A stretch of 64,000 nt of DNA from Bacteroidales bacterium (GTDB lineage: Bacteria; Bacteroidota; Bacteroidia; Bacteroidales; P3): positions 3,483 to 67,482 of the forward strand of contig JAFVAM010000003.1 in assembly GCA_017480525.1 (NCBI GenBank), read 5' to 3'. Below are positions 1 to 64,000 of the stretch, one piece after another. Numbering within the stretch: the stretch's first letter is position 1; every line of letters begins with the position of its first letter. The position numbers and the translations under genes are program-made. The notes under the pieces are model-generated. The model ran no database searches. It had not been told where the DNA came from and saw nothing but the letters and a program-made list of their open reading frames with translations.

Positions 1-437
1 TCAGCCGCCTGCACCACGTGGACGATGCCACCGCCGCCGAGCGCAAGGAGCGCATGTTCAAACGCTTCGGCATCGACCGGTTTGCCGAGGTGAAGGTAGC
101 CAACCTTTCGACGGGCATGAAGCAGAAGCTCTCGCTGGTCATCTCGCTGGTGCACGACCCGGAAATCGTCATCTTCGACGAACCGACCAACGGCCTCGAC
201 GTGCTGACGGCGCGAACGGTGACCGACTACCTGCAGGAACTCCGCGCCGAGGGAAAGACCATCATCCTCTCGACCCACATCTTCTCGCTCGTGGAGCGTC
301 TGTGCGACCGTGTGGGCGTGGTCATCGACGGTCGCATGGTGGCCTGCGGGACGCTGGCCGAGGTGTGCGACGGCATGACCATGGAAGACCGTTTCTTCGA
401 GATATACAAGGAGGTGAAAGGGAGTGACGCGGAGTGA
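1..437 (+). CDS. ABC transporter ATP-binding protein, C-terminal part (the gene starts upstream of the window)
   Basis: The frame is open from base 3 (SRLHHVDD...). It contains an ABC signature-like LSTGMKQK, Walker B IVIFDEPT and H-loop ILSTH. An ABC-2 permease gene follows 29 nt downstream. Confidence 0.85.
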
Positions 438-465
438 AAGGACTTTACTTAATTTGTAGGCAAAT

Positions 466-1641
466 ATGAAAACGAATACTGTAACGATAATCAAGAAGGA
501 GTTTGCGCGATTCTTCGGCGACCGGCAAATGCTGTTCACCACGGTGATTATGCCCGGTCTGCTGATATACATCATCTACAGCCTCATGGGCAGTGGAATA
601 CAGAAGATGGCCACCGAGGGGCAGGACGAGGTGGTGGTGGTGAAGGTGGAGAACCTGCCGGAGAGCCTCGCGCCGACGCTGTGCGCGCTCGACAGCGGCA
701 TCGTGGTGGTGGAGCAGGCCTTCGGCGAGGAGGAGGTGGCGCAGTTGGAGGACAATGACGTCAACGCCGTGCTGCTGCGGTTCCCGGCAGACTTCGACGG
801 CCTGGCAACCACCTACGACCCGCAGAGCGGCTCCGCAGTGCCCAACGTGGAGATGTATTACAACAGCACCAACAACGCGGCCATGCGTGTCTACATGGCG
901 GTGAGTTCCATGCTCAACAACTACGGACGGCCCTTCACGGTCAACGTTCCGCAGAGCGAAGGGGAATGCTACGACCAGGCCAGCGACGAGAGCATCGGGG
1001 CCATGGTGTGGGGCAAGCTACTGCCCATGCTCATCATCATGATGCTCTTCAGCGGTGTGATGTCCATAGCGCCGAGCAGCATTGCCGGCGAGAAGGAGCG
1101 CGGCACCATAGCCACACTGCTGGTGACGCCCATGCGCCGCGACGAGCTGGCCTTGGGCAAGATTGTCTCGCTCAGCGGCATAGCCCTGCTCAGCGGCGTG
1201 AGCAGTTTCATCGGCATAGCCCTGTCGCTGCCCAGGATGGTGCCCGACAGCGGCACCCTGGCGTTCCACTATGGCACGAGCGACTACGTGGTGCTTCTGC
1301 TGGTAATCTTCGCCACGGTACTCATCATGGCCTCGGCGGTGAGCCTGCTGTCGGCACTGGCCAAGGACGTGAAGAATGCCGGCACCATGGTGACGCCCTT
1401 CATGCTGGTGGTGATGCTGGCGGGACTGATGCCGATGTTCCAGAACGATCTGCCCACCGGCATCGGCACCTACCTGATACCGTTCTACAACTCGATAGAG
1501 GTGATGACAGCGGTCTTCAGCCACGAGATGCAATGGATGCCGGTGGCGGTGACGGTGGCAAGCAACGTGGTCTACACAGGCGTTGCCGTGTGGGGACTGA
1601 CCCGGATGTTCAACAGCGAGAAAATCATGTTCTCCCGATGA
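466..1641 (+). CDS. ABC-2 type transporter permease (NatB-like architecture)
   Basis: 391-aa ORF starting at an ATG. It has one N-terminal hydrophobic helix, a long soluble loop and a C-terminal cluster of hydrophobic helices. It lies directly downstream of the ATPase gene. Confidence 0.75.
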   Translation: MKTNTVTIIKKEFARFFGDRQMLFTTVIMPGLLIYIIYSLMGSGIQKMATEGQDEVVVVKVENLPESLAPTLCALDSGIVVVEQAFGEEEVAQLEDNDVNAVLLRFPADFDGLATTYDPQSGSAVPNVEMYYNSTNNAAMRVYMAVSSMLNNYGRPFTVNVPQSEGECYDQASDESIGAMVWGKLLPMLIIMMLFSGVMSIAPSSIAGEKERGTIATLLVTPMRRDELALGKIVSLSGIALLSGVSSFIGIALSLPRMVPDSGTLAFHYGTSDYVVLLLVIFATVLIMASAVSLLSALAKDVKNAGTMVTPFMLVVMLAGLMPMFQNDLPTGIGTYLIPFYNSIEVMTAVFSHEMQWMPVAVTVASNVVYTGVAVWGLTRMFNSEKIMFSR

Positions 1642-2993
1642 AAAAAACAGTGTTGGCCGCCATTGCCGTAGCCATCTGCCCGCTGTGCCACGCCCAGTGG
1701 TGGCAGGCCTACAGCGAGAAGACTGGACTTGTGCTGAGCCTGCACATGGCCGACAGCGCGGCGGAGATATACAGCCCGCTGCAGACTGCCGACCCGCTGT
1801 CGGTGAGCCAATGGCATCTCGGCGGCGACACGCTGACAATCAACTGCAAAAACATCGGATTCAAAACGGTGCTGCACCGCCGCGAAGAAGGCTGGAACGG
1901 CTACTGGAAGCAAGGAATGGTGAGGGAAACCATCGTCTTCGGGCCTGCCGACACCCTGTTCCAGCCACGTCGCCCACAGACGCCCCAACCTCCCTACTCC
2001 TTCGTGGAAGAAACAATAGCGACCGACTACGTGGACTCGCACGGCGACAGCATCCACCTCGAAGGTACACTGACCTTGCCGCAGGGCCACGACCCGTCGC
2101 GACACACCAGATACCCCTGCCTGATGCTCGTCAGCGGCAGCGGGCAGCAGAACCGCGACGAAGAGCTGTTTGCCCACCGTCCCTTCCTCGTGCTGGCCGA
2201 CTACCTGGCGCACTACGGCATCGCCACCTTCCGCTACGACGACCGTGGCGCAGGTGCCAGCACCGGCCCTCTCGACTCCGCCACCACCCTCCTCTTCGCC
2301 GAGGATGCCGAAGCCCTGTTCAACGTCCTGACGTTCCACCCGCACATCGACCGCAACCTCCTCGGCATCGGCGGCCACAGCGAGGGCGGCGCCATAGCCC
2401 CCATGATTGCGGCCCGGAACAAGAATGTGAAATTCGTCGTCATGCTGGCCGGACAGGGCTGCACCGGCCTCGAAGTGATGGTGCAGCAGAACGAAGCGCT
2501 TTTCCGCTCTCGCGGAGTGAGCGCGCGCCTCTGCAAGGTGCGCGGAGCCTGCATGCACGAGTTGCTCTCCCTGCCGGCAGGCGCCACTGTCAAAGACTAC
2601 CAGGCCGTCATTGCCCGCCACACAGAAGGGCTGGCCAAAACAGAGGCAGACAGCATCGGACTGGCCAAAGGCATGGCCTACACCCTGAAGCAGCAGATCG
2701 CCCTACCCTGGATGCAGACGTTCCTCCACCTCGACCCTGCCCGCTACCTGCCAAAAGTCAAAGTCCCCGTGCTGGCCCTCGGCGGCAGCAGGGACTGCCA
2801 GGTGGTATCGACACCCAACCTACAGCGCATCAAGGAACTGTCCCCAAAGGCCGAAGTCTGTGAACTGTCGGGACTGAACCACCTCTTCCAGCATTGCCAA
2901 ACGGGAACACCGTCCGAATACATCTTCATCGAGGAGACCTTTGCCGAAGAAGCCATGAAGCTGATAAAAGACTACATACTGGGTCTCCGATGA
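1638..2993 (+). CDS. secreted alpha/beta hydrolase
   Basis: The ATG at 1638 overlaps the permease stop (ATGA). Signal peptide MKKTVLAAIAVAICPLCHAQ and nucleophile elbow GGHSEGG. The upstream 224 codons of track ORF 966..2993 overlap the permease gene in another frame and look like GC-driven noise. Confidence 0.75.
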   Translation: MKKTVLAAIAVAICPLCHAQWWQAYSEKTGLVLSLHMADSAAEIYSPLQTADPLSVSQWHLGGDTLTINCKNIGFKTVLHRREEGWNGYWKQGMVRETIVFGPADTLFQPRRPQTPQPPYSFVEETIATDYVDSHGDSIHLEGTLTLPQGHDPSRHTRYPCLMLVSGSGQQNRDEELFAHRPFLVLADYLAHYGIATFRYDDRGAGASTGPLDSATTLLFAEDAEALFNVLTFHPHIDRNLLGIGGHSEGGAIAPMIAARNKNVKFVVMLAGQGCTGLEVMVQQNEALFRSRGVSARLCKVRGACMHELLSLPAGATVKDYQAVIARHTEGLAKTEADSIGLAKGMAYTLKQQIALPWMQTFLHLDPARYLPKVKVPVLALGGSRDCQVVSTPNLQRIKELSPKAEVCELSGLNHLFQHCQTGTPSEYIFIEETFAEEAMKLIKDYILGLR

Positions 2994-3021
2994 TTTCAGG
3001 CGACACCGTCATCGACACACG

Positions 3022-3795
3022 TTAGTTGTCTTCGACGGCGCCTTTGATTTGCACATTGGTGACGCCCTCGTCGATGATGGGCTGCACAAGCGCCTTCATC
3101 TCGGCAGGGCTGAACTTCTCAAGGCCCTGCATGGGGGTGGCGCGGTCGATGGTGTAGACCATCCACTCGCGAGGCTTCAGCAGGCGCACAATGTCCATCA
3201 AAGGGAGAATCACCTCGGCGGCGGCGGAGTCGAAACCGTTGCCGCGGAGCATACAGGTCTGGAGAACGAAGTCGCCGCCGAACTGCTTGAGGGCCTCAAC
3301 GACGCGGGCTATGTCGTAGCCTGGGGCGGGCATGTTGATTTTGGCGATGAGTTCGTTGGAGGGAGCATCTATCTTCATGATGGGATTTTCGACACGCCTC
3401 AATGCGGCGAAGACCTGCGGCAGGTGGGCGCGGGTGGCGTTGCTCAACACACTGACCTTGGCCGAAGGATAGAACTCGTCGCGCAAACAGAGGGTGTCGT
3501 CGATAATCCGGGGGAATTCGGGGTTCAACGTCGGCTCACCGTCGCCGCTGAAGGTGATGCTGTCCACCGGGGTGCCTTCGGCAACGAGCTTGCGTAGCAT
3601 ACGCTCCAAGTCGGTGCGAACCTTCTCGGCGGTGGGCAGGAGGGTATCGTTGCGACCATCGCGGTTCCAGCCGCATTCGCAGTAGATGCAGTCGAAATTG
3701 CATATCTTGCCCTTCTCGGGCAGAAGGTTGATGCCCAGCGAGCTGCCGAGGCGGCGGCTGAAAATGGGGCCGAAAACAGTTTCTTCGCGTATCAT
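3022..3795 (-). CDS. radical SAM protein
   Basis: 257 aa with the CxxxCxxC motif CNFDCIYC near the N-terminus. Coherent composition. Confidence 0.8.
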   Translation of the reverse strand: MIREETVFGPIFSRRLGSSLGINLLPEKGKICNFDCIYCECGWNRDGRNDTLLPTAEKVRTDLERMLRKLVAEGTPVDSITFSGDGEPTLNPEFPRIIDDTLCLRDEFYPSAKVSVLSNATRAHLPQVFAALRRVENPIMKIDAPSNELIAKINMPAPGYDIARVVEALKQFGGDFVLQTCMLRGNGFDSAAAEVILPLMDIVRLLKPREWMVYTIDRATPMQGLEKFSPAEMKALVQPIIDEGVTNVQIKGAVEDN

Positions 3796-3904
3796 GGGTA
3801 CAATATTTTTTAGGATATAACGTTACCTACCAACAAAAAGTATACAGAATGATGAATAAAAAAAGACGTGACTGGAAACAAAAAACCACCCTTGTGGGGT
3901 GGGC

Positions 3905-3982
3905 TGGTGGTCTGTGGGAGATTCGAACTCTCGACCTCTTCCGTGTGAAGGAAGCGCTCTGAACCAACTGAGCTAATAGACC
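3905..3982 (-). tRNA. tRNA-Val (anticodon CAC), CCA encoded
   Basis: Hand-folded cloverleaf: GGTCTAT-TA-GCTC-AGTTGGTTCA-GAGC-G-CTTCC-TTCACAC-GGAAG-AGGTC-GAGAG-TTCGAAT-CTCCC-ACAGACC-A-CCA. D and T loops are canonical. There are two A.C mismatches (positions 6:67 and 50:64). Confidence 0.75.
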
Positions 3983-4005
3983 TCTTTTTCTCTCGAAATC
4001 GGGTG

Positions 4006-4013
4006 CAAAAGTA
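4006..4013 (-). promoter_or_regulatory. putative Bacteroidota -7 promoter box (TACTTTTG) for tRNA-Val(CAC)
   Basis: Matches TAnnTTTG on the minus strand, 24 nt upstream of the tRNA 5-prime end. It sits inside a block that is conserved upstream of the second tRNA-Val. Confidence 0.4.
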
Positions 4014-4049
4014 CGAAGAATTTCTGACCCGACAAAATTTTTCTTCAAA

Positions 4050-4796
4050 ATGCGCAACAAAAAAAAGACACCCATACAGCGACAATCACTCGGAATTATC
4101 TGTATACTAATCGTTTTGGCCGCACTTGCAGGGGTAAAACTTTTTTCTTCCCCACCCAGTGCCACACAGGGGAAAACGGCATCGGCAGACACCCTTTCAT
4201 GGGCAATTTTGGAGAAAAAAGAGGACTCTGTCTATCGCTCGCGCCGCATTTCAAGCCGCCCTCCCGCCACCTGGGGCGAGCGGAAGAAAAGCGTCAAAAC
4301 AGAGAACTTTCACTCCCTTTACACCACCCATGAGCCGACACCGACACGGAAGGCACTCGTTGTCGACCTCAACACCGCCGACACCACCACCCTCATGCTC
4401 CTCCACGGCATCGGTCCCGCCTTTGCCCGGCGCATCGTGCGCTACCGCGACCGCCTCGGCGGCTTCACCTCTGCCGACCAACTGCTGGAAGTCTACGGCT
4501 TCACGCCTCAACTGCTCGGCCACATAGCGCCGCACCTCCGCATAGGAGACACCTCCCTCGTCCGCATGGCCGTCAACAGTGTTGGCCTCAAGCAGTTCAT
4601 CCGACACCCCTACGTGGACTACTATTTCGCCCGCGACCTCGTCAACCTCCGCGCCAACGGCGTCACATTCGACTCGCCTGACGACCTCCGCGCCATTCCA
4701 TCCTGCTCCGACACAATGCTCCGTCGCCTCCTGCCCTACCTCGACTTCAGCCCTGCCGCCAACCCCCTTTCCCCGGGACACGACACACTGCAATAA
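4050..4796 (+). CDS. ComEA-like helix-hairpin-helix DNA-binding protein
   Basis: N-terminal membrane anchor (LGIICILIVLAALAGV). Two HhH-type segments (LNTADTTTLMLLHGIGPAFARRIVRYR; VNSVGLKQFIRHPYVDYYFARDLV). Confidence 0.7.
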   Translation: MRNKKKTPIQRQSLGIICILIVLAALAGVKLFSSPPSATQGKTASADTLSWAILEKKEDSVYRSRRISSRPPATWGERKKSVKTENFHSLYTTHEPTPTRKALVVDLNTADTTTLMLLHGIGPAFARRIVRYRDRLGGFTSADQLLEVYGFTPQLLGHIAPHLRIGDTSLVRMAVNSVGLKQFIRHPYVDYYFARDLVNLRANGVTFDSPDDLRAIPSCSDTMLRRLLPYLDFSPAANPLSPGHDTLQ

Positions 4797-4870
4797 ATCG
4801 AAATTTTCCCGTGGCACAATATTTTTCCACTTCGCACGTTCTGCGATATGACAGAAAAAACCAGTTCACT

Positions 4871-5428
4871 ATGTTGACATCGAAACCCTCGTGGGTCGCC
4901 GTGATGACCTACCCCAATGCAGAGACCCTCGTTGCGGAACACTTCCGCGACAACATCCCCGCCATAGAATACTACCTGCCCATGATTGCCGGAAAGGACA
5001 AGCGCTTCAAGAAGAACCCGCTGCAAGAAAAGCCCATGTTCCCATGCTATATCTTCGCCAGAATCAACAACAGACAGATCTACCAAACCCGGACGACCTG
5101 CGGCGTCGTCTACATCGTTTCGAGTGCCCACAGCATCATCGAGGTGCCAGAGCGCGACATCGAGGCCGTGCGCCGCTTCGAAGCCTCGCAGCGCAAGTTC
5201 CACATCCATGAGAGTTCCCTGCTGACCAAGGGTGCCGAGGCCATCGTCACAGAGGGCGAGTTTGCCGGCATGAGGGGGCGGTTGGTGAAAGGCTGCAAAG
5301 ATGGCAATTTCTGTGTGAGCATCAACGTGATGAACATGTCGTTCGTCGTGAAGCTCCGGCGCAACGAGCTTCGTCCGGCAAAAGCCGTCGACACAACGAC
5401 AGACATCGCCGACATCTATTATAAATAG
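4871..5428 (+). CDS. UpxY-family (NusG-like) transcription antiterminator
   Basis: NGN-like N-terminus (WVAVMTYPNAE...EYYLPM...PMFPCYIFAR) and a KOW-like segment (GAEAIVTEGEFAGMRGRLVK). The start is placed at MLTSKPSW; track ORF 4811 gives an alternative start. Confidence 0.7.
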   Translation: MLTSKPSWVAVMTYPNAETLVAEHFRDNIPAIEYYLPMIAGKDKRFKKNPLQEKPMFPCYIFARINNRQIYQTRTTCGVVYIVSSAHSIIEVPERDIEAVRRFEASQRKFHIHESSLLTKGAEAIVTEGEFAGMRGRLVKGCKDGNFCVSINVMNMSFVVKLRRNELRPAKAVDTTTDIADIYYK

Positions 5429-5601
5429 TCCACACCCAAACAAGGCGGCACGCATCCGTGCGTTGTCGTTCTCCTCGCCGACAGCGTCACACAGGGGCTG
5501 CGACCGCCGCAACCCTGTCGGGCACGCCCCCCTAAAAAAATGTATTCCCCCTGTGGTTTGACAAAGAAAAAACCTCGCGACGCGGGTGTCGCAAGGCTGT
5601 G

Positions 5602-5676
5602 TGATCTGCACAAGATTTGAACTTGTGACCTCTTGCCTGTCAAGCAAGCGCTCTAAACCAACTGAGCTAGCAGATC
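5602..5676 (-). tRNA. tRNA-Val (anticodon GAC)
   Basis: Perfect cloverleaf: GATCTGC-TA-GCTC-AGTTGGTTTA-GAGC-G-CTTGC-TTGACAG-GCAAG-AGGTC-ACAAG-TTCAAAT-CTTGT-GCAGATC-A. CCA is not encoded. Confidence 0.9.
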
Positions 5677-5716
5677 ATTCTTTTTCTGATTGCAATTTCT
5701 CTCTCGAAATCGAGTG

Positions 5717-5724
5717 CAAAAATA
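5717..5724 (-). promoter_or_regulatory. putative -7 promoter box (TATTTTTG) for tRNA-Val(GAC)
   Basis: TAnnTTTG match on the minus strand. It lies in the same conserved block (TCTCTCGAAATCGrGTGCAAAArTACGAA) seen next to the other tRNA-Val. Confidence 0.4.
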
Positions 5725-5767
5725 CGAACATTTTTGAAACTGACCAAATATTTTTGAAAAAAAATTG

Positions 5768-5775
5768 TATCTTTG
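5768..5775 (+). promoter_or_regulatory. putative -7 promoter box (TATCTTTG)
   Basis: TAnnTTTG match 22 nt upstream of the ATG at 5798. Confidence 0.4.
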
Positions 5776-5797
5776 CATCTCAACAGACAATGAGAAT

Positions 5798-6262
5798 ATG
5801 GCAAAGAAACTTTTAATCACACTGATTACCATGCTATTGGGAGTCTCTTCCACAATAGCACAAAGTCCCCTCAACAATGCCGCCGACAACATCGTCGGGA
5901 CCTATTCCGGCTTGCAAAACGGAGACAAATTCCGGGCAAAAATCGTAAAATTGACCAACGGGACCTATCGCGGACAGATTGTCTGGGTGGAACACGACAA
6001 GGATGCCCGAGGCAACAAAATCCTCGATGCGAAGAACCCCGACAAAAAGCTCCGCCAGACGCCTTGCGACCAGATAGTCCTCTTCTCCGGGCTGAAATAC
6101 GACGCCAAGGAACGCGAGTGGAACGGAGCCAAAATCTACGATCCCCAGCGCGGCCTGCGCGCCAAGCTGACCGTGCGTTTTGAAAAGGACGGCCGTCTGC
6201 GACTCAAAGGCTCGCTCTTCGGCATCAGCGAGAATATCTACTGGACCAAAGAAAACAATTGA
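5798..6262 (+). CDS. DUF2147 domain-containing secreted protein
   Basis: Signal peptide MAKKLLITLITMLLGVSSTIAQ. The pattern GTY...KI...G...G.I.W...P...D.KNP....R...G..I....KY......W.GG.IYDP..G resembles DUF2147 (from memory). Confidence 0.7.
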   Translation: MAKKLLITLITMLLGVSSTIAQSPLNNAADNIVGTYSGLQNGDKFRAKIVKLTNGTYRGQIVWVEHDKDARGNKILDAKNPDKKLRQTPCDQIVLFSGLKYDAKEREWNGAKIYDPQRGLRAKLTVRFEKDGRLRLKGSLFGISENIYWTKENN

Positions 6263-6268
6263 ATAGCC

Positions 6269-6904
6269 ATGGCTGACAACTATTTAGAGAAACGCTACGA
6301 GGAGACCCTCGGAGCCAACAAACCCAAAGTGAAACGCATCGGCCACACCGTCGACGAGCTACTGCTGAAAAACCGCAGCACACGAGGCTACAAGAAAGCC
6401 TATGTGGTGAGCCGTCACGAACTGGAACGCATCGCTGGTGTATGCACCCGCATCCCTTCGGCCCGCAACCAGCAGGTGCTGCGATTCCGTCTGGTGACGA
6501 AAGAAAGCGGTGCCGACCTCGTGCTGTCCCTCGTCAAAATGGGTGCCGCGCTGCCTGAGTTGCACCTGCCCTTTCCCGGTACAGAACCCGAGGCCTTCAT
6601 CATCGTATGCTCCACGGTGGCGGAGAACCCCATGGTCGACATCGACCTTGGCATCGCCGCCCAAAGCATGCTGCTCAAAGCGGTGGAAATGGGCCTCAAC
6701 GGACTGATAGTCGAAGCCTTCAACCGCGACAGACTGCGCGAGGCACTGTCGCTCCCCTACCCTCCCCTGATGGTCATCGCCATTGGCAAAAGTGCCGAAA
6801 CCATCGCGTTGACACCCATCGACCAAGGCGAAAGCCAAGCCTACTATCGGCGCGACGGCATCCACTATGTGCCGAAGGTGCGGTTTGAGCAGCTGACAAT
6901 ATGA
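6269..6904 (+). CDS. nitroreductase family protein
   Basis: 211 aa. The N-terminus MADNYLEKRYEE and the RSTRGY / PSARNQQ motifs are typical of Bacteroidales nitroreductase-fold proteins. Confidence 0.8.
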   Translation: MADNYLEKRYEETLGANKPKVKRIGHTVDELLLKNRSTRGYKKAYVVSRHELERIAGVCTRIPSARNQQVLRFRLVTKESGADLVLSLVKMGAALPELHLPFPGTEPEAFIIVCSTVAENPMVDIDLGIAAQSMLLKAVEMGLNGLIVEAFNRDRLREALSLPYPPLMVIAIGKSAETIALTPIDQGESQAYYRRDGIHYVPKVRFEQLTI

Positions 6905-6911
6905 CGCTGCC

Positions 6912-8372
6912 ATGATGCGACGGATGCCTCTCGTGCCCATGGCCGTGGCCATGATGGTAGGCATAGCCGCAGGACACCTGGTGCCAACGCTACCCTCCTG
7001 GCTGTGGATCGCCGCGCTGGTTGTCCCATTGCTTGCCGCCGCCGTGCTGCTGTACATGGGCAAAGAGACCCCTGCCTCGCTCTATTCCGCCTTGCTCATG
7101 GCCTCGTTCCTCTCGCTGGGAGGCCTCCTTTGCCAATCCGTAGACCCTCTCCACGATGCCGGCCACTGGACACGGCTTGCCGAAACCGACAGCGGCCCGT
7201 CTCGACCACACCACCTCGCCGTGAGGCTGAAGGAGACACCCTCGCCCCGCCAGCGCAGTTGGCGCACCGCCGTGGAGGTCGTGAGTTTCGACCAACAGAC
7301 ATGCCGGGGCGAAACCCTTCTTTTTCTCCGCAACGACAACTCCGTCAGACAACTGCGCATAGGCGACGAACTCCTGCTGCACATCTACGTCGACTCCTCG
7401 CGCCATACGCTCTACGCCACTGGAGACCACTACATCGTCAGCCATCGCGACAGTGTGTCACTCCGTGCGCGGAGCGAAGCGATGCGGATGCGTCTGCTGC
7501 GGCGGATGCAGAACGGCCCCATGCAGCCGCGCTACAGGGGTGTTGCCGAAGCGCTGACCCTCGGCTGGCGCGGCGACCTGGAAACCACAATGCAGGCCCA
7601 GTTCCGCGATGCTGGCATCATGCACCTGCTTTGTGTGAGCGGACTGCATGTGGGGGTTCTGGCGGCATTGGTGGGCGGACTGCTTGTGTGGCTGGGCAAC
7701 GAGCGACGCGGGCGCATCGTCAGGGGGAGTGTGCAGCTGCTGGTGCTGTGGGGATTCGCGTTGCTGACAGGCCTGGCACCCGCCACGGTCCGCGCCGCAC
7801 TGATGTTCAGCCTCCTCGTCGTCAGCCGCATGATGGGCCGCCGCACTGACTCGCTCAACATCCTCGCGGCCGCCGCCATCGCCATGCTGACCGCCAAACC
7901 CATACTGCTCTTCGACGTCGGATGGCAGCTCTCGTTCAGCGCCGTAGCGGGCATCCTGACAACCCGTCCAGCCATCGCCCTCTTCCGCAGCAAACTGTGG
8001 AAAGCCGCCATCGTCAGCCTTGCCGCCACAGTGGCGACACTGCCCATAACGCTGGCCACCTTCCACCAAATCCAACCCTACTTCCTGATTGCCAACATCC
8101 TCATCGTCCCCCTGGCCGCAGTGCTGCTCTTCACTTCGCTGCTCTATATGGCCCTGCCGTGCCCAATCACAGCCTGGCCGCCCAACCAGCTGTTCCGCTG
8201 CTGCGACGCACTCACCTCCGGCATTTCCCACCTTCCCCACGCCACCATCAGCGGTCTGCATCCCGTTCCCTGGGTCATCGCCCTGACGACTTTGGCCACA
8301 ATTTTTATTTTGGTTTCAATAAACACGACACTCTCTCGCCATCGGTACACAAAGAGCGGCACTCCGTGCTGA
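6912..8372 (+). CDS. comEC: ComEC/Rec2 family competence protein (no C-terminal beta-lactamase-fold domain)
   Basis: Polytopic membrane protein with the ComEC core motif GIMHLLCVSGLHVGVLA. 486 aa. Confidence 0.8.
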   Translation: MMRRMPLVPMAVAMMVGIAAGHLVPTLPSWLWIAALVVPLLAAAVLLYMGKETPASLYSALLMASFLSLGGLLCQSVDPLHDAGHWTRLAETDSGPSRPHHLAVRLKETPSPRQRSWRTAVEVVSFDQQTCRGETLLFLRNDNSVRQLRIGDELLLHIYVDSSRHTLYATGDHYIVSHRDSVSLRARSEAMRMRLLRRMQNGPMQPRYRGVAEALTLGWRGDLETTMQAQFRDAGIMHLLCVSGLHVGVLAALVGGLLVWLGNERRGRIVRGSVQLLVLWGFALLTGLAPATVRAALMFSLLVVSRMMGRRTDSLNILAAAAIAMLTAKPILLFDVGWQLSFSAVAGILTTRPAIALFRSKLWKAAIVSLAATVATLPITLATFHQIQPYFLIANILIVPLAAVLLFTSLLYMALPCPITAWPPNQLFRCCDALTSGISHLPHATISGLHPVPWVIALTTLATIFILVSINTTLSRHRYTKSGTPC

Positions 8373-8626
8373 ACGTTGCCGCCACGCTCCACTGGCAGGG
8401 CCGTCAGGTGTCGGCACACGTGCCTGCAATGCGGAACCCAGGCACACCACTCCTGTCTCCGCAGCCATCGCAAAAAAAAACGAAAACGCCGCTCCATTGG
8501 CTCCGCCATGCCCCGGAAACAATTTTTCGGCACAAAAAATGTAACATAATCACCACACCACACCGCCACACTCACCGCAACGGCATCGTTTTCAGCCGTA
8601 TAATCCTCCTATCAACGCCAAACCAA

Positions 8627-8700
8627 CACCCTATCAACTCCTACTGTGGTAGGAGTTGGGTAGGAGTTGGTAAGGAGTTGGTAAGGCTGTGGTAGGGAGA
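8627..8700. repeat. intergenic CCTAC/GTAGG repeat element, copy A
   Basis: Perfect 10-bp inverted repeat CAACTCCTAC-TGTG-GTAGGAGTTG (8635-8658), followed by 11-bp tandem units GTAGGAGTTGG, GTAGGAGTTGG, TAAGGAGTTGG, TAAGGCTGTGG. It shares its core with the copies at 20991 and 58721. Confidence 0.8.
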
Positions 8701-8735
8701 GTGTACCTTTTTGGTGACACCTCTCCGGCGCGATG

Positions 8736-9641
8736 TCAGAGGATGATTCCGAGGGGGCGGAGAGCCTCGCGGTAGCGCGTAAGGGAGGAGGCCTTGAGGA
8801 GGGTCTTGCGGACCTTGGGGTCGATGTCGGGATAGTCCCAGAAGGAGTGGAGGCGGGCGAGAATCTGGCTGTCGCCGCAGAGCGTGGAGGCGGCGTGGCG
8901 GTAGACCTCGGCGTGGAGCAGGCGCAGGCTTTCGTCATGGCCGGGGCCACCGAGCAGCGAGGGACGCGCCAGCAGGCCGCGGCCCAGCATGAATCCTTTG
9001 AGGCGAGGGAAACGTCGGCGCAGGATGCCGATCTGTGCCGGGTCGGCGAGGTCGCCGTTGTAGACCATGGGATGGCCTGTCGATTCGTAGAACCTTGCGA
9101 AAGCGTCGAGGTCGGGAGCGCCCTTGTATTGCTGCCTGCCGAGGCGCGGATGGAGGGTCACATGGACGAGGGGTGCAGCATTGAGGATGTCGACGGCGGC
9201 AAGTCCTTCGTCGACAGAGGCCTGCCCCAGCCGCATCTTGACAGAGAAAGCCAGCTCGGGGCGATGCGTCATCTCGCGGCAGATGGCTTCCAGACGGTCG
9301 GGATGCTGCAGCAATCCGCTTCCGCGGCCGGCATGCGTCTGCAAGGGGAATGGGCAGCCGAGGTTGAGGTCGATGCGAAGCCAGCCCAGCTTCTGGAGGG
9401 TGTCGCAGAGGGTGGCGAACTCGTCAGAGTCGCGTGCAATAACCTGTGGCACAGTGGGTACACCGGCACAGGCCGAGGGGGCGACATCGCGCAGGTCGCG
9501 CCGTCGCGGTGCCCCGTGCTCCAGACGCACAAAGGGGGTGTAGTACTCGTCAATGCCACCGCAACATGCATGGTGGGCACGGCGGTAGACGGCATCGGTG
9601 TAGCCCTGCAGAGGGGCGAAGGCGAGGTATGGACAAGGCAT
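8736..9641 (-). CDS. tRNA-dihydrouridine synthase family protein
   Basis: 301 aa. The N-terminus APLQGYTDAVYR and the overall TIM-barrel Dus-like sequence (LNLGCPFP) fit this family. Confidence 0.8.
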   Translation of the reverse strand: MPCPYLAFAPLQGYTDAVYRRAHHACCGGIDEYYTPFVRLEHGAPRRRDLRDVAPSACAGVPTVPQVIARDSDEFATLCDTLQKLGWLRIDLNLGCPFPLQTHAGRGSGLLQHPDRLEAICREMTHRPELAFSVKMRLGQASVDEGLAAVDILNAAPLVHVTLHPRLGRQQYKGAPDLDAFARFYESTGHPMVYNGDLADPAQIGILRRRFPRLKGFMLGRGLLARPSLLGGPGHDESLRLLHAEVYRHAASTLCGDSQILARLHSFWDYPDIDPKVRKTLLKASSLTRYREALRPLGIIL

Positions 9642-9753
9642 GCAGAACGCTGGTTTTCAAAAGACTACTGTGGAGCTGTGGAAAATGAGGCACACGGCTC
9701 TTTTATGTGAGTTTGGGCGTGGTACCTTCATATCACAAGACGAATCTCACACG

Positions 9754-10260
9754 TTAATCCATTTCTTGAATAATCTGGATCGAAGGAGGCTGGTTTTGCC
9801 TGCGTTCCTTCTCGCTATAGCGGTTGCCGTGGTGGGTGACGAAGTGTGCCACAGCCTCCGGATCCAGCTTTCCGTCCTTGATCAGGCGCCATTGCACCAC
9901 AATCTTGGCCACCGATTCTGCTTTCACAATCATGCCCGGACCCTCCACCTCCGCTGTGGCATCCACGCCTTGAAAAGAGAAAACGAGATAGTCGACATTC
10001 ACGCCACCGGGGAATTCCGGCGTGGCACGTTCCTTGTCGGTGAAACTGCGCACCGACGCTGTGATCATCACAGCATCCGTCTCGTCAGTGATAAAAAACT
10101 GACAGGAAGGACTCAATATCTTGCAGCCCTCCTTTTCGATGTAGGCGACGGTGTCGCCGTTCACAACCATTGCACCGTCCTTGCTGACACTCACCTTTTT
10201 CCGCTGTGCCGTGGCACTGATGCAGACCAACAAAAGCACAACAATAAAAAACTTTTTCAT
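9754..10260 (-). CDS. hypothetical secreted protein
   Basis: 168 aa with signal peptide MKKFFIVVLLLVCISATAQ. It starts 8 nt after the upstream ORF. Composition is intermediate between the islet and the flanks. Confidence 0.6.
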   Translation of the reverse strand: MKKFFIVVLLLVCISATAQRKKVSVSKDGAMVVNGDTVAYIEKEGCKILSPSCQFFITDETDAVMITASVRSFTDKERATPEFPGGVNVDYLVFSFQGVDATAEVEGPGMIVKAESVAKIVVQWRLIKDGKLDPEAVAHFVTHHGNRYSEKERRQNQPPSIQIIQEMD

Positions 10261-10268
10261 GCTGAAAA

Positions 10269-11009
10269 TTATTTGTTATTGATTATTTCCACACTATTAC
10301 AAGAAAACAGACCTTCATATAGTTTGTAGTCGCCAACATTCTTAGGAAGACTATTCTTTATGCTCTCATAGTGACAGAAGTGCCAAGGAACAATATCTCC
10401 CTCATTTGTAACCCGCCATGAGTCGCTTATATAAAACGAGAAAGAGGCTCCAGTCTTGAAGAAAGGTTCAATGCTAAAGGATTCTGTATAAGTCTCTCCA
10501 TATTTCAGGAAAACATAATTTCCCCGGTATAGCGTCAAAATGTCTTCCATAGTGGGAACTTTGGAGGAGTCGACAAATGGTTTGTGGTCCATGAAACCAT
10601 TATCGGCCATTTCCTCTTTCCGGTATTTCATAATGGAATTAACTATCTCGGGGTGGTAATCATCTCCATCATAGTTTTTGTATAAGAAGCCACCCTTAGT
10701 TTTTATCAGCATTTCATCCGGGATAATTACAGCATAATACATCTCACCGCCAAAGGTTTTTCTTACATTTTCATTATCATGTCCACACATTTCTTTTTCA
10801 TATAATATCAAACTTTCAGTCGATGATTTCGGATAGCAATTCGTTTCTGTTAAGACTTTGGGGAAATACACATTGCCTGCCCACCTTTCATCGTGTATGT
10901 AGGTGACGTTAAGCAGATGCCTGGCCGAGTCGACAGTCATCATGATTCTGATTTGCGAATGTGCGACAACGCCATGAGCAATCAACAATAATAGGATTAT
11001 TTTTTTCAT
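10269..11009 (-). CDS. hypothetical secreted protein (possible partner or immunity protein of the upstream HExxH protein)
   Basis: 246 aa with signal peptide MKKIILLLLIAHGVVAHSQ. Its ATG overlaps the upstream stop (ATGA at 11006-11009). AT-rich. Confidence 0.6.
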   Translation of the reverse strand: MKKIILLLLIAHGVVAHSQIRIMMTVDSARHLLNVTYIHDERWAGNVYFPKVLTETNCYPKSSTESLILYEKEMCGHDNENVRKTFGGEMYYAVIIPDEMLIKTKGGFLYKNYDGDDYHPEIVNSIMKYRKEEMADNGFMDHKPFVDSSKVPTMEDILTLYRGNYVFLKYGETYTESFSIEPFFKTGASFSFYISDSWRVTNEGDIVPWHFCHYESIKNSLPKNVGDYKLYEGLFSCNSVEIINNK

Positions 11010-11647
11010 GTGTTTTCTATTTCTACAAATTCGAAATTTTCAGTCCATGGAAACTCACTATAGTTTAGGTCGTAAACGACATCGCCTAATATATTACGAG
11101 CCTCAATCATTCTGTCGCGTTCAATGGAAATGGCACTCCTGTTCCGACCGAGACAGTGTTCATATTGGAATGCCCAAAAGTCCATTGTATCAGAAAGAAG
11201 TTCAAGATTTTCATTTTCTATTATGTTTTTTTTAGAGGCAAGATACAAATACTGTGATGCGTGCAATAATTCATGCCCCATTGTATAGAACAGCATCTTT
11301 TGTGAAGGAAATGCATATTTCTTGTTAAAATAGATGGATGGTTTCCCAGTATATTTCCCTTCTTCCAATCTCGTCATGCATGTCATTGCAATACCAGAAG
11401 CACCGTTTCCTTTTTCCAAGTCGGCTTGTTTATCTGTTGGAACACTTTCAATAGTAAATATCTTGAGATTGTCTTTTTGAAACTTAGGAAACCATGTATT
11501 ACGTGCAAGAGTTAGAAAGCTATCACTTACTTCTATTTCGGTACTGTTTTTTTGTTCACCATTATTCAATAGAGGGGACAGGTTTATCGAGGGTATATTG
11601 ATAGACATGTTTGCCCATTGTTTCCTCCAAAATGTAATATTACTCAT
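11006..11647 (-). CDS. hypothetical protein with a single HExxH zinc-metallopeptidase-like motif
   Basis: 213 aa with no signal peptide. Motif MGHELLHASQY. I recognise no other family. Confidence 0.6.
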   Translation of the reverse strand: MSNITFWRKQWANMSINIPSINLSPLLNNGEQKNSTEIEVSDSFLTLARNTWFPKFQKDNLKIFTIESVPTDKQADLEKGNGASGIAMTCMTRLEEGKYTGKPSIYFNKKYAFPSQKMLFYTMGHELLHASQYLYLASKKNIIENENLELLSDTMDFWAFQYEHCLGRNRSAISIERDRMIEARNILGDVVYDLNYSEFPWTENFEFVEIENT

Positions 11648-11665
11648 AACCAGCTATTATTTGTT

Positions 11666-11707
11666 CAGTTGCAAGAAAATGGGATTAATCCCATTTTCTT
11701 GCAACTG
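11666..11707. repeat. 42-nt perfect palindrome (21+21) within the operon
   Basis: CAGTTGCAAGAAAATGGGATT/AATCCCATTTTCTTGCAACTG, read directly from the sequence. It occupies the only sizeable gap (72 nt) in the islet operon. No T-tract follows it on the coding (minus) strand. Confidence 0.9.
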
Positions 11708-11719
11708 TTGTTTGACATA

Positions 11720-13393
11720 TCATTCAGATACCTCTTCTTTAGTGTTACAACTGCACGCTCCAAATACGGACTTGTAAAGTTCCGCTTTCATTTGGGGGTC
11801 ATCCAAGCCCTCAATCAACGATATTTTTTGCACGAGCTCGAGATTCTTCAAGTTCTCGCTGACGGCGATTGCATCCTGCGCACGTTGGTTGAAGCAGTCA
11901 AGAGCTTCGCCCTGTCCCAACAATGCATCGGCAATTACGCTATCGGTTCGCAAAGTGTTGCGTTGAACATTCAAAATGACACCTGGAATATGAACAGGGG
12001 CGTGGCCATTGACTACAATAAAATCAATCCCATCGGGGTCGCAGACATAGTAATCCTCTTCGTATCCGTAGGTTTTCTTGTCAAGCGTGATATGTTTCAG
12101 GAATTGTACACCCATCCCAGTATAGTCTCGGATAACGCTGTAGCGCTGCAATATTTCTGCTTTTACAATGGCAACTTTTTCAGGGACAACCACCTCTTGC
12201 AATAGTTTGTCGATTTCTTCAATGTCAACAATCTTTATCGATTCCATGTAGCCGTTGCAATAAGCGATGCGGATGTTGGAAAGATATGTGATGCTGACAT
12301 ATTCCTGCAGGAGCTGCCGGAAAACGAAATTGAGAACACGGCTTTTGTTGATGTTCTCGATTTCGCGGACAGTTGTGTACTCCTCGCCTTCGGTAACAGT
12401 TTCTGTGGAAGTAGCGTTAATTTCCACATTTCGAGCCGAGTTGCTTTGCTCGCAATGCTTGCCGAGGGCACGATTGAGAGAACGAGTGTTTGAAGAACGG
12501 GATGATGAGTGGTCGGTGCTTACGCTGGCGGAGCATTGGGCAGCCATAAAAGAGGCGGAAGCAGAGACACTGGCGCTGACCGAAGTTTTGCTCTCGGAAG
12601 AAGCGGCGGATTCTTCCTCCATCAGATTCTCCATTTCGTCAACACTGCTTTGGCTGAAACTGTCCAAAAGATTCTCGGCTTGAGTTTTGGTGGATGTACT
12701 GCTCTTGTAAGTCTTAACAGTGATAGTGGTTTTTTCTCCTGGGAGTAATGAGATAGTTTCAAGAGTTTTGCCTGCACCGTAGTTTCCGAGGTATGAACTT
12801 GTCTTATATTCTTCAATGACAAACAAGCGAGGATGCATTACTTGGGGGTCGGGAAGAAGTTTTATCTTGGAGCCGAATCCATTAAGTTTTCCGACCATAA
12901 CCGGACGATAACGGAGATCCTTCAGGTGTTTTAGCTGAACATCGTTGAAACAAGTGTCAAGAACCGTCAGTTTGGGTTCAGACGATTCTCCTTTTTCCCC
13001 ACCAGCTATTTTATCCAGCGAAATACCAAGCAAATCGGTTTTGGAAAGGTTCAGCTCTTTGCGTACCTGATGGGGATTGAACCGAAGACCCAGGTCGTCA
13101 TTATTCAACTGGACACTTGCGTTGAAACGCCTGCCCACCTCCTCGTCTGAAACGTTGAAATAATTCTCATTTCCAGGTTTTTCCCCCTCCTTTTCTATGA
13201 ACACTTTTGAATCTGCAACAACACAGATTGTTCCATAAGTGGAAAAAGTTGTGCTTTGCGGAAGGTCATAGTCAAGCGTCGGGGCCGGAGAATTGCCAAG
13301 TGAGATAAAAGGCTTATTGGCATTACAGCTTTCTGCTTTTAGGTTTTCCTTGAGAACTTCAAGATTGCGAATTTGTTCAATTATATCTGACAT
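11720..13393 (-). CDS. hypothetical protein, 557 aa, no signal peptide
   Basis: Long AT-rich ORF with coherent composition. It has a central Ser/Thr/Ala-rich low-complexity segment (SSTSTKTQ...SESKTSVSASVSASASF...STDHSSSRSSNTRS). No recognisable domain. Confidence 0.65.
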   Translation of the reverse strand: MSDIIEQIRNLEVLKENLKAESCNANKPFISLGNSPAPTLDYDLPQSTTFSTYGTICVVADSKVFIEKEGEKPGNENYFNVSDEEVGRRFNASVQLNNDDLGLRFNPHQVRKELNLSKTDLLGISLDKIAGGEKGESSEPKLTVLDTCFNDVQLKHLKDLRYRPVMVGKLNGFGSKIKLLPDPQVMHPRLFVIEEYKTSSYLGNYGAGKTLETISLLPGEKTTITVKTYKSSTSTKTQAENLLDSFSQSSVDEMENLMEEESAASSESKTSVSASVSASASFMAAQCSASVSTDHSSSRSSNTRSLNRALGKHCEQSNSARNVEINATSTETVTEGEEYTTVREIENINKSRVLNFVFRQLLQEYVSITYLSNIRIAYCNGYMESIKIVDIEEIDKLLQEVVVPEKVAIVKAEILQRYSVIRDYTGMGVQFLKHITLDKKTYGYEEDYYVCDPDGIDFIVVNGHAPVHIPGVILNVQRNTLRTDSVIADALLGQGEALDCFNQRAQDAIAVSENLKNLELVQKISLIEGLDDPQMKAELYKSVFGACSCNTKEEVSE

Positions 13394-13418
13394 TTTTTTT
13401 TCCTTTGTTATGTTAAAC

Positions 13419-13832
13419 TTATTTTATTGCAATGCAATTATATACTTTCTTTTCTTTGTCGTAGGTAATTGTAACAGTGTATCCCGATAAAACCATCTTG
13501 TCGCACCAAGAGTAAGCGTCTTCTTGGCTGGAAGAGGAATATGTCACAACTTCCTTGGTTGCCACAGCACGAGAAGAAATGTTTTCATTAGCCACACTGA
13601 CTTCATACCCTTCTTCTGCCAATGCTAACATACAATGCAGGAAGCCAGACCATGCTTGTTCGCCAACAAGCGTTTCTTGGTGCAGAACGCCGTTGACGGA
13701 GTACTGCACCGTGTACACGGTGCCAATTTCCGTAATGGATGATTGAAGCTCTATCGGCTGTTCTTTCTGACAGCCAACTGCCATTGTACCCAGCACTGCA
13801 ATGAGTGCAATTGTTCTAAAAGTTTTATTCAT
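13419..13832 (-). CDS. hypothetical lipoprotein
   Basis: 137 aa. Signal peptide with a lipobox-like AVGC (MNKTFRTIALIAVLGTMAVGCQ). It starts 3 nt after the upstream ORF. Confidence 0.6.
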   Translation of the reverse strand: MNKTFRTIALIAVLGTMAVGCQKEQPIELQSSITEIGTVYTVQYSVNGVLHQETLVGEQAWSGFLHCMLALAEEGYEVSVANENISSRAVATKEVVTYSSSSQEDAYSWCDKMVLSGYTVTITYDKEKKVYNCIAIK

Positions 13833-13835
13833 TTT

Positions 13836-14327
13836 TTATTGCTTTAAGGAAACATTATTGTCATAACTATCCCTTAATATGGCTTTCAATTGTGATGTAT
13901 TTTCTATTGAAAAAATGCAAATCAAACGTTTGGAATATGATGTGGCCACCAAATCATTGTTTGATATGATACTGTCCATCGGTAGCGATGGATTTTTCTT
14001 GGGGACCAATTTTAGTGACAGCTGATTGGTGTCTGCATAAAAATATTCCTCGTATTCTTTTGGGATGACGGGCATATTGAAATCATGCTGAAGAACAGCC
14101 CAACCAGAGTCTCCGGCTGCCGAAAGCATAGTCATGTTCACCGCTATGCTGTCGTTGATACGTTTGTCCTTGATGAAAGTGGCCTGAATATCATCGCGAC
14201 CGACATATTTTTGATAGACTTCGCTGCATTGCTCAGCTGTAAGTGTACGGGGCCAAAGCCGGATAGCAAGTGTGCCACCGAGTATCACAACAATCAAGGC
14301 GATGGGTACGATGTGCTTTTTATTCAT
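13836..14327 (-). CDS. hypothetical N-terminally membrane-anchored protein
   Basis: 163 aa with a single N-terminal hydrophobic helix (IVPIALIVVILGGTLAI). It overlaps the upstream ORF by 4 nt. Confidence 0.55.
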   Translation of the reverse strand: MNKKHIVPIALIVVILGGTLAIRLWPRTLTAEQCSEVYQKYVGRDDIQATFIKDKRINDSIAVNMTMLSAAGDSGWAVLQHDFNMPVIPKEYEEYFYADTNQLSLKLVPKKNPSLPMDSIISNNDLVATSYSKRLICIFSIENTSQLKAILRDSYDNNVSLKQ

Positions 14328-14935
14328 TGGACGGAGGCGTTGACAATGTTTTCTATGATATGATTGGAAGAAGCAAGAAGCTTGGCGCGGTCGTCCATTC
14401 CACGGACAGACATCGACCGCCCGTCGTAGGCCGGTGTGGCGGCCACGAGGAGTATGGCGACAATGGCTGCAAGTGTAGCGACACGGGAATACTGGACGTT
14501 GAATATTGAAAATTGAACTTTCGGAAGAGAAGGTCTGGTTGGCATAGCTAAACCTATCTCTCGCTTGGCCATACGAAGCATCTCGGAGGGGGGGGTGGTC
14601 GCAACACTATGACGCAGTAGAAGGACGACCATTCGCAAACTGCTGACAACATCGTAAATAAGGATGCAGCCTATGATGATGTAAGGTATAAGATCCAGTG
14701 TATCGACCACATATCGATTAAAAAGGCATATCAACCAAACCAAAGACGCAATGCATACAACGAGACGAGTTGCAGATGTCAGGAGCATACGCCGATGGCT
14801 CGATAGTCGCCACGAATGACGGTTGATCATATCGACGGTGACGGGATTCTCTTTTACGAGATGGTCTATCCGGTCGCTTTGCAGCTGCCAGGCATCGAAA
14901 AGGTCGTCGAGTGAGTAATTGTCTTTATTGTCCAT
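14324..14935 (-). CDS. hypothetical three-TM membrane protein (anti-sigma factor by position only)
   Basis: 203 aa. It overlaps the sigma factor gene by 11 nt. It has about 60 N-terminal soluble residues and then hydrophobic helices. There is no zf-HC2 motif, so the anti-sigma role is positional inference only. Confidence 0.5.
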   Translation of the reverse strand: MDNKDNYSLDDLFDAWQLQSDRIDHLVKENPVTVDMINRHSWRLSSHRRMLLTSATRLVVCIASLVWLICLFNRYVVDTLDLIPYIIIGCILIYDVVSSLRMVVLLLRHSVATTPPSEMLRMAKREIGLAMPTRPSLPKVQFSIFNVQYSRVATLAAIVAILLVAATPAYDGRSMSVRGMDDRAKLLASSNHIIENIVNASVQ

Positions 14936-15422
14936 TTTCGTTTAATGTTTTCATTTTTTGTTTCAAACGGTTGATCCTGTGCTTTACGGCATCCTCTGTC
15001 GTTCCAAGGGTTTCTGCAATATCACGTAGAGGAACCTTGTCTATATACATAAGGATGAGCGCTTTTTCGTCTTCGTTCAACAGGTCTATCAACCAATATA
15101 ACCGCTCTAACATTTTGTTTCCTTCCGGGTTGGCAATGCATTCGCACATATAATCGCTCAGTGCAATAAACTGTGGCATACGTCGCCGAGAGCGGTACCG
15201 CATGTATGCAGCGTTCAAGGCAATGCGATAGACCCATGTGTTGGGTTTGCTCTTGTGCCGAAATCGGGGAAAACTTTCCCACAGGTTGCAGACTATTTCC
15301 TGATAGAGGTCGTTCACATTGTCGGGTTGACGATCGGTGTGCATCAGACACAGTTTCAGGATAGTGCCCTGACATTGGCCAAGCAATTCCAGGAATTCGT
15401 CTTGAAGTTTGTTCTTTGTCAT
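14925..15422 (-). CDS. RNA polymerase ECF-type sigma-70 factor
   Basis: 165 aa. Region 2-like DLYQEIVCNLWESFPRF...TWVYRIALNAAY and region 4 HTH LRDIAETLGTTEDAVKHRINRLKQK. Confidence 0.85.
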   Translation of the reverse strand: MTKNKLQDEFLELLGQCQGTILKLCLMHTDRQPDNVNDLYQEIVCNLWESFPRFRHKSKPNTWVYRIALNAAYMRYRSRRRMPQFIALSDYMCECIANPEGNKMLERLYWLIDLLNEDEKALILMYIDKVPLRDIAETLGTTEDAVKHRINRLKQKMKTLNENGQ

Positions 15423-15970
15423 ACATTATAAAGCGCCTTTTGTATGAGTCCTGGCATTTTCTTCTCTCAATATATTAGTTGCAAAAAAGTTCAAAAAGTG
15501 CCAATTGAAAAACGGAAAAAAATGAAAGATATTATTAGGACATTGTAATTCGGCCGGATGGACGTTATGTTTTTTTTAGGGGGGGTCGCGACAGAATCGC
15601 GACACACACTGAATAAGGTCAGGAGGCAAAGACAATAGCGCGAGACAACGCCCTTTATGGGGCGGACGCAAGCGTCCGCGTACGGGACAAGCCGAGGAGG
15701 CATGGCGGGGATGGAATGTACGGGCAAGGGACTAAGGGGAAGAAAATTGAAAATCGAGAATTAAAACGTTTAAATAATTAACCTTATGGTTGTTACGAAT
15801 GATCCAAAGAAGGCACATAGAACCCACGTAGAACCCACACAGAAGGGAGGGTTATAGCGGACATAAATGCCCACCCGCCAGACGAAACGGTTGCCATGAT
15901 ATGGCAACACACGGAACAAGAGAAAAAATGGCGTTAAAAAAATGGCGTTTATATATTAATGGCAAACCGA

Positions 15971-15994
15971 AAGGGTGTCCTTGCGGACACCCTT
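15971..15994 (-). terminator. putative terminator hairpin downstream of the hydrogenase operon
   Basis: AAGGGTGTCC-TTGC-GGACACCCTT, a perfect 10-bp stem lying 70 nt past the stop at 16065. The sequence that follows on the minus strand is only moderately T-rich. Confidence 0.5.
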
Positions 15995-16064
15995 TGCAGT
16001 GTGTGTGATTGGTCGGCGGACGGCAAAGCACGCTGGTTGCTTTGACAATCCGCGCCTCCTCGGC

Positions 16065-16541
16065 CTATTTGTACTCGGCGATGATGCCGGGAACCATGTC
16101 GGGGGTGAGGCGGCCGTAGACCTTCTCGCCAATCATGGCGACGGGCGCCAGACCGCAGGCACCGACACAACGGAGGGTGTTGAGGCTGAACTTGCCGTCG
16201 GGCGTGCATTTGCCCACAGGGACGTTCAGGTTGCGCTGGAAAGCATCGAGAATCTTCTCGGCGCCGCGCACATAGCAAGCAGTGCCCAGACAGATGTCGA
16301 TGGGGTGTTCGCCCTTCGGCTCCATGGTGAAGAAGCTGTAGAAGGAGACGATGCCATAGACCTTGGCCACGGGCATGTCGAGTTCGTGGGCGATGACTTC
16401 CTGGACCTCGACGGGCAGGTAGCCGAACTTGCCCTGCACCTGATGCAGCACGTTGATGACCTCGCCGCTGCGGTTACCAAAGCTCTTGCAGATGTCTTTG
16501 ATAATGTTGATTTTCTCTTCGGATATCTTGATGTTAGCCAT
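16065..16541 (-). CDS. NuoE-like [2Fe-2S] subunit of NADH-dependent [FeFe]-hydrogenase (HydC-type)
   Basis: 158 aa, thioredoxin-like 2Fe-2S pattern (CLGTACYVRG...CVGACGLAP). Last gene of the hyd operon. Confidence 0.85.
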   Translation of the reverse strand: MANIKISEEKINIIKDICKSFGNRSGEVINVLHQVQGKFGYLPVEVQEVIAHELDMPVAKVYGIVSFYSFFTMEPKGEHPIDICLGTACYVRGAEKILDAFQRNLNVPVGKCTPDGKFSLNTLRCVGACGLAPVAMIGEKVYGRLTPDMVPGIIAEYK

Positions 16542-16559
16542 AATTTTGTCTTTTAAAGG

Positions 16560-18353
16560 TTATTTTGTTGCCTCGACCTTGTCGGATTTGTCGAAGTAGT
16601 GGGTGTGCAGCTGCTCGTGGCTGAGGTGGCCGCAGGGTTCACCATAGTACTCCTTGTAAATGGCGATGATGTCGGGGTTCTCGTGGCTCTTGCGGATGGG
16701 CTTGCCGGCATCCTCGCGGTAGGTGGCTTCCATACGACGCTTGATGATGTCGCTCTTGCCGTGGTGGTAGGGCTGGCCGGCGCCGCCGATGCAGCCGCCG
16801 GGGCAGGCCATCACCTCGATGAAATGGTAGCCGTTGGGGTTGCCGTCGCGAACCTCTTCCATGAGCTTGCGGGCGTTGCTCAGGCCGTAGCAGATGGCGA
16901 TCTTCACGGGCAGGCCGTCGAAATCGATGGTGGCCTCGCGGATGCTCTCACCGAAGATGCCGCGGCACTCCACGAAGTCGACCTTCGGCAGCGTCTTGCC
17001 AGTGTGTACCTCGTAGGCGGTACGGAGGGCTGCCTCCATGACACCGCCGGTGGCACCGAAGATGACGCCGGCACCGGTGGACTGGCCGAGAGGATTGTCG
17101 AAGTCCTCTTCGGGCATGCTGTTGAGGTCGATGTTGGCCTGCTTCAGCATGTGGGCCAGCTCGCGGGTGGAGATGCTGAAGTTGACATCCTGGTCAGTGC
17201 CGTTGCCGAGTTCGGGACGGGCGCACTCGCTCTTCTTGGCCAGGCAGGGCATGACGGACACGCAGACAACATCCTCGCGCTTCATGCCGATCTTCGGGGC
17301 AAAGTAGTTCTTGGTGACGGCGCCGAACATGCCCTGGGGCGACTTGGCGCTCGACGGATGGCCGAGCAGGTCGGGGAAGTTCTTCTCGTAGAAGGTGACC
17401 CAGGCGGGGCAGCAGCTGGTGAACATGGGCATCTTGACGTCCTTGTCGCCAGCGAGGAGCTGCTTCACGCGTCCGAGGAGTTCAGTGCCTTCCTCCATGA
17501 TGGTGAGGTCGGCGCTCCAGTCGGTGTCGAAGACATAGTCGAAGCCGAGACGGCGCAGGGCAGCGGCCATCTTGCCGGTGACGATGGTGCCGGGTTCCAT
17601 GCCGAACTCTTCGCCAAGGGCGACGCGGACGGCGGGAGCGGTCTGAACGACAACCTTCTTGGTCGGGTCGTTGAGGGCGCGGCGCACATCGTTGATATTG
17701 TCGACGAGGGTGAGTGCTCCGACGGGGCACACCTGGACGCACTGTCCGCAGTTGACGCAGGAGCTGTCGCCGAGTTTCTGTTCGAAAGCGGGGGCCACCA
17801 CCGAGGGGAAGCCACGGTTGACGCCGCTCAAGGCGCCAACGCTCTGGAACTTGTTGCACATGGTCTCGCAGCGGCGGCAGTAGACGCACTTGTCCATGTC
17901 GCGGTAGACGCTGAGGGTGGTGTCTGTCTCATAGTGGCTCTGCTCGCCCTTGAAGGGGATCTCGCGGATGCCCATGCGGGCGGCGAGGCTCTGCAGCTCG
18001 CAGTCGCCGCTCTTCTCGCACTGGAGGCAGTCGTTCGGGTGGTCGCTGAGGATCAGCTCGAGGACGGTCTTGCGGGCGTTGAGGGCGCGGGGCGAAGCGG
18101 TGAGGACCTCCATGCCTTCCACGCAGTCGGTGGCGCAGGCGGGGGCCAGGTTGCGGCGGGGCTTGCCGTTGAAGTCCTTGGTCACCTCGACCATGCAGAC
18201 ACGGCATCCGCCAGGTTTGTTCTCAAATTTCATTCCGTCGAGCTCGAAGTAGCAGAGCGTCGGAATCTCGATACCGGCCATGCGGGCAGCTTTCAGAATG
18301 GTGGTGCCTTCGGGGACCTGAATCGCTTTGTTATCTATTGTTACGTTGATCAT
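16560..18353 (-). CDS. hydA: [FeFe]-hydrogenase catalytic subunit (HydA-type, multi-cluster)
   Basis: N-terminal 2Fe-2S and 4Fe-4S ferredoxin modules. All three H-cluster motifs are present: FTSCCPAW, MPCLAKKSE, EVMACPGGCIGGAGQP. The start is placed at MINVTIDNK; the track start at 18425 is an alternative. Confidence 0.9.
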   Translation of the reverse strand: MINVTIDNKAIQVPEGTTILKAARMAGIEIPTLCYFELDGMKFENKPGGCRVCMVEVTKDFNGKPRRNLAPACATDCVEGMEVLTASPRALNARKTVLELILSDHPNDCLQCEKSGDCELQSLAARMGIREIPFKGEQSHYETDTTLSVYRDMDKCVYCRRCETMCNKFQSVGALSGVNRGFPSVVAPAFEQKLGDSSCVNCGQCVQVCPVGALTLVDNINDVRRALNDPTKKVVVQTAPAVRVALGEEFGMEPGTIVTGKMAAALRRLGFDYVFDTDWSADLTIMEEGTELLGRVKQLLAGDKDVKMPMFTSCCPAWVTFYEKNFPDLLGHPSSAKSPQGMFGAVTKNYFAPKIGMKREDVVCVSVMPCLAKKSECARPELGNGTDQDVNFSISTRELAHMLKQANIDLNSMPEEDFDNPLGQSTGAGVIFGATGGVMEAALRTAYEVHTGKTLPKVDFVECRGIFGESIREATIDFDGLPVKIAICYGLSNARKLMEEVRDGNPNGYHFIEVMACPGGCIGGAGQPYHHGKSDIIKRRMEATYREDAGKPIRKSHENPDIIAIYKEYYGEPCGHLSHEQLHTHYFDKSDKVEATK

Positions 18354-18454
18354 CTTGTTCTTTATTTCCGATTTCTGGATTGTGACTTCTGATTGGGCTG
18401 CTGTGCGTGCGCAAGCGTTCAACAATCAGAACCCATAATCCATATTTATCAATA

Positions 18455-20269
18455 TTATTTAATCGAGATGGCACCAAACTTACAGTTCTGATAGCAGGCA
18501 CCGCACTTGACGCACTTCTCCTGTCCGATCACCATCGAGGCCAGCTTGTGGCCGGGGGCGATGTAGTCGGTGCGCAAAATGGTCTCGGCAGGGCAGTTCT
18601 TGGCGCACTTGCCGCAGCCGATGCACTTCTCGGCGTCGATGACATACTGCATGAGCTTCTTGCAGACGCCGGCACGGCACTTCTTGTCCACGACGTGCTC
18701 CACATACTCGTCCCAGAAGTTGTCGAGGGTGGAGAGGACGGGGTTCGGCGAGGTCTGGCCGAGGCCGCAGAGGGCGCTGTCCTTGATGACGGCGGCCAGG
18801 TTGCGCAGGGCGTAGAGGTCGTCCATGGTGCCACGGCCGTCGGTGATTTTCTCGAGCATCTCGCAGAGACGCTTGTTGCCGATGCGGCAGGGGCTGCACT
18901 TGCCACAGCTCTCCTCGCAGGTGAACTCCAGATAGAACTTGGCGATAGCAGGCATGCAAGAGGTCTCGTCCATGACAACCATACCGCCGGAACCCATCAT
19001 CGAGCCGGCAGCCACGAGGCTGTCGTAGTCGATCTCGGTGTCGAGATGCTTGGCAGTGAGGCAGCCGCCGGAGGGACCGCCGGTCTGCACGGCCTTGAAC
19101 TCGCGGCCGTCCTTGATGCCACCGCCAATCTCGTAGATAATCTCACGCAGGGTGATACCCATCGGGACCTCGATCAGGCCCACGTTGTTGATCTGGCCGG
19201 CCAGGGCGAACACCTTGGTTCCGGGACTCTTCTCGGTGCCGATGGTGCGGAACCAGTCGGCGCCCTTGGTGATGATGATGGGGATGTTGGCCAGGGTCTC
19301 GACGTTGTTCACGTTCGAGGGTTTGTCCATATAGCCGCGCACAGCGGGGAACGGGGGTTTCAGGGTGGGTTCGCCGCGCTGGCCTTCCATCGAGTGGATC
19401 AGAGCCGTCTCTTCGCCGCAGACGAAAGCGCCGGCGCCGTAGCGGAGCTCGATGTCGAAGTTGAAGCCACTGCCGAGAATGTCCTCACCGAGAAGGCCAT
19501 ACTCGCGAGCCTGGTTGATGGCAATTTTCAGACGGTCGATAGCCAGAGGATACTCGGCACGGATGTAGACCAAGCCTTTGGTGGCGCCGATGGCGTAGCC
19601 GCCGATGGCCATAGCCTCGACAATGCTGTTGGGGTCGCCCTCGAGGATGGAACGGTCCATGAACGCGCCGGGGTCACCCTCGTCGGCGTTGCAGATGATG
19701 TACTTCTGGTCGGCCTGGTTCTTGGCGCAGAGGCCCCACTTCACACCGGTGGGGAAGCCGGCGCCGCCACGACCGCGCAGACCGCTCTTGGTAATCTCGT
19801 CGATCACCTGCTGCGGGGTCATCTCGGTGAGGCACTTGGCCAGAGCCTCGTAGCCACCGCGGGAGATGCTCTCCTCGATGTTTTCGGGATCCACAAAGCC
19901 GCAGTTGCGCAGAGCGATACGAATCTGCTTGCGGTAGAAGTCCATGTGTCTCGAATCGCTGACATGCTCTTTGTTCTCGGGGTTGGTATAGAGCAGCTCG
20001 GGCACCTTGCGACCCTTGATGATGTGCTCGTTGACGATGCGGTCCACGTCCTCGGGCTTCACCTGGGTGTAGAAAGTGTTGTCGGGCATGATTTTCACGA
20101 TGGGACCCTTCTCGCAGAAACCGAAACAGCCGGTCTTGATGACCTGCACGTCGTCGGTGAGGCCTTTCTCGGCAAGAATCTTGTGGAAATTGTCGATGAT
20201 CTCAAGGCTGTTGCTGGACTTGCATCCGGTACCGCCGCAGATCAGGATATGCATTTTGTATTTTGCCAT
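18455..20269 (-). CDS. NuoF-like flavoprotein subunit of [FeFe]-hydrogenase (HydB-type)
   Basis: 604 aa. NuoF-type FMN/NADH region (GRGGAGFPTG, ICNADEGDPGAF), a SLBB-like region, and a C-terminal 2x[4Fe-4S] (CIGCGKCAKNCP, CVKCGACYQNC). Confidence 0.9.
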   Translation of the reverse strand: MAKYKMHILICGGTGCKSSNSLEIIDNFHKILAEKGLTDDVQVIKTGCFGFCEKGPIVKIMPDNTFYTQVKPEDVDRIVNEHIIKGRKVPELLYTNPENKEHVSDSRHMDFYRKQIRIALRNCGFVDPENIEESISRGGYEALAKCLTEMTPQQVIDEITKSGLRGRGGAGFPTGVKWGLCAKNQADQKYIICNADEGDPGAFMDRSILEGDPNSIVEAMAIGGYAIGATKGLVYIRAEYPLAIDRLKIAINQAREYGLLGEDILGSGFNFDIELRYGAGAFVCGEETALIHSMEGQRGEPTLKPPFPAVRGYMDKPSNVNNVETLANIPIIITKGADWFRTIGTEKSPGTKVFALAGQINNVGLIEVPMGITLREIIYEIGGGIKDGREFKAVQTGGPSGGCLTAKHLDTEIDYDSLVAAGSMMGSGGMVVMDETSCMPAIAKFYLEFTCEESCGKCSPCRIGNKRLCEMLEKITDGRGTMDDLYALRNLAAVIKDSALCGLGQTSPNPVLSTLDNFWDEYVEHVVDKKCRAGVCKKLMQYVIDAEKCIGCGKCAKNCPAETILRTDYIAPGHKLASMVIGQEKCVKCGACYQNCKFGAISIK

Positions 20270-20368
20270 ATTATTCTATTTTGTTAATGCGTGTCTCCTC
20301 ACAGTGCCGTCGCGCTCTTTACCGGCGCATTCAAGCACTTACACAATCACGCATTCACGCATTCATGA

Positions 20369-20764
20369 TTATTTGTCAATCGTTTCGTAGTTCACGGGGA
20401 TGATGCCCTCGACCAGTTCGCCGTTCTGGACATATTTGGTGAGGATCTCGTCGGCGCGGTTGTTGTCGACGTGGCCGAAGACGATGGGATCCTTGCCAGG
20501 AACGCGCACTTCGAGGGTAGGCTCGGCGTGGCAGTATCCCATGCAGCCAGTCTGCGTGAAGACGGCAGAGATGTGAAGCTCATCGGCTTTCTGCATCATG
20601 TGTTCCATAACCTGCTTGGCGCCGGCGGCAATTCCGCAGGTAGCCATAGCAACCTTGATTTGCACCAGGCTTTCGGGGTGCTCGGCCTTCTCGCGGATGT
20701 CGAGGCTCGACTGGAGCTTCTCGCGCATGGCTTTCAGGTCGGCCAAAGATTTTACTTTTGTCAT
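20369..20764 (-). CDS. thioredoxin-like (2Fe-2S) ferredoxin domain protein
   Basis: 131 aa with Cys pattern ATCGIAAG...TGCMGYCHAEP. First gene of the hyd operon. Confidence 0.75.
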   Translation of the reverse strand: MTKVKSLADLKAMREKLQSSLDIREKAEHPESLVQIKVAMATCGIAAGAKQVMEHMMQKADELHISAVFTQTGCMGYCHAEPTLEVRVPGKDPIVFGHVDNNRADEILTKYVQNGELVEGIIPVNYETIDK

Positions 20765-20849
20765 AGTGACTTTGTTTAGGATTAATTATTATAATTATTT
20801 GACTAATTGTCAACCTCATACAGGCACGCTCTCGACCTGCATGGCGCTG

Positions 20850-20857
20850 CAAATATA
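20850..20857 (-). promoter_or_regulatory. putative -7 promoter box (TATATTTG) for the hydrogenase operon
   Basis: TAnnTTTG match on the minus strand, 86 nt upstream of the ATG at 20764. Confidence 0.4.
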
Positions 20858-20990
20858 CAAAATAAAAACAATATACAAAGAGTTTTAACAAAAATTTCTC
20901 ACCAGAAATGGTGATGGCCATCCGTGGGGTCGACAGGTGTCTGCGCCACCCCTTCCCCTCCAGCTCTCCACCACACCGACTCCCTGCCAT

Positions 20991-21080
20991 CACCCTACCA
21001 TCGCCCTACCATGTCCTACCGTGGTCGGAGTTGGTAGGGTGTTGGTACGGTGTTCATACGGTGTTGGTAAGGAGTTAGTA
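20991..21080. repeat. intergenic CCTACC/GGTAGG repeat element, copy B
   Basis: Left arm of 11-bp units CACCCTACCAT, CGCCCTACCAT, GTCCTACC. Core GTGGTCGGAGTT. Right arm of 11-bp units GGTAGGGTGTT, GGTACGGTGTT, CATACGGTGTT, GGTAAGGAGTT. Confidence 0.8.
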
Positions 21081-21269
21081 CTGACAATCAACATGTTACA
21101 AGTTCATTTTTTACTTAAAACACTCATCTAATGAAGGTTACATGCAATTTTTCGCTCATAACACACTGATTTCCAATTGGAGCCCAAAAGCTAAAAAACG
21201 GGTAAAAAAGTGGCGGAAAAGACCGGGGATCGACCGTCCGGGAAGTCTCCAACGGGGCAGTCGGCGGGC

Positions 21270-22310
21270 CTAACGGACGCGCAGGCGTCGGCCAATCCGG
21301 AGGAGGTCGGTCTCGCGGATGCCGTTGAGGCGGCAGAGGGCGGCGACGGAGGTGCCGTGGCGGCGGGCGATGCCCGAAAGGGTGTCGCCCTTTCTCACCT
21401 TGTAGTATCCCGCGTCGTCGGTGGTGGCAGAGGCCTTGCCCGGGGTGCCGACGACCCTCACCCTGCCGCCGTCGGCGCGCACGGCACGGTAGATGTTGCC
21501 GTCGAGGGAGGCGTTGTCGATGGCGAAGGAGCGGTCGACGGCGCGGGCGCTGTCGGACAGGCTGTGGGCGAAGAGCCAAGAGTAGGTGTTGTGGAGATAG
21601 AAGACACGCGCCAGACGCCCGTGGTCGGCGCCATGGACAGGCGTCCAGATGAGACGCTGCGCACTGTCGCACTGTTTCATAGCGTCCACCACGCGCTGCG
21701 ACTGCCCGATGCCCACGGCGCGGTCGGCGGTGCCGTGCATAATCCACAGCGGCAGACGGTTGAGGCCGCAGAGGTCGTTCAGTGTGCTGCCTCCGCAAAG
21801 GGCCATGGCGGCGGCGAAGCGGTCGGGGTAGGTGGCGGCGACATCGAGGGTGCCGAAGCCGCCGAGGCTCATGCCGATGAGATAGACACGGTTGGTGTCG
21901 ACGGCGGCATGGGCCGACGCCCAGTCCACCAGTCTGATGACACGCCGTGGGTTCCAGCTGCCGCCGGGGTTCTGGGGCGCCAGGACATAGGCGTCGATTT
22001 TCATGCCCATCTCGAGGGCGTTGAGCGGACCATAGCGACGCACACGGTCGAGGTTCCTTCCGCAGAGACTCTGCCCATGGAGGAAGACAATGAGCGGCTT
22101 GCGCGACGACGAACCTTCAAGAAGCTGCGCCACAGAGTCTTCCGCCGTAGCGGGAGGAGTGTATAACCAGAAGTTGTAGGCCTCCTCAACCTCGCCGTGG
22201 AACGCCTGGAGGGTCTGCGCCGCCAGCGTCTGCGCCGCCAGCAGCATCGCCACCAGCGCCAGCCACCGCCAAGAGAGGCCATCATTCTTTCTATCAGTTG
22301 TATGCGTCAT
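21270..22310 (-). CDS. secreted alpha/beta-fold esterase with a C-terminal LysM domain
   Basis: Signal-like segment WRWLALVAMLLAAQTLAAQ, GxSxG motif GMSLGG, and a C-terminal LysM (YYKVRKGDTLSGIARRHGTSVAALCRLNG). The start is uncertain (22310, 22334 or 22358). Confidence 0.75.
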   Translation of the reverse strand: MTHTTDRKNDGLSWRWLALVAMLLAAQTLAAQTLQAFHGEVEEAYNFWLYTPPATAEDSVAQLLEGSSSRKPLIVFLHGQSLCGRNLDRVRRYGPLNALEMGMKIDAYVLAPQNPGGSWNPRRVIRLVDWASAHAAVDTNRVYLIGMSLGGFGTLDVAATYPDRFAAAMALCGGSTLNDLCGLNRLPLWIMHGTADRAVGIGQSQRVVDAMKQCDSAQRLIWTPVHGADHGRLARVFYLHNTYSWLFAHSLSDSARAVDRSFAIDNASLDGNIYRAVRADGGRVRVVGTPGKASATTDDAGYYKVRKGDTLSGIARRHGTSVAALCRLNGIRETDLLRIGRRLRVR

Positions 22311-22414
22311 TCGTTGTGTGTAGGTTGTCGCCATACCCGGCGATGCAAAAATACACATTTTTTGTCACTCACAGCACAATAAATTCCTCCATGGGGGGTT
22401 ATTTAACCATTATT

Positions 22415-24334
22415 ATGACAAACAGCAGCACATACTTCAGCCACCTGCGCGAACTGGTGGCCATGGAACTCCGCGAAGAGCAGGAGGCCTACCGCCGCAG
22501 TCTGGAGGCCAAGGGGGCGACGCTGACAGGGGCCATCCGCGAGCCGTCGTGCCGCTACCCCGTGCGCCTCGGCCACAACGCCGTGAACCCCATGGGGCAG
22601 ATTGTCGTCGACTTGCGCTACGAGGTGGAGGAGGACGAAGTGGAACTGGATTTCGAACCCGGCAAACCCGTGACGCTCTTCTACTTGCGCGACGGTGGCG
22701 GCAACGACGCCTGTGTGCCGGTGCCGCACCAGGGCTACGTGGAGACCGTGGGCGAGGGGCTGATGAGCATCAGCCTGCCGTCGAGGGCCGCCCTGCAAAG
22801 CCTGCGCGACCTCGGCGAACGCCACCTGCTGGGAGTGCAGCTGGGGGTGGACAACACCAGTTTCCGCGTGATGCAGGAGGCGCTCTCGACGGCAGAACAC
22901 AAAGAGGACGAGCGTTTTGTGCGCCTGCGCGAGGTGCTGTTGGGCAACGCCAAGCCCTCCTTCCGCTCGCTGCCCCGGCTGTCGTTCCCATGGCTCAACG
23001 CCAGCCAGAACGACGCCATACAGAAGGTGGTGGAGGCGCAGGAGGTGGCCATCATCCACGGTCCTCCGGGCACAGGCAAGACGACAACGCTCGTCGAAGC
23101 CGTCATCGAGACCCTGGAACGCGAATCCCAGGTGCTTGTGTGTGCGCCGAGCAATGCCGCCGTCGACTGGATCAGCACCCAGCTGCAGCGGCGTGGCGTC
23201 AATGTGCTGCGCGTAGGCAATCCTCTGAGGATGAGCGACGAGATGTTGGAATGCAACTACGAGCGACGCTATTCCTCCCACCCCGAATACCACGAGTTGT
23301 GGAACATCCGCCGCACCTTGGCGCAAGGCGTCAAAGGCGAGCAGGCCCACCGCCTGCGCAACCGGCAGACGGAGCTGGAAATCAAGATTAACGCCGACCT
23401 CTTCAACGAGGCCCGCGTGGTGAGCTGCACTCTTATCGGCGCCGCCTACCGCCTCATGGACCGCCGCCGCTTCAGCACCCTCTTCATCGACGAAGCCGCA
23501 CAGGCTATGGAGCCTGCCTGCTGGGCCGCCATCCTCAAGGCCGACCGCGTGGTGATGGGCGGCGACCACCAGCAGCTGCCACCGACGGTGAAGAGCCTCG
23601 AAGCCGTCAAGGGGGGGCTGGCGCAAACGCTGATGCAGAAGGTAGCAGGGCTGCACCCGCAGTGCGTCAACCTCCTCACGGTGCAATACCGCATGAACGA
23701 GGACATTATGAGTTTCTCGTCGCAGTGGTTCTACCACGGTCGCCTGCAGGCCGCCAACGAGGCGGCGCACCGCCAGATTTCGCCGTTGGACACGCCGCTG
23801 ACGTGGATTGACACCTCGGAACTCTCCGGCACACTGGACACCGCGGACGACAGGGATGAAGGCGCGGAGGCACGGACGCGGACAGGCAGCATCTCCAACT
23901 CTCAGGAGGCGAGGCTGGTCATCCACACGCTGCGCGACTATATCGAGATGCTGTCGCCACAGAAGATTGAGAGCGAGCGCGTGGACTTCGGCATCATCAC
24001 CCCCTACCGCGGACAGGCGCGCCTCATCCGCCGCCTGCTGAAAATGCAGCACTATTTCCGCAAGCTGCGCCGCCACATCACCGTGGGCACCGTGGACGGA
24101 TTCCAAGGGCAGGAGCGCGACGTCATCGTCATCTCGCTGGTGCGCGACAACGCCGAGGGCAACATCGGGTTCCTGCGCGACCTGCGCCGGATGAATGTAG
24201 CCATCACGCGCGCACGTATGAAACTAATAATAGTAGGCAACGCCAGCACCCTCAGCCGCCACCGTTTCTACCGCGCCCTGGCAGAACATTTCCGCCAGCA
24301 CGGCGAGTTCATCACCCTGCCGCCACAACCGTAA
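22415..24334 (+). CDS. SF1 AAA helicase, Upf1/DNA2/IGHMBP2-like
   Basis: Walker A HGPPGTGKTT, Walker B-like LFIDEAAQ, GDHQQLPPTV, and C-terminal VAITRARMKLIIVGN. The start is placed at the ATG at 22415; the track start at 22298 is an alternative. Confidence 0.85.
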   Translation: MTNSSTYFSHLRELVAMELREEQEAYRRSLEAKGATLTGAIREPSCRYPVRLGHNAVNPMGQIVVDLRYEVEEDEVELDFEPGKPVTLFYLRDGGGNDACVPVPHQGYVETVGEGLMSISLPSRAALQSLRDLGERHLLGVQLGVDNTSFRVMQEALSTAEHKEDERFVRLREVLLGNAKPSFRSLPRLSFPWLNASQNDAIQKVVEAQEVAIIHGPPGTGKTTTLVEAVIETLERESQVLVCAPSNAAVDWISTQLQRRGVNVLRVGNPLRMSDEMLECNYERRYSSHPEYHELWNIRRTLAQGVKGEQAHRLRNRQTELEIKINADLFNEARVVSCTLIGAAYRLMDRRRFSTLFIDEAAQAMEPACWAAILKADRVVMGGDHQQLPPTVKSLEAVKGGLAQTLMQKVAGLHPQCVNLLTVQYRMNEDIMSFSSQWFYHGRLQAANEAAHRQISPLDTPLTWIDTSELSGTLDTADDRDEGAEARTRTGSISNSQEARLVIHTLRDYIEMLSPQKIESERVDFGIITPYRGQARLIRRLLKMQHYFRKLRRHITVGTVDGFQGQERDVIVISLVRDNAEGNIGFLRDLRRMNVAITRARMKLIIVGNASTLSRHRFYRALAEHFRQHGEFITLPPQP

Positions 24335-24460
24335 GCAGAAGGCATTGGCACATCAAACTTCCGATGTCGCATTTTTTTTTGCCCTTCGGTGCAAGCAGCA
24401 CAAAAATCTTTTTGAGACCAGAGACTGGGTGGGTACTCCCGAGGGAGAAGGAGTGGCGGT

Positions 24461-25822
24461 TCAGACCTCGATTTCGCCGACGATACGGTCGTCGCCCCAA
24501 ACGGAGTACATGTTGGTGCGGCCTTCGCCGAGGGTCATCTTGCCCTTGGATTCGAGGTGGAGCCGATAGAAGACGCAGCAGTGCAGGTTGGCCTGGCCAC
24601 AGACCACATCGGTGGCGAAGGCCTCACAGGTGGGGGCGCCGCACACGCCGCAGTCGATTTGCGGCAGGTGGGCTTTCATATTCTCTATCTTCTCCATCTT
24701 CTCTAAGGCCTTGGCTATGTTCTCGTCGAGTACCATCATGGAGCGAGGCTGCACCTCGTCGACGAGCGAATGCTCGATAAGGCAGTCCTTGTAGCGTTCC
24801 ATCTCCCGGTCGCGGGCCATCTCGCCATTGCGCTCGCGCTCGGCAGCCTTGCGGGCACGGGTGTACATGCGTTCGCCGCAGAGGAAGCGGTTGTCCACCG
24901 AGAGCAGGGCGCCCGCACAACTCTGGTCGCAAGCACGCAACTCGAGAAACTCGATGCCCTCCACCTCGTCGTTCTCCAGCTTGTCGAGGAAGTCCATGAC
25001 GTTCTCGATGCCGTCGATGGCATAGCTGCGCTTGGCGGAACACATGCGACGCTCACCGTTGGTGAGGGTGGAGAGGACGGCGTCGGCGCTGAGGCGCTGG
25101 CGGTTCAAGGGCTTGTACTGGTGGTGTTTGCCTTGGTCCTTGATGTGCTTATAGACGCGGTTGAAGAGGAGGTTCATGTTGATGACGCCATCGATGATGC
25201 TCTGCTCCTCGCCCACAGGGGCTTTGACGGCAGACACCTTGGCGGCACAGGGGGTGATATAGAAGAGGCCAATCTCCTCGCGCGGAATGCCGCGGTTCTT
25301 CAGCTCCTCGACTATATACATGGCGCAGAGATCCAGCGGCACCTTTATGGGCATAACATTCTCGGAAAGAGAAGGATACTTAATCTGTATCAGGCGCACG
25401 ATAGCGGGGCAGAAGGAGGAGATGAGGGGACGAACGTCGGGATGTTCGCGGGCATAGCGGTCCTTGGCGTCGCGGAAGATGCCGGCGGCGCTTTCCACCT
25501 CCATGACGTGGGCAAAGCCCAGCTCCTGCAACGAGGCATAGACGCGCGATACACTGACATCGTCGGGGAACTGCCCCATGAAGACGGCGGGCAGCAGGGC
25601 CACGGAATGGCTGTAGCGGTGGATGGCCTCGAAGTCGTCGTCCTTGATGGTGATGGCCTGGACGGGACACACCTCGTAGCATTTACCGCAGTCGATGCAG
25701 CGGTGTTCCTGGATGAAAGCCTTGCCGCCATGGATGCGGATGGCCTCGGTGGGGCAGGTCTTCATGCAGCGCGAGCAGCCGATGCAGCGAGGTTCGTCAA
25801 TCTGTAGGGCATGATAGAACAT
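24461..25822 (-). CDS. [FeFe]-hydrogenase-like protein with divergent H-cluster motifs (putative sensory, HydS-like)
   Basis: N-terminal 2x[4Fe-4S] (CIGCSRCMKTCP, CIDCGKCYEVCP). The H-domain-like core has SSFCPA in place of TSCCP, TPCAAKVSA in place of MPCxxKxxE, and ELRACDQSC in place of ExMxCxxGC. An extra C-terminal Cys cluster is present (CGVCGAPTCEAF...CGQANLHCC). Confidence 0.8.
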   Translation of the reverse strand: MFYHALQIDEPRCIGCSRCMKTCPTEAIRIHGGKAFIQEHRCIDCGKCYEVCPVQAITIKDDDFEAIHRYSHSVALLPAVFMGQFPDDVSVSRVYASLQELGFAHVMEVESAAGIFRDAKDRYAREHPDVRPLISSFCPAIVRLIQIKYPSLSENVMPIKVPLDLCAMYIVEELKNRGIPREEIGLFYITPCAAKVSAVKAPVGEEQSIIDGVINMNLLFNRVYKHIKDQGKHHQYKPLNRQRLSADAVLSTLTNGERRMCSAKRSYAIDGIENVMDFLDKLENDEVEGIEFLELRACDQSCAGALLSVDNRFLCGERMYTRARKAAERERNGEMARDREMERYKDCLIEHSLVDEVQPRSMMVLDENIAKALEKMEKIENMKAHLPQIDCGVCGAPTCEAFATDVVCGQANLHCCVFYRLHLESKGKMTLGEGRTNMYSVWGDDRIVGEIEV

Positions 25823-25857
25823 ACTGTCAACTGTTTCTTAATCGCATAGATGCTATA

Positions 25858-26271
25858 CTAATGGAAATTCACTTCCATCTCGACGGTAGTGCCGACACCA
25901 ACTTCGGAGGTGACGTTGAGTTTGTCGACATTCTTCTGCATGTTGGGCAGACCCATACCGGCTCCGAAACCCATGTCGCGCACCTCGGGGCGCGCAGTAC
26001 TGTGACCCTCCTCCATGGCCCAGGCGATGTCGGGAATGCCGGGACCCTTATCGGCCACCACCATCTTGATTTTGTCGGCGTCGATGTCGACAAGCACCTT
26101 GCCGCCGTAGGCGTGAGCGATGGCGTTGACCTCGGCCTCATACAGGGCCACCACCACACGCTTCAATACCTGGGGATTCACATTCAGTTGCTTCAGCGTC
26201 TTTTTGACGGAACTCGAAGCTTTGCCGGCGTTGACGAAATCGCCCTCAATAACGGTGTATTCCTGATGCAT
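25858..26271 (-). CDS. HATPase-fold anti-sigma-regulatory-factor-like ATP-binding protein (Ser/Thr kinase-like)
   Basis: 137 aa. N-box-like EAEVNAIAHA, G1 DKGPGI, G2-like GFGAGMGL. Confidence 0.75.
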   Translation of the reverse strand: MHQEYTVIEGDFVNAGKASSSVKKTLKQLNVNPQVLKRVVVALYEAEVNAIAHAYGGKVLVDIDADKIKMVVADKGPGIPDIAWAMEEGHSTARPEVRDMGFGAGMGLPNMQKNVDKLNVTSEVGVGTTVEMEVNFH

Positions 26272-26285
26272 CTCTTCTTAATTTA

Positions 26286-26627
26286 TTAATATAAAGGTTT
26301 CATGCCCAACTCCCACAGCAGTCCGCAGGTCTTGAACATCGAATACTGGCTGCAGATGAGCACCATATCGTTGTCCTCTGCCAACTCAATCATATCTTCC
26401 GTGGGGCGCTTGTTGCGCACAAAGACGACGACCTCGAGGCTGGCCATGTCGCAGGTGCGGATGGTCTGCACGTTGCAGAGACCCGTGACCAGCACCGGGG
26501 TGTCTTTCAACGTCAGCACATCGCTCATCAAATCGGAAGCGAAAGCATGCTCCACTTCCATATCCATACGCTCTTCGCCGAGGGCCACCGTGGCCCCGAG
26601 TTTGGCTACTATGTCCTGTATAGTCAT
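26286..26627 (-). CDS. DRTGG domain-containing protein
   Basis: 113 aa starting at MTIQDIVAKLG. Contains the LVTG...QTIRTCD pattern typical of DRTGG proteins found next to hydrogenase regulators. The longer track ORF (to 26903) is probably over-extended. Confidence 0.7.
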   Translation of the reverse strand: MTIQDIVAKLGATVALGEERMDMEVEHAFASDLMSDVLTLKDTPVLVTGLCNVQTIRTCDMASLEVVVFVRNKRPTEDMIELAEDNDMVLICSQYSMFKTCGLLWELGMKPLY

Positions 26628-26665
26628 ATCTGCAAAAGTGTTGTTTATAGTGTATTTTGTGGGTG

Positions 26666-26673
26666 CAAATATA
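26666..26673 (-). promoter_or_regulatory. putative -7 promoter box (TATATTTG) for the DRTGG-HATPase-HydS-like operon
   Basis: TAnnTTTG match on the minus strand, 39 nt upstream of the ATG at 26627. Confidence 0.4.
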
Positions 26674-26793
26674 CATACTTTTTTCGACATGACCAAATAT
26701 TTTTTTCGTGGCAGCGCAGATTTGCCAAGAAGCATTGCGGTGTCGCGACAGCGCCCCAGCACCGTGGCACAATAAAATGTGGAAAGAGGCGTT

Positions 26794-27747
26794 ATGGATA
26801 GCAAAATGACAAATATCGGACACCTGAAAAAAGGCGACTGCGTGGCCCTGGCGGCACCGGCACGAGCCGTGAACCCGGAAGAGATGGCTCCAGCCATCGC
26901 CATGATGCAGTCGTGGGGACTTGAAGTGGTGATCCCCGACGGCCTCTACCAGCGCGAAGGACAGCTGGCAGGCAGCGACAGCCACCGTGCAGCATTGATG
27001 CAAGGTCTTTTGGACAACCCTGACATCAAGGCCATCATCTGCTGCCGTGGCGGATACGGCACGGTGCGCATCGTCGACAGGCTCGATTTCAGCCGCTTTG
27101 CGCAACACCCCAAATGGATTGTCGGATACAGCGACATCACCGTGCTGCACAGCCACATCCACCGCGTCCTCGGTCTCCCCACGCTCCACGCCACAATGCC
27201 CATCAATTTCCCCGCCGACCTCCACCCCACCCTGGCCACCGAAAGCCTGCGTCGAGCCCTCTTTGAAGAACAGATGGACATCGAATGGCAGCAACCCGAA
27301 GACGAAGAGTGCACCGCGGGATTGCCGAGCGACAGAGACTATTGCCTCCGCAATGTCGAGATAGTAGGAGGCAACCTTTCCATCCTCTACAGCCTGATGG
27401 GTTCGCATTCGCAGATAGACACCCGGGGCAAGGTCCTTCTCGTCGAGGACCTCGACGAATACCTCTACCATATCGACCGTATGATGCAGACTCTCAAGCG
27501 TTCCGGCATGCTCGACAGCCTGGAGGCACTGCTCGTGGGCGGCATGAGCGACATGCACGACAACGCCACACCCTTTGGCCGCACGGCAGAACAAATTGTG
27601 CGCGAGGCTGTGGAGGACCGACCCTACCCAGTGATATTCGGAGCACCTTTCGGACACCTGGGCGACAACAACTTAGCCCTCCCATTGGGAACAAAATGCA
27701 CGCTGGAAGTCTCCATTTCAAAAAAATGTCGTATCTTTGCACCCTGA
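26794..27747 (+). CDS. ldcA: LD-carboxypeptidase (peptidase S66, LdcA-like)
   Basis: LKKGDCVALAAPA..., CCRGGYG, and GYSDITVLH (the Ser nucleophile context). The start is uncertain: GTG at 26779, ATG at 26794 or ATG at 26806. Confidence 0.8.
   Translation: MDSKMTNIGHLKKGDCVALAAPARAVNPEEMAPAIAMMQSWGLEVVIPDGLYQREGQLAGSDSHRAALMQGLLDNPDIKAIICCRGGYGTVRIVDRLDFSRFAQHPKWIVGYSDITVLHSHIHRVLGLPTLHATMPINFPADLHPTLATESLRRALFEEQMDIEWQQPEDEECTAGLPSDRDYCLRNVEIVGGNLSILYSLMGSHSQIDTRGKVLLVEDLDEYLYHIDRMMQTLKRSGMLDSLEALLVGGMSDMHDNATPFGRTAEQIVREAVEDRPYPVIFGAPFGHLGDNNLALPLGTKCTLEVSISKKCRIFAP
27732..27739 (+). promoter_or_regulatory. putative -7 promoter box (TATCTTTG) embedded in the 3-prime end of ldcA
   Basis: TAnnTTTG match ending 8 nt before the ATG at 27748. 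Confidence 0.3.
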
Positions 27748-29076
27748 ATGCTGCTGATACATGTACCAAAACTCACTAACCGGCTGGGCTACACGCTGAA
27801 AGTGATTTTCAGCCACCTGCTCAAAGCCGAATACAGCATCACCACCGACGAGAAAGTCTTTCTCGCCCATGGCGACGCAAAATTGAGTTATGGACACAAG
27901 CGGCTGGGCGACAGCGTATTCATCAAGAGCCACACCCTGCTTTTCGAGACCACCATCGAGGATCAGGAACCCCACGCCGAATGCCACGACGGCCAATGGA
28001 TACTCTTCCCCTCCTACGGACGCGACCTTGACTTCCGCTTCGACCCTTTGGCAGCGACCTTCTTCATGGTGACGCGCTACGAGGAATATCTGCCCCACCG
28101 CACCGACGAACACGGCCGCTTCCGCGCTGACGACAGTTTGGCCTACCAGGCCGGCTTCCTCGACCAGCCCGTGGTGGACCAGTGGGCGCAGATGATCGGG
28201 CGTGAGTTGGAGAAGCACTTCCCTGGATTCACGCTGCCGCAGAGAGGCTTCCGCTTCGTGCAGACCGTGGATGTCGACGCCGCATGGTGCTACCTCCACA
28301 AAGGCCTCTTCCGCACAGTGGTGGGAATCCTGCGCGACCTCCTGACGCACCGCCAGCCGGAAAAGGTGTGGCGCCGCCTCAAGGTGCTGACACACAAGGA
28401 ACCCGACCCATACGACACCTTCGACTACATCATCGACCTCCACCGCCGACACCCCGACACCTACCTGATTTTCTTCATTCTGCTGGCCGACTACAGCCTC
28501 TACGACAAGCCGGCATCATACCTCAACGCCCACTTGCGAGAGCTGGTGAAGCATCTGTCCGACCATGCCAAGATGGGCATCCATCCTGGCTACAACTCAC
28601 TGGAGAAGCCCCAGCAATCCGACATGGAAATCAAACGCTTGGAGGACATCATCCACCGCACCATCGTCAGGGCGCGCTTCCATTTCCTGCGGCTGCAACT
28701 CCCCCGCTCCTACCGCATTCTCCAACATGCAGGCATCCGCCACGACTACACTATGGGCTTCGCCGAAGCCGTGGGCTTCCGCGCCGGCATCAGCGAACCC
28801 TACCCTTTCTATGACCTCGAACGCGACATGGAAATGGAACTGACGATACACCCCTTCTGCGTGATGGACACCACACTGAAAAACTACCTCGGCCTCACGC
28901 CGGAAAAGGGCCTCGAGCAATGCATGAAACTGGTGGACACAATGGAAGCCGTTGGTGGCACCTACTGCTGCATAGTCCACAACCAGAACCTCTCGGAGCA
29001 AGACGGATGGGGCGGATGGCGCGAGAGTTATGAGAAAATGATTGAATACGCAGGGAACAAACAGGTTACGACATGA
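27748..29076 (+). CDS. conserved hypothetical protein (polysaccharide-deacetylase-like; assignment tentative)
   Basis: 442 aa with coherent composition. The N-terminus MLLIHVPKLTNRLGYTLKVIF resembles a Bacteroidota-conserved family often found next to kdsC (from memory). Its stop overlaps the kdsC start (ATGA). Confidence 0.6.
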   Translation: MLLIHVPKLTNRLGYTLKVIFSHLLKAEYSITTDEKVFLAHGDAKLSYGHKRLGDSVFIKSHTLLFETTIEDQEPHAECHDGQWILFPSYGRDLDFRFDPLAATFFMVTRYEEYLPHRTDEHGRFRADDSLAYQAGFLDQPVVDQWAQMIGRELEKHFPGFTLPQRGFRFVQTVDVDAAWCYLHKGLFRTVVGILRDLLTHRQPEKVWRRLKVLTHKEPDPYDTFDYIIDLHRRHPDTYLIFFILLADYSLYDKPASYLNAHLRELVKHLSDHAKMGIHPGYNSLEKPQQSDMEIKRLEDIIHRTIVRARFHFLRLQLPRSYRILQHAGIRHDYTMGFAEAVGFRAGISEPYPFYDLERDMEMELTIHPFCVMDTTLKNYLGLTPEKGLEQCMKLVDTMEAVGGTYCCIVHNQNLSEQDGWGGWRESYEKMIEYAGNKQVTT

Positions 29077-29594
29077 TAAACTACAAAGAAAAACTGCAGC
29101 CCGTCAAGGCCTTCGTCTTCGACTTCGACGGCGTCATGACCAACGGCGACGTGTGGGTCTTCGGCGACGGTGAGACCGTACGCTGTGGAAACATAAAAGA
29201 CGGATTTGCTGTGCAGTATGCGGTGAAGAAAGGCTACATCGTGGCCCTCATCTCCGGCGCCACGTCGAAAAGCATCGACAACCGCATGAAAATGTTGGGC
29301 GTGGAACAGGTCTACACAGGTTGCGCCGACAAAATAAAGACCTACGACGAATTCCTGAAAAACAACGATCTGACCGACGAACAGGTACTCTGCATGGGCG
29401 ACGACCTGCCCGACTATCCCATGATGAAACGCGTCGGCGTGTCGGCCTGTCCTGCCGACGCCGCAGTGGAAATCAAGGAGATAGCCGATTACATATCGCT
29501 CTATCCCGGCGGGAAAGGATGTGTGCGCGATGTCATCGAACAGGTGCTACGGCTGCACGGCAATTGGTTCCACCCAGACGCCGTTGTATGGTAG
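29073..29594 (+). CDS. kdsC: 3-deoxy-D-manno-octulosonate 8-phosphate phosphatase (HAD-IIIA)
   Basis: FVFDFDGVMTNG (DxD motif), GDDLPDYPMM, and a length of 173 aa are all typical of KdsC. Confidence 0.85.
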   Translation: MINYKEKLQPVKAFVFDFDGVMTNGDVWVFGDGETVRCGNIKDGFAVQYAVKKGYIVALISGATSKSIDNRMKMLGVEQVYTGCADKIKTYDEFLKNNDLTDEQVLCMGDDLPDYPMMKRVGVSACPADAAVEIKEIADYISLYPGGKGCVRDVIEQVLRLHGNWFHPDAVVW

Positions 29595-30430
29595 TGCGCA
29601 AGTCCATAGCCATCCTCGTAGTGCTGACAGCCGTGGCCACAAGGCTGCCGGCACAGACTTTCGACACCGGCGACACCACCACGGAATACAACCACAAGGG
29701 GACATTCTACCACAACAAATTCGAGGGACGCAAGACCGCCAGCGGCGAGGTGTTCGACCAGAACCTCTTCACCGCCGCCCACTGGAAAATCAAACTGGGT
29801 ACGTATGTACTTGTAACCAACCGCAATACAGGACTACAGGTAATTGTAAAAATCAACGACCGCTGCCCCAAACACGGAGTGCTCGACATGTCGCGACGCG
29901 CCGCGCACGCTATCGGCATCCGCGGCAGCCAGCCCGTGTCGCTCCGCATCCTTCCTCCAGGCTACGAGGTGACCTGCACTCGCCAGGACGAGAAGTTCGA
30001 CTCTGTGCCATCACGCTTCGCTTCGGGCGAATATGCACTCAGCAACAGCAAGAATTGGCAGAACCATATAGCCTCGGCGCCGACGAAAGACATCAAGGAA
30101 AACGCCGCCACACAGGCGGGAAAAACAACGACGGCCACATCGACGGAGAAAAAACAAGCCCCCATGCCGGCAAAGAAGACAGCCACGACTGCAACACAAC
30201 CCGAACCGCGCTTCAACCTGCTCATTGGCAACGCCCGGAGCCACGGCAATGCCTTCGAAATGATCGAGCGGCTGCCCGATCCCTACAAGGACAAAGCCGT
30301 CGTCGACCCCTCCGACGACAGCACCCTTACCGTCATCCTCGAAGTGAAACTGCCTGAAAAGAAAGCCATGGAACTCACCCGCGCGCTGAAACACACCTTC
30401 AAGGACTGCCACCTCGCCCCGGCAGAGTGA
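29588..30430 (+). CDS. RlpA-like double-psi beta-barrel (septal ring lytic transglycosylase family) protein with a long linker and a C-terminal SPOR-like region
   Basis: Signal peptide VRKSIAILVVLTAVATRLPAQ. DPBB core GTFYHNKFEGRKTASGEVFD...VIVKINDRCP. The ATG at 29588 overlaps the kdsC stop. Confidence 0.75.
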   Translation: MVVRKSIAILVVLTAVATRLPAQTFDTGDTTTEYNHKGTFYHNKFEGRKTASGEVFDQNLFTAAHWKIKLGTYVLVTNRNTGLQVIVKINDRCPKHGVLDMSRRAAHAIGIRGSQPVSLRILPPGYEVTCTRQDEKFDSVPSRFASGEYALSNSKNWQNHIASAPTKDIKENAATQAGKTTTATSTEKKQAPMPAKKTATTATQPEPRFNLLIGNARSHGNAFEMIERLPDPYKDKAVVDPSDDSTLTVILEVKLPEKKAMELTRALKHTFKDCHLAPAE

Positions 30431-30505
30431 GTACACTCTCTCCCGTACCACAAAACGAAAATTGAAAAAAAAAGATTTTTTTTGCAATAATTAAATAATT
30501 ATTAT

Positions 30506-30513
30506 TATCTTTG
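30506..30513 (+). promoter_or_regulatory. putative -7 promoter box (TATCTTTG) for the porP-porKLMN operon
   Basis: TAnnTTTG match 78 nt upstream of the GTG at 30591. Confidence 0.4.
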
Positions 30514-30590
30514 CACAATCAATTCCAAACCTGACAAGAAGGCGAAAAATTGACGAAAAAAGTACTTAAAACGATAAAAATCAAGCCGTT

Positions 30591-31634
30591 GTGGCAACAC
30601 TAAATAAACAGAAAAGCGAACATTGGGCATCCAAAATAGCGTCATTTTTGGTTACGATGATGCTATTTTCCTCCATTTGCACTGCGCAAAACGAGGGTCA
30701 GTACACGCATTTCATGTTCAATCGCCTCAGCTACAACCCTGCCTATGCCGGTAGTTCGGGAGCCATTTCCTTCACCCTCCTCTACAACAACCAGTGGCTC
30801 GGCCTCGACCTTCAGGCCCCCATCCCCGGTGTCAAGCCCGGAACCACACCCGTCAACTACCTCTTCTCCTTCGACATGCCTATCAACTGGCTGCACGGCG
30901 GAGTCGGTGTTCTCTTCAACTCCCAGTCGTTAGGCTACCACAACAACAACACCGTCAACCTCGACTACGCCTTCCGCATCTATTGGGGCCCCGGCAACCT
31001 GGCCGGTGCCATCGAGGCCAACCTCTACAGTTTCGGCTTCAACACCGCCAACCTCTATGGCTGCGACGACCTCACGGGCAACATCTACAGCCCTGTTTCT
31101 CAAGCTGGAGACCCCTCGGTGAACGGCAAAGACCTCTCCGATTTCATGGTCGACTTCTCCACGGGTCTCTACTACCAGGTACCCGGCGAGTGGTATGTGA
31201 GCCTCTCGGTGAAAAACCTCCTCGGTTCGCACAGCGACAAACTCAACTGGCAAAACGCCCGCACCGCTTACCTCATGGGAGGATACGAATACACCTTCAC
31301 CTATAACCCATCCTTCAAACTCAAACCCTCGGCACTCATCAAAGCCGCAAGCCTCTCGGTCTACCAAGCCGAGGCTGCGCTCATCCTCGACTACGAGAAC
31401 GCCTTCTGGGGAGGTCTGGGCTATCGTCTCCGCGATGCCTTCACCTTCATGGCCGGTGTGAACTGGAAATGGCTGCGCATCGGCGCCGCCTACGACCTGA
31501 CGACCTCCAAACTCGGCACCATGAAATCGGGCCGCAGCTTCGGCACCTTCGAACTCTTCGTCAACGGCAGCTTCCGCATCGACAAACCGAAACACAACCC
31601 CACCGTGTCCAACAACACACGCCGCATCCGCTGA
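30591..31634 (+). CDS. porP: T9SS membrane protein PorP/SprF
   Basis: QYTHFMFNRLSYNPAYAG and the following beta-barrel-like sequence are typical of PorP/SprF. It sits immediately upstream of porK, as in the known porPKLMN operon. The GTG start comes from the track; an ATG at 30657 is an alternative. Confidence 0.8.
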   Translation: MATLNKQKSEHWASKIASFLVTMMLFSSICTAQNEGQYTHFMFNRLSYNPAYAGSSGAISFTLLYNNQWLGLDLQAPIPGVKPGTTPVNYLFSFDMPINWLHGGVGVLFNSQSLGYHNNNTVNLDYAFRIYWGPGNLAGAIEANLYSFGFNTANLYGCDDLTGNIYSPVSQAGDPSVNGKDLSDFMVDFSTGLYYQVPGEWYVSLSVKNLLGSHSDKLNWQNARTAYLMGGYEYTFTYNPSFKLKPSALIKAASLSVYQAEAALILDYENAFWGGLGYRLRDAFTFMAGVNWKWLRIGAAYDLTTSKLGTMKSGRSFGTFELFVNGSFRIDKPKHNPTVSNNTRRIR

Positions 31635-31724
31635 CGCAATATAATATAAATATGTATTTCATATATAAATGAAACTTTTTTGAAAAAAAAACGTTTAAGT
31701 ATAAAATAAAAAAATGACCATAAT

Positions 31725-33086
31725 ATGAAGAAGTTGCTTTTCATCATCGCCGCATCGACAGCTCTGATATGGAGCTGCAAATCCTCCAACAACGGAGAAC
31801 TTGTGGGAGTCAACGACCGACCCTACTTTGAGGACATCGACCTCAAAGGCATGGTATTCATCAACCAGGGCAACTACACTATGGGTGCCGGCGTGCAGAA
31901 CGCCACCTACGGCACACCTCCCCAGCCGCGCAAAATGCAGATCGGGTCATTCTTCATGGACGAGACCGAGATTACCAACAACGAATATCGCCAGTTCGTT
32001 GCCGCCGTCCGCGATTCCGTCGCCCGCCGTATCCTCGGCGAGGCCGGTGCCGACAACTTCCTCATCGAAGAGGACGAGTATGGCGAGCCACTCGACCCCC
32101 CCACGCTCAACTACAAGACGAAAATCAACTATTCCGACCCCGAGATACGCCAGTACCTCATCGACGGAGGGTTCTACATCATAGACATCTATCACCGCCG
32201 CGCCCTCGACGTATCGAAGATGAACTATGAATACTACTATATCGACTACACACAGGCTGCCGAGAAAGAAAACGGCGTCAGCACCAAAAGCGAATTCCGC
32301 GGCACCTCCTTCGCCGTGCGCCCCAAAGGACTGAACAACCGCAACTCTCAGATCCAGCGCGAATACATCAACATCTACCCCGACACCCTCTGCTGGGTCC
32401 ACGACTATGCCTACAGCATGAACGAAGACTACACCCGCAGTTACTTCTCCTCGCCGGCCTACGACAACTATCCCGTCGTAGGTGTCAGCTGGCGTCAGGC
32501 CCAGGCCTTCTGCGTATGGCGTTCCAACATGCTCAACAACTACCTCCAGAGCATCAACTATTCGCAGCTCAACGACTTCCGTCTACCGACGGAGAGCGAG
32601 TGGGAGTTTGCCGCCCGTGGAGGCATCCAGGCCCAAAGCTATCCCTGGGGTGGTCCCTACGTGCGCAACCCCAACGGCTGCTTCCTCGCCAACTACGAGC
32701 CTCTTAAAGGCGCCTATGACGACGATGGCGGCGTGAAGACCCTCATGGTCGGACACTACGCCCCCAACGACTACGGCCTCTACGACATGGCCGGCAATGT
32801 CAGCGAGTGGTGCCTCGACGCCTTCAACGAGACCACCTACATCGTAGCCAACGCCGTGACGCCCTACTACAACTACACCCCCAAGGACGACGAGCCTCTC
32901 ACCAGAAAACGCAAAGTGGTCCGTGGTGGCAGTTGGAAAGACCAGAAATACTTCATCCAAGTCCAGACCCGCGACTTCGAGTTCATGGACACCGCCAAGT
33001 GCTACATCGGCTTCCGCTGCGTGCAGCCCTACCTCGGCCGTGTCAAGGGCGACAACCTCCGCACCGCCTCCAACGTCGCTCGCTAA
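31725..33086 (+). CDS. porK: T9SS lipoprotein PorK/GldK (FGE-sulfatase fold)
   Basis: Lipoprotein signal MKKLLFIIAASTALIWSCK. SUMF1/FGE-type motifs (RLPTESEWEFAARGG, RGGSW). Confidence 0.9.
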   Translation: MKKLLFIIAASTALIWSCKSSNNGELVGVNDRPYFEDIDLKGMVFINQGNYTMGAGVQNATYGTPPQPRKMQIGSFFMDETEITNNEYRQFVAAVRDSVARRILGEAGADNFLIEEDEYGEPLDPPTLNYKTKINYSDPEIRQYLIDGGFYIIDIYHRRALDVSKMNYEYYYIDYTQAAEKENGVSTKSEFRGTSFAVRPKGLNNRNSQIQREYINIYPDTLCWVHDYAYSMNEDYTRSYFSSPAYDNYPVVGVSWRQAQAFCVWRSNMLNNYLQSINYSQLNDFRLPTESEWEFAARGGIQAQSYPWGGPYVRNPNGCFLANYEPLKGAYDDDGGVKTLMVGHYAPNDYGLYDMAGNVSEWCLDAFNETTYIVANAVTPYYNYTPKDDEPLTRKRKVVRGGSWKDQKYFIQVQTRDFEFMDTAKCYIGFRCVQPYLGRVKGDNLRTASNVAR

Positions 33087-33166
33087 ACCTTGGACCAACA
33101 CAAGCACAATCAGAAAAAAAAGTAACACATTAACAAATAAGCAACCCACAAAAACAAATTCAAATT

Positions 33167-34051
33167 ATGAGCTTCATCAACAATCTCGTTCGCAGTAAAG
33201 GCTACAAAACCTTCATGGGCTACCTCTATGGCTGGGGCGCAGCCGTCGTTATCATCGGAGCACTGTTCAAAATCAACCACTGGCCGGGCGCAGGCCCCAT
33301 GCTTATCGCAGGTATGGGTACCGAGGCCGTCATCTTCTTCCTCTCGGCCTTCGAGCCGCCTCACAAGGAGTGGGACTGGAGCCTCGTCTATCCCGAGCTG
33401 GCCGGCATGGTCGACGACAGTGCCCTCTCTGGCGAAGAGGTGGAATATGACGAGAATGGCAACCCCATTGAGAAAACCGTCGATGTCCCCGCCCCTGTCA
33501 GCAAAGACCCGCTCAGCGCCAAACTGGACAAGATGCTCGAAGATGCCAATATCTCCCCCGAACTCATCGACCGCCTGGGGCAGGGCATGAGCAACCTGGC
33601 CAACAGCGCCAACTCCATGAACAATATGGCCACCGCCACCGCCGCCACCGACAAGTTCGTATCCAATATGGACAACGTCGCCAACCAGGCCGGCCGACTG
33701 CTCGAGAGCATGCAGGGCGCCCCCGAGGCCATCTCCACCCTCTCCACCATCTACCAGGAAACCGCCCAGTCGCTCAACGGAGAGGTCTCCTATGTCGAGG
33801 AGATGAAGAAGATGTCCGCCAGCCTCAGCAGCATCAACGCCATGTACGAGATGCAGATCAACAACGCCTCCACACAGATGAGCCTCAACAAAGAATTCGA
33901 GGAGAAAATGAGCTCCATGCTCTCCAACTTCACCGATTCTGCCGAGGGCATCAAGAAGTACAAAGAGCAGGTCGACGCTCTCACCCGCAAGGTCTCCGAA
34001 CTCAACAATGTCTACGGCAACATGCTCGCCGCCATGCAGACCCGTATTTAA
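33167..34051 (+). CDS. porL: T9SS/gliding motor protein PorL/GldL
   Basis: Two N-terminal TM helices with the conserved pattern GWGAAVVIIGALFKINHWPG...GMGTEAVIFFLSAFEP. Confidence 0.85.
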   Translation: MSFINNLVRSKGYKTFMGYLYGWGAAVVIIGALFKINHWPGAGPMLIAGMGTEAVIFFLSAFEPPHKEWDWSLVYPELAGMVDDSALSGEEVEYDENGNPIEKTVDVPAPVSKDPLSAKLDKMLEDANISPELIDRLGQGMSNLANSANSMNNMATATAATDKFVSNMDNVANQAGRLLESMQGAPEAISTLSTIYQETAQSLNGEVSYVEEMKKMSASLSSINAMYEMQINNASTQMSLNKEFEEKMSSMLSNFTDSAEGIKKYKEQVDALTRKVSELNNVYGNMLAAMQTRI

Positions 34052-34104
34052 ACTGAACCCATACTCTCTTATTAACCAATACGTAAACTAAAAAGGAATA
34101 GACA

Positions 34105-35772
34105 ATGGGTGCAACAAACTGTCCGGAAACACCGCGACAAAAGATGATTACAATGATGTACCTCGTGTACACCGCCATGCTGGCACTGAACGTCTCGGCC
34201 GAAGTGGTCGAAGGCTTCCGCTCTGTCGGCACAGCAATGACCAACGCCAACATCAACCTGCAAGAAAAACTGGATGACACCTATTCCAACTTCGACGCGG
34301 CCCTCCAAAACAGCCGCGACAAAGTGCAGAACAGTTACGACAAAGCCCAGAAGGTGCGCCAGATTTCCAACGAACTGAAACAATACCTCGACAGCCTTGA
34401 ATGCGAGTTCATCGGCAAGGTCAGCATGGCCGAGGCCAAAATCCACACCGACCCCGAGAACCCCGAAACCGTCGTCATCATCAACCTGAAGAACCCCGAC
34501 GGCACCACCAACCTCGACAGTGTCCGCCGTGCCCTCCAGCTGGGCGGCTTCGCCTGGATGGAAAAAGGCCTCGACGACACACACGAAGCTCCGAAATTCT
34601 TCCTCGATGGTGCCACCGAGAACGGCACAGGCCAAGCCTACGACCTCCACAAGAAAATCTCCGAATACGTCACCAACGTCAAAGAAATTCTCGGCGAAGA
34701 CTCCACGAAAGTCAAATTCCCCTTTGATGTCGACAAAATCTTCCTCGACAAGGAAGGCAAACCCTGCTCCTGGGAGGTGAAAAACTTCGACGAAGTCGTC
34801 GCCGGTGCCGGCCTGGTCACCCTGACCCGCATGAAAGCAGAGACCATGAACGCCGAATTCGACGCTGTCAACATGCTCTACAAGCAGGTCAGCAAGGGCG
34901 ATAAGACCTTCAGCGACGTGGCCATGATTTCCCGTCCCCGTTCCACCTACATCCTTCAGGGCGGCACCTACGAGACCAAAATCAACGTGGCAGCCTACGA
35001 CTCCAAGCAGACCTTCCGCGCCGTCATCAACGGGCAGAACCTCATCAGCGGCGACAGTGGCACCGTGGTCTACCGCACCACCTGCAACACCCTCGGTCCT
35101 CAGCGCATCACGGGTACCGCCTATGTCACCTCTCCTGACGGTGGCGAGGAGCAATACCCCATCAACGACGTCTACTTCGTCGCCAAGCCCGCCGGCGTTG
35201 TCCGTCTCGACGGCATGCAGGTCGTCTATGCCGGCCTTGAGAACCCCATCACCGTCTCGGCAGCCGGTATCGACAACCGCAACCTCAAACCCGTCATCGA
35301 AGGCGGTCAGTACAAGCTGAACAAAGGCACCGAAGAGGGTTCCTACGTCCTCATTCCTGCCGCAGGCTCCAAAAAACTCTCCATCCACGTCGATGCCACC
35401 ATCGATGGCAAAACCACACGCGTGGGTTCGCAGACCGTCTTCGTGAAAGACATCCCCGCACCTGTCGTCAAAGTGGCCGGCGTCGAGAGCGGCGGACGTA
35501 TCGCCAAAAAAGACATTTCGGCCAGTACCGTTGTTATCGCCACCAAGAGCAAAGACTTCAACCTGAAGATCGACAACCGCATGATTCGCATCGTCAAGAT
35601 GACTGTCGGCATCGGCTCCCGCGAAGAAACTGTCAATGGTGCACGCTTCAACGAATCCATCGCATCCATGGTCAAGAAAGCCGTCAAAGGCGACAAACTC
35701 GTCATCCTGGCCGAAGTCATGATGCCCGACGGAAAGGCACAGACTGTCACCTACACCGCAACATTAAAATAA
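34105..35772 (+). CDS. porM: T9SS/gliding motor protein PorM/GldM
   Basis: N-terminal PRQKMITMMYLVYTAMLALNVS signature and a long periplasmic region. 555 aa. Confidence 0.85.
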   Translation: MGATNCPETPRQKMITMMYLVYTAMLALNVSAEVVEGFRSVGTAMTNANINLQEKLDDTYSNFDAALQNSRDKVQNSYDKAQKVRQISNELKQYLDSLECEFIGKVSMAEAKIHTDPENPETVVIINLKNPDGTTNLDSVRRALQLGGFAWMEKGLDDTHEAPKFFLDGATENGTGQAYDLHKKISEYVTNVKEILGEDSTKVKFPFDVDKIFLDKEGKPCSWEVKNFDEVVAGAGLVTLTRMKAETMNAEFDAVNMLYKQVSKGDKTFSDVAMISRPRSTYILQGGTYETKINVAAYDSKQTFRAVINGQNLISGDSGTVVYRTTCNTLGPQRITGTAYVTSPDGGEEQYPINDVYFVAKPAGVVRLDGMQVVYAGLENPITVSAAGIDNRNLKPVIEGGQYKLNKGTEEGSYVLIPAAGSKKLSIHVDATIDGKTTRVGSQTVFVKDIPAPVVKVAGVESGGRIAKKDISASTVVIATKSKDFNLKIDNRMIRIVKMTVGIGSREETVNGARFNESIASMVKKAVKGDKLVILAEVMMPDGKAQTVTYTATLK

Positions 35773-35779
35773 AAAAGAT

Positions 35780-36676
35780 ATGAAAAAAGTCCTGTTTTTC
35801 GTGTTTGCAATCGCAGCGTATTGCACCACAGCCTCGGCACAAAGCGTTATCGACGCTGACGACCAAAGCAACCCCAACGACTTCTACACCAAAGTCATCT
35901 CTACAGGCAAAAAAGCCATGCCCTTCCCCTCCGTGAGGCAGAGCGATGTCATCTGGGAGAAAGTCCAGTGGAGAGAGATTGACTTCAACGAAAAGTTCAA
36001 CCAGTTCTTCTACTTCCCCCTCAGCAGCGAAACGAACACCCAGGGCCGCATCAATCTCGTCAACCTCATCATGCGCGCTGTCAGAAACGGCGAAATCTCC
36101 GTCTATGAAGACGACGATATGCTGCGCGAACTCGACATCACCGAGGCCATGCGTCAGCTTGTCGGCGATCCTTATACCAAACAAACGGAAGTCCTCGACG
36201 AAAACGACCAGCCCATCTATGACGAAGAAATCGACGACTACCTCATGAAGGACACCCTCATCACTCGTACCTTCGATAGCACCTCGGTATTGAAAATCCG
36301 CCTCAAAGAGAAGTGGTATATCGACAAACAGGACTCCCGCCAGAAAGTCAGAATCGTTGGTCTCTGCTTCCACTACATGAAGGAGAACATGCAGGGCAAC
36401 TTCGCTCCCGCCACCTCGTTCTGGATTCCCATGGACCGCCTGGCCGTCCGCGACGTCCTCGTCAACGCCAATGCCTACGATGAGAACAACGACGTGGTCG
36501 AGCGTTCCTACGACGATGTCTTCATCCAGCGCTATTTCGACAGCTACATCATCCGCCAGTCCAACGACTACAACCGCGCCATCAGCGACTACCTCACCGG
36601 CGAGGACGCCATCCTCGAATCGCAGCGCCTCGAAGAAGAACTCTTCAACATCGAGTCCGACATGTGGGAATACTAA
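35780..36676 (+). CDS. porN: T9SS ring protein PorN/GldN
   Basis: Signal peptide; FNQFFYFP, FWIPM and C-terminal DMWEY motifs. It follows porM. Confidence 0.85.
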   Translation: MKKVLFFVFAIAAYCTTASAQSVIDADDQSNPNDFYTKVISTGKKAMPFPSVRQSDVIWEKVQWREIDFNEKFNQFFYFPLSSETNTQGRINLVNLIMRAVRNGEISVYEDDDMLRELDITEAMRQLVGDPYTKQTEVLDENDQPIYDEEIDDYLMKDTLITRTFDSTSVLKIRLKEKWYIDKQDSRQKVRIVGLCFHYMKENMQGNFAPATSFWIPMDRLAVRDVLVNANAYDENNDVVERSYDDVFIQRYFDSYIIRQSNDYNRAISDYLTGEDAILESQRLEEELFNIESDMWEY

Positions 36677-36723
36677 TCTGTTTCGACGCCAAGCAAGAAA
36701 AAAAAATCAAAGGTAAAAAAAAC

Positions 36724-36760
36724 AAGAGTTAAGAGTCTCCGAAACTCTTAACTCTTTTTT
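36724..36760 (+). terminator. intrinsic-terminator-like hairpin between the two porN paralogs
   Basis: AAGAGTTAAGAGT-CTCCGAA-ACTCTTAACTCTT followed by TTTTC. Perfect 13-bp stem. The T-tract ends 6 nt before the ATG at 36767. Confidence 0.6.
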
Positions 36761-36766
36761 CTGTCA

Positions 36767-37648
36767 ATGAAAAGCTCGCTGCCCATCGTCCTCCTTCTCC
36801 TCCTCTTGACCCTTTCCGCCAAGGGGCAGACCGTCGACGCGGACCCTGCCTCCAACCCCGACAATTTCTACGTCAACCAGCCCCTCGGCGACATGCACCC
36901 CCAGCCCCTACCCTTCCTCCGCGATGTCGACATCGTCTGGAGCACCACCCTCTGGAAGACCATCCATGTGCAGGAACTCTTCAACCAGTTCTTCTATTTC
37001 CCTGACGACGAATACATCACTTTCGGCAAGAAAAGCCTGGCCTACATCCTTTGGGATGCCGTGGTGGCCAATGAGATACCCATCTACGATGACGACCGCG
37101 TCCTCATCCCGCTCGACAACGACGAGTTCGTCCGCCGCTTCACCCGTGCCGACACCCTCCAGCTCGAGATAGGCTACGACGAGGACGAGAACGAAATCTA
37201 TGAAACCGTCATACGCCCCCGCCATTTCGACGGCTCCGAAATCCTCGCCTACTCTCTGCGCGAAGTGTGGTTCGTCGGCCGTCAGGACACCCGCCAGGAC
37301 TCTCGACGCATAGCCCTGGCCCCCATCAAAGAGACCTACCGCGAACTGCCTAACGGCGAGGACATCTATCTCGGCAACCTTCCCATCTTCTGGATTCCCC
37401 TCCAACACCCTGCCGTCCGCAACCTCCTCGTGCGCTACACCGCCTATGTCGACCCCGAAAACATAGCCCGCCAGCCCTCCTGGGACTGGGTCTTCCTCGC
37501 CCAATACTACAACGCACTCACCACCCGCGAGAGCAATCTTTACGACCGCTCCGTGAGCAACTACCTCACCGGCGAGGACGCCGTCCTCGAAGCCGCTCTC
37601 ATCGAAGACAAAGTCATGCAGGTAGAGAACGACATGTGGGAATATTAG
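36767..37648 (+). CDS. second PorN/GldN paralog
   Basis: Signal peptide. Shares FNQFFYFP, FWIPL, YLTGEDA and C-terminal NDMWEY with the upstream PorN. Confidence 0.8.
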   Translation: MKSSLPIVLLLLLLTLSAKGQTVDADPASNPDNFYVNQPLGDMHPQPLPFLRDVDIVWSTTLWKTIHVQELFNQFFYFPDDEYITFGKKSLAYILWDAVVANEIPIYDDDRVLIPLDNDEFVRRFTRADTLQLEIGYDEDENEIYETVIRPRHFDGSEILAYSLREVWFVGRQDTRQDSRRIALAPIKETYRELPNGEDIYLGNLPIFWIPLQHPAVRNLLVRYTAYVDPENIARQPSWDWVFLAQYYNALTTRESNLYDRSVSNYLTGEDAVLEAALIEDKVMQVENDMWEY

Positions 37649-37666
37649 GGCTGTCGCGCGAAAAAA

Positions 37667-38725
37667 CTAATTATTGGTATATCTCCTCCAGCGCTCTATG
37701 CACTGTTCCATGTCGGCTGGCAGGGGACTCTCGAAGTGGAGATGCTCCATGGTGGCGGGATGCTCGAAACCCAGCACCCTGGCATGCAGTGCCTGCCGTG
37801 GCAGCACGGCAAAGCAGTTCTCCACAAACTGTCTGTATCTTGAGAAAGTGGTACCCTTCAGGATTTCATCGCCGCCGTAGGCAGCATCGCTGAAAAGCGG
37901 ATGGCCTATATGGCGCATGTGGGCCCTGATCTGATGCGTCCGTCCGGTCTCCAGCACACACTCCACCAGCGTCACATAGCCGAACCTCTCCAGCACCCGC
38001 CAGTGCGTAACGGCATGCTTGCCGCGCTGCTCCTCTTCGGGGACACCCTCCTCGTGCGGGAAAACGCACATCACCTTCCTGTCATGCGGCGAGCGGCCTA
38101 TGTTGCCCACGATGGTGCCGTGGTCGTCGTCGAAATCGCCCCATACCAAGGCAATGTATTTGCGCTCTATGGAGTGGACGAAGAACTGACGCGCCAACGC
38201 CACCTGCGCCTCCTCGTTCTTGGCCACCAGCAGCAGCCCCGAGGTGTCCTTGTCTATGCGATGCACCAGCAGCGGTCTGGCCTCGGCGCCTCCGCGCGTG
38301 GTCTTCCCCTGCAGGTAGAACAGCAGACCGTTCACCAGCGTCCCCGTCCAGTTGCCCACGCCGGGGTGTACCACCAGCCCTGCGGGCTTGTCGACCACCA
38401 GCACATCCTCATCCTCGTAGACGATGGTCAGCGGCATCTCTTCGGGCAGCAACTCGAACTCGTGCGGCGGCTCCGGCAGCAGGACGCTAATCTCGTCCAG
38501 CGGCTTCACCCTGTAGTTGGCCTTGGCGGCCTTGCCGTTCACCAGCACACACTCCGCCTTCGTAGCGGCCTGAATCTTTGTGCGCGACACACCTTGCAGG
38601 CGCATCTGCAGGTATCTGTCGATGCGCAGCATCTCCTGTCCGCGATCCACCACGATGTGGTGGTGTTCATACAACTCCTGCTGTTCTTCCTGTTCCAGTT
38701 CCAAATCCCGTTGCTCTTCTGCCAT
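37667..38725 (-). CDS. rluD: RluA-family 23S rRNA pseudouridine synthase (RluD-like)
   Basis: S4 domain (RIDRYLQMRLQGVSRTKIQ) and catalytic motif HRIDKDTSGLLLVAK. The start is placed at MAEEQRD; the track start at 38854 looks over-extended. Confidence 0.85.
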   Translation of the reverse strand: MAEEQRDLELEQEEQQELYEHHHIVVDRGQEMLRIDRYLQMRLQGVSRTKIQAATKAECVLVNGKAAKANYRVKPLDEISVLLPEPPHEFELLPEEMPLTIVYEDEDVLVVDKPAGLVVHPGVGNWTGTLVNGLLFYLQGKTTRGGAEARPLLVHRIDKDTSGLLLVAKNEEAQVALARQFFVHSIERKYIALVWGDFDDDHGTIVGNIGRSPHDRKVMCVFPHEEGVPEEEQRGKHAVTHWRVLERFGYVTLVECVLETGRTHQIRAHMRHIGHPLFSDAAYGGDEILKGTTFSRYRQFVENCFAVLPRQALHARVLGFEHPATMEHLHFESPLPADMEQCIERWRRYTNN

Positions 38726-38729
38726 TCTT

Positions 38730-40634
38730 TCAGTGTTTGACAATAAATTTGACCATGCCGGAGGCTCCCGAGCGTTCCGATGTCCACTGCGCCACATACA
38801 CCCCCTCGGCCATCGCCGCCGTAGCCACGACGCTCTCGCGCGTCTCGGCCACAAGCCGTCCCCGCATGTCGAAAATCCTTATCCGGCTCCCTTCGGGGAG
38901 ACCTTCTATCCGCATCTGCTGCGACGACGGGTTGGGCACCGCCCTGCATCCCGACGCCTGCTGCGGGCTTTCCACGCCCACCATGGCGGCCGTGCCGAAG
39001 TAGGGCCTCATCATCAGCGACCCGCGGAGGATGCTCTGCTGCCACTCCGTGCCCGTGAGATAAAAGATGCGCTCGCGCGTGTCGCGACTGCGGTCGAAGC
39101 CCATGTTGATATAGCGGTTGTTGCCCTGTTCGAAACCCACGAAAAGCGTGTCCGCCACCACCACCGGGCGTTCCAGCACATAGCGGTGGAATGCGTTGAC
39201 CTCGCCCGGCTGCGGGTACCGGCTCCGGCTGTCGCGATAGACCACCTCGCCGGGTTGCCCTCCCTCGCAGTGCCACACCGTCAGATAGAACGGCACCTCC
39301 TCGTTCTCGTCGCGCAACGTGTGGTTGAAACATATCTCCACGGCCGTCAGCGTGTCCTCCTCGTTGAGGTCGAACCTGTAGGCCAGGAAGACCCTGCTGG
39401 CTGTCGACGTGAGGCCGTAGCCGTCCTCCGCCGTACCGTCGTCGTAAGCATAGTAGTCGGCAAAAACCTGGCGGAAACGCACGGTGTCGTTCTCGCCATG
39501 GTCGTCGCCGCCCACACCCTCTCTCACCGTGTGCACCACCGTGTAGCTCCGCGCCCCCTCCCCTTCGGGGAAAGCGTAGCCCACCGACGGACGCGCATGG
39601 GCCTGCGCATCCTGGTAGGTGCCGTCGGGCAGGAACGCCGGGGCGTTCTCGTAGCCGCCATCGTAGCAGTGCAGCGTGTCGCCGCGCCCGTCGACGATGG
39701 CGTAGCCATAGTGTGTGGCCAAAGGCATAGAGAAAAGGTTGGCGATGGTCATCTCGAGCGCCGGGGCCATCTCGCTGCGCCGGTACTGCCGCGCGGGCAT
39801 GGCGGCATAGTGCGCCAGCAGCGACGGCGCAGGCTCCACGAAGGCCACGTCCCTGAACGAGGCATCGCCCGTGGTACGGCGGCCTCGGTCCACCACGACA
39901 TAGTCTATGTGCCACTGGTCGCCGTTGCCCGACAGTCCGGGCTTGCTGGTGCTCGTCTGGCTGCAGATGTTGCGGAAGCGGAAGCGGAAGGCGTCGTTGA
40001 GGAACTGTGTGTCGGCCACGGCGATGGCCACATACTGCCACGCCCTGCCTGTGGCGGCCAGCAGCGAATCCACCGTCGTGCCGCCGCGCCCCCACACCGT
40101 CACCCACGTGCTGTCGGCTTCGCGGAAGAACTCCACGAGGAGCGAATCCCCGGCCTCGGGAGCGTCGCCGATGGTCTCCCAGCGGTTGCCGCCGCCCCCT
40201 CCGGGGAGGTAGAAGAAACTCACCACCACCGAGTCCGCCGGCGTCAGGCCGGCGAGGAGCAGGCTGCGCGAGAGGAGTGTGTCGGCGGGGTAGCGTCCCG
40301 CCCCGGCGCCGGGATAGAGGGCTCCGTCGGCGCCTATGGCGTCCAGCGTGGCCACGCCCACCGTGGGGGGCAGGAGCCCTGCGCCGCCGCTCAGCGTCGC
40401 GCCGCCACGCTGCCAGAGGGCCGCCGAGGGGAACGGCTCGCCGGAGGCGAAGTCGTCGAAGAAAGGCAGTGCCACGGCCTCGTCGGAGGCCTTGGCCGTC
40501 GGGGGAACCACGGGACCCCGCAGCAGCGGCAGCAGCACCTCCTGCGCCGCCACACGCGGCAGCGCCAGCGCCGCCATACAGCACCACAACGCCGCCCCGC
40601 GGCACCAATGTCCGCCCGTCCCCTGCCCTACCAT
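38730..40634 (-). CDS. secreted protein with a T9SS type A C-terminal sorting domain
   Basis: The C-terminus AVPNPSSQQMRIEGLPEGSRIRIFDMRGRLVAE...GVYVAQWTS...KFIVKH is Por-tail-like. N-terminal signal-like AALWCCMAALALPRVAAQ. The start overlaps the upstream stop (ATGGTAG). Confidence 0.7.
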   Translation of the reverse strand: MVGQGTGGHWCRGAALWCCMAALALPRVAAQEVLLPLLRGPVVPPTAKASDEAVALPFFDDFASGEPFPSAALWQRGGATLSGGAGLLPPTVGVATLDAIGADGALYPGAGAGRYPADTLLSRSLLLAGLTPADSVVVSFFYLPGGGGGNRWETIGDAPEAGDSLLVEFFREADSTWVTVWGRGGTTVDSLLAATGRAWQYVAIAVADTQFLNDAFRFRFRNICSQTSTSKPGLSGNGDQWHIDYVVVDRGRRTTGDASFRDVAFVEPAPSLLAHYAAMPARQYRRSEMAPALEMTIANLFSMPLATHYGYAIVDGRGDTLHCYDGGYENAPAFLPDGTYQDAQAHARPSVGYAFPEGEGARSYTVVHTVREGVGGDDHGENDTVRFRQVFADYYAYDDGTAEDGYGLTSTASRVFLAYRFDLNEEDTLTAVEICFNHTLRDENEEVPFYLTVWHCEGGQPGEVVYRDSRSRYPQPGEVNAFHRYVLERPVVVADTLFVGFEQGNNRYINMGFDRSRDTRERIFYLTGTEWQQSILRGSLMMRPYFGTAAMVGVESPQQASGCRAVPNPSSQQMRIEGLPEGSRIRIFDMRGRLVAETRESVVATAAMAEGVYVAQWTSERSGASGMVKFIVKH

Positions 40635-41515
40635 GTCCAGCTCTCCTCGTTAGCCTCTATCTCGTCGGGCGTCGGCCGCCCGTCGTCAATGTCGTTGGGA
40701 TCCACAATCTTGCTCGAATCGACCCTGAAGTCGCTCACCATCTTGGCCACGTCGGTGTTGTTGGCGTCGATATACCACAGCTCGACATTCGAGCCGTAGA
40801 GATACTTGTTCACACCCGTGTAGTCGGGTTCCTGACGGTAGACCACCGCCGTGGCCTTGTCCTTGACGCCTTTGAAATGCTCACGGCCCACGTTGAGCGA
40901 AACCGACACGATGTCCCTGCGGGCCTTGTCGGCGGTCTTGCCGATCACGAAGGGCACACTGCTCGTCCCCGAACCGTCGCCGCTGCCCACCACAAGGTCC
41001 ACCACCGTGCCGCGCGGCACCTGCTGGCCGGCATAGAGGTTCTTGCCACGGCTGCTCTGGTCCACGACGCTGTTCTTATAGGGGTCGTCCACGAAGGTGA
41101 GCCGTCCCACCTCCAGACCCACGGCATAGAGTTCCGAGACGGCCTGCCTCACCGAGAGGCCCGCCAGCTCGGGCAGCACAGCGTCGTCGGCGTTGTAGGC
41201 CGTGATGCTCACATACACCTTGCGTCCGCTCTTCACCATGGTGCCCCCCTTGGGGTCCTGCGTCAGGATGGTGCCGCCCTCCACGCCCTGGTGGAAGAGG
41301 GAATCCATCACCACGAATTCAAGCCCAATGGCGTTGTCGGCCTCGGCCTCGACGATGTTCTTGCCCACCATGTCGGGCATCTCGTATTCCTCCCCCTGGC
41401 GGGCATAGATGCGGATGAACAGGAACACCAGCATCAGCACCACCAGCGACACCGCCACCATCAGCAGCAGATGCAGCAACCAAGGAAACCGCTTGAAAAA
41501 ATTCTCTTTAGCCAT
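40628..41515 (-). CDS. PASTA domain-containing membrane protein
   Basis: N-terminal TM (WLLHLLLMVAVSLVVLMLVFLFI) followed by three PASTA-like repeats (MPDMVGKNIVEA..., LPELAGLSVRQA..., VPFVIGKTADKA...). Confidence 0.75.
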   Translation of the reverse strand: MAKENFFKRFPWLLHLLLMVAVSLVVLMLVFLFIRIYARQGEEYEMPDMVGKNIVEAEADNAIGLEFVVMDSLFHQGVEGGTILTQDPKGGTMVKSGRKVYVSITAYNADDAVLPELAGLSVRQAVSELYAVGLEVGRLTFVDDPYKNSVVDQSSRGKNLYAGQQVPRGTVVDLVVGSGDGSGTSSVPFVIGKTADKARRDIVSVSLNVGREHFKGVKDKATAVVYRQEPDYTGVNKYLYGSNVELWYIDANNTDVAKMVSDFRVDSSKIVDPNDIDDGRPTPDEIEANEESWTW

Positions 41516-41575
41516 AAAAAAATTTCTATAAGTCTATCAAATCCATAATAACTGTCAAAAAAACCTGCCCCCGGC

Positions 41576-42898
41576 TCACACCAGCGTTCCCAGCAGCGTG
41601 GCCGCCGTGACGTCGTCCACCCTCACCCTCCTGTAGGTCCCCGCCACGGCGTCGCCGCGGTCGAACACCAGCACCTTGTTCTGGCTGTTGCGGCCGAAGA
41701 GGCGCTCCTTCGAGCGGTGGCTCTCGCCCTCCACCAGCACCTCGTACACCCTGCCCACCTCCTCGCGGTTGTTCTCCAGGGCTATCCGGCCCTGCAGGGC
41801 GATAATCTCGTTGAGGCGGCGCGTCTTCTCCGCCTCGCTGATGTCGTCGGCCATGTGGCGCGAGGCATAGGTGCCCTCGCGCTGCGAGTATTTGAACATG
41901 AAGGCATAGTCGTAGCGCACCGTGCGGAAAAGCTCCAGCGTCAGCTCGTGGTCCTCGAGGGTCTCGCCGCAGAAACCCGCGATGACGTCCGTGGTGATGG
42001 AGCAGTCGGGCAGATGGCGGCGGATGGACGCCACACGGTCCAGATACCACTCCACGGTGTACTTCCTGTTCATCAGCTTCAGCATCCTGTCGCTGCCGCT
42101 CTGCACAGGCAGATGGATGCAGCGGCAGATGTTGTCGTGTGCCGCCATGACCTCCAGGAGCTTGTCGCTGAGGTCCTTGGGGTGCGACGTGGCGAAGCGC
42201 ACCCGCAGCCGCGGGTCGATGGCCGCCACGCGGTCCATCAGCTCCGGGAAAGTCGTCGGCACACCGTCGGCGCCCTGCCAGCAGTAGGAGTTCACGTTCT
42301 GCCCCAGGAGCGTCACCTCGCGGTAGCCGCGCCCGAAGAGCGTCCGTGCCTCGTCGACGATGGTCTGCGGGTCGCGGCTGCGTTCGCGGCCGCGTGTGTA
42401 AGGCACCACGCAGTAGGAGCAATAGTTCTGGCATCCGCGCATGATGCTGATATAGGCCGAGATGCCGTTGCCCGCCAGGCGCACAGGCTCGATGTCGGCA
42501 TAGGTCTCCGTGGTGCTCAGTTCCACGTCGGCAGCCTTGCCGCCACGCCGCACGTCGGCCAACATCGCCGGCAAACGGCGATAGGCGTCGGGACCGCAGA
42601 CGAAACTCACGTTGTCCTCCTCGGCCATCAGGCGGCTCTGCAGCCGCTCGGCCATGCAGCCCAGCACACCCACGCGCAGCCCCGGCCGACGCGTCTGCAT
42701 CGCCCGCAGCTCGCGCACACGGTGGCGCACACGCTGCTCCGCGTTGTCGCGGATGGCGCAGGTGTTGATGAGGATGAAGTCCGCCTCCTCCACACTGCCG
42801 CTCACACCATAGCCCGCACCATGCAGAATCGACGCAATCACCTCGCTGTCCGCGAAATTCATCTGGCACCCGTAAGTCTCTATATATATCTTTTCCAT
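41576..42898 (-). CDS. miaB: tRNA-2-methylthio-N6-dimethylallyladenosine synthase
   Basis: N-terminal YIETYGCQMNFADSE, radical SAM CQNYCSYC, and a C-terminal TRAM-like region. The start is placed at MEKIYIE. Confidence 0.9.
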   Translation of the reverse strand: MEKIYIETYGCQMNFADSEVIASILHGAGYGVSGSVEEADFILINTCAIRDNAEQRVRHRVRELRAMQTRRPGLRVGVLGCMAERLQSRLMAEEDNVSFVCGPDAYRRLPAMLADVRRGGKAADVELSTTETYADIEPVRLAGNGISAYISIMRGCQNYCSYCVVPYTRGRERSRDPQTIVDEARTLFGRGYREVTLLGQNVNSYCWQGADGVPTTFPELMDRVAAIDPRLRVRFATSHPKDLSDKLLEVMAAHDNICRCIHLPVQSGSDRMLKLMNRKYTVEWYLDRVASIRRHLPDCSITTDVIAGFCGETLEDHELTLELFRTVRYDYAFMFKYSQREGTYASRHMADDISEAEKTRRLNEIIALQGRIALENNREEVGRVYEVLVEGESHRSKERLFGRNSQNKVLVFDRGDAVAGTYRRVRVDDVTAATLLGTLV

Positions 42899-42922
42899 CA
42901 GTATGCAATAAAAATCAAACTG

Positions 42923-42930
42923 CAAAGATA
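42923..42930 (-). promoter_or_regulatory. putative -7 promoter box (TATCTTTG) for miaB
   Basis: TAnnTTTG match on the minus strand, 25 nt upstream of the ATG at 42898. Confidence 0.4.
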
Positions 42931-43345
42931 CGAAAAAAAACCGACACATCGGAAAAAAACTCCTTTCCCGTCCGCTTCACTCCCCCGGGAAGCCGTGCAG
43001 GGCGTTTGCCGCGCTTCGCGACCGGCCTGCGTCCCGCCGGACACTCCGGGCCTTCTGCCGCTCCCCGGGGAAGCCATTTTCTTGACTACGCTTCCACCCT
43101 CATGCTCAACACATTGCAACAATCAACTCTTTCCTATCTCTATATGAACAAATTTCCGACCTTTTACAAAAAATTTCATTGGTAGGCAATAAACCGACGA
43201 TGGCAGCGTTATGATGGGGCGAACAGTGGGGATTGGGCCACCGGGCGGCATGGCGGCATCGGAAAACCCCTGCCGGCATGACGGCATCGGCGGACGGGTC
43301 CGAAATGAAATAAAACAGTCTGAAACGATACAAAAACAGAGAGAT

Positions 43346-44164
43346 ATGGCAAAACAAGACCAGGGAATCATCGGAGGCTTCAGGGGGACGATAGGACCCG
43401 TGATAGGCTACCAGTGGCGGGGACGCTGGTGTCTGCGGGCGCGGCCGCAGCGCGTGAGCAATCCGCGTACGGAGGCGCAGCAGGAACACCGCAGGCTCTT
43501 CCGCGAGATGGTGCAGACGGCCAGCCGCCTCAACGGAGCCCTGCGCCACGGCCTGCGGCAGGCCTCGCTGGAGATGGGCATGACAGAGGGCAACCTCTTC
43601 GTGAAGATGAACAAGGACTGCTTCCGTCCGCAAGGCATAGACTACGAGGCCCTTGAGCTCAGCGCCGGCCCCGTGGCGCCGGTGGCTTTCGGTCCTGCAC
43701 GGATCGACGCACAGGGGGTGATGCACGTGGAGTTTGAGAAGAACCCCCTGCGCCTCGCCTCCTCGGCCACCGACGAGGTGCACGTGGTGCTCTACTGCCC
43801 CGCGCAGCAGCGCCTGCTGCAGGCCGCACCGGTGCACCGCAAGAGCAAGCGGCTGAGCATCAGCCTCCCCGACGAATGGCTCGGCATGGAGATCCACGCC
43901 TACGGCTTCGTGACGGACCACCGCCAGTGGGCGTCGGCCACGACATATATCCCCATAGAGGCATCCGCCGCAAGGCCAGCCGCCGACAGCGGCGCGGCAG
44001 CGTCAGCCCTCACGGCGGCAACGGAAGCGAGCCTCTCCTCCACGCCCGCAACGGTACACACAGCCGATATTAAAACCACAAAAAGAGACCATTATGAAGA
44101 AGAGAGCCATCCTGACGGCCTTCGTGCTGACGGCGGCGGCGGCCTGCGGCCAGCGATGGGATAG
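43346..44164 (+). CDS. conserved hypothetical protein (DUF6266-like; tentative)
   Basis: The N-terminus GIIGGFRGTIGPVIGYQWRGRWCLRARPQRVSNPRTEAQQ resembles a Bacteroidota DUF family (from memory). It has an Ala/Ser-rich tail. The 3-prime end overlaps the next gene by 71 nt. Confidence 0.5.
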   Translation: MAKQDQGIIGGFRGTIGPVIGYQWRGRWCLRARPQRVSNPRTEAQQEHRRLFREMVQTASRLNGALRHGLRQASLEMGMTEGNLFVKMNKDCFRPQGIDYEALELSAGPVAPVAFGPARIDAQGVMHVEFEKNPLRLASSATDEVHVVLYCPAQQRLLQAAPVHRKSKRLSISLPDEWLGMEIHAYGFVTDHRQWASATTYIPIEASAARPAADSGAAASALTAATEASLSSTPATVHTADIKTTKRDHYEEESHPDGLRADGGGGLRPAMG

Positions 44165-45371
44165 CGCCGCCGGGCGGTGCCTGGGCGACTCGGCCTGGCG
44201 GGCCGACGTGAAGACGGCGACGCTCACACGCGACGGCGTGGAGATGGAACCTCCGGTGCTGACGTTCAACAGAATGGGCCAGACCGAGGAGGGATTGGTG
44301 CTGCAGTTCGACGTGCTGGCCGACGAGGGGGAGAACCTGCGCTACACCATAGCCCACTGCGACCGCCACTGGCGGCGCGACGCGCTGGAACCCTACGAGT
44401 TCATGACGGGCTTCGAGAGCGCCCCCATAGAGAACATCGAGTTCTCCTTCGCCACGCTGCGCCCCTATGTGCACTACAGCCAGCGGCTGCCGTCGCGTGG
44501 CGCGGCTTTCACGCATTCGGGAAACTACATCCTCTACGTCACCACCGACGACGGCTCGGACACACTGCTGAGCCGCCGCTTCTGGGTGAGCGAGGGTTCT
44601 GTGGAGACAGAGGCCACCGTGGCGCGGCCCTTCGACGGCGTGGGCATCCGCGAGCGGCAGGAGGTGGACGTGAGCCTCTCGGGCGCGGGGGCAAGGCCGG
44701 AATACGAGCATGTGCTCCTGCAGCAGAACGGGCGCCAGGACAACGCCCGCTGGCTGGCCTACAGCGGCAGCGACGGATGCTGCAAACGCGCCTACCGCTA
44801 CCGCCAGGAGAACATCTTCGACGGCGGCAACACCTTCCGCTTCTTCGACTGCTCCAACCTGCACGCGCCGATGTACAACATCGTGCGTGTGGAGGATTAC
44901 GGCGGCGAGAAGTTCGCCATCGTGCGCCCCGAAGAGGACCGCTCGCGCAAGCACTACCTCAGCGAGCGGACGCTGCCAGGAGGCATGAAGGTCAGCGTGT
45001 CGGACCGCAGCAACAAGGCCGTGGAGGCCGACTATGTGTGGGTGAACCTGAGCCTGCCCATGGCACAGCCGTGGCTGGACAGGGAGGTCTATGTGGTGGG
45101 GCAGCTGACGGACTGGCGTCTCGATTCCACCAGCCGCATGGACTACAAGCCCGAATACCGCGCCTACACCAAGCGGCTGCTCCTGAAGCAGGGCTACTAC
45201 AGCTACCAGCTCCTCACCGTGGGAAGGGCCATCGAGCAGTCGGCCACGGCGACGCTGGAGGGCGACCACACGGAGACCCCCAACGTGTACACCGTCTATG
45301 TGTACCTCCGCGAACCCAGCGACCGCGCCGACCGGCTGGTGGACGTGAAGCGCGTGGCGGCAGGGCGATAG
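44094..45371 (+). CDS. DUF5103 / T9SS plug-like protein (tentative)
   Basis: Signal/lipoprotein-like MKKRAILTAFVLTAAAACG. LVLQFDVLADEGENLRYTIAHCDRHWRRDALEPYEFMTGF matches the DUF5103 pattern as I remember it. Confidence 0.65.
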   Translation: MKKRAILTAFVLTAAAACGQRWDSAAGRCLGDSAWRADVKTATLTRDGVEMEPPVLTFNRMGQTEEGLVLQFDVLADEGENLRYTIAHCDRHWRRDALEPYEFMTGFESAPIENIEFSFATLRPYVHYSQRLPSRGAAFTHSGNYILYVTTDDGSDTLLSRRFWVSEGSVETEATVARPFDGVGIRERQEVDVSLSGAGARPEYEHVLLQQNGRQDNARWLAYSGSDGCCKRAYRYRQENIFDGGNTFRFFDCSNLHAPMYNIVRVEDYGGEKFAIVRPEEDRSRKHYLSERTLPGGMKVSVSDRSNKAVEADYVWVNLSLPMAQPWLDREVYVVGQLTDWRLDSTSRMDYKPEYRAYTKRLLLKQGYYSYQLLTVGRAIEQSATATLEGDHTETPNVYTVYVYLREPSDRADRLVDVKRVAAGR

Positions 45372-45400
45372 CGTCGGAGCGGGAGCGTTTACCTTTTTTT

Positions 45401-46726
45401 TTATTTGTAGGAAGCCTTCAGGACGAGGAGACGGGAGGTGGAGGGGGTGACGCGGAAGCGGTTGTCGAGGCGGAGGCCCACCACCCATACGATGCGGCCG
45501 TCGGCATCGATGGCCACATGGACGCAACGTTTCTCAAAGACATTGATTTTGCAATCCTTCAGGAAGTCGCTCAGGCGGCGCGGATGGTCCATGCCGAGCG
45601 GGAAGAAGCGGTCGCCGGGCTGCCAGGGGCGCAGGCTGAGCGGCAGGTGGAGACTGTCGGCGTCGACGCACTCCTGCAGGCAGAGGGCATCGCGCTCCCG
45701 CGCCGACGGCGCGGGAGGCACGGAGGCCGTGGCCGTGGAGAGCGTGGGCGACACCGCGAAGTCGCGCTCGACCACCAGCAGGCGCTGACGGTCGATGGCG
45801 GCGGCGTGGGTAGCGCTGAGGAAGAGGGATCCCGTGCGCGGCCTGCGCAGGGCCTCGGCCACCTCGGCAGCCACGGCGCTGCTGAAGCCGTAGGGGCGGA
45901 GAAGCTCGAAGAGGAGCGTGGGCAGCGGCTCGAGAGCGAGGAGGTCGGCGAGGACGAAGCTGTGGAAGCCGAAGCCGAAGGGCGAGCGGCCGCTGCGGCG
46001 CAGGCGGCGCGAGAGGTCGTCGACGGCGCGGCCATAGACCTCGCCGGCCTGGGCGAAACGCTCGAGGTTGGCGGCCATGGTGGCGTCGACGGAGGGATAG
46101 AGTTCGCGCAGGAGGGGCATGAGGCGCAGACGTATGCGGTTGCGCTGCGCGTCGAGGAGGGCGTTGGTGTAGTCGTCGGCGAAAGGCAGGGCGTGGGACT
46201 GGACATAGGCGTCGATGTCGGCCCGCGAGAAGCAGAGCATGGGGCGCACCACGGCGAGGCTGCCGAGGCGCGAGCGCGGGCGGATGCCGTGGAGTCCCGA
46301 GATACCGGTGCCACGGAAGAGATTGAGGAAGAAAGTCTCCACGGAGTCGTCGCGGTGGTGTGCGGTGGCCACGGCGGCGAAGCCGTGGGAGCGGCAGATG
46401 TCGTCGAAGAAGGCATAGCGCAGATGTCGCGCTGCCTCCTCGATGCTGCGGCCGGTGGCGGCAGCAACGGCGAGGGTGTCGAAGTCGGCGGTGAAGAACG
46501 GGACACCGAAGTCGCCGGCCATGCGCCGCACGAGGGCCTGGTCGCGGTCGCAGTCGCCGGGGCGGAGGTGGAAGTTGCAGTGGGCTACGGCGAAGGGAAT
46601 GGCGGCACGATGGAAGAGGTGTGCCATGCAGACGGAGTCGCGTCCGCCGCTGACAGCGAGCAGCACCTCCTGCCCGGGGGACAGGAGGTGCTGCTGGAGG
46701 ATGAAGTCGGTGAAGCGTTGCAGCAT
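45401..46726 (-). CDS. tilS: tRNA(Ile)-lysidine synthetase
   Basis: PP-loop LLAVSGGRDSVCM. 441 aa with TilS-like N- and C-terminal domains. Confidence 0.85.
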   Translation of the reverse strand: MLQRFTDFILQQHLLSPGQEVLLAVSGGRDSVCMAHLFHRAAIPFAVAHCNFHLRPGDCDRDQALVRRMAGDFGVPFFTADFDTLAVAAATGRSIEEAARHLRYAFFDDICRSHGFAAVATAHHRDDSVETFFLNLFRGTGISGLHGIRPRSRLGSLAVVRPMLCFSRADIDAYVQSHALPFADDYTNALLDAQRNRIRLRLMPLLRELYPSVDATMAANLERFAQAGEVYGRAVDDLSRRLRRSGRSPFGFGFHSFVLADLLALEPLPTLLFELLRPYGFSSAVAAEVAEALRRPRTGSLFLSATHAAAIDRQRLLVVERDFAVSPTLSTATASVPPAPSARERDALCLQECVDADSLHLPLSLRPWQPGDRFFPLGMDHPRRLSDFLKDCKINVFEKRCVHVAIDADGRIVWVVGLRLDNRFRVTPSTSRLLVLKASYK

Positions 46727-46738
46727 GTGCCAAGAGAC

Positions 46739-49700
46739 TTAGCGAAGAATCATCTTGCGCATGCGGCGGACCCCTTCGACCTCGATGCCATAGTAGTAGA
46801 CGCCGGAGGAGTGGCCAGAGAGGTCGAGGGTGATGCTGTGCTCGCCGGCGGGGTAGAAGCCCGAGAAGCTGTTGAGCACATGGCCCATGGCATCGACCAC
46901 GAAGAAGCGTACGTCGGCGTCGAAAGGCAGCGAGAAGGGCACAGTGGTGACCCCTTCATGGGGGTTGGGGAAGTTCTGGTCGAGGACGAAGTCGTTGACT
47001 TCGACGACAGGCACACCTTCGGCGGAGCTGCGCACCTCGACGATGGAGGTCTGGTTGTTCTCCGGCACGGCATCGTCGCTGAGGGTGAGCCGTGCGCTGC
47101 CGCTGTAGGAGGAGCCGGGAGCCTTGGCGATGTGGCGGTCGAAGAAGAGGCCCACGGTGCTGCCGGCGTTGATGGTGCGCGTGAAGTTCTGCGAGAGGGT
47201 TTCGCCGTTGATGGTGACATCGACATGGACGACACCGGAGGCGAAGGGTGTGTTGCCGTTGTTGCGGACGCTGACATAGACGCGGCAGTCGCTCTGCGAA
47301 TTCTCGATGACGACGACCTTGAGGGCTTCGAGGTCGAGGATGGACGGCAGGATGACGTCGGTGGTGTCGTTGGAGGCATCGTTGTCGCCGGGGACATGGA
47401 CATAGGCCTTGACATTGCTATAGCCTGTGGCACGGGCCGGGAGGCGATAGCTGAAGGTGTGGTAGTCGGTGGCGAGGGCGGCGAGAGGATAGGCATGGGA
47501 GAAGGTCTCCACATGTGCGTTGGCCTCGTTGCCGTCGGTGAAGAAGCCCACCTCGAAGTTGTTGGCACCGCGGGCGCCACGGTTGTCGATGATGAGCGAG
47601 ACGGTGTACCCGCTCTGCGGTGTGCCATCGAGGACAACGGCCCTGGCGGCGATGTCGGTGATGGAGGTGACGCAGTCGACGCGCTTGGTGATGGTGTCGT
47701 TGTAGATGTAGTCGTTCTGCTCGCTCTTGATGATGCCGGTGAGCTTGAGGATGCCCATGGGCGCACGATACTTCCGCTTGAAGGTGTAGTTGAAGTATTC
47801 CAAGGAGGACAGCGGGCGACCGAGGAGTTCGTTGAAGTCGAGTTCTTCGGAAACGGGGTTGAGGTCGTTGACGAGGTAGGTGGCAGTGGCGTGGGTGATG
47901 GCGCTGGCGCCGAAGTTGCGTATGCGCATGGTAATCTGGATGGAATCGCCAGCCACGACTTTGTCGAGCGGGTAGAGGAAGGAGTGTGCCGAAATGTCGT
48001 TGTCGAGCGGTCTGAGGACATAAGTGCGGGTGGCGGAGTCGTTGTCGCGGTAGATGTCGGCCGAGGAGTACATGGTGAACGCCGTGATGGAGAAGGTGTC
48101 GGGGAAGTCGCTGGAGATTACGAAGGGAGCCGTGAAGGTGAAGGTGTCGGTGGCTCCGGGAGGCAGAAGGGCGGGTACGAGACTCTCCTTGGGCAGGTAG
48201 GTTCCATAGTGGATGTAGCCCATGGGGATGCTGGTGATGGTGTCGGTGCCGTAGTTGCGGACGAGGACCTTGGGATAGAGGGTCTGACCATAAGCGGGGT
48301 CCGAAGGCTCGATGATGGAGACGATGCCGATGTCGACGGGACGAGCGGCACGGCCGATACGGAAGTTGTCGATGGCGCAGCCTTCGCCGAAGGCGGCGGT
48401 GGCAGAGGAGCCGACAGGCGTGGTGTAGACGAAGCGGAACTGGAGGCGCTCGTTGAAGTCGCCAGAGAGGCCGCCACGATAGTTGGTGGGGATGTAGTAG
48501 AGGTCGTAGCTGCTGCCGTTGGTGGTGCCGTCGAAGCATTCGTCGTCGCTGTTGTTGTACCAGTGGGTCAGAGAGTCGCGATAGGCGTTCTCCCACTGGC
48601 CTTCGAAGTTGTAGAACTCCAGGCGGAGGCTGCTCTTGTTGGTGAGGTTGCGGCGGATGCGGACGGTGATGGTGTCGATGCGGATCTGGTGGATGTCGAT
48701 GATGGGGCTATAGAGATAGCTGACATTGCCACGGGTGCCGGTGACGATGGTCGAGTGGAGGTCGGTGACCCACGCCCTGGGGGCGGAGTAGGCGGCGTTG
48801 AGGCGCGTCTTGGTGGGGGTGCCGAGTTCCCAGTAGTTGCGTGTGTAGTTGTTGTATCCCTTGGGTGCATACCAACGTTCGTCGATGTCGAAGTCGTCGT
48901 CGATGGGCGGTTCCACGACATAGAAGCGGCTGTACTGGTAGCGGAGGGTGTCGTTGGAGCGGTTGGCGTCGGCATTGTTGAAATACCAGATGGTCAGGTC
49001 GGAGGTGCCATAGGGGAAGACGTGCGGCGGGATGTTGACGATGGCCGAAGCACCGGGAGTGATGGAGCCGTTGTAGGGGATAGTGCCCACGCCTGCCGAG
49101 TCGTTCTCTGGACTGTCGAAGCGATAGTAGAACGTCGGGTTGTCGATGTTGGTGAGGCCTTTGTTGGAGACCCGGAAGGAGATGTTGACCGGGGTGTCGT
49201 TGTCGATGATGTAGTTGCGCGGGGAGACAATCTGAGCCACCGCGAGGTCGGTCTGGATGGGGTCGGGGTCCACATAGAGGAGGAAGTCGATGACATGGCC
49301 CGACATGTCCTCCGGGATGCCCGTGGTGGGGTTGGCTGTGGCCGCGAAGTCGGAGTTGCGGCCGACGACGACGCGCATGCGCATGAAGCCGTAGGAGGCG
49401 TTGTTGGAGATGGAGATGTAGGATGACAACATCTGTCGGTCGTAGAAAATCTCGCCGGGGACGACGGCCTCGTCGGTGCCGTTGAAATTGCCGTTGCGGT
49501 CGAAGTCGATGTATACCCATGCGCGCACACGCTCGGACTGCGCCGTGGGGTCGAGGGCGGTGACCTCGATGAAGATGGAATCGCTCAGGCCACGACGGAC
49601 GTGGAGCACGGGATAGTCGGGGGCGGCATAGGAGGCGAGGTTGGTGTAGGAGCGTCCCTGCTGCGAAATGTCGAAGTCTATTTCATTAAATGATACGCGC

Positions 49701-52700
49701 GTGATGTCGAAGGTGGGATCCTTGGACTTGGAGATGCTGTAGGTGCTTTCAGCCAGGGAGCGGAAGGTGTAGACATTGCGCAGGGTGTCGTTGCGGCGGG
49801 TCTCGTCGGCAGCGAGGTCGGTCCAGACGTTGAGGGTGTAGCTCTGGGTCTGGGTGGGGGTGGGAATCTGGAGGAGGGTGGCGAAGGTGTACACGTGGGT
49901 CTGGCCTGCGGCGATGTTGGTCGCGCAGGTCTCGGTGACCTCCTGGATGACATTGTTGCCGCGCTTGAGCTGGAAGGTGACAGGGATGTTGGACTTGGCG
50001 AGGGTGCCATAGTTGGCTATGCGCACACGCACGGTGTCGTTCTCCATGTAGACACGTCCGCCCAGCGGGGCCAGGACGGCCTCCATGGCCACATCGTTGG
50101 GACGCGGGGCCGCCACACGCACCCATACCGGGGCGTAGGCGCTGTAGCAGTTGTGAGAGGATTTGCAGTTGATGAAGTAGACGCTGTCGCTGAAGTACTG
50201 GGGCGTATTGCTCCACTTGACGGAGCTGTTGTAGGCCGAGGGATGATAGAAGGGGTTGGCGAGGGTGTCGCGATACCAGCTGATGGCAAGGCGGTTCTCC
50301 TGCGAGGCGCGGACCTCGCCCCAGGTGCCGTAGGGCAAGATGGTGTCGTAGCCCACAGGCGGGGCGGGCGAATAGTAGGCGTCGATGACAGGCGACTGGC
50401 TGTTGACAGTGGCCGAGGTGGTGTCGTTGTCGACGGTGACATCGGTGTCGAGTTTGACCCATCCGCGGAGGCGCACCTTGATGTCGATGGCGGTGTCGGT
50501 GGGATAGAGGTTGGCGGGAGCCGAGAAGGTGAGGGTGGTGCTACTCAAGAGGTCGGCGCTGATGGCCCAGAGGTCCTCGGTGAGGACGACGGTCTCCTCG
50601 ACGGTGTCGGGCATGGTGGAGATGGAGACGCCCGCAGGCTGGGTGATGATGGGATGGTAGCCAATCTTGACTGCGGTGCCGGCGTCGATGTCCTTGAAGC
50701 CGACGTTCTTGATGGTGATGGAGAGATGGGCGTCGGTGAGGTTGCAGCCTGTGCGGTCGGAGGCCATACGCGTGGCGGTGAGGTTGTAGGCCGGTGCGAG
50801 GAAGAACTCGGTGGTGCGCTGGTTGTCGTCGAGGGAGCTGTCGGCAGGCAGGACGATGACCACGCGGACGCGGTTGGTGTCGGTGATGCCGAGGACCGTG
50901 GGGATATACGTGCTTGCCAACTTGGACTGTGCCACGGGGAGGGCACCCAGCGGGATGTTGGGAGAACGGGTCTCGGTCTCATGGCCCTCGATGTAGGCAT
51001 ACCAGTAGGCGTCGGTCTCGGGCGACTGACCGTTGTTGTAGAACTCGGCAATGACGAGGACGGAGTCGGACTCGATGTTCGGCGGACGGTTGGTAGTGTA
51101 GTTGAAGTTGAGGTTGGCGGGCATGACGGGTTCGATGATGCGGATGACGGCCACGTCGTGGGCCACGATGGTCATTTCGTGGGCGCCGATGGTGGGGCCG
51201 GGGATCTGGTTGCGCGTGCGTCCATCGAAATCGTCGGGGACATCGGAGAGGTAGTATCCGATGCCGGCGACATTGGTCATGACAAGATGGAGGTCGTCGT
51301 CGGCAGCGAAGTAGGGTTCGGTGAAGACAGAGTTGCCGTCGTCGGAGTTTTTCGTCTGGAGGGCGGCGAGGTCGTCGACCACCGTTTTCCAGTAGAAGGG
51401 ACGGGAGCTGAGGGTGTAGTAGGCGTTGAAATTGGACTCCACGACGGTGTTCAGCTCGGCGACATAGGTGGCATAGCCTTTGCTGAAGTTGGAGAAGATA
51501 TTGTTTGAGATATGGATGTCGGAGACAGTGGTGCCGGAATAGAAGCCGTAGGAGTTTTCGGAGAAGGCCTGCGTGACCTCGCCGCCGTAGACACGGATGG
51601 TGTTGAAGTGGATGTAGACGCTGGACGAGGTGCTGTCAATCCAGATGCCCGCAGGCTTGTTGCCGCTGGAGCCGGTGCCGTAGCAGGAAATCATGTTGTT
51701 GACAACCATGGCGGGGTTGGCGGCGGAGGCGTTGATGTGTTCGAGCTGGATGCCGCGCTTGCCGCCGTTCTTGTTGTCGAAGAGGACAAGGTTGTTCTTG
51801 CTGATGCCGACGTTGCCCGCCGTCTGGGCCAAGTAGATGCCTGTCAGGGCGCGGCCTGTTACTTCGACGCCCGAACGGATGGTGTTGCCAGCGATGTTGA
51901 TGCCGTCGACATTGCGGACATTGATACCCTGCGACATAAAGTTGCGGAAGCTGTTGCCCGTGATAGTGAAGCTGGAGAAGTTGCCGTTGCCGAGGGTGCG
52001 GAAAGCATAATAGCCGCTGTCGACGCTGTTGTTGATGAACGTGAGGGCGTCGACATCGCCCTGCAGCACCACGGCGGAGGCGTTGACATTGTTGATGGTG
52101 CCTTTGACGCGGAATTCGCAGCTGTCGATGGAGATGTGGGAGCCGCTGTTGACCACGAAGACATGGCCGTAGTTGCCTGCACTGCCTGTGGCCGTGGGAC
52201 GCGACCTCATGCTGATATTGCTGATGGAGACATGGGAAGCCGTATCGAGCATGAAGACATAGTTGTGTGCCTGCGAGGTGGCGGCGGCGAGGACGGGACG
52301 GCTTTCGCCGATGCCGATGAAACTGATGGAGTTGACCGACGACGATCCGGGGACATTGCCCAAGACCACCTGCTCGTTGTATGTGGCCGAGGCGACATAG
52401 AAGGTCACCGGGCCTTCGATGCCGGCGACGTTGAGAGAGTCTATGGCCTCGCTGAAGGACTTGAAGACGCCATCGGTAGGACTGATGCTATAGATACCGC
52501 CGCAAAAGCGGACCAGGAAGGAGCGGACGATGGTGTCGTTGGAGGAGATGCCGTCGCCGGGGGCGGCAGCGATGACCCTGACGGTGTGGCGGCCGGGGAC
52601 GAGGACGCGGTCGAAGATCAGCACCTCCTCGGTGGCACCGGAGGCCACGGCGCTGCTGACGACGACGCTGTCGACGGCAAGAGTGTCGAGATAATAGTAG

Positions 52701-55700
52701 AGCTTGATGCCCGAAGCCTGGGCGGAACCCTGGTTGCGAACGTTGACGCTCACCGGCACCGTGGTGCAGGTGTTGTAGGTAAGTTCTTCGACGCCGTTGG
52801 GCCAAGCAACGGCCACATCGACCGACGGCACGTTGACCACCTGCACCTCGTATGGGGTGACAGGGCTGGTGCAGCCGTAGGCATTGGCAGAGATGCGGAT
52901 GACGGGGCGCGAGTTGGGCGTGGAGCCTGCCGTCCCCGTGAAGTCGACGACAGAAGGACTCAAGGCCGAGCTGGAGGTCTTGACGATGGAGCTCTTGGTC
53001 TTGGTGTCGGTGTGGGTCCTGACGCCAGAGGAGTAGGCGGTGGCAATCTGGTGGGCCACCTGCACCACGAGCGACGACTCGCCGTCCCAGTAGAAGGGGC
53101 TGTCGAGCGGGAAGTAGTGCCAGCGTTTGCTCTCGTTGCGCTGGAACACCATGGGCGCGCGGTGGAACACCTCGGTGGTGGCCTTCCAGCTGGTGGTGCT
53201 GGCGAAGATGGTGTCTGACGTGAGGCCGAGGCCTATGTGGTAGTCGTCGAAGGAGACGGAGGTGACGGTGGCGGTACCGAGGATGGTGTCAAGATAGAAG
53301 GCGAGGGTGTCGATGCTGCCGGCCTCGAAGCCCAGCGCCCTGAGTTCGCTGGCGGAATAGATATACTGCTGCTTGACAAACTTGCTGGAGGGCTGGAAGG
53401 GCGAAGGATAGCCGGTGTTGTTGGAGACCGTTCCGAGTTGGCCAACCATGCCCCACACGGGAACCGTGAGCACATAGCCGTAGCCATAGGTGCCGTTGCC
53501 GTAGATGATTTCGGACACATGGGTGTAGCCGGTGTCGATGGGGTTCATCTCCAAGTCGAACCAGACGGGGGTCACTCCGTCGACGGCCGCCAGAGTGACG
53601 GTGTCGCGGCTGTCGTAGTCCACCTGGCGTGTCGCCATGACAGGAGGAGCTGCGGGTGTGAACAGCGGGGTGACGCTGATGGAGTTGGTGTCGTTGGAGC
53701 GTGTGGCGTCTCCTTCATAGGCATTGGCCCACACGGTGACGATGATGGTGGTGTCGGAGGGATAGGCCAGGTTGATGTTCTGGCTGAAGGTGTAGTCGAG
53801 GAGTCCGTTGAGGCCGATGGGGCCGGCAATGGTGTCGGTGACTGTGTCGATGCCGTCGGTGTAGTTGAGCACCACGTTGGAGACAGAATCGATACCGTAG
53901 TTGCGAACACGGACGCTCACAGGCTCCATCGAGAGACCGCAGCTCATGTCGGGCAGCATGGAGGCGCTGACGTCGATGTCGGCTAACGGGGGCGCCAGTA
54001 TCTTCACCTTGAAGATGCCAAAGTTGCCTTCGCATCCATTGTCGACATAGCGAATCCACTCGGGCCGGTTGGAGGCGATGAACATGGGGTCGGCAGCCGT
54101 GGCGAGACGCCAGTCGGCAGCGCCGCCGTTGAAGCCGGTGCGCACGAGGCCTGCCGTGGTGTTGGAGGGGACACTCACTCCGGTGCCGGTCCACACATAG
54201 CTGGGTACGGCAGCCGAAGCCCACGTGATGGCGGGGTTGCCGCTGGCCGTGGCCGTGATGTTGTTCATGGCCACAGCGTCCTCTATGACACCGGCATGGC
54301 GGTAGACGATGGCCACGTTGGAATTATAAGCGATGGTGGTGCTTGAGAGCGGGGTGCCGGTGTGGATGGTCATTTCGGGGTTGGCAGAGGTACCCGTGGC
54401 CCACTGCACCACGAGGGACTGGCCCGGCTCCAGGAAGACGCTGTCGGCGAAGCGGAAGACCTTGTTGTTGATGTTGCTGGTGGGCGAGATGGTCTGGATG
54501 GTGTCGCCGAAGAGGTTGGCGCGGGCGTCGCCGACGTTGGTCAGCTGCAGGGCCACCTTGCGGCCGGAGTTGATCCAGTATGGCATCACGGGCGTGAGGC
54601 CGGCGTTGGCATTGCCACGGGCAAACTCAAGCTGGGTGATGCGGACGATGGGTTTCTGGCGACGCTGGCGGATGTAGTATTCGCGCTCGCCGCGGACGGT
54701 GTCGGTGGTGAACGACGGACCCACGAAGAACGGCTGCGCATCGGTGCTGTCGAGATACCAGTAGATCTCCGACGGACGCTGCGGCGCAGAGGTGTGGTTG
54801 TAGACAGGCCACTGCTCTACATTGAGGGTCGGCGTGAGGGTGGTGGTGGTGGCATAGTCGATGGTGACGCTGTCGTTGCCGAGCTTGGCGGGGCTGTAGC
54901 GGCTGACGACGGTGAAGGTCGCCGTGTCGTTGGTCTGGTTGGGGTCGTTGGCGAAGATGGTCCACACGCGGATGGTGTAGGTCGAGTCGCGCAGACCGTT
55001 GGCAGGGAGCTGCAGCATGGCGCCGGTGGGTACCGAGACGGTGTCCTCGGCAGGGATGGTGGTGCTGATGGAGGCTGTATGCACGGCGCCGCCGTTCACC
55101 TGGTAGCCAATGGAAAGGTCGCCGCCGGAGTAGGAGTTGACGCCGCTGTTGCGCAGCAGCACCACAAGCTCGCTCTGCGCAGGCATGTGGCAGTTGTCGG
55201 CCAATGGGTTGAGCAGGGCTTCGGGTTCGAAGTCGTAGCCCAGCGAGACAAACTCGAAGGCACCGGGGCAAGTGGCGGCGGTGTTGCGGAGGCTGTCGAA
55301 CATGTCGCGCGTCACGCTGGCAATGGGGATACCGACACCCTTGATAGCACGGTTATATGTGCGGAGGTCCACCAGCGAGCCATTGAGGAAGTTGGGGTTG
55401 GTGACGATGGAAGCGACGTCGGAGGGCACCTGGTTCTGCCAGGCCGTGAGGTCGGCGCAGGCAGTGCCGGCATAGCGGTTGAGCGTGGTGCCGAGGGAGA
55501 AATAGACGTTGTGGCCCACGGTGTTGTTGGTGCTGGTGCCGGGGGTGTAGTTGAGGGCGTAGTTGGAATTGTAGTCGAGAGACACGACGACGTTGTTCAC
55601 GAAGGAACTGTTGGTCAAGGTTCCGCCGCCGAAGGTGGCGGCAGCCACGTTGCTGCGCGTGGGTGCCGAAAGCTTCACCGAGTTGTACACCACGTCGGCA

Positions 55701-58516
55701 TAGGCGGCCTGGATGATGTTGAAGGTGGAGCGCACCAGGTTGGCGCCGCCGTTGTCGTTGCAAACGGCCATGTTGTTGGCGATGAGGAAGTGGGTGGCGG
55801 CGGTACCCGTGGCGCCGCTGACGCCGATGGCACCGGCACCGTGGCTGGTGTAGAGCTTGTTGCGCGTGATGCGCGACGCTCCGCTACAGGTGTTGACGAC
55901 AATCACATAGCTCGTGTTGCTCTCCACATCGTACATCTGGTTGCTGTCAACGACGACACCCGACTGGTACTGCACGTTGACGGCACTCTCATACTGGTTG
56001 CGGAAGATGCTTCGCGTCAGCACGTTGCCCACAGCGAGGTTGTCGCTGGCGGTGCCTCGGAAGTCCACGCCGAACCTGCCGCCCTCGAAGGTGCAGCGAT
56101 CGATGGTGAGATGGCTGGAGAGGCCGGAGTTGACCATGGCATTGATGCGCATGGCGGCGGAAGGATTGCTCAGGCTGTCGATGAAGGAGCAGTTCTCCAG
56201 GCGGCTGTAGTCGCTGCCGGTGCCATAGGTGATCATGTCGGTCAGCGCACCGCTGCGGCGCACGAAGCTGATGTTGCGGAAATGCACGCTGCCGCCATTG
56301 GCGAGATTGATGATGCTGGAAGAGGCACCTGTGGAGACGAAACTCACCGCACCGCCCTGCGGCTCGAAGGCTATGTAGTGGTTCTGCGAGATGCCGTTGA
56401 CCTGAGGCAGGGTGAAAGGCGCGTAGACACCCGGCGCAAGGCGCACGATGAGGCTGTCGTCGATGCCGCAGCGGCTCAGCGAGAAGAGGAACTCATCGAT
56501 GGTGTTGAAGTGGGGGTTGGGGCCTCCGATGTTGCGCACCCCGTTCATGGGGCCGTCGCAGACGATGAACTCGGAGAAGCTCGTGTCGTTGTAAGGCTCG
56601 TGGTCGCGGTAGCGCACACCGCCGGCGGTCAGCGTGTCCTCCACCCACACCTTCAACGTGTGGAAGCCTGCGGGGAGGACGATGTTGTTGGCGATGACGA
56701 TGTTCTGCGAGCTGCCGGCGGCCATGGAGCCGCTCCAGTCGTAGTGGCCGAAGACGGTATCGTCGATGTTGTAGCTCACGCGGATGCCGTTGACCGTCAG
56801 GGCGCCGAAGTTCTCAAGCTTCACCGTCAGGCTGCCGGGGCGCTGCGTCATGGCGGTGGTGTAGCTGGGGTCGATCAGCTCGCTGACGCCCATGTCGTAG
56901 AGCAGCGGCAGGTTCTTGTGCTGGTTCATGACGAGCGCCGGGCGCATGTTGGTGTATTCCTCGGCGGTGGACATGCCCTCGGCGGTGAAGGCGTTGTAGC
57001 CGTAGCCGTCGTCGCACTCGCGCTTCCAGATGGTGCGCTTGTTGTTGTTGGAGAAAGCCACCTGGCGGATGGAGGTGCCGGTGGTGTTGTCGGTGCCGTC
57101 GAAGAAGAACTGCATCACGAGGTCCTTGCCGCCATAATAGAAGGTGTCCTGGAGGGTGATGGTCTGTGTGTTGCCCGCGCCGCCGGCGTTGATGGTCAGC
57201 GCCGAGTCGTAGACGATGTGCATGTACGAGGTGGTGAAAGGATAGCGTTCCGTGGCCGACACATCGACGGTGTAGTCGGTGGGAGCGTTCTTCATGCGGA
57301 TCTGGAAGTTATTGCGTGTCACCATGGAGGTGGTGGCGGCGAGGGTGAAGGTGAGGTCGGTGATGGCGCCGGGGCCGTAGCCTGCCGCCGCCATGGTGGC
57401 GGAATCGTAGACCCACTCGCTGCGGCCGTCGGCCATATAGCCGAAGGGGTAGTAGTTGCTCGTCTGCGTCCCCGTGAACTCCGGCGTCTCGATGCCGGGC
57501 TGGTCCACACCGCGCACATAGCGGAATTCGACCCACGAATTGGCCGTCAGCGGGAAGGTGACGCGGTTGGCGTTGGTGGTGGCGTCGCGCGCCACACAGT
57601 AGAAGCGCATCAGGGTGTCGTAGCCGAAGAAGGGGATCTCGGCCCCGTAGCGGTTGGCCACACCGGCCACCGGCGTCATCGGCACACGCACCTGCGTGGG
57701 GTCGCTGCCCACGGTATAGAACATATACACCGAGTCGGGGTTGATGCCCTGGGCGAGGGTCGTCGTGGCATCGAAGAGGAGGCGGGCGCGACGGCTGTTG
57801 GGATAGTAAAGCCCGTCGGGGTATTCCACGGCCGTCAGCCTCGGACGCACCATGGGGCTCGGACTCACCGACACCTTCAGGTTGTCTATATACCAGTTGC
57901 CCGTGGGAGCACTGCCCACGCGGCGGTAGAGGACGAACTTCAGCATCAGCCTGCGCTCGTTCTGCGCCACGGCACCGGAGAAGACATCGTTGAGGTCGAA
58001 ACGCTCGCTGTGCCACGCTTCGTTGGTGATGTTGCCCGCCAGCCACTCGCGGTAGGACTCGCGCGAGAAGGAGGCCGAGGTCTGGAAGTCGCTCGACCCG
58101 CCGTTCACGCGGTTGTACTGCTGGTTGGTCAGCTGGTGCCACTGCGACTCGGGCTCGTTGGCACGTTTGTAGTAGATGCAGCCCAGCAGGAAGTCCTGCG
58201 ACGAGTTGACGGCGGCATTGCAGATGTGGTCGAACTCCAGCGAGATGTAGTTCGACGTGCTCAGGGCCGCCGATGTCAGGTCAATCTCCGGCAGCATCAG
58301 CGTCACATCGCTCGTCGTCGACTGCACGAGCTGCAGCGACCGCGCCCCACTCATGTAGAGGGTGGTGGAAAAAGTCTGTCCCGTCGACGGCGTCACCGTC
58401 GTGGTCAATGTCTCGTCGGTCTCAAAGCCCTGATAGAGCACCTCCGTCACCTGAGCCCGCGACACAAGGCCGCAAAACAGAAAAATGACACTCGGTAATA
58501 AAAGTCTGAGTTTCAT
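46739..58516 (-). CDS. giant (3925 aa) secreted surface protein, T9SS cargo with repeated CARDB-like modules and two parallel beta-helix regions
   Basis: Signal peptide MKLRLLLPSVIFLFCGLVSRAQ. The C-terminal Por tail is FPNPHEGVTTVPFSL...VVDAMGHVL...GVYYYGIEVEG. By eye there are about a dozen modules of the type xDvAv..i..P......d.v.v.v.N.G. PbH1-like repeats are present (NISFVRRSG, IDRCTFEG; ISNISMRS, IDSCEFRV, ITGNSFRN, ISNNIFSN). Confidence 0.85.
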   Translation of the reverse strand: MKLRLLLPSVIFLFCGLVSRAQVTEVLYQGFETDETLTTTVTPSTGQTFSTTLYMSGARSLQLVQSTTSDVTLMLPEIDLTSAALSTSNYISLEFDHICNAAVNSSQDFLLGCIYYKRANEPESQWHQLTNQQYNRVNGGSSDFQTSASFSRESYREWLAGNITNEAWHSERFDLNDVFSGAVAQNERRLMLKFVLYRRVGSAPTGNWYIDNLKVSVSPSPMVRPRLTAVEYPDGLYYPNSRRARLLFDATTTLAQGINPDSVYMFYTVGSDPTQVRVPMTPVAGVANRYGAEIPFFGYDTLMRFYCVARDATTNANRVTFPLTANSWVEFRYVRGVDQPGIETPEFTGTQTSNYYPFGYMADGRSEWVYDSATMAAAGYGPGAITDLTFTLAATTSMVTRNNFQIRMKNAPTDYTVDVSATERYPFTTSYMHIVYDSALTINAGGAGNTQTITLQDTFYYGGKDLVMQFFFDGTDNTTGTSIRQVAFSNNNKRTIWKRECDDGYGYNAFTAEGMSTAEEYTNMRPALVMNQHKNLPLLYDMGVSELIDPSYTTAMTQRPGSLTVKLENFGALTVNGIRVSYNIDDTVFGHYDWSGSMAAGSSQNIVIANNIVLPAGFHTLKVWVEDTLTAGGVRYRDHEPYNDTSFSEFIVCDGPMNGVRNIGGPNPHFNTIDEFLFSLSRCGIDDSLIVRLAPGVYAPFTLPQVNGISQNHYIAFEPQGGAVSFVSTGASSSIINLANGGSVHFRNISFVRRSGALTDMITYGTGSDYSRLENCSFIDSLSNPSAAMRINAMVNSGLSSHLTIDRCTFEGGRFGVDFRGTASDNLAVGNVLTRSIFRNQYESAVNVQYQSGVVVDSNQMYDVESNTSYVIVVNTCSGASRITRNKLYTSHGAGAIGVSGATGTAATHFLIANNMAVCNDNGGANLVRSTFNIIQAAYADVVYNSVKLSAPTRSNVAAATFGGGTLTNSSFVNNVVVSLDYNSNYALNYTPGTSTNNTVGHNVYFSLGTTLNRYAGTACADLTAWQNQVPSDVASIVTNPNFLNGSLVDLRTYNRAIKGVGIPIASVTRDMFDSLRNTAATCPGAFEFVSLGYDFEPEALLNPLADNCHMPAQSELVVLLRNSGVNSYSGGDLSIGYQVNGGAVHTASISTTIPAEDTVSVPTGAMLQLPANGLRDSTYTIRVWTIFANDPNQTNDTATFTVVSRYSPAKLGNDSVTIDYATTTTLTPTLNVEQWPVYNHTSAPQRPSEIYWYLDSTDAQPFFVGPSFTTDTVRGEREYYIRQRRQKPIVRITQLEFARGNANAGLTPVMPYWINSGRKVALQLTNVGDARANLFGDTIQTISPTSNINNKVFRFADSVFLEPGQSLVVQWATGTSANPEMTIHTGTPLSSTTIAYNSNVAIVYRHAGVIEDAVAMNNITATASGNPAITWASAAVPSYVWTGTGVSVPSNTTAGLVRTGFNGGAADWRLATAADPMFIASNRPEWIRYVDNGCEGNFGIFKVKILAPPLADIDVSASMLPDMSCGLSMEPVSVRVRNYGIDSVSNVVLNYTDGIDTVTDTIAGPIGLNGLLDYTFSQNINLAYPSDTTIIVTVWANAYEGDATRSNDTNSISVTPLFTPAAPPVMATRQVDYDSRDTVTLAAVDGVTPVWFDLEMNPIDTGYTHVSEIIYGNGTYGYGYVLTVPVWGMVGQLGTVSNNTGYPSPFQPSSKFVKQQYIYSASELRALGFEAGSIDTLAFYLDTILGTATVTSVSFDDYHIGLGLTSDTIFASTTSWKATTEVFHRAPMVFQRNESKRWHYFPLDSPFYWDGESSLVVQVAHQIATAYSSGVRTHTDTKTKSSIVKTSSSALSPSVVDFTGTAGSTPNSRPVIRISANAYGCTSPVTPYEVQVVNVPSVDVAVAWPNGVEELTYNTCTTVPVSVNVRNQGSAQASGIKLYYYLDTLAVDSVVVSSAVASGATEEVLIFDRVLVPGRHTVRVIAAAPGDGISSNDTIVRSFLVRFCGGIYSISPTDGVFKSFSEAIDSLNVAGIEGPVTFYVASATYNEQVVLGNVPGSSSVNSISFIGIGESRPVLAAATSQAHNYVFMLDTASHVSISNISMRSRPTATGSAGNYGHVFVVNSGSHISIDSCEFRVKGTINNVNASAVVLQGDVDALTFINNSVDSGYYAFRTLGNGNFSSFTITGNSFRNFMSQGINVRNVDGINIAGNTIRSGVEVTGRALTGIYLAQTAGNVGISKNNLVLFDNKNGGKRGIQLEHINASAANPAMVVNNMISCYGTGSSGNKPAGIWIDSTSSSVYIHFNTIRVYGGEVTQAFSENSYGFYSGTTVSDIHISNNIFSNFSKGYATYVAELNTVVESNFNAYYTLSSRPFYWKTVVDDLAALQTKNSDDGNSVFTEPYFAADDDLHLVMTNVAGIGYYLSDVPDDFDGRTRNQIPGPTIGAHEMTIVAHDVAVIRIIEPVMPANLNFNYTTNRPPNIESDSVLVIAEFYNNGQSPETDAYWYAYIEGHETETRSPNIPLGALPVAQSKLASTYIPTVLGITDTNRVRVVIVLPADSSLDDNQRTTEFFLAPAYNLTATRMASDRTGCNLTDAHLSITIKNVGFKDIDAGTAVKIGYHPIITQPAGVSISTMPDTVEETVVLTEDLWAISADLLSSTTLTFSAPANLYPTDTAIDIKVRLRGWVKLDTDVTVDNDTTSATVNSQSPVIDAYYSPAPPVGYDTILPYGTWGEVRASQENRLAISWYRDTLANPFYHPSAYNSSVKWSNTPQYFSDSVYFINCKSSHNCYSAYAPVWVRVAAPRPNDVAMEAVLAPLGGRVYMENDTVRVRIANYGTLAKSNIPVTFQLKRGNNVIQEVTETCATNIAAGQTHVYTFATLLQIPTPTQTQSYTLNVWTDLAADETRRNDTLRNVYTFRSLAESTYSISKSKDPTFDITRVSFNEIDFDISQQGRSYTNLASYAAPDYPVLHVRRGLSDSIFIEVTALDPTAQSERVRAWVYIDFDRNGNFNGTDEAVVPGEIFYDRQMLSSYISISNNASYGFMRMRVVVGRNSDFAATANPTTGIPEDMSGHVIDFLLYVDPDPIQTDLAVAQIVSPRNYIIDNDTPVNISFRVSNKGLTNIDNPTFYYRFDSPENDSAGVGTIPYNGSITPGASAIVNIPPHVFPYGTSDLTIWYFNNADANRSNDTLRYQYSRFYVVEPPIDDDFDIDERWYAPKGYNNYTRNYWELGTPTKTRLNAAYSAPRAWVTDLHSTIVTGTRGNVSYLYSPIIDIHQIRIDTITVRIRRNLTNKSSLRLEFYNFEGQWENAYRDSLTHWYNNSDDECFDGTTNGSSYDLYYIPTNYRGGLSGDFNERLQFRFVYTTPVGSSATAAFGEGCAIDNFRIGRAARPVDIGIVSIIEPSDPAYGQTLYPKVLVRNYGTDTITSIPMGYIHYGTYLPKESLVPALLPPGATDTFTFTAPFVISSDFPDTFSITAFTMYSSADIYRDNDSATRTYVLRPLDNDISAHSFLYPLDKVVAGDSIQITMRIRNFGASAITHATATYLVNDLNPVSEELDFNELLGRPLSSLEYFNYTFKRKYRAPMGILKLTGIIKSEQNDYIYNDTITKRVDCVTSITDIAARAVVLDGTPQSGYTVSLIIDNRGARGANNFEVGFFTDGNEANAHVETFSHAYPLAALATDYHTFSYRLPARATGYSNVKAYVHVPGDNDASNDTTDVILPSILDLEALKVVVIENSQSDCRVYVSVRNNGNTPFASGVVHVDVTINGETLSQNFTRTINAGSTVGLFFDRHIAKAPGSSYSGSARLTLSDDAVPENNQTSIVEVRSSAEGVPVVEVNDFVLDQNFPNPHEGVTTVPFSLPFDADVRFFVVDAMGHVLNSFSGFYPAGEHSITLDLSGHSSGVYYYGIEVEGVRRMRKMILR

Positions 58517-58604
58517 AATTTATTAATATTATTTGTTTATTTTCAATGTGTTGCCGTTCATTTCATACGGTTCAAGCCCCCCTTTTGAGGGCAGAAACCA
58601 AAGG

Positions 58605-58612
58605 CAAATATA
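58605..58612 (-). promoter_or_regulatory. putative -7 promoter box (TATATTTG) for the giant gene
   Basis: TAnnTTTG match on the minus strand, 89 nt upstream of the ATG at 58516. Confidence 0.35.
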
Positions 58613-58720
58613 CAAACTTTTTCTCACATACGCGCAAATTTATAAAAAAAAAAATTCCGCCCCCCCTACCCTGCCACTCCCCGCCCCACCTCCCCCGTCC
58701 CCGCTCCAACGCCACACCTC

Positions 58721-58795
58721 CACCCTACCATCTCCCACCGTGGTCGGACTTGGTAGGGAGATGGGTAGGAGTTAGGTAGGAGTTGGGAAAGAGTT
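58721..58795. repeat. intergenic CCTACC/GGTAGG repeat element, copy C
   Basis: CACCCTACCATCTCCCACC, then core GTGGTCGGACTT, then 11-bp units GGTAGGGAGAT, GGGTAGGAGTT, AGGTAGGAGTT, GGGAAAGAGTT. A C-rich tract starting at about 58660 precedes it. Confidence 0.8.
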
Positions 58796-58897
58796 AATAT
58801 ATATTAACCGCTGGCAATCAAGCATTTGCAGAAAGCAAAAAAGAACCCTCCGACGAGTTTTTTCTCATCGGAGGGTATTCCTTTGGTTTTGTGAGGT

Positions 58898-59632
58898 TTA
58901 GACGATGTTTTGGCGTTGATTGAGGGCTTCGTACATGAAGACGCCTGCGGCGACGCTGACGTTGAGCGACGCCACCTCGCCGACGATGGGCAGTTTGGCT
59001 CTCACATCGCTCATTTTCAGCAGTTCAGGGCTGATGCCCGTCTCCTCATTGCCGAGGATGAGGAGCGTGGGGCGGCGGAAGTCGACCTTGCGATAGTGTT
59101 CGGCACCCTTCTCGGTTGCCGCAACGACCTGGTATCCATACTGTTTTGCAAGATTGACAACGGTTTTCATGTTTGCCTCGCGGCAAACGGGCAGGCGCAG
59201 CAGGGCGCCGCTGGAGGTCTTGATGGCATCCTCGTTCATGGCCGCCGAACCGCGGTCAGGCACGACGAGGGCGCTGACGCCGGTACACTCCGCCGTGCGG
59301 GCTATGGCGCCCATGTTGCGTACGTCGGTGACATGGTCGAGCACCACCACGAGGGCGTTCTCGTCCAAGGTCTCGACGAGGTCCATGAAGCTGCGATACT
59401 TCACAGCGGCAATGGTGGCCACCACGCCCTGGTGGTTGCCGGTGGTCATCTTGTTGAGTTTCTCCACGGGGACATATTGGAAGGGTACGTCTCTTTCGCG
59501 GAGATGCGTGCGCAGTTCGCCGAGGAGCGAGCTGTTGAGGCCGTTCTGGATAAGCACACGCTCCACCTGCTGGCCGCTGGCCAGGGCCTCTATGACAGGC
59601 CGCAGGCCGTAGACTATCTGTTGTTTGTTCAT
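58898..59632 (-). CDS. rlmB: 23S rRNA (guanosine-2-prime-O)-methyltransferase, SpoU/TrmH family (RlmB-like)
   Basis: N-terminal substrate-binding domain (VYGLRPVIEAL) and a SpoU methylase core (LGNEETGIS, LNVSVAAG). Confidence 0.85.
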   Translation of the reverse strand: MNKQQIVYGLRPVIEALASGQQVERVLIQNGLNSSLLGELRTHLRERDVPFQYVPVEKLNKMTTGNHQGVVATIAAVKYRSFMDLVETLDENALVVVLDHVTDVRNMGAIARTAECTGVSALVVPDRGSAAMNEDAIKTSSGALLRLPVCREANMKTVVNLAKQYGYQVVAATEKGAEHYRKVDFRRPTLLILGNEETGISPELLKMSDVRAKLPIVGEVASLNVSVAAGVFMYEALNQRQNIV

Positions 59633-59700
59633 CTTTTTTTTCTCGTTCTGTGGGGGTTGGTGTTGTTCGTTTGCGTTTTTTTTTTAGTGCGCGCGGGCCG

Positions 59701-60354
59701 TCAGGTCCGCGCCTCGCCGTCGATGATGGCCACCCTGCGGTCCGCCATGGCAGCCAGCTCTTCGTTGTGTGTCACGATGATGAACGTCTGGTTGAACTCG
59801 TCGCGCAGACGGAAGAAAAGCTCGTGGAGTTCGCGGGCATGCTGGCTGTCGAGGTTGCCGCTGGGTTCGTCGGCGAGTACCGCCATAGGCCTGTTCATCA
59901 AGGCCCTGGCCACAGCCACACGCTGCTGCTCGCCGCCGCTGAGGGCCGCGGGCTTGTGGGCGGCGCGGTGGTCCACCTTCATGAAGGCCAGCAGCTCCAT
60001 GGCCCTGGCCTGTGCCTCTTTCATGGGGGTGCCTCCAATGAGGGCGGGGATGCAGACGTTCTCCACGGCCGTGAACTCCGGCAGGAGATGGTGGGCCTGG
60101 AAGACGAAGCCTATGTGTTCGTTGCGGAAATGCGCCAACTCTTTCTCCTTCAGGGTCGACACGTCGGTGTCGCCATAGAGCAGCGAGCCGCTGTCGGGAC
60201 GGTCGAGGGTGCCGAGAATCTGCAGCAACGTTGTCTTTCCGGCACCGCTGGGTCCCACGATGGAGACCACCTCGCCCTGGCTGATTTCCAGCGAGATGTC
60301 GCGCAGCACATGCAGCGTCCCATAGCTCTTGTTGATGTCGACGGCCTTGATCAT
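59701..60354 (-). CDS. ABC transporter ATP-binding protein (LolD/FtsE-like)
   Basis: Walker [10 protein letters not shown], signature LSGGEQQR, Walker [12 protein letters not shown]. The start [11 protein letters not shown] overlaps the hutI stop (ATGA). The track ORF is over-extended to 60744. Confidence 0.85.
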
Positions 60355-61586
60355 ACCTCTTCGCCGTTGAGGAAGACGCGCTCCACCTTGTTCTCGCCGT
60401 ATGCGTAGGGCATATATTCGAGTCCGGGGATGGGCTTGGAGAGGAAGAAGTTGGCCTTCTTGCCGACGGCTATGGTGCCCACCTCGCGGCTGGCATCCAT
60501 GGCGTAGGCGGTGTTGAGGGTGGTGGCGTTGAGAGCCTCCTCGGGCGTCAGGCGGTAGCGGATGCAGGCCATTGAGAGTACCAGCTGCATGTTGCCCGAG
60601 GGCGAGGTGCCGGGGTTGTAGTCCGAGGCCATGGCCACGGGCAGGCCCGCGTCGACCATCTTGCGGGCCGGCGAGAGGGGCAGGTTGAGGAAGAAGGCGC
60701 AGCCGGGCAGGATGGTGGGCATCGTGTCGGAGCCCTTCAAGCACTCAATCTCGGCGTCGCCCATCTGTTCGAGATGGTCCACCGAGATGGCGCCGTATTT
60801 CACGCCCACCTGCACGCCGCCGGAGACGGCCATCTCGTTGGCGTGTATCTTGGGCCGCAGGCCATGCCTGATGCCAGCCTCCAGAATGCGCGCTGTGTCC
60901 TCGACGGTGAAGAAGCCCTGGTCGCAAAAGACGTCGATGAAGTCGGCCAGACCCTCGTCGGCCACACGTGGCAGCATCTCGTTGATGACGAGGTCCACAT
61001 AGTCCTCCTGGTGGCCGCGGTATTCCATGGGGATGCCGTGGGCGCCGAGGAAGTTGGCCTTGATGGTCATGGGCGAGGTCTCCTTGAGGCGTCGGATGAC
61101 ACGGAGGAGCTTCAGTTCGCTGTCGGTCGTGAGACCGTAGCCGCTCTTGATTTCTATGGCGCCGGTGCCGAGGCGCATCACGCCTTCGAGGCGCTGGAGA
61201 GCCATGTCGTAGAGTTCCTGCTCCGAAGCCGCCGCCGTGGCCTTGGCGGAGTTGAGGATGCCGCCGCCGCGCTTGGCGATTTCCTCGTAGCTGAGGCCGC
61301 GGATCTTGTCCACAAACTCATGCTCGCGCGAGTTGGCGTAGACGATGTGGGTGTGCGAGTCGCAGAAGGTGGGGAACACCATGCGACCGGTGGCGTCGAC
61401 CTCGCGGTCGGCAGTGCCTTCCCACTCGTCCATCGGTCCGAAAGCCTTTATCGTGCCGTCTTCCACCAGGAGGTAGGCGTTTTCAACGGTCTCCACCTGC
61501 GCCATTTCCTTGCCCATGGCGCGGGATTTCTGCTGGCCGGTCTCCACCTGCACCAGTTCCTTGATATTCTTGATAAGTGTTCGCAT
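60351..61586 (-). CDS. hutI: imidazolonepropionase
   Basis: 411 aa amidohydrolase with DSHTH, HANEM, HLEQ and [10 protein letters not shown] motifs characteristic of HutI. Confidence 0.9.
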
Positions 61587-61777
61587 ATATTTCGTTTTAT
61601 TTAAATTCCAAGTATTTCAACCATCTGAACAGGAGACACCACAATTGGGGGGGGGCGCGGGGATGTCGTCATCACACAACGGGACAATCAGGTTCTGTCC
61701 CATAGCTCGTACAAACCTCGTTGTCGGAGAATCAGGACACCATAATGCATTATCTATGCATCATTATGCCATTTTTC

Positions 61778-63139
61778 CTATTGTTCTTCAACGGACTCTG
61801 TTTCTACATTGCGGGGTTCCGGCTGTTGCAACTGCAGCGCCAGGGAATCGGTCTTTTGCCTGCAGACAATCACGAAGAGCAGCAACAGGCAGGTGGCGGC
61901 AAACAAGAGGGAGCTGATGACCATGTAGACATAGTAGTTGCCAAAGGCACCATCGCCGGTTTCCTCATGGGAGATCATTTCCACAAGCTGGTAAACAAAA
62001 AGGACAGCAGCGAAACCTGCCAAGATACCCAGCAAGACAACAGAAACCGAGACGGAAGAGGTGTGTGCGTTGGGAACAACCTTTCTCATTGCCTTGATTT
62101 GTCCGTGTGCCTTCATGGCCCATCCGAACGCCAACAGCACACCTCCAATACCCGACAGGGCTATAGCCAACTTGGTGTTGAAACAAATGGGATTCAACAA
62201 GGCCTCCAAAACTCCGTCGGCCATTTCTTTTTTCTGATCAACGCCAATAAAAAGTCCGATAACACCCCCGAAGAAGAACAGTGCCCCCAGAGACAACATC
62301 GTCACATTGACTCGACCGGGGAAATCCGTTCCGTGTTTCTCCTTGAAAGAGGACACTGCTGAACTGGTAGCACTGCTGAGCTGGCAAATCAGCGCCATGG
62401 CGAGAAACACCCCTGCGAGAGAGATATAGGTAAAGAGAGAGTAAATCAAAGGATGGGCTTCTGTACTAATATAATATTCTATTTCTTTCATAAAGGCCAA
62501 TCCCTCGACGCCAAATGCTGTCATAATGGTGGCTATCAGGAAGAAGCCCGCCATTGCCACACTGCTGCCAATGCCTTTCCTGGCAAGTTCGGCTATATCC
62601 TCCTTTTCGACACCCGACATGAAGTAAACAAAGGCGGCAAAAAGTAGGTCTAACACCATCACGACAGCAAAGCGCGACCACCCCATAAACCACCCTACCT
62701 GAAGAATGTTGAGAATGAAGCTTAAGGCCGTAATGGCGACGGACGACCATCCGACAACCTTCAGCCATGTATTTTTTCGACAGCCCATCAGCATAAGTGC
62801 CACAGCCACAGCAAAAAAGACCTCTTTTGGGAAATATGCAAGGTAAAAGCGCGTGATATCTTTCGGACTCTGCAAGAACCAAACCCTGTTGACAATGCAC
62901 AATGCCACATACACGAATGCCAAGACAGTCCCGACCCGGAGCAAGGTGCCTTCGCGAGAAATCCTGAAGATAGACACAAACGCCCATGCCTCCAAGGCAA
63001 TCCACAGGAATACCCCAACGGAATTCACGACCAAATTGTTTGATGCCGGGTCAATTGCAAGGGCAGTGATCAAATCAAAAACGCACATCAGCAACAAGCC
63101 GATGGCGGCGATTTTCAATTGTGTTTTTGAACTTTCCAT
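61778..63139 (-). CDS. hypothetical polytopic membrane protein
   Basis: 453 aa with roughly a dozen hydrophobic helices. No recognisable family. Visibly less GC-rich than the flanking hutI and ruvB. Confidence 0.6.
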   Translation of the reverse strand: MESSKTQLKIAAIGLLLMCVFDLITALAIDPASNNLVVNSVGVFLWIALEAWAFVSIFRISREGTLLRVGTVLAFVYVALCIVNRVWFLQSPKDITRFYLAYFPKEVFFAVAVALMLMGCRKNTWLKVVGWSSVAITALSFILNILQVGWFMGWSRFAVVMVLDLLFAAFVYFMSGVEKEDIAELARKGIGSSVAMAGFFLIATIMTAFGVEGLAFMKEIEYYISTEAHPLIYSLFTYISLAGVFLAMALICQLSSATSSAVSSFKEKHGTDFPGRVNVTMLSLGALFFFGGVIGLFIGVDQKKEMADGVLEALLNPICFNTKLAIALSGIGGVLLAFGWAMKAHGQIKAMRKVVPNAHTSSVSVSVVLLGILAGFAAVLFVYQLVEMISHEETGDGAFGNYYVYMVISSLLFAATCLLLLFVIVCRQKTDSLALQLQQPEPRNVETESVEEQ

Positions 63140-63156
63140 GATATTGTTTTTTCAGT

Positions 63157-64000
63157 TTAGAACAATTCTTGTTGCGTTCCTTGTTTTATCTTGCCGAGGT
63201 GCCGGTAGGCGAGCATGGTGGCTTCGCGGCCGCGAGGGGTGCGCATGAGATAGCCTTCCTGGATGAGGTAGGGTTCGTAGACCTCCTCGACGGTGCCGGA
63301 GTCCTCGCCGACAGCGGTGGCGATGGTGTTCACACCCACAGGTCCGCCCTTGAACTTGTCGATGATGGTGATGAGGATGCGGATGTCCATGTCGTCGAGG
63401 CCGTTGCGGTCCACATTGAGGGCCTGGAGGGCGTAGCGGGCGATGTCGAGGGTGATGGTGCCGTCGCCCTTCACCTGGGCGAAGTCGCGCACACGGCGCA
63501 GCAGGCGGTTGGCGATGCGGGGGGTGCCGCGCGAGCGGCGGGCTATTTCGATGGCGCTCTCGCTGGTGATTTTCACCTGCAGCAGCGAGGCCGATCGGTT
63601 GACAATCTTGGTCAGCGTATCGGCGTCGTAGTATTCCAGACGGCAGTTGATGCCGAAACGGGCGCGGAGCGGAGCGGTGAGCATGCCGCTGCGCGTGGTG
63701 GCGCCGATGAGGGTGAAAGGCTTGAGGGTGAGCTGGACGCTGCGGGCGGCAGGGCCGCTCTCGATCATGATGTCGATGCGGAAGTCCTCCATGGCGCTGT
63801 AGAGATACTCCTCGACCACAGGCGAGAGGCGGTGTATCTCGTCGATGAAAAGCACGTCGTTGGGTTGGAGCGAGGTGAGCAGCCCTGCGAGGTCGCCGGG
63901 CTTGTCGAGGACAGGTCCCGAGGTGGTTTTGATGCTAACACCCAGTTCGTTGGCGATGATGTTGGAGAGGGTGGTCTTGCCGAGGCCGGGAGGGCCGTAG
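63157..64000 (-). CDS. ruvB: Holliday junction branch migration helicase RuvB (C-terminal part; the N-terminus lies beyond the window)
   Basis: LFIDEIHRL (Walker B / sensor region), [24 protein letters not shown]. The frame stays open to the window edge (…[16 protein letters not shown]…). Confidence 0.9.

Follow-up and report, generated by a model that had tools for sequence, protein, structure and literature searches.

Described systems closest to the islet

Well-known polymorphic toxins are the T6SS cargo effectors marked at the N-terminus by MIX, FIX or RIX and the LXG toxins of the T7SS. Polymorphic toxin/immunity systems (Zhang, Aravind and colleagues 2012, PMC3482391) have several features that we also observed in the loci studied here: a conserved N-terminal trafficking element followed by interchangeable C-terminal toxins (Tae4, M15, YkuD/Tlde1, Ntox44), an immunity gene directly after the toxin gene, tandem cassettes, recombination remnants and a location on horizontally transferred DNA. 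The trafficking element of the present family, however, is Trp-centred and spans only about 10-20 residues, and its signature neighbour is one large protein not recognised by the profile libraries (557 aa in the islet under study; hereafter Big), instead of a T2, T5, T6, T7 or PVC component. In the searched passages of PMC3482391, including part of its secretion-pathway table, no pathway resembling Big with tagged effectors is mentioned.

A second likeness, in possible mode of action only, concerns binary AB toxins, in which one pore-forming B component serves several enzymatic A proteins that have a common N-terminal docking element and unrelated catalytic domains. Those with a β-barrel translocon include anthrax protective antigen with LF and EF, C2 and the iota toxins. 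Big differs from them by the absence of sequence similarity, of significant structural similarity and of a signal peptide; moreover, under the reading proposed below, the toxin would be aimed at bacteria and would carry cell-wall enzymes. Aerolysin-type toxins (aerolysin, monalysin, Cry35/Tpp, BinAB, Cry78) resemble Big in the elongated β-sheets with very long strands of its model and in a Ser/Thr-rich amphipathic hairpin, about 2 x 11 residues in Big, whose sequence varies while its pattern is kept. Monalysin and the Cry/Tpp proteins are also not known to have a classical signal peptide. Similarity to this group is nevertheless low (Foldseek E of at least 0.006, TM no higher than 0.13); Big is also extended by helical domains at both termini and matched none of the Pfam families aerolysin, ETX_MTX2 and Toxin_10. 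Finally, BSAP (MACPF), CDCL, BcpT and Fab1 are diffusible antibacterial toxins of Bacteroidales; BSAP and CDCL are pore-forming, small immunity genes adjoin BcpT, Fab1 and CDCL, and BcpT is plasmid-borne (PMC11901371). The lipoprotein gene adjoining Big recalls this arrangement. CDCL and BcpT, in contrast, are processed secreted or lipidated toxins that need no partner to kill, and none of the four is described as heading arrays of tagged enzymatic effectors (PMC11901371). No match of Big to MACPF or CDC was found by sequence or fold.

The interpretation that we favour, and hold to be probable though far from certain, is that the islet is a horizontally acquired locus of interbacterial antagonism, of the polymorphic toxin/immunity kind, with Big as its core and delivery pore.

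Composition, layout and origin of the islet

The window, i.e. the whole stretch of 64,000 nucleotides analysed, has a mean GC content of 0.581. The initial annotation had singled out an AT-rich islet in it, and the islet does differ from its flanks: 400-nt windows have a GC content of 0.35-0.51 from about 10200 to 15900, compared to 0.58-0.66 in the flanks, and GC3 is about 0.33-0.65 in the eight islet genes (9754-15422) and 0.78-0.85 in the flanking genes. The last gene is indeed of intermediate composition, as had been remarked (Table 1). All eight minus-strand ORFs were recovered where they had been placed, as tightly packed as announced, with one overlap of 11 nt, two of 4 nt, and gaps of 3, 8, 25 and 72 nt. 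Only the first product was said to be recognisable; it matched Sigma70_r2 (3.4e-11), Sigma70_r4_2 (1.7e-8) and TIGR02937 (6.9e-20), and none of the seven others had a match in Pfam, NCBIfam, PADLOC or PHROG, nor Big in PDB sequences. The reported HExxH motif, lipobox and signal peptides can be read from the translations.

Concerning the borders, described as devoid of tRNA, integrase and transposase, no tRNA lies in 5676-30000 (tRNA-Val genes at 3905 and 5601 come closest) and the islet showed no ORF for an integrase or a transposase. The hydrogenase operon terminator given as one limit corresponds to the hydC terminator hairpin at ~15975-16005. The upstream non-coding region contains a tandem of two copies of AAAAAATGGCGTT at ~15923-15949 and matched no Rfam family at threshold. 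Contigs of three other samples match the window down to ~15986, with a different sequence beyond. The palindrome had been called perfect and is so, with a 19-bp stem and a 4-nt loop; as RNA, it has a free energy of -32.2 kcal/mol (z = -7.25 versus shuffles) and no U-tract. It is a probable intra-operon hairpin, attenuating or stabilising the transcript. Because the related Bacteroidales MAG L008 carries a hairpin of its own at the equivalent position, both loci have one there despite differing sequences.

Table 1. Features of the islet and GC3 of islet and flanking genes (window coordinates)
Feature	Coordinates	Strand	Length	GC3	Remarks
sp168	9754..10260	-	168 aa	0.65	signal peptide; last gene of the module
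sp246, immunity candidate	10269..11009	-	246 aa	0.43	signal peptide; 4-nt overlap with effector gene
HExxH protein, effector candidate	11006..11647	-	213 aa	0.34	tag MSNITFWRKQW; C-terminal HExxH (HELLH); no signal peptide
Palindrome	11666..11707	-	42 nt		perfect; between Big and effector genes
Big	11720..13393	-	557 aa	0.48	leaderless; system marker; putative β-barrel pore-forming trafficking partner
Lipoprotein	13419..13832	-	137 aa	0.43	VGC lipobox; 25 nt upstream of Big gene
N-terminally anchored protein	13836..14327	-	163 aa	0.45	sub-lineage only
TM3	14324..14935	-	203 aa	0.53	three predicted transmembrane segments; anti-sigma position; 11-nt overlap with sigma gene
ECF-type sigma-70 factor	14925..15422	-	165 aa	0.52	first gene of the cluster
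Upstream non-coding region	15423..15986	-			presumed promoter site and left islet border
dus				0.78	flanking gene
hydCAB				0.82-0.85	flanking genes

The closest relatives of the islet are L008 and L009; L088 and L093 are contigs of the same species. Positions 9685-14111 of the window are 91% identical in nucleotides to L008, whereas the dus proteins of the two are just 35% identical. Because of this discrepancy, and of a GC content and GC3 unlike those of the flanks, the islet is, judging from sequence, foreign DNA acquired horizontally, in agreement with the initial annotation. The left end of the 91%-identical block (14111) falls inside the anchored-protein gene, whose product is 73% identical to those of L008 and L009 over residues 26-163, and the lipoprotein gene lies within the block. 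Outside it are the sigma and anti-sigma-position genes of L008, both of host-like GC3 (0.72); this sigma factor is 48% identical to its counterpart in the window, and an unrelated 254-aa protein occupies the anti-sigma position.

A conserved large protein and its cassettes

Labelled an orphan in the initial annotation, Big turned out to belong to a family in which a full HMM search yielded 1,530 clusters (50% identity). A word-indexed search gave at least 768 homologs, and tblastn confirmed 227 Big stretches in species-representative genomes. The protein is about 560-600 aa long in this family, with invariant cysteines C23 and C500, a Cys-rich C-terminus and a variable region at residues 60-160. 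Big is the sole gene conserved across 80 loci spanning several phyla, with a relative in the actinomycete isolate Spirillospora (L035). The proposal of a single sigma-gated module of eight genes did not hold: the four upstream genes (sigma, anti-sigma-position, anchored protein, lipoprotein) stand beside Big only in L008, L009, L088 and L093 and are absent from the remaining 75 or so loci. By this comparison of gene neighbourhoods, the conserved unit is the 557-aa gene with its effector/immunity cassettes, not the eight genes, and the upstream four are probably regulatory add-ons. TM3, which has no profile match, would be an anti-sigma factor from its position. An undescribed system had been suspected, and the system does appear to be so.

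In the 80 loci, one to four cassettes of two genes each follow Big on the same strand. The product of the first gene is leaderless; its N-terminus carries a short tag that contains Trp and is specific to the clade, and its C-terminus varies. The second gene encodes a small protein in which a signal peptide or lipobox is usual. In 63 of 85 loci, an ORF of 100 aa or more lies on the same strand within 300 nt downstream of Big. No signal peptide was flagged in the 73 effector candidates, and signal peptides are enriched in immunity-position genes (37/51 versus 184/656, p = 3.5e-10). An early Trp characterizes 37 of 60 effector-position ORFs compared to 80 of 679 other ORFs (p = 1.5e-17). Tagged ORFs represent 63 of 506 on the same strand and 5 of 244 on the opposite strand, and 13 loci contain at least two of them; in L001, L017, L067 and L069, paralogous effectors have a common tag and different C-termini. 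The C-terminal toxin types are Tae4 (9 of 73 candidates, above the Pfam cutoff after all three tag types), Peptidase_M15, YkuD/Tlde1, glucosaminidase and Ntox44, and on Sinorhizobium pAK76 a RefSeq "polymorphic toxin type 44" protein comes directly after a distant Big homolog. The recognisable toxin domains are peptidoglycan-acting. Because about 70% of the candidates have no Pfam domain and we know of no target of Ntox44, an action restricted to the periplasm is putative. Tae4 recurs with a ~155-aa protein and the HExxH protein with sp246, and recombination remnants were observed at L001 and L009.

Tae4 and Tlde1 are classic T6SS effectors, and T6SS cargo effectors often adjoin dedicated adaptors (DUF4123, DUF1795, DUF2169). 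These points would suit Big as a cytoplasmic adaptor or chaperone that hands the tagged effectors to a secretion apparatus whose genes lie elsewhere, e.g. a Bacteroidota T6SS. We regard this as very improbable: no secretion-system gene occurs among the conserved neighbours or is annotated within 10 kb in L001, L004 and L006, a member of the family is found in Spirillospora while we know of no T6SS in actinomycetes, and a β-rich protein of 560 aa with an amphipathic hairpin and no match in Pfam, including its adaptor families, is unlike known adaptors.

In the islet itself, the tag of the 213-aa protein conforms to the pattern (F/Y)W(R/K)xxW found in the tags of paralogous effectors at L001, L009-L012, L014, L016 and L022. 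This protein, without Pfam match, is a near-orphan in the protein database; L001 encodes a 30%-identical homolog with the same tag, then an sp246 homolog, and the pairing is also kept in L008. Its C-terminal part, with the HELLH motif, is a putative zinc metallopeptidase toxin, and together with sp246 the protein fits the effector/immunity pattern of the family. Neither of the two has recognisable domains, and these candidate roles were assigned from position, tag and one conserved pairing. The third gene, sp168, looks like an immunity or orphan-immunity gene. Homologs close the module on its 3' side in L006 (35% identity), L008, L009 and L012, downstream of differing effectors; L009 has an extra truncated copy between two cassettes, and the family (about 50 clusters in Bacteroidales) includes members with no Big gene nearby (L094, L096). 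On the other side of Big, the lipoprotein has homologs only in L008 and L009 (89-90% aa identity) and in the same-species L088 and L093; it might serve for self-protection against the pore-former, on the model of BcdI and BcpI (PMC11901371).

Alternatively, Big could itself be a pore-forming toxin that kills bacteria on its own, as BSAP, CDCL or BcpT would, in an antagonism island where the cassettes are independent toxins that merely cluster with it and where the lipoprotein or sp168 is the immunity protein against Big. Bacteroidales pore-forming and diffusible toxins do adjoin small lipoprotein immunity genes (PMC11901371), as Big adjoins one here, and sp168 homologs also stand alone like orphan immunity genes. 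This alternative is nonetheless improbable, given that no candidate immunity gene accompanies Big consistently from locus to locus and that strict gene order, same strand, short gaps and a tag common to unrelated effectors point to a functional link with Big.

Possible mode of action

The AF2 model of Big (pLDDT 84.7, pTM 0.78) has β-strands of 21-28 residues and additional helical domains at both termini. Foldseek against the PDB gave no significant match (best E = 0.006-0.015); in each of two independent models, β-pore-forming toxins, aerolysin-type ones among them, make up most of the top of the list. In the central Ser/Thr-rich region, hydrophobic and polar residues alternate in a pattern 15 times as dense as in the rest of the protein, and windows of this pattern average 11 per protein versus 1.9 in shuffles. 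AF2 models this region as helices rather than as a hairpin, which counts against a pore. No structural match being significant, the pore-forming assignment comes from this pattern and from the Foldseek ranking, and we infer from them that Big may form a pore and serve the tagged effectors as their partner in trafficking.

Helices that could refold, and a leaderless pore-former candidate followed by a leaderless HExxH protein, also evoke a gasdermin-like cell-suicide or antiphage module in which the adjacent protease activates Big. This we find scarcely credible: the downstream gene is hypervariable, usually a peptidoglycan hydrolase then a secreted protein, often in arrays, and not a dedicated protease, the islet has no PADLOC match, and none of 2.9 million viral contigs contains a relative. 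Among the three roles floated initially, the comparative evidence speaks for interbacterial toxin/immunity; an antiphage function finds no support in these searches.

Under the favoured interpretation as an antagonism locus, Big would oligomerise into a β-barrel pore through its amphipathic hairpin, recognise the N-terminal tag and bring the effectors through a membrane, in the manner of a binary toxin's B component. Most economically, the membrane crossed would be the outer one of a Gram-negative competitor, because enzymes acting in the periplasm would thereby gain access to the cell wall. Immunity proteins in the periplasm would protect the producer, the hairpin that separates the Big and effector genes would set the expression ratio of the two, and, from position only, in this sub-lineage the sigma factor and the anti-sigma-position protein may tie expression to an envelope signal. 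Against delivery into target cells counts the absence of any recognisable export signal in Big or the effectors, and Spirillospora has no outer membrane to cross.

Alternatively, Big may act in the producer, as a release or export pore or by controlled lysis of the kind known from colicin and pyocin release, the freed effectors then reaching competitors by other means. With no leader on Big or on any of the effectors, they are most simply taken to start out in the cytoplasm; the ECF sigma factor of this lineage could confine a costly release, and the Gram-positive actinomycete relatives argue against an outer-membrane-specific mechanism. We nevertheless judge such release rather unlikely: in Bacteroidota two membranes would have to be crossed, the invariant cysteines and Cys-rich C-terminus may reflect action at an oxidising site outside the cytoplasm, and residues 60-160 vary in the way that receptor-binding parts of secreted toxins do. 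With Big as core of the putative antagonism locus, this protein would be a marker of toxin loci of the same kind in considerably more than a thousand lineages.

Conserved unit of the large protein and tagged effector/immunity cassettes

The eight minus-strand ORFs of the islet were found where the initial annotation had placed them, with the overlaps and gaps it described. As it had also stated, profile libraries recognise the first protein only, an ECF-type sigma-70 factor with regions 2 and 4 (PF04542, 3.4e-11; PF08281, 1.7e-8; TIGR02937, 6.9e-20). The other seven gave zero matches in Pfam, NCBIfam, PADLOC or PHROG. Conservation was analyzed by clustering all ORFs located within 6 kb of the 557-aa protein (hereafter Big) in 80 loci. 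Besides Big, no family is conserved across these loci, so that the islet, which had been proposed to be a sigma-gated module, is not a conserved unit of eight genes. The arrangement is conserved instead: Big and the tagged effector/immunity cassettes that accompany it are conserved together as one genetic unit, in which many effectors are toxins directed at the cell wall and are paired with predicted secreted immunity proteins.

A same-strand ORF of at least 100 aa is present within 300 nt after Big in 63 of 85 loci, and a signal peptide was flagged in none of 73 effector candidates. ORFs in the effector position start with a short Trp-centred tag, the form of which depends on the clade: Bacteroidales and some others have M-x-N-I-(M/I)-D-(F/Y)-W-(R/K)-x-x-W; loci from Chitinophagaceae, Sphingobacterium and Fluviicola have N-I-W-G-x-x-(V/I)-L-D-S-K-D; many loci with a Flavobacteriales or Bacteroidia label have F-K-N-P-W-(G/A); and two acidobacterial loci (L024 and L028) have N-P-W-D. 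A Trp within residues 3-14 is found in 37/60 effector-position ORFs, compared to 80/679 of the remaining ORFs at these loci (odds ratio 12, p = 1.5e-17). Tagged ORFs account for 63 of 506 ORFs on the strand of Big and 5 of 244 on the opposite strand, and 13 loci contain two to four of them. Tagged paralogs of a single locus resemble each other in the tag only (four in L001, three in L017, two each in L067 and L069). The toxin domains identified among the 73 candidates are Tae4 amidase (9), Peptidase_M15 (3), YkuD/Tlde1 and glucosaminidase; these recognisable domains are those of known interbacterial toxins acting on peptidoglycan, and Tae4 is present above Pfam's cutoff behind each of three tag types, (F/Y)W(R/K)xxW, xNPW(G) and IWGxxxLDS. 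About 70% of the effectors linked to Big carry no known domain. In the window, the effector starts with MSNITFWRKQW, has no signal peptide, contains an HExxH motif and matches no profile, and its gene shares 4 nt with the following one; a homology search retrieved only near-identical sequences. It is a putative effector, and the motif points to a zinc metallopeptidase that would act in the periplasm.

The gene following the effector is small, and the gap between them is mostly -60 to +15 nt. Signal peptides or lipoboxes, as called by a conservative heuristic, are present in 37/51 immunity-position genes compared to 184/656 others (p = 3.5e-10). Some pairs recur: in no fewer than four loci Tae4 is accompanied by a secreted ~155-aa protein, and the HExxH effector is associated with a homolog of the 246-aa signal-peptide protein in the window, in its close relative L008 and in L001. 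The 246-aa protein is thus a candidate immunity protein for the HExxH effector. The 168-aa signal-peptide protein encoded by the last islet gene is the final member of the module in five loci, whose effectors differ, and stands alone elsewhere, as an orphan immunity gene would. One immunity-position gene encodes an FGE-sulfatase-type protein; going by the title of a preprint, FGE-like proteins are reportedly T6SS immunity proteins. Two loci contain what look like recombination scars. In L009, another close relative, a truncated copy of the 168-aa protein gene is located between two effector/immunity cassettes, and in L001 an effector tag stub is fused in frame to an immunity-like ORF.

Coordinates of the islet genes and associated features
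Feature	Locus	Position	Strand	Remark
ECF sigma factor	window	14925-15422	-	
Three-TM protein	window	14324-14935	-	203 aa; 11-nt overlap with sigma gene
Anchored protein	window	13836-14327	-	
Lipoprotein	window	13419-13832	-	
Big	window	11720-13393	-	557 aa
Perfect palindrome	window	11666-11707		42 nt; 19-bp stem, 4-nt loop
HExxH effector	window	11006-11647	-	
246-aa signal-peptide protein	window	10269-11009	-	
168-aa signal-peptide protein	window	9754-10260	-	
Block shared with L008	window	9685-14111		4.4 kb
Tandem direct repeat AAAAAATGGCGTT	window	15923-15949		two copies
Divergence point of other contigs	window	~15986		just 3' of hydC
Ends of other contigs	window	8497-8545		beyond dus
tRNA-Val genes	window	3905-3982, 5601-5676		anticodons CAC, GAC
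GC dip	window	5400-6000		down to 0.42
GAGGGTGTC...(G/C)ACCCTC hairpins	L008	11685-11795		between Big and effector genes
Tag stub fused to immunity-like ORF	L001	13838-15211		
Truncated 168-aa protein gene region	L009	3820-4071, 5525-6031		
Module with mobilisation-gene neighbours	L004	13213-16733		
Module with mobilisation-gene neighbours	L006	14085-16519		
Distant Big homolog region	pAK76 (L099, NZ_CP066360)	54489-57152		

Composition, origin and borders of the islet

The shift towards AT-rich DNA noticed by eye is real: in 400-nt windows, GC content is 0.35-0.51 at ~10200-15900 compared to 0.58-0.66 in the flanks. GC3 follows the same trend, with 0.33-0.53 for the islet genes, 0.65 for the 168-aa protein gene, 0.78 for dus and 0.82-0.85 for three hydrogenase genes. 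The window and L008 (Bacteroidales MAG contig JAZNHG010000001) share a block of 91% nucleotide identity, which begins inside the anchored-protein gene and extends some 70 nt beyond the last gene. Identity between their dus proteins is only 35%, and the two genomes have different flanking genes; in both the block is AT-rich in a GC-rich host. The islet is therefore horizontally acquired, as had been suspected. As previously stated, there is no integrase among the islet ORFs and no tRNA between 5676 and 30000. Two tRNA-Val genes are present about 4 kb beyond dus, together with a local dip in GC; both are unrelated to the islet borders.

An identical islet is found between hydC and dus in two contigs of the same species (L088 and L093). 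Contigs of three other samples follow the window up to a point just 3' of hydC, then diverge and end after 20-44 nt, which indicates that members of the population differ at the left border. Before ending, they continue into a different hairpin and sequence (TCAAAAGTTTTGGGGCACCCTCTTCTTGCGTTCGTGCCACGTTG). AAAAAATGGCGTT is present twice in the long, A-rich stretch of non-coding DNA that precedes the sigma gene, some 35 nt away from this divergence point. On the other side, other contigs stop beyond dus (contigs compared: L089, L091, L092, L093 and L088). The assembly breaks on both sides of the islet-plus-dus block suggest strain-level variation there. In a search for the empty site, a 33-mer of the alternative haplotype was absent from JGI metagenome contigs; exact-protein lookups of Big and of the comEC-like neighbour returned nothing. 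Elsewhere, the L006 module adjoins a relaxase, a MobC/NikA-like protein and a Toprim primase, and the L004 module a DUF6371 zinc-ribbon protein, an AAA_25 protein and an HU-like protein. These neighbours suggest carriage on mobilisable elements; the islet copy in the window is devoid of such mobilisation genes.

The order of the eight genes is common to the window and L008, and the sigma-to-toxin order is also found in L088 and L093. In L008 the sigma factor is 48% identical to that of the window, and the sigma and anti-sigma-position genes have a host-like GC3 (0.72) and fall outside the 91%-identity block. The protein occupying the anti-sigma position in L008 is unrelated in sequence to the three-TM protein of the window, in which neither Pfam nor NCBIfam recognises an anti-sigma domain; the three-TM protein is a putative anti-sigma factor by its position and the overlap of its gene with the sigma gene. 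The lipoprotein and the anchored protein are restricted to the closest relatives of the window. By analogy with BcdI/BcpI (PMC11901371), one may speculate that the lipoprotein protects the producer against Big. 

The perfect palindrome described in the 72-nt gap between Big and the effector gene was confirmed; its hairpin has a free energy of -32.2 kcal/mol (z = -7.25 compared to shuffles). A hairpin of different sequence occupies the same place in L008, and its presence in both would fit a role in setting the ratio of carrier to cargo expression. Hairpins of the form GAGGGTGTC...(G/C)ACCCTC are found at this place in L008, and another one constitutes the alternative hydC terminator of the other haplotype (tails of L089, L091 and L092); these Bacteroidales may thus have a family of repeated hairpin elements of which they are members. 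Rfam gave no match in the islet or its 5' region, and a sigma-70 promoter scan, a method unsuited to Bacteroidota, performed no better than on shuffles.

Family and predicted structure of Big

Big was initially taken for an orphan. On the contrary, a word-indexed search identified no fewer than 768 homologs, and a full search with an HMM yielded 1,530 clusters at 50% identity (726 at E <=1e-30). When one genome of each species was scanned by pattern, 227 Big stretches were confirmed, most of them in Bacteroidota (Bacteroidales, Chitinophagaceae, Saprospiraceae, Flavobacteriales and Sphingobacteriaceae) and the remainder in Acidobacteriota, Alpha- and Gammaproteobacteria and one Spirillospora isolate. 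Carriers that can be cultivated include Chryseobacterium indologenes CI_885, Galbibacter mesophilus and Flavipsychrobacter stenotrophus. Among plasmids a single weak match was obtained: on the conjugative plasmid pAK76 of Sinorhizobium meliloti, a distant homolog lies between relaxase and T4SS genes, and the next gene is annotated in RefSeq as "polymorphic toxin type 44 domain-containing". Ntox44 appears as a toxin domain in a published catalogue (PMC3482391). A phage origin was considered and rejected, as no relative was found in IMG/VR viral contigs. 

Every naming source calls the members "hypothetical protein". Neither Pfam (2025) nor NCBIfam (June 2026) has a model for the family, no member carries a Pfam domain, and scanning 39 members at E up to 1 yielded no consistent Pfam family; Ig_mannosidase, which appeared in 9 of the 39 (best E 0.004), was judged to be noise. 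Against PDB sequences the Big profile gave no match beyond chance coiled-coil geminin hits (E ~0.05). A full-text literature search of incomplete coverage, whose silence is absence of evidence only, retrieved no description of the family; the islet is apparently an undescribed system, for which it had been named a candidate.

Big has no signal peptide. Two cysteines, C23 and C500, are near-invariant, and the conserved C-terminus contains a Cys-rich motif, VFGxCCxxPQTQ; disulfides, lipidation or a signal for sorting might account for them. A segment G-x-Y-G-A-G-K-T was read as a Walker A motif and this reading was rejected, as the Lys varies (R, Q) and the segment is inside a long β-strand.

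Big was modelled with AF2 from 39 sequences (model 1, pLDDT 68) and then from 150 sequences (model 2, pLDDT 84.7, pTM 0.78), the latter model superseding the former. The predicted fold comprises N-terminal helices, a helical sub-domain at ~60-160 that is variable in sequence, a core with unusually long β-strands (189-216, 354-379 and 472-492) and a helical C-terminus. Foldseek found nothing significant in the PDB (best E 0.0057 for model 1 and 0.015 for model 2, TM <=0.13). With both models β-pore-forming toxins fill most of the top of the list, the ranking being the only Foldseek result in their favour: Cry35Ab1, Tpp80, Cry78Aa, monalysin, BinAB, leukocidins and pneumolysin, with aerolysin for model 2. 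As no significant fold similarity was found, Big is not a demonstrable member of any pore-forming toxin family. A CDCL/MACPF identity was rejected (Foldseek probabilities <=0.01-0.02, no Pfam match), as was an encapsulin/HK97 shell with cargo-loading peptides, no HK97-fold protein being present among the listed hits. The only significant structural match of model 1 was an uncharacterised 642-aa protein of Yasminevirus sp. GU-2018 in BFVD (A0A5K0U6Q4; E = 4.9e-8, 19% identity over 319 columns); this giant-virus protein may be a homolog acquired from bacteria.

The central region of Big varies in sequence and is always rich in Ser and Thr (22% and 10%). It displays a pattern made of a polar lead-in, a strand of about 11 residues with alternating polarity, a turn, a second strand and a polar tail, e.g. 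VKVDVSLSAKL-FK-IVSASLSAGY. When windows were counted in which at least nine out of ten positions alternate, the 39 family members contain a mean of 11.0 per protein compared to 1.9 in shuffles of the same region, and the density is 0.20 in the central region compared to 0.014 elsewhere (15x). At the level of sequence, this alternating Ser/Thr-rich pattern is what marks the hairpin with which β-pore-forming toxins span the membrane. 

Relation to known systems and possible mode of action

Taken together, the tag, the variable C-termini, the toxin domains, the immunity gene and the scars are the hallmarks of a polymorphic toxin/immunity locus. As in known systems of this type, a shared N-terminal element precedes variable C-terminal toxins, and a predicted immunity gene is located directly downstream and co-varies with the toxin. 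Recognised toxin domains are present in the relatives, whereas the window's own effector has the HExxH motif only. The difference concerns the export marker of known polymorphic systems (T2, T5, T6, T7, PVC, Rhs and others): no gene other than Big is conserved across the loci. By the genetic features compared the locus otherwise appears to qualify as such a system, and it is this exception that makes it new. The searched portion of the catalogue of trafficking modes (PMC3482391) contains no description of this type of locus, and neither does a 2025 review of antagonism in Bacteroidales (PMC11901371), which covers T6SS, BSAP, BfUbb, bacteroidetocins, BcpT, Fab1 and CDCL.

The initial annotation had floated several roles. 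Interbacterial antagonism is favoured by the tagged toxin/immunity cassettes; an antiphage role is not, given the lack of PADLOC matches for the eight proteins and of relatives in viral contigs. The likeness of Big to pore-formers gives, by inference, an idea of how it might work. From its sequence pattern and model Big would form a β-barrel pore, and it would be the trafficking partner recognising the effector tag, with the role that the B component plays in a binary toxin and the competitor's outer membrane as its target. This outer-membrane version is the most economical, since enzymes acting in the periplasm need to cross one membrane only. It is conceivable, if rather doubtful, that the Big family is the B component of an unrecognised antibacterial binary toxin, i.e. 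a secreted β-barrel translocon that would dock the Trp tag and thread cell-wall-degrading enzymes across the outer membrane of competitors. The weak points of the pore-forming partner reading are the export route of Big, which has no signal peptide, the non-significant fold matches and the homolog in an actinomycete, and the main alternative is that Big releases the effectors from the producer cell.

Three other explanations fit the comparative data less well. A defence module of the gasdermin type, in which the HExxH protein would activate Big, calls for a dedicated activating protease next to Big; the downstream gene is instead hypervariable and not a conserved protease. A stand-alone bacteriocin would agree with the pore-former likeness of Big and less with the cassettes conserved behind it. 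A T6SS adaptor would suit Tae4 and Tlde1, peptidoglycan-targeting effectors thought of as T6SS cargo; no secretion-system gene is annotated within 10 kb in L001, L004 and L006. Effectors of the Tae4/Tlde1 type are found here behind a different conserved partner, from an unannotated family that comprises about 1,500 clusters at 50% identity.

The locus lends itself to testing, as only three genes and a short tag are involved and killing is a clear phenotype. If Big is a pore-forming carrier, bacteria would have a further, new means of delivering toxins to the cell wall; Big would also be a simple marker in genomes, leading to hundreds of toxin and immunity families that are new, and with the tag it would make up a modular pair open to engineering. 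Should the translocon be real, a route of effector delivery independent of any secretion system would be widespread in Bacteroidota and present in other phyla too.
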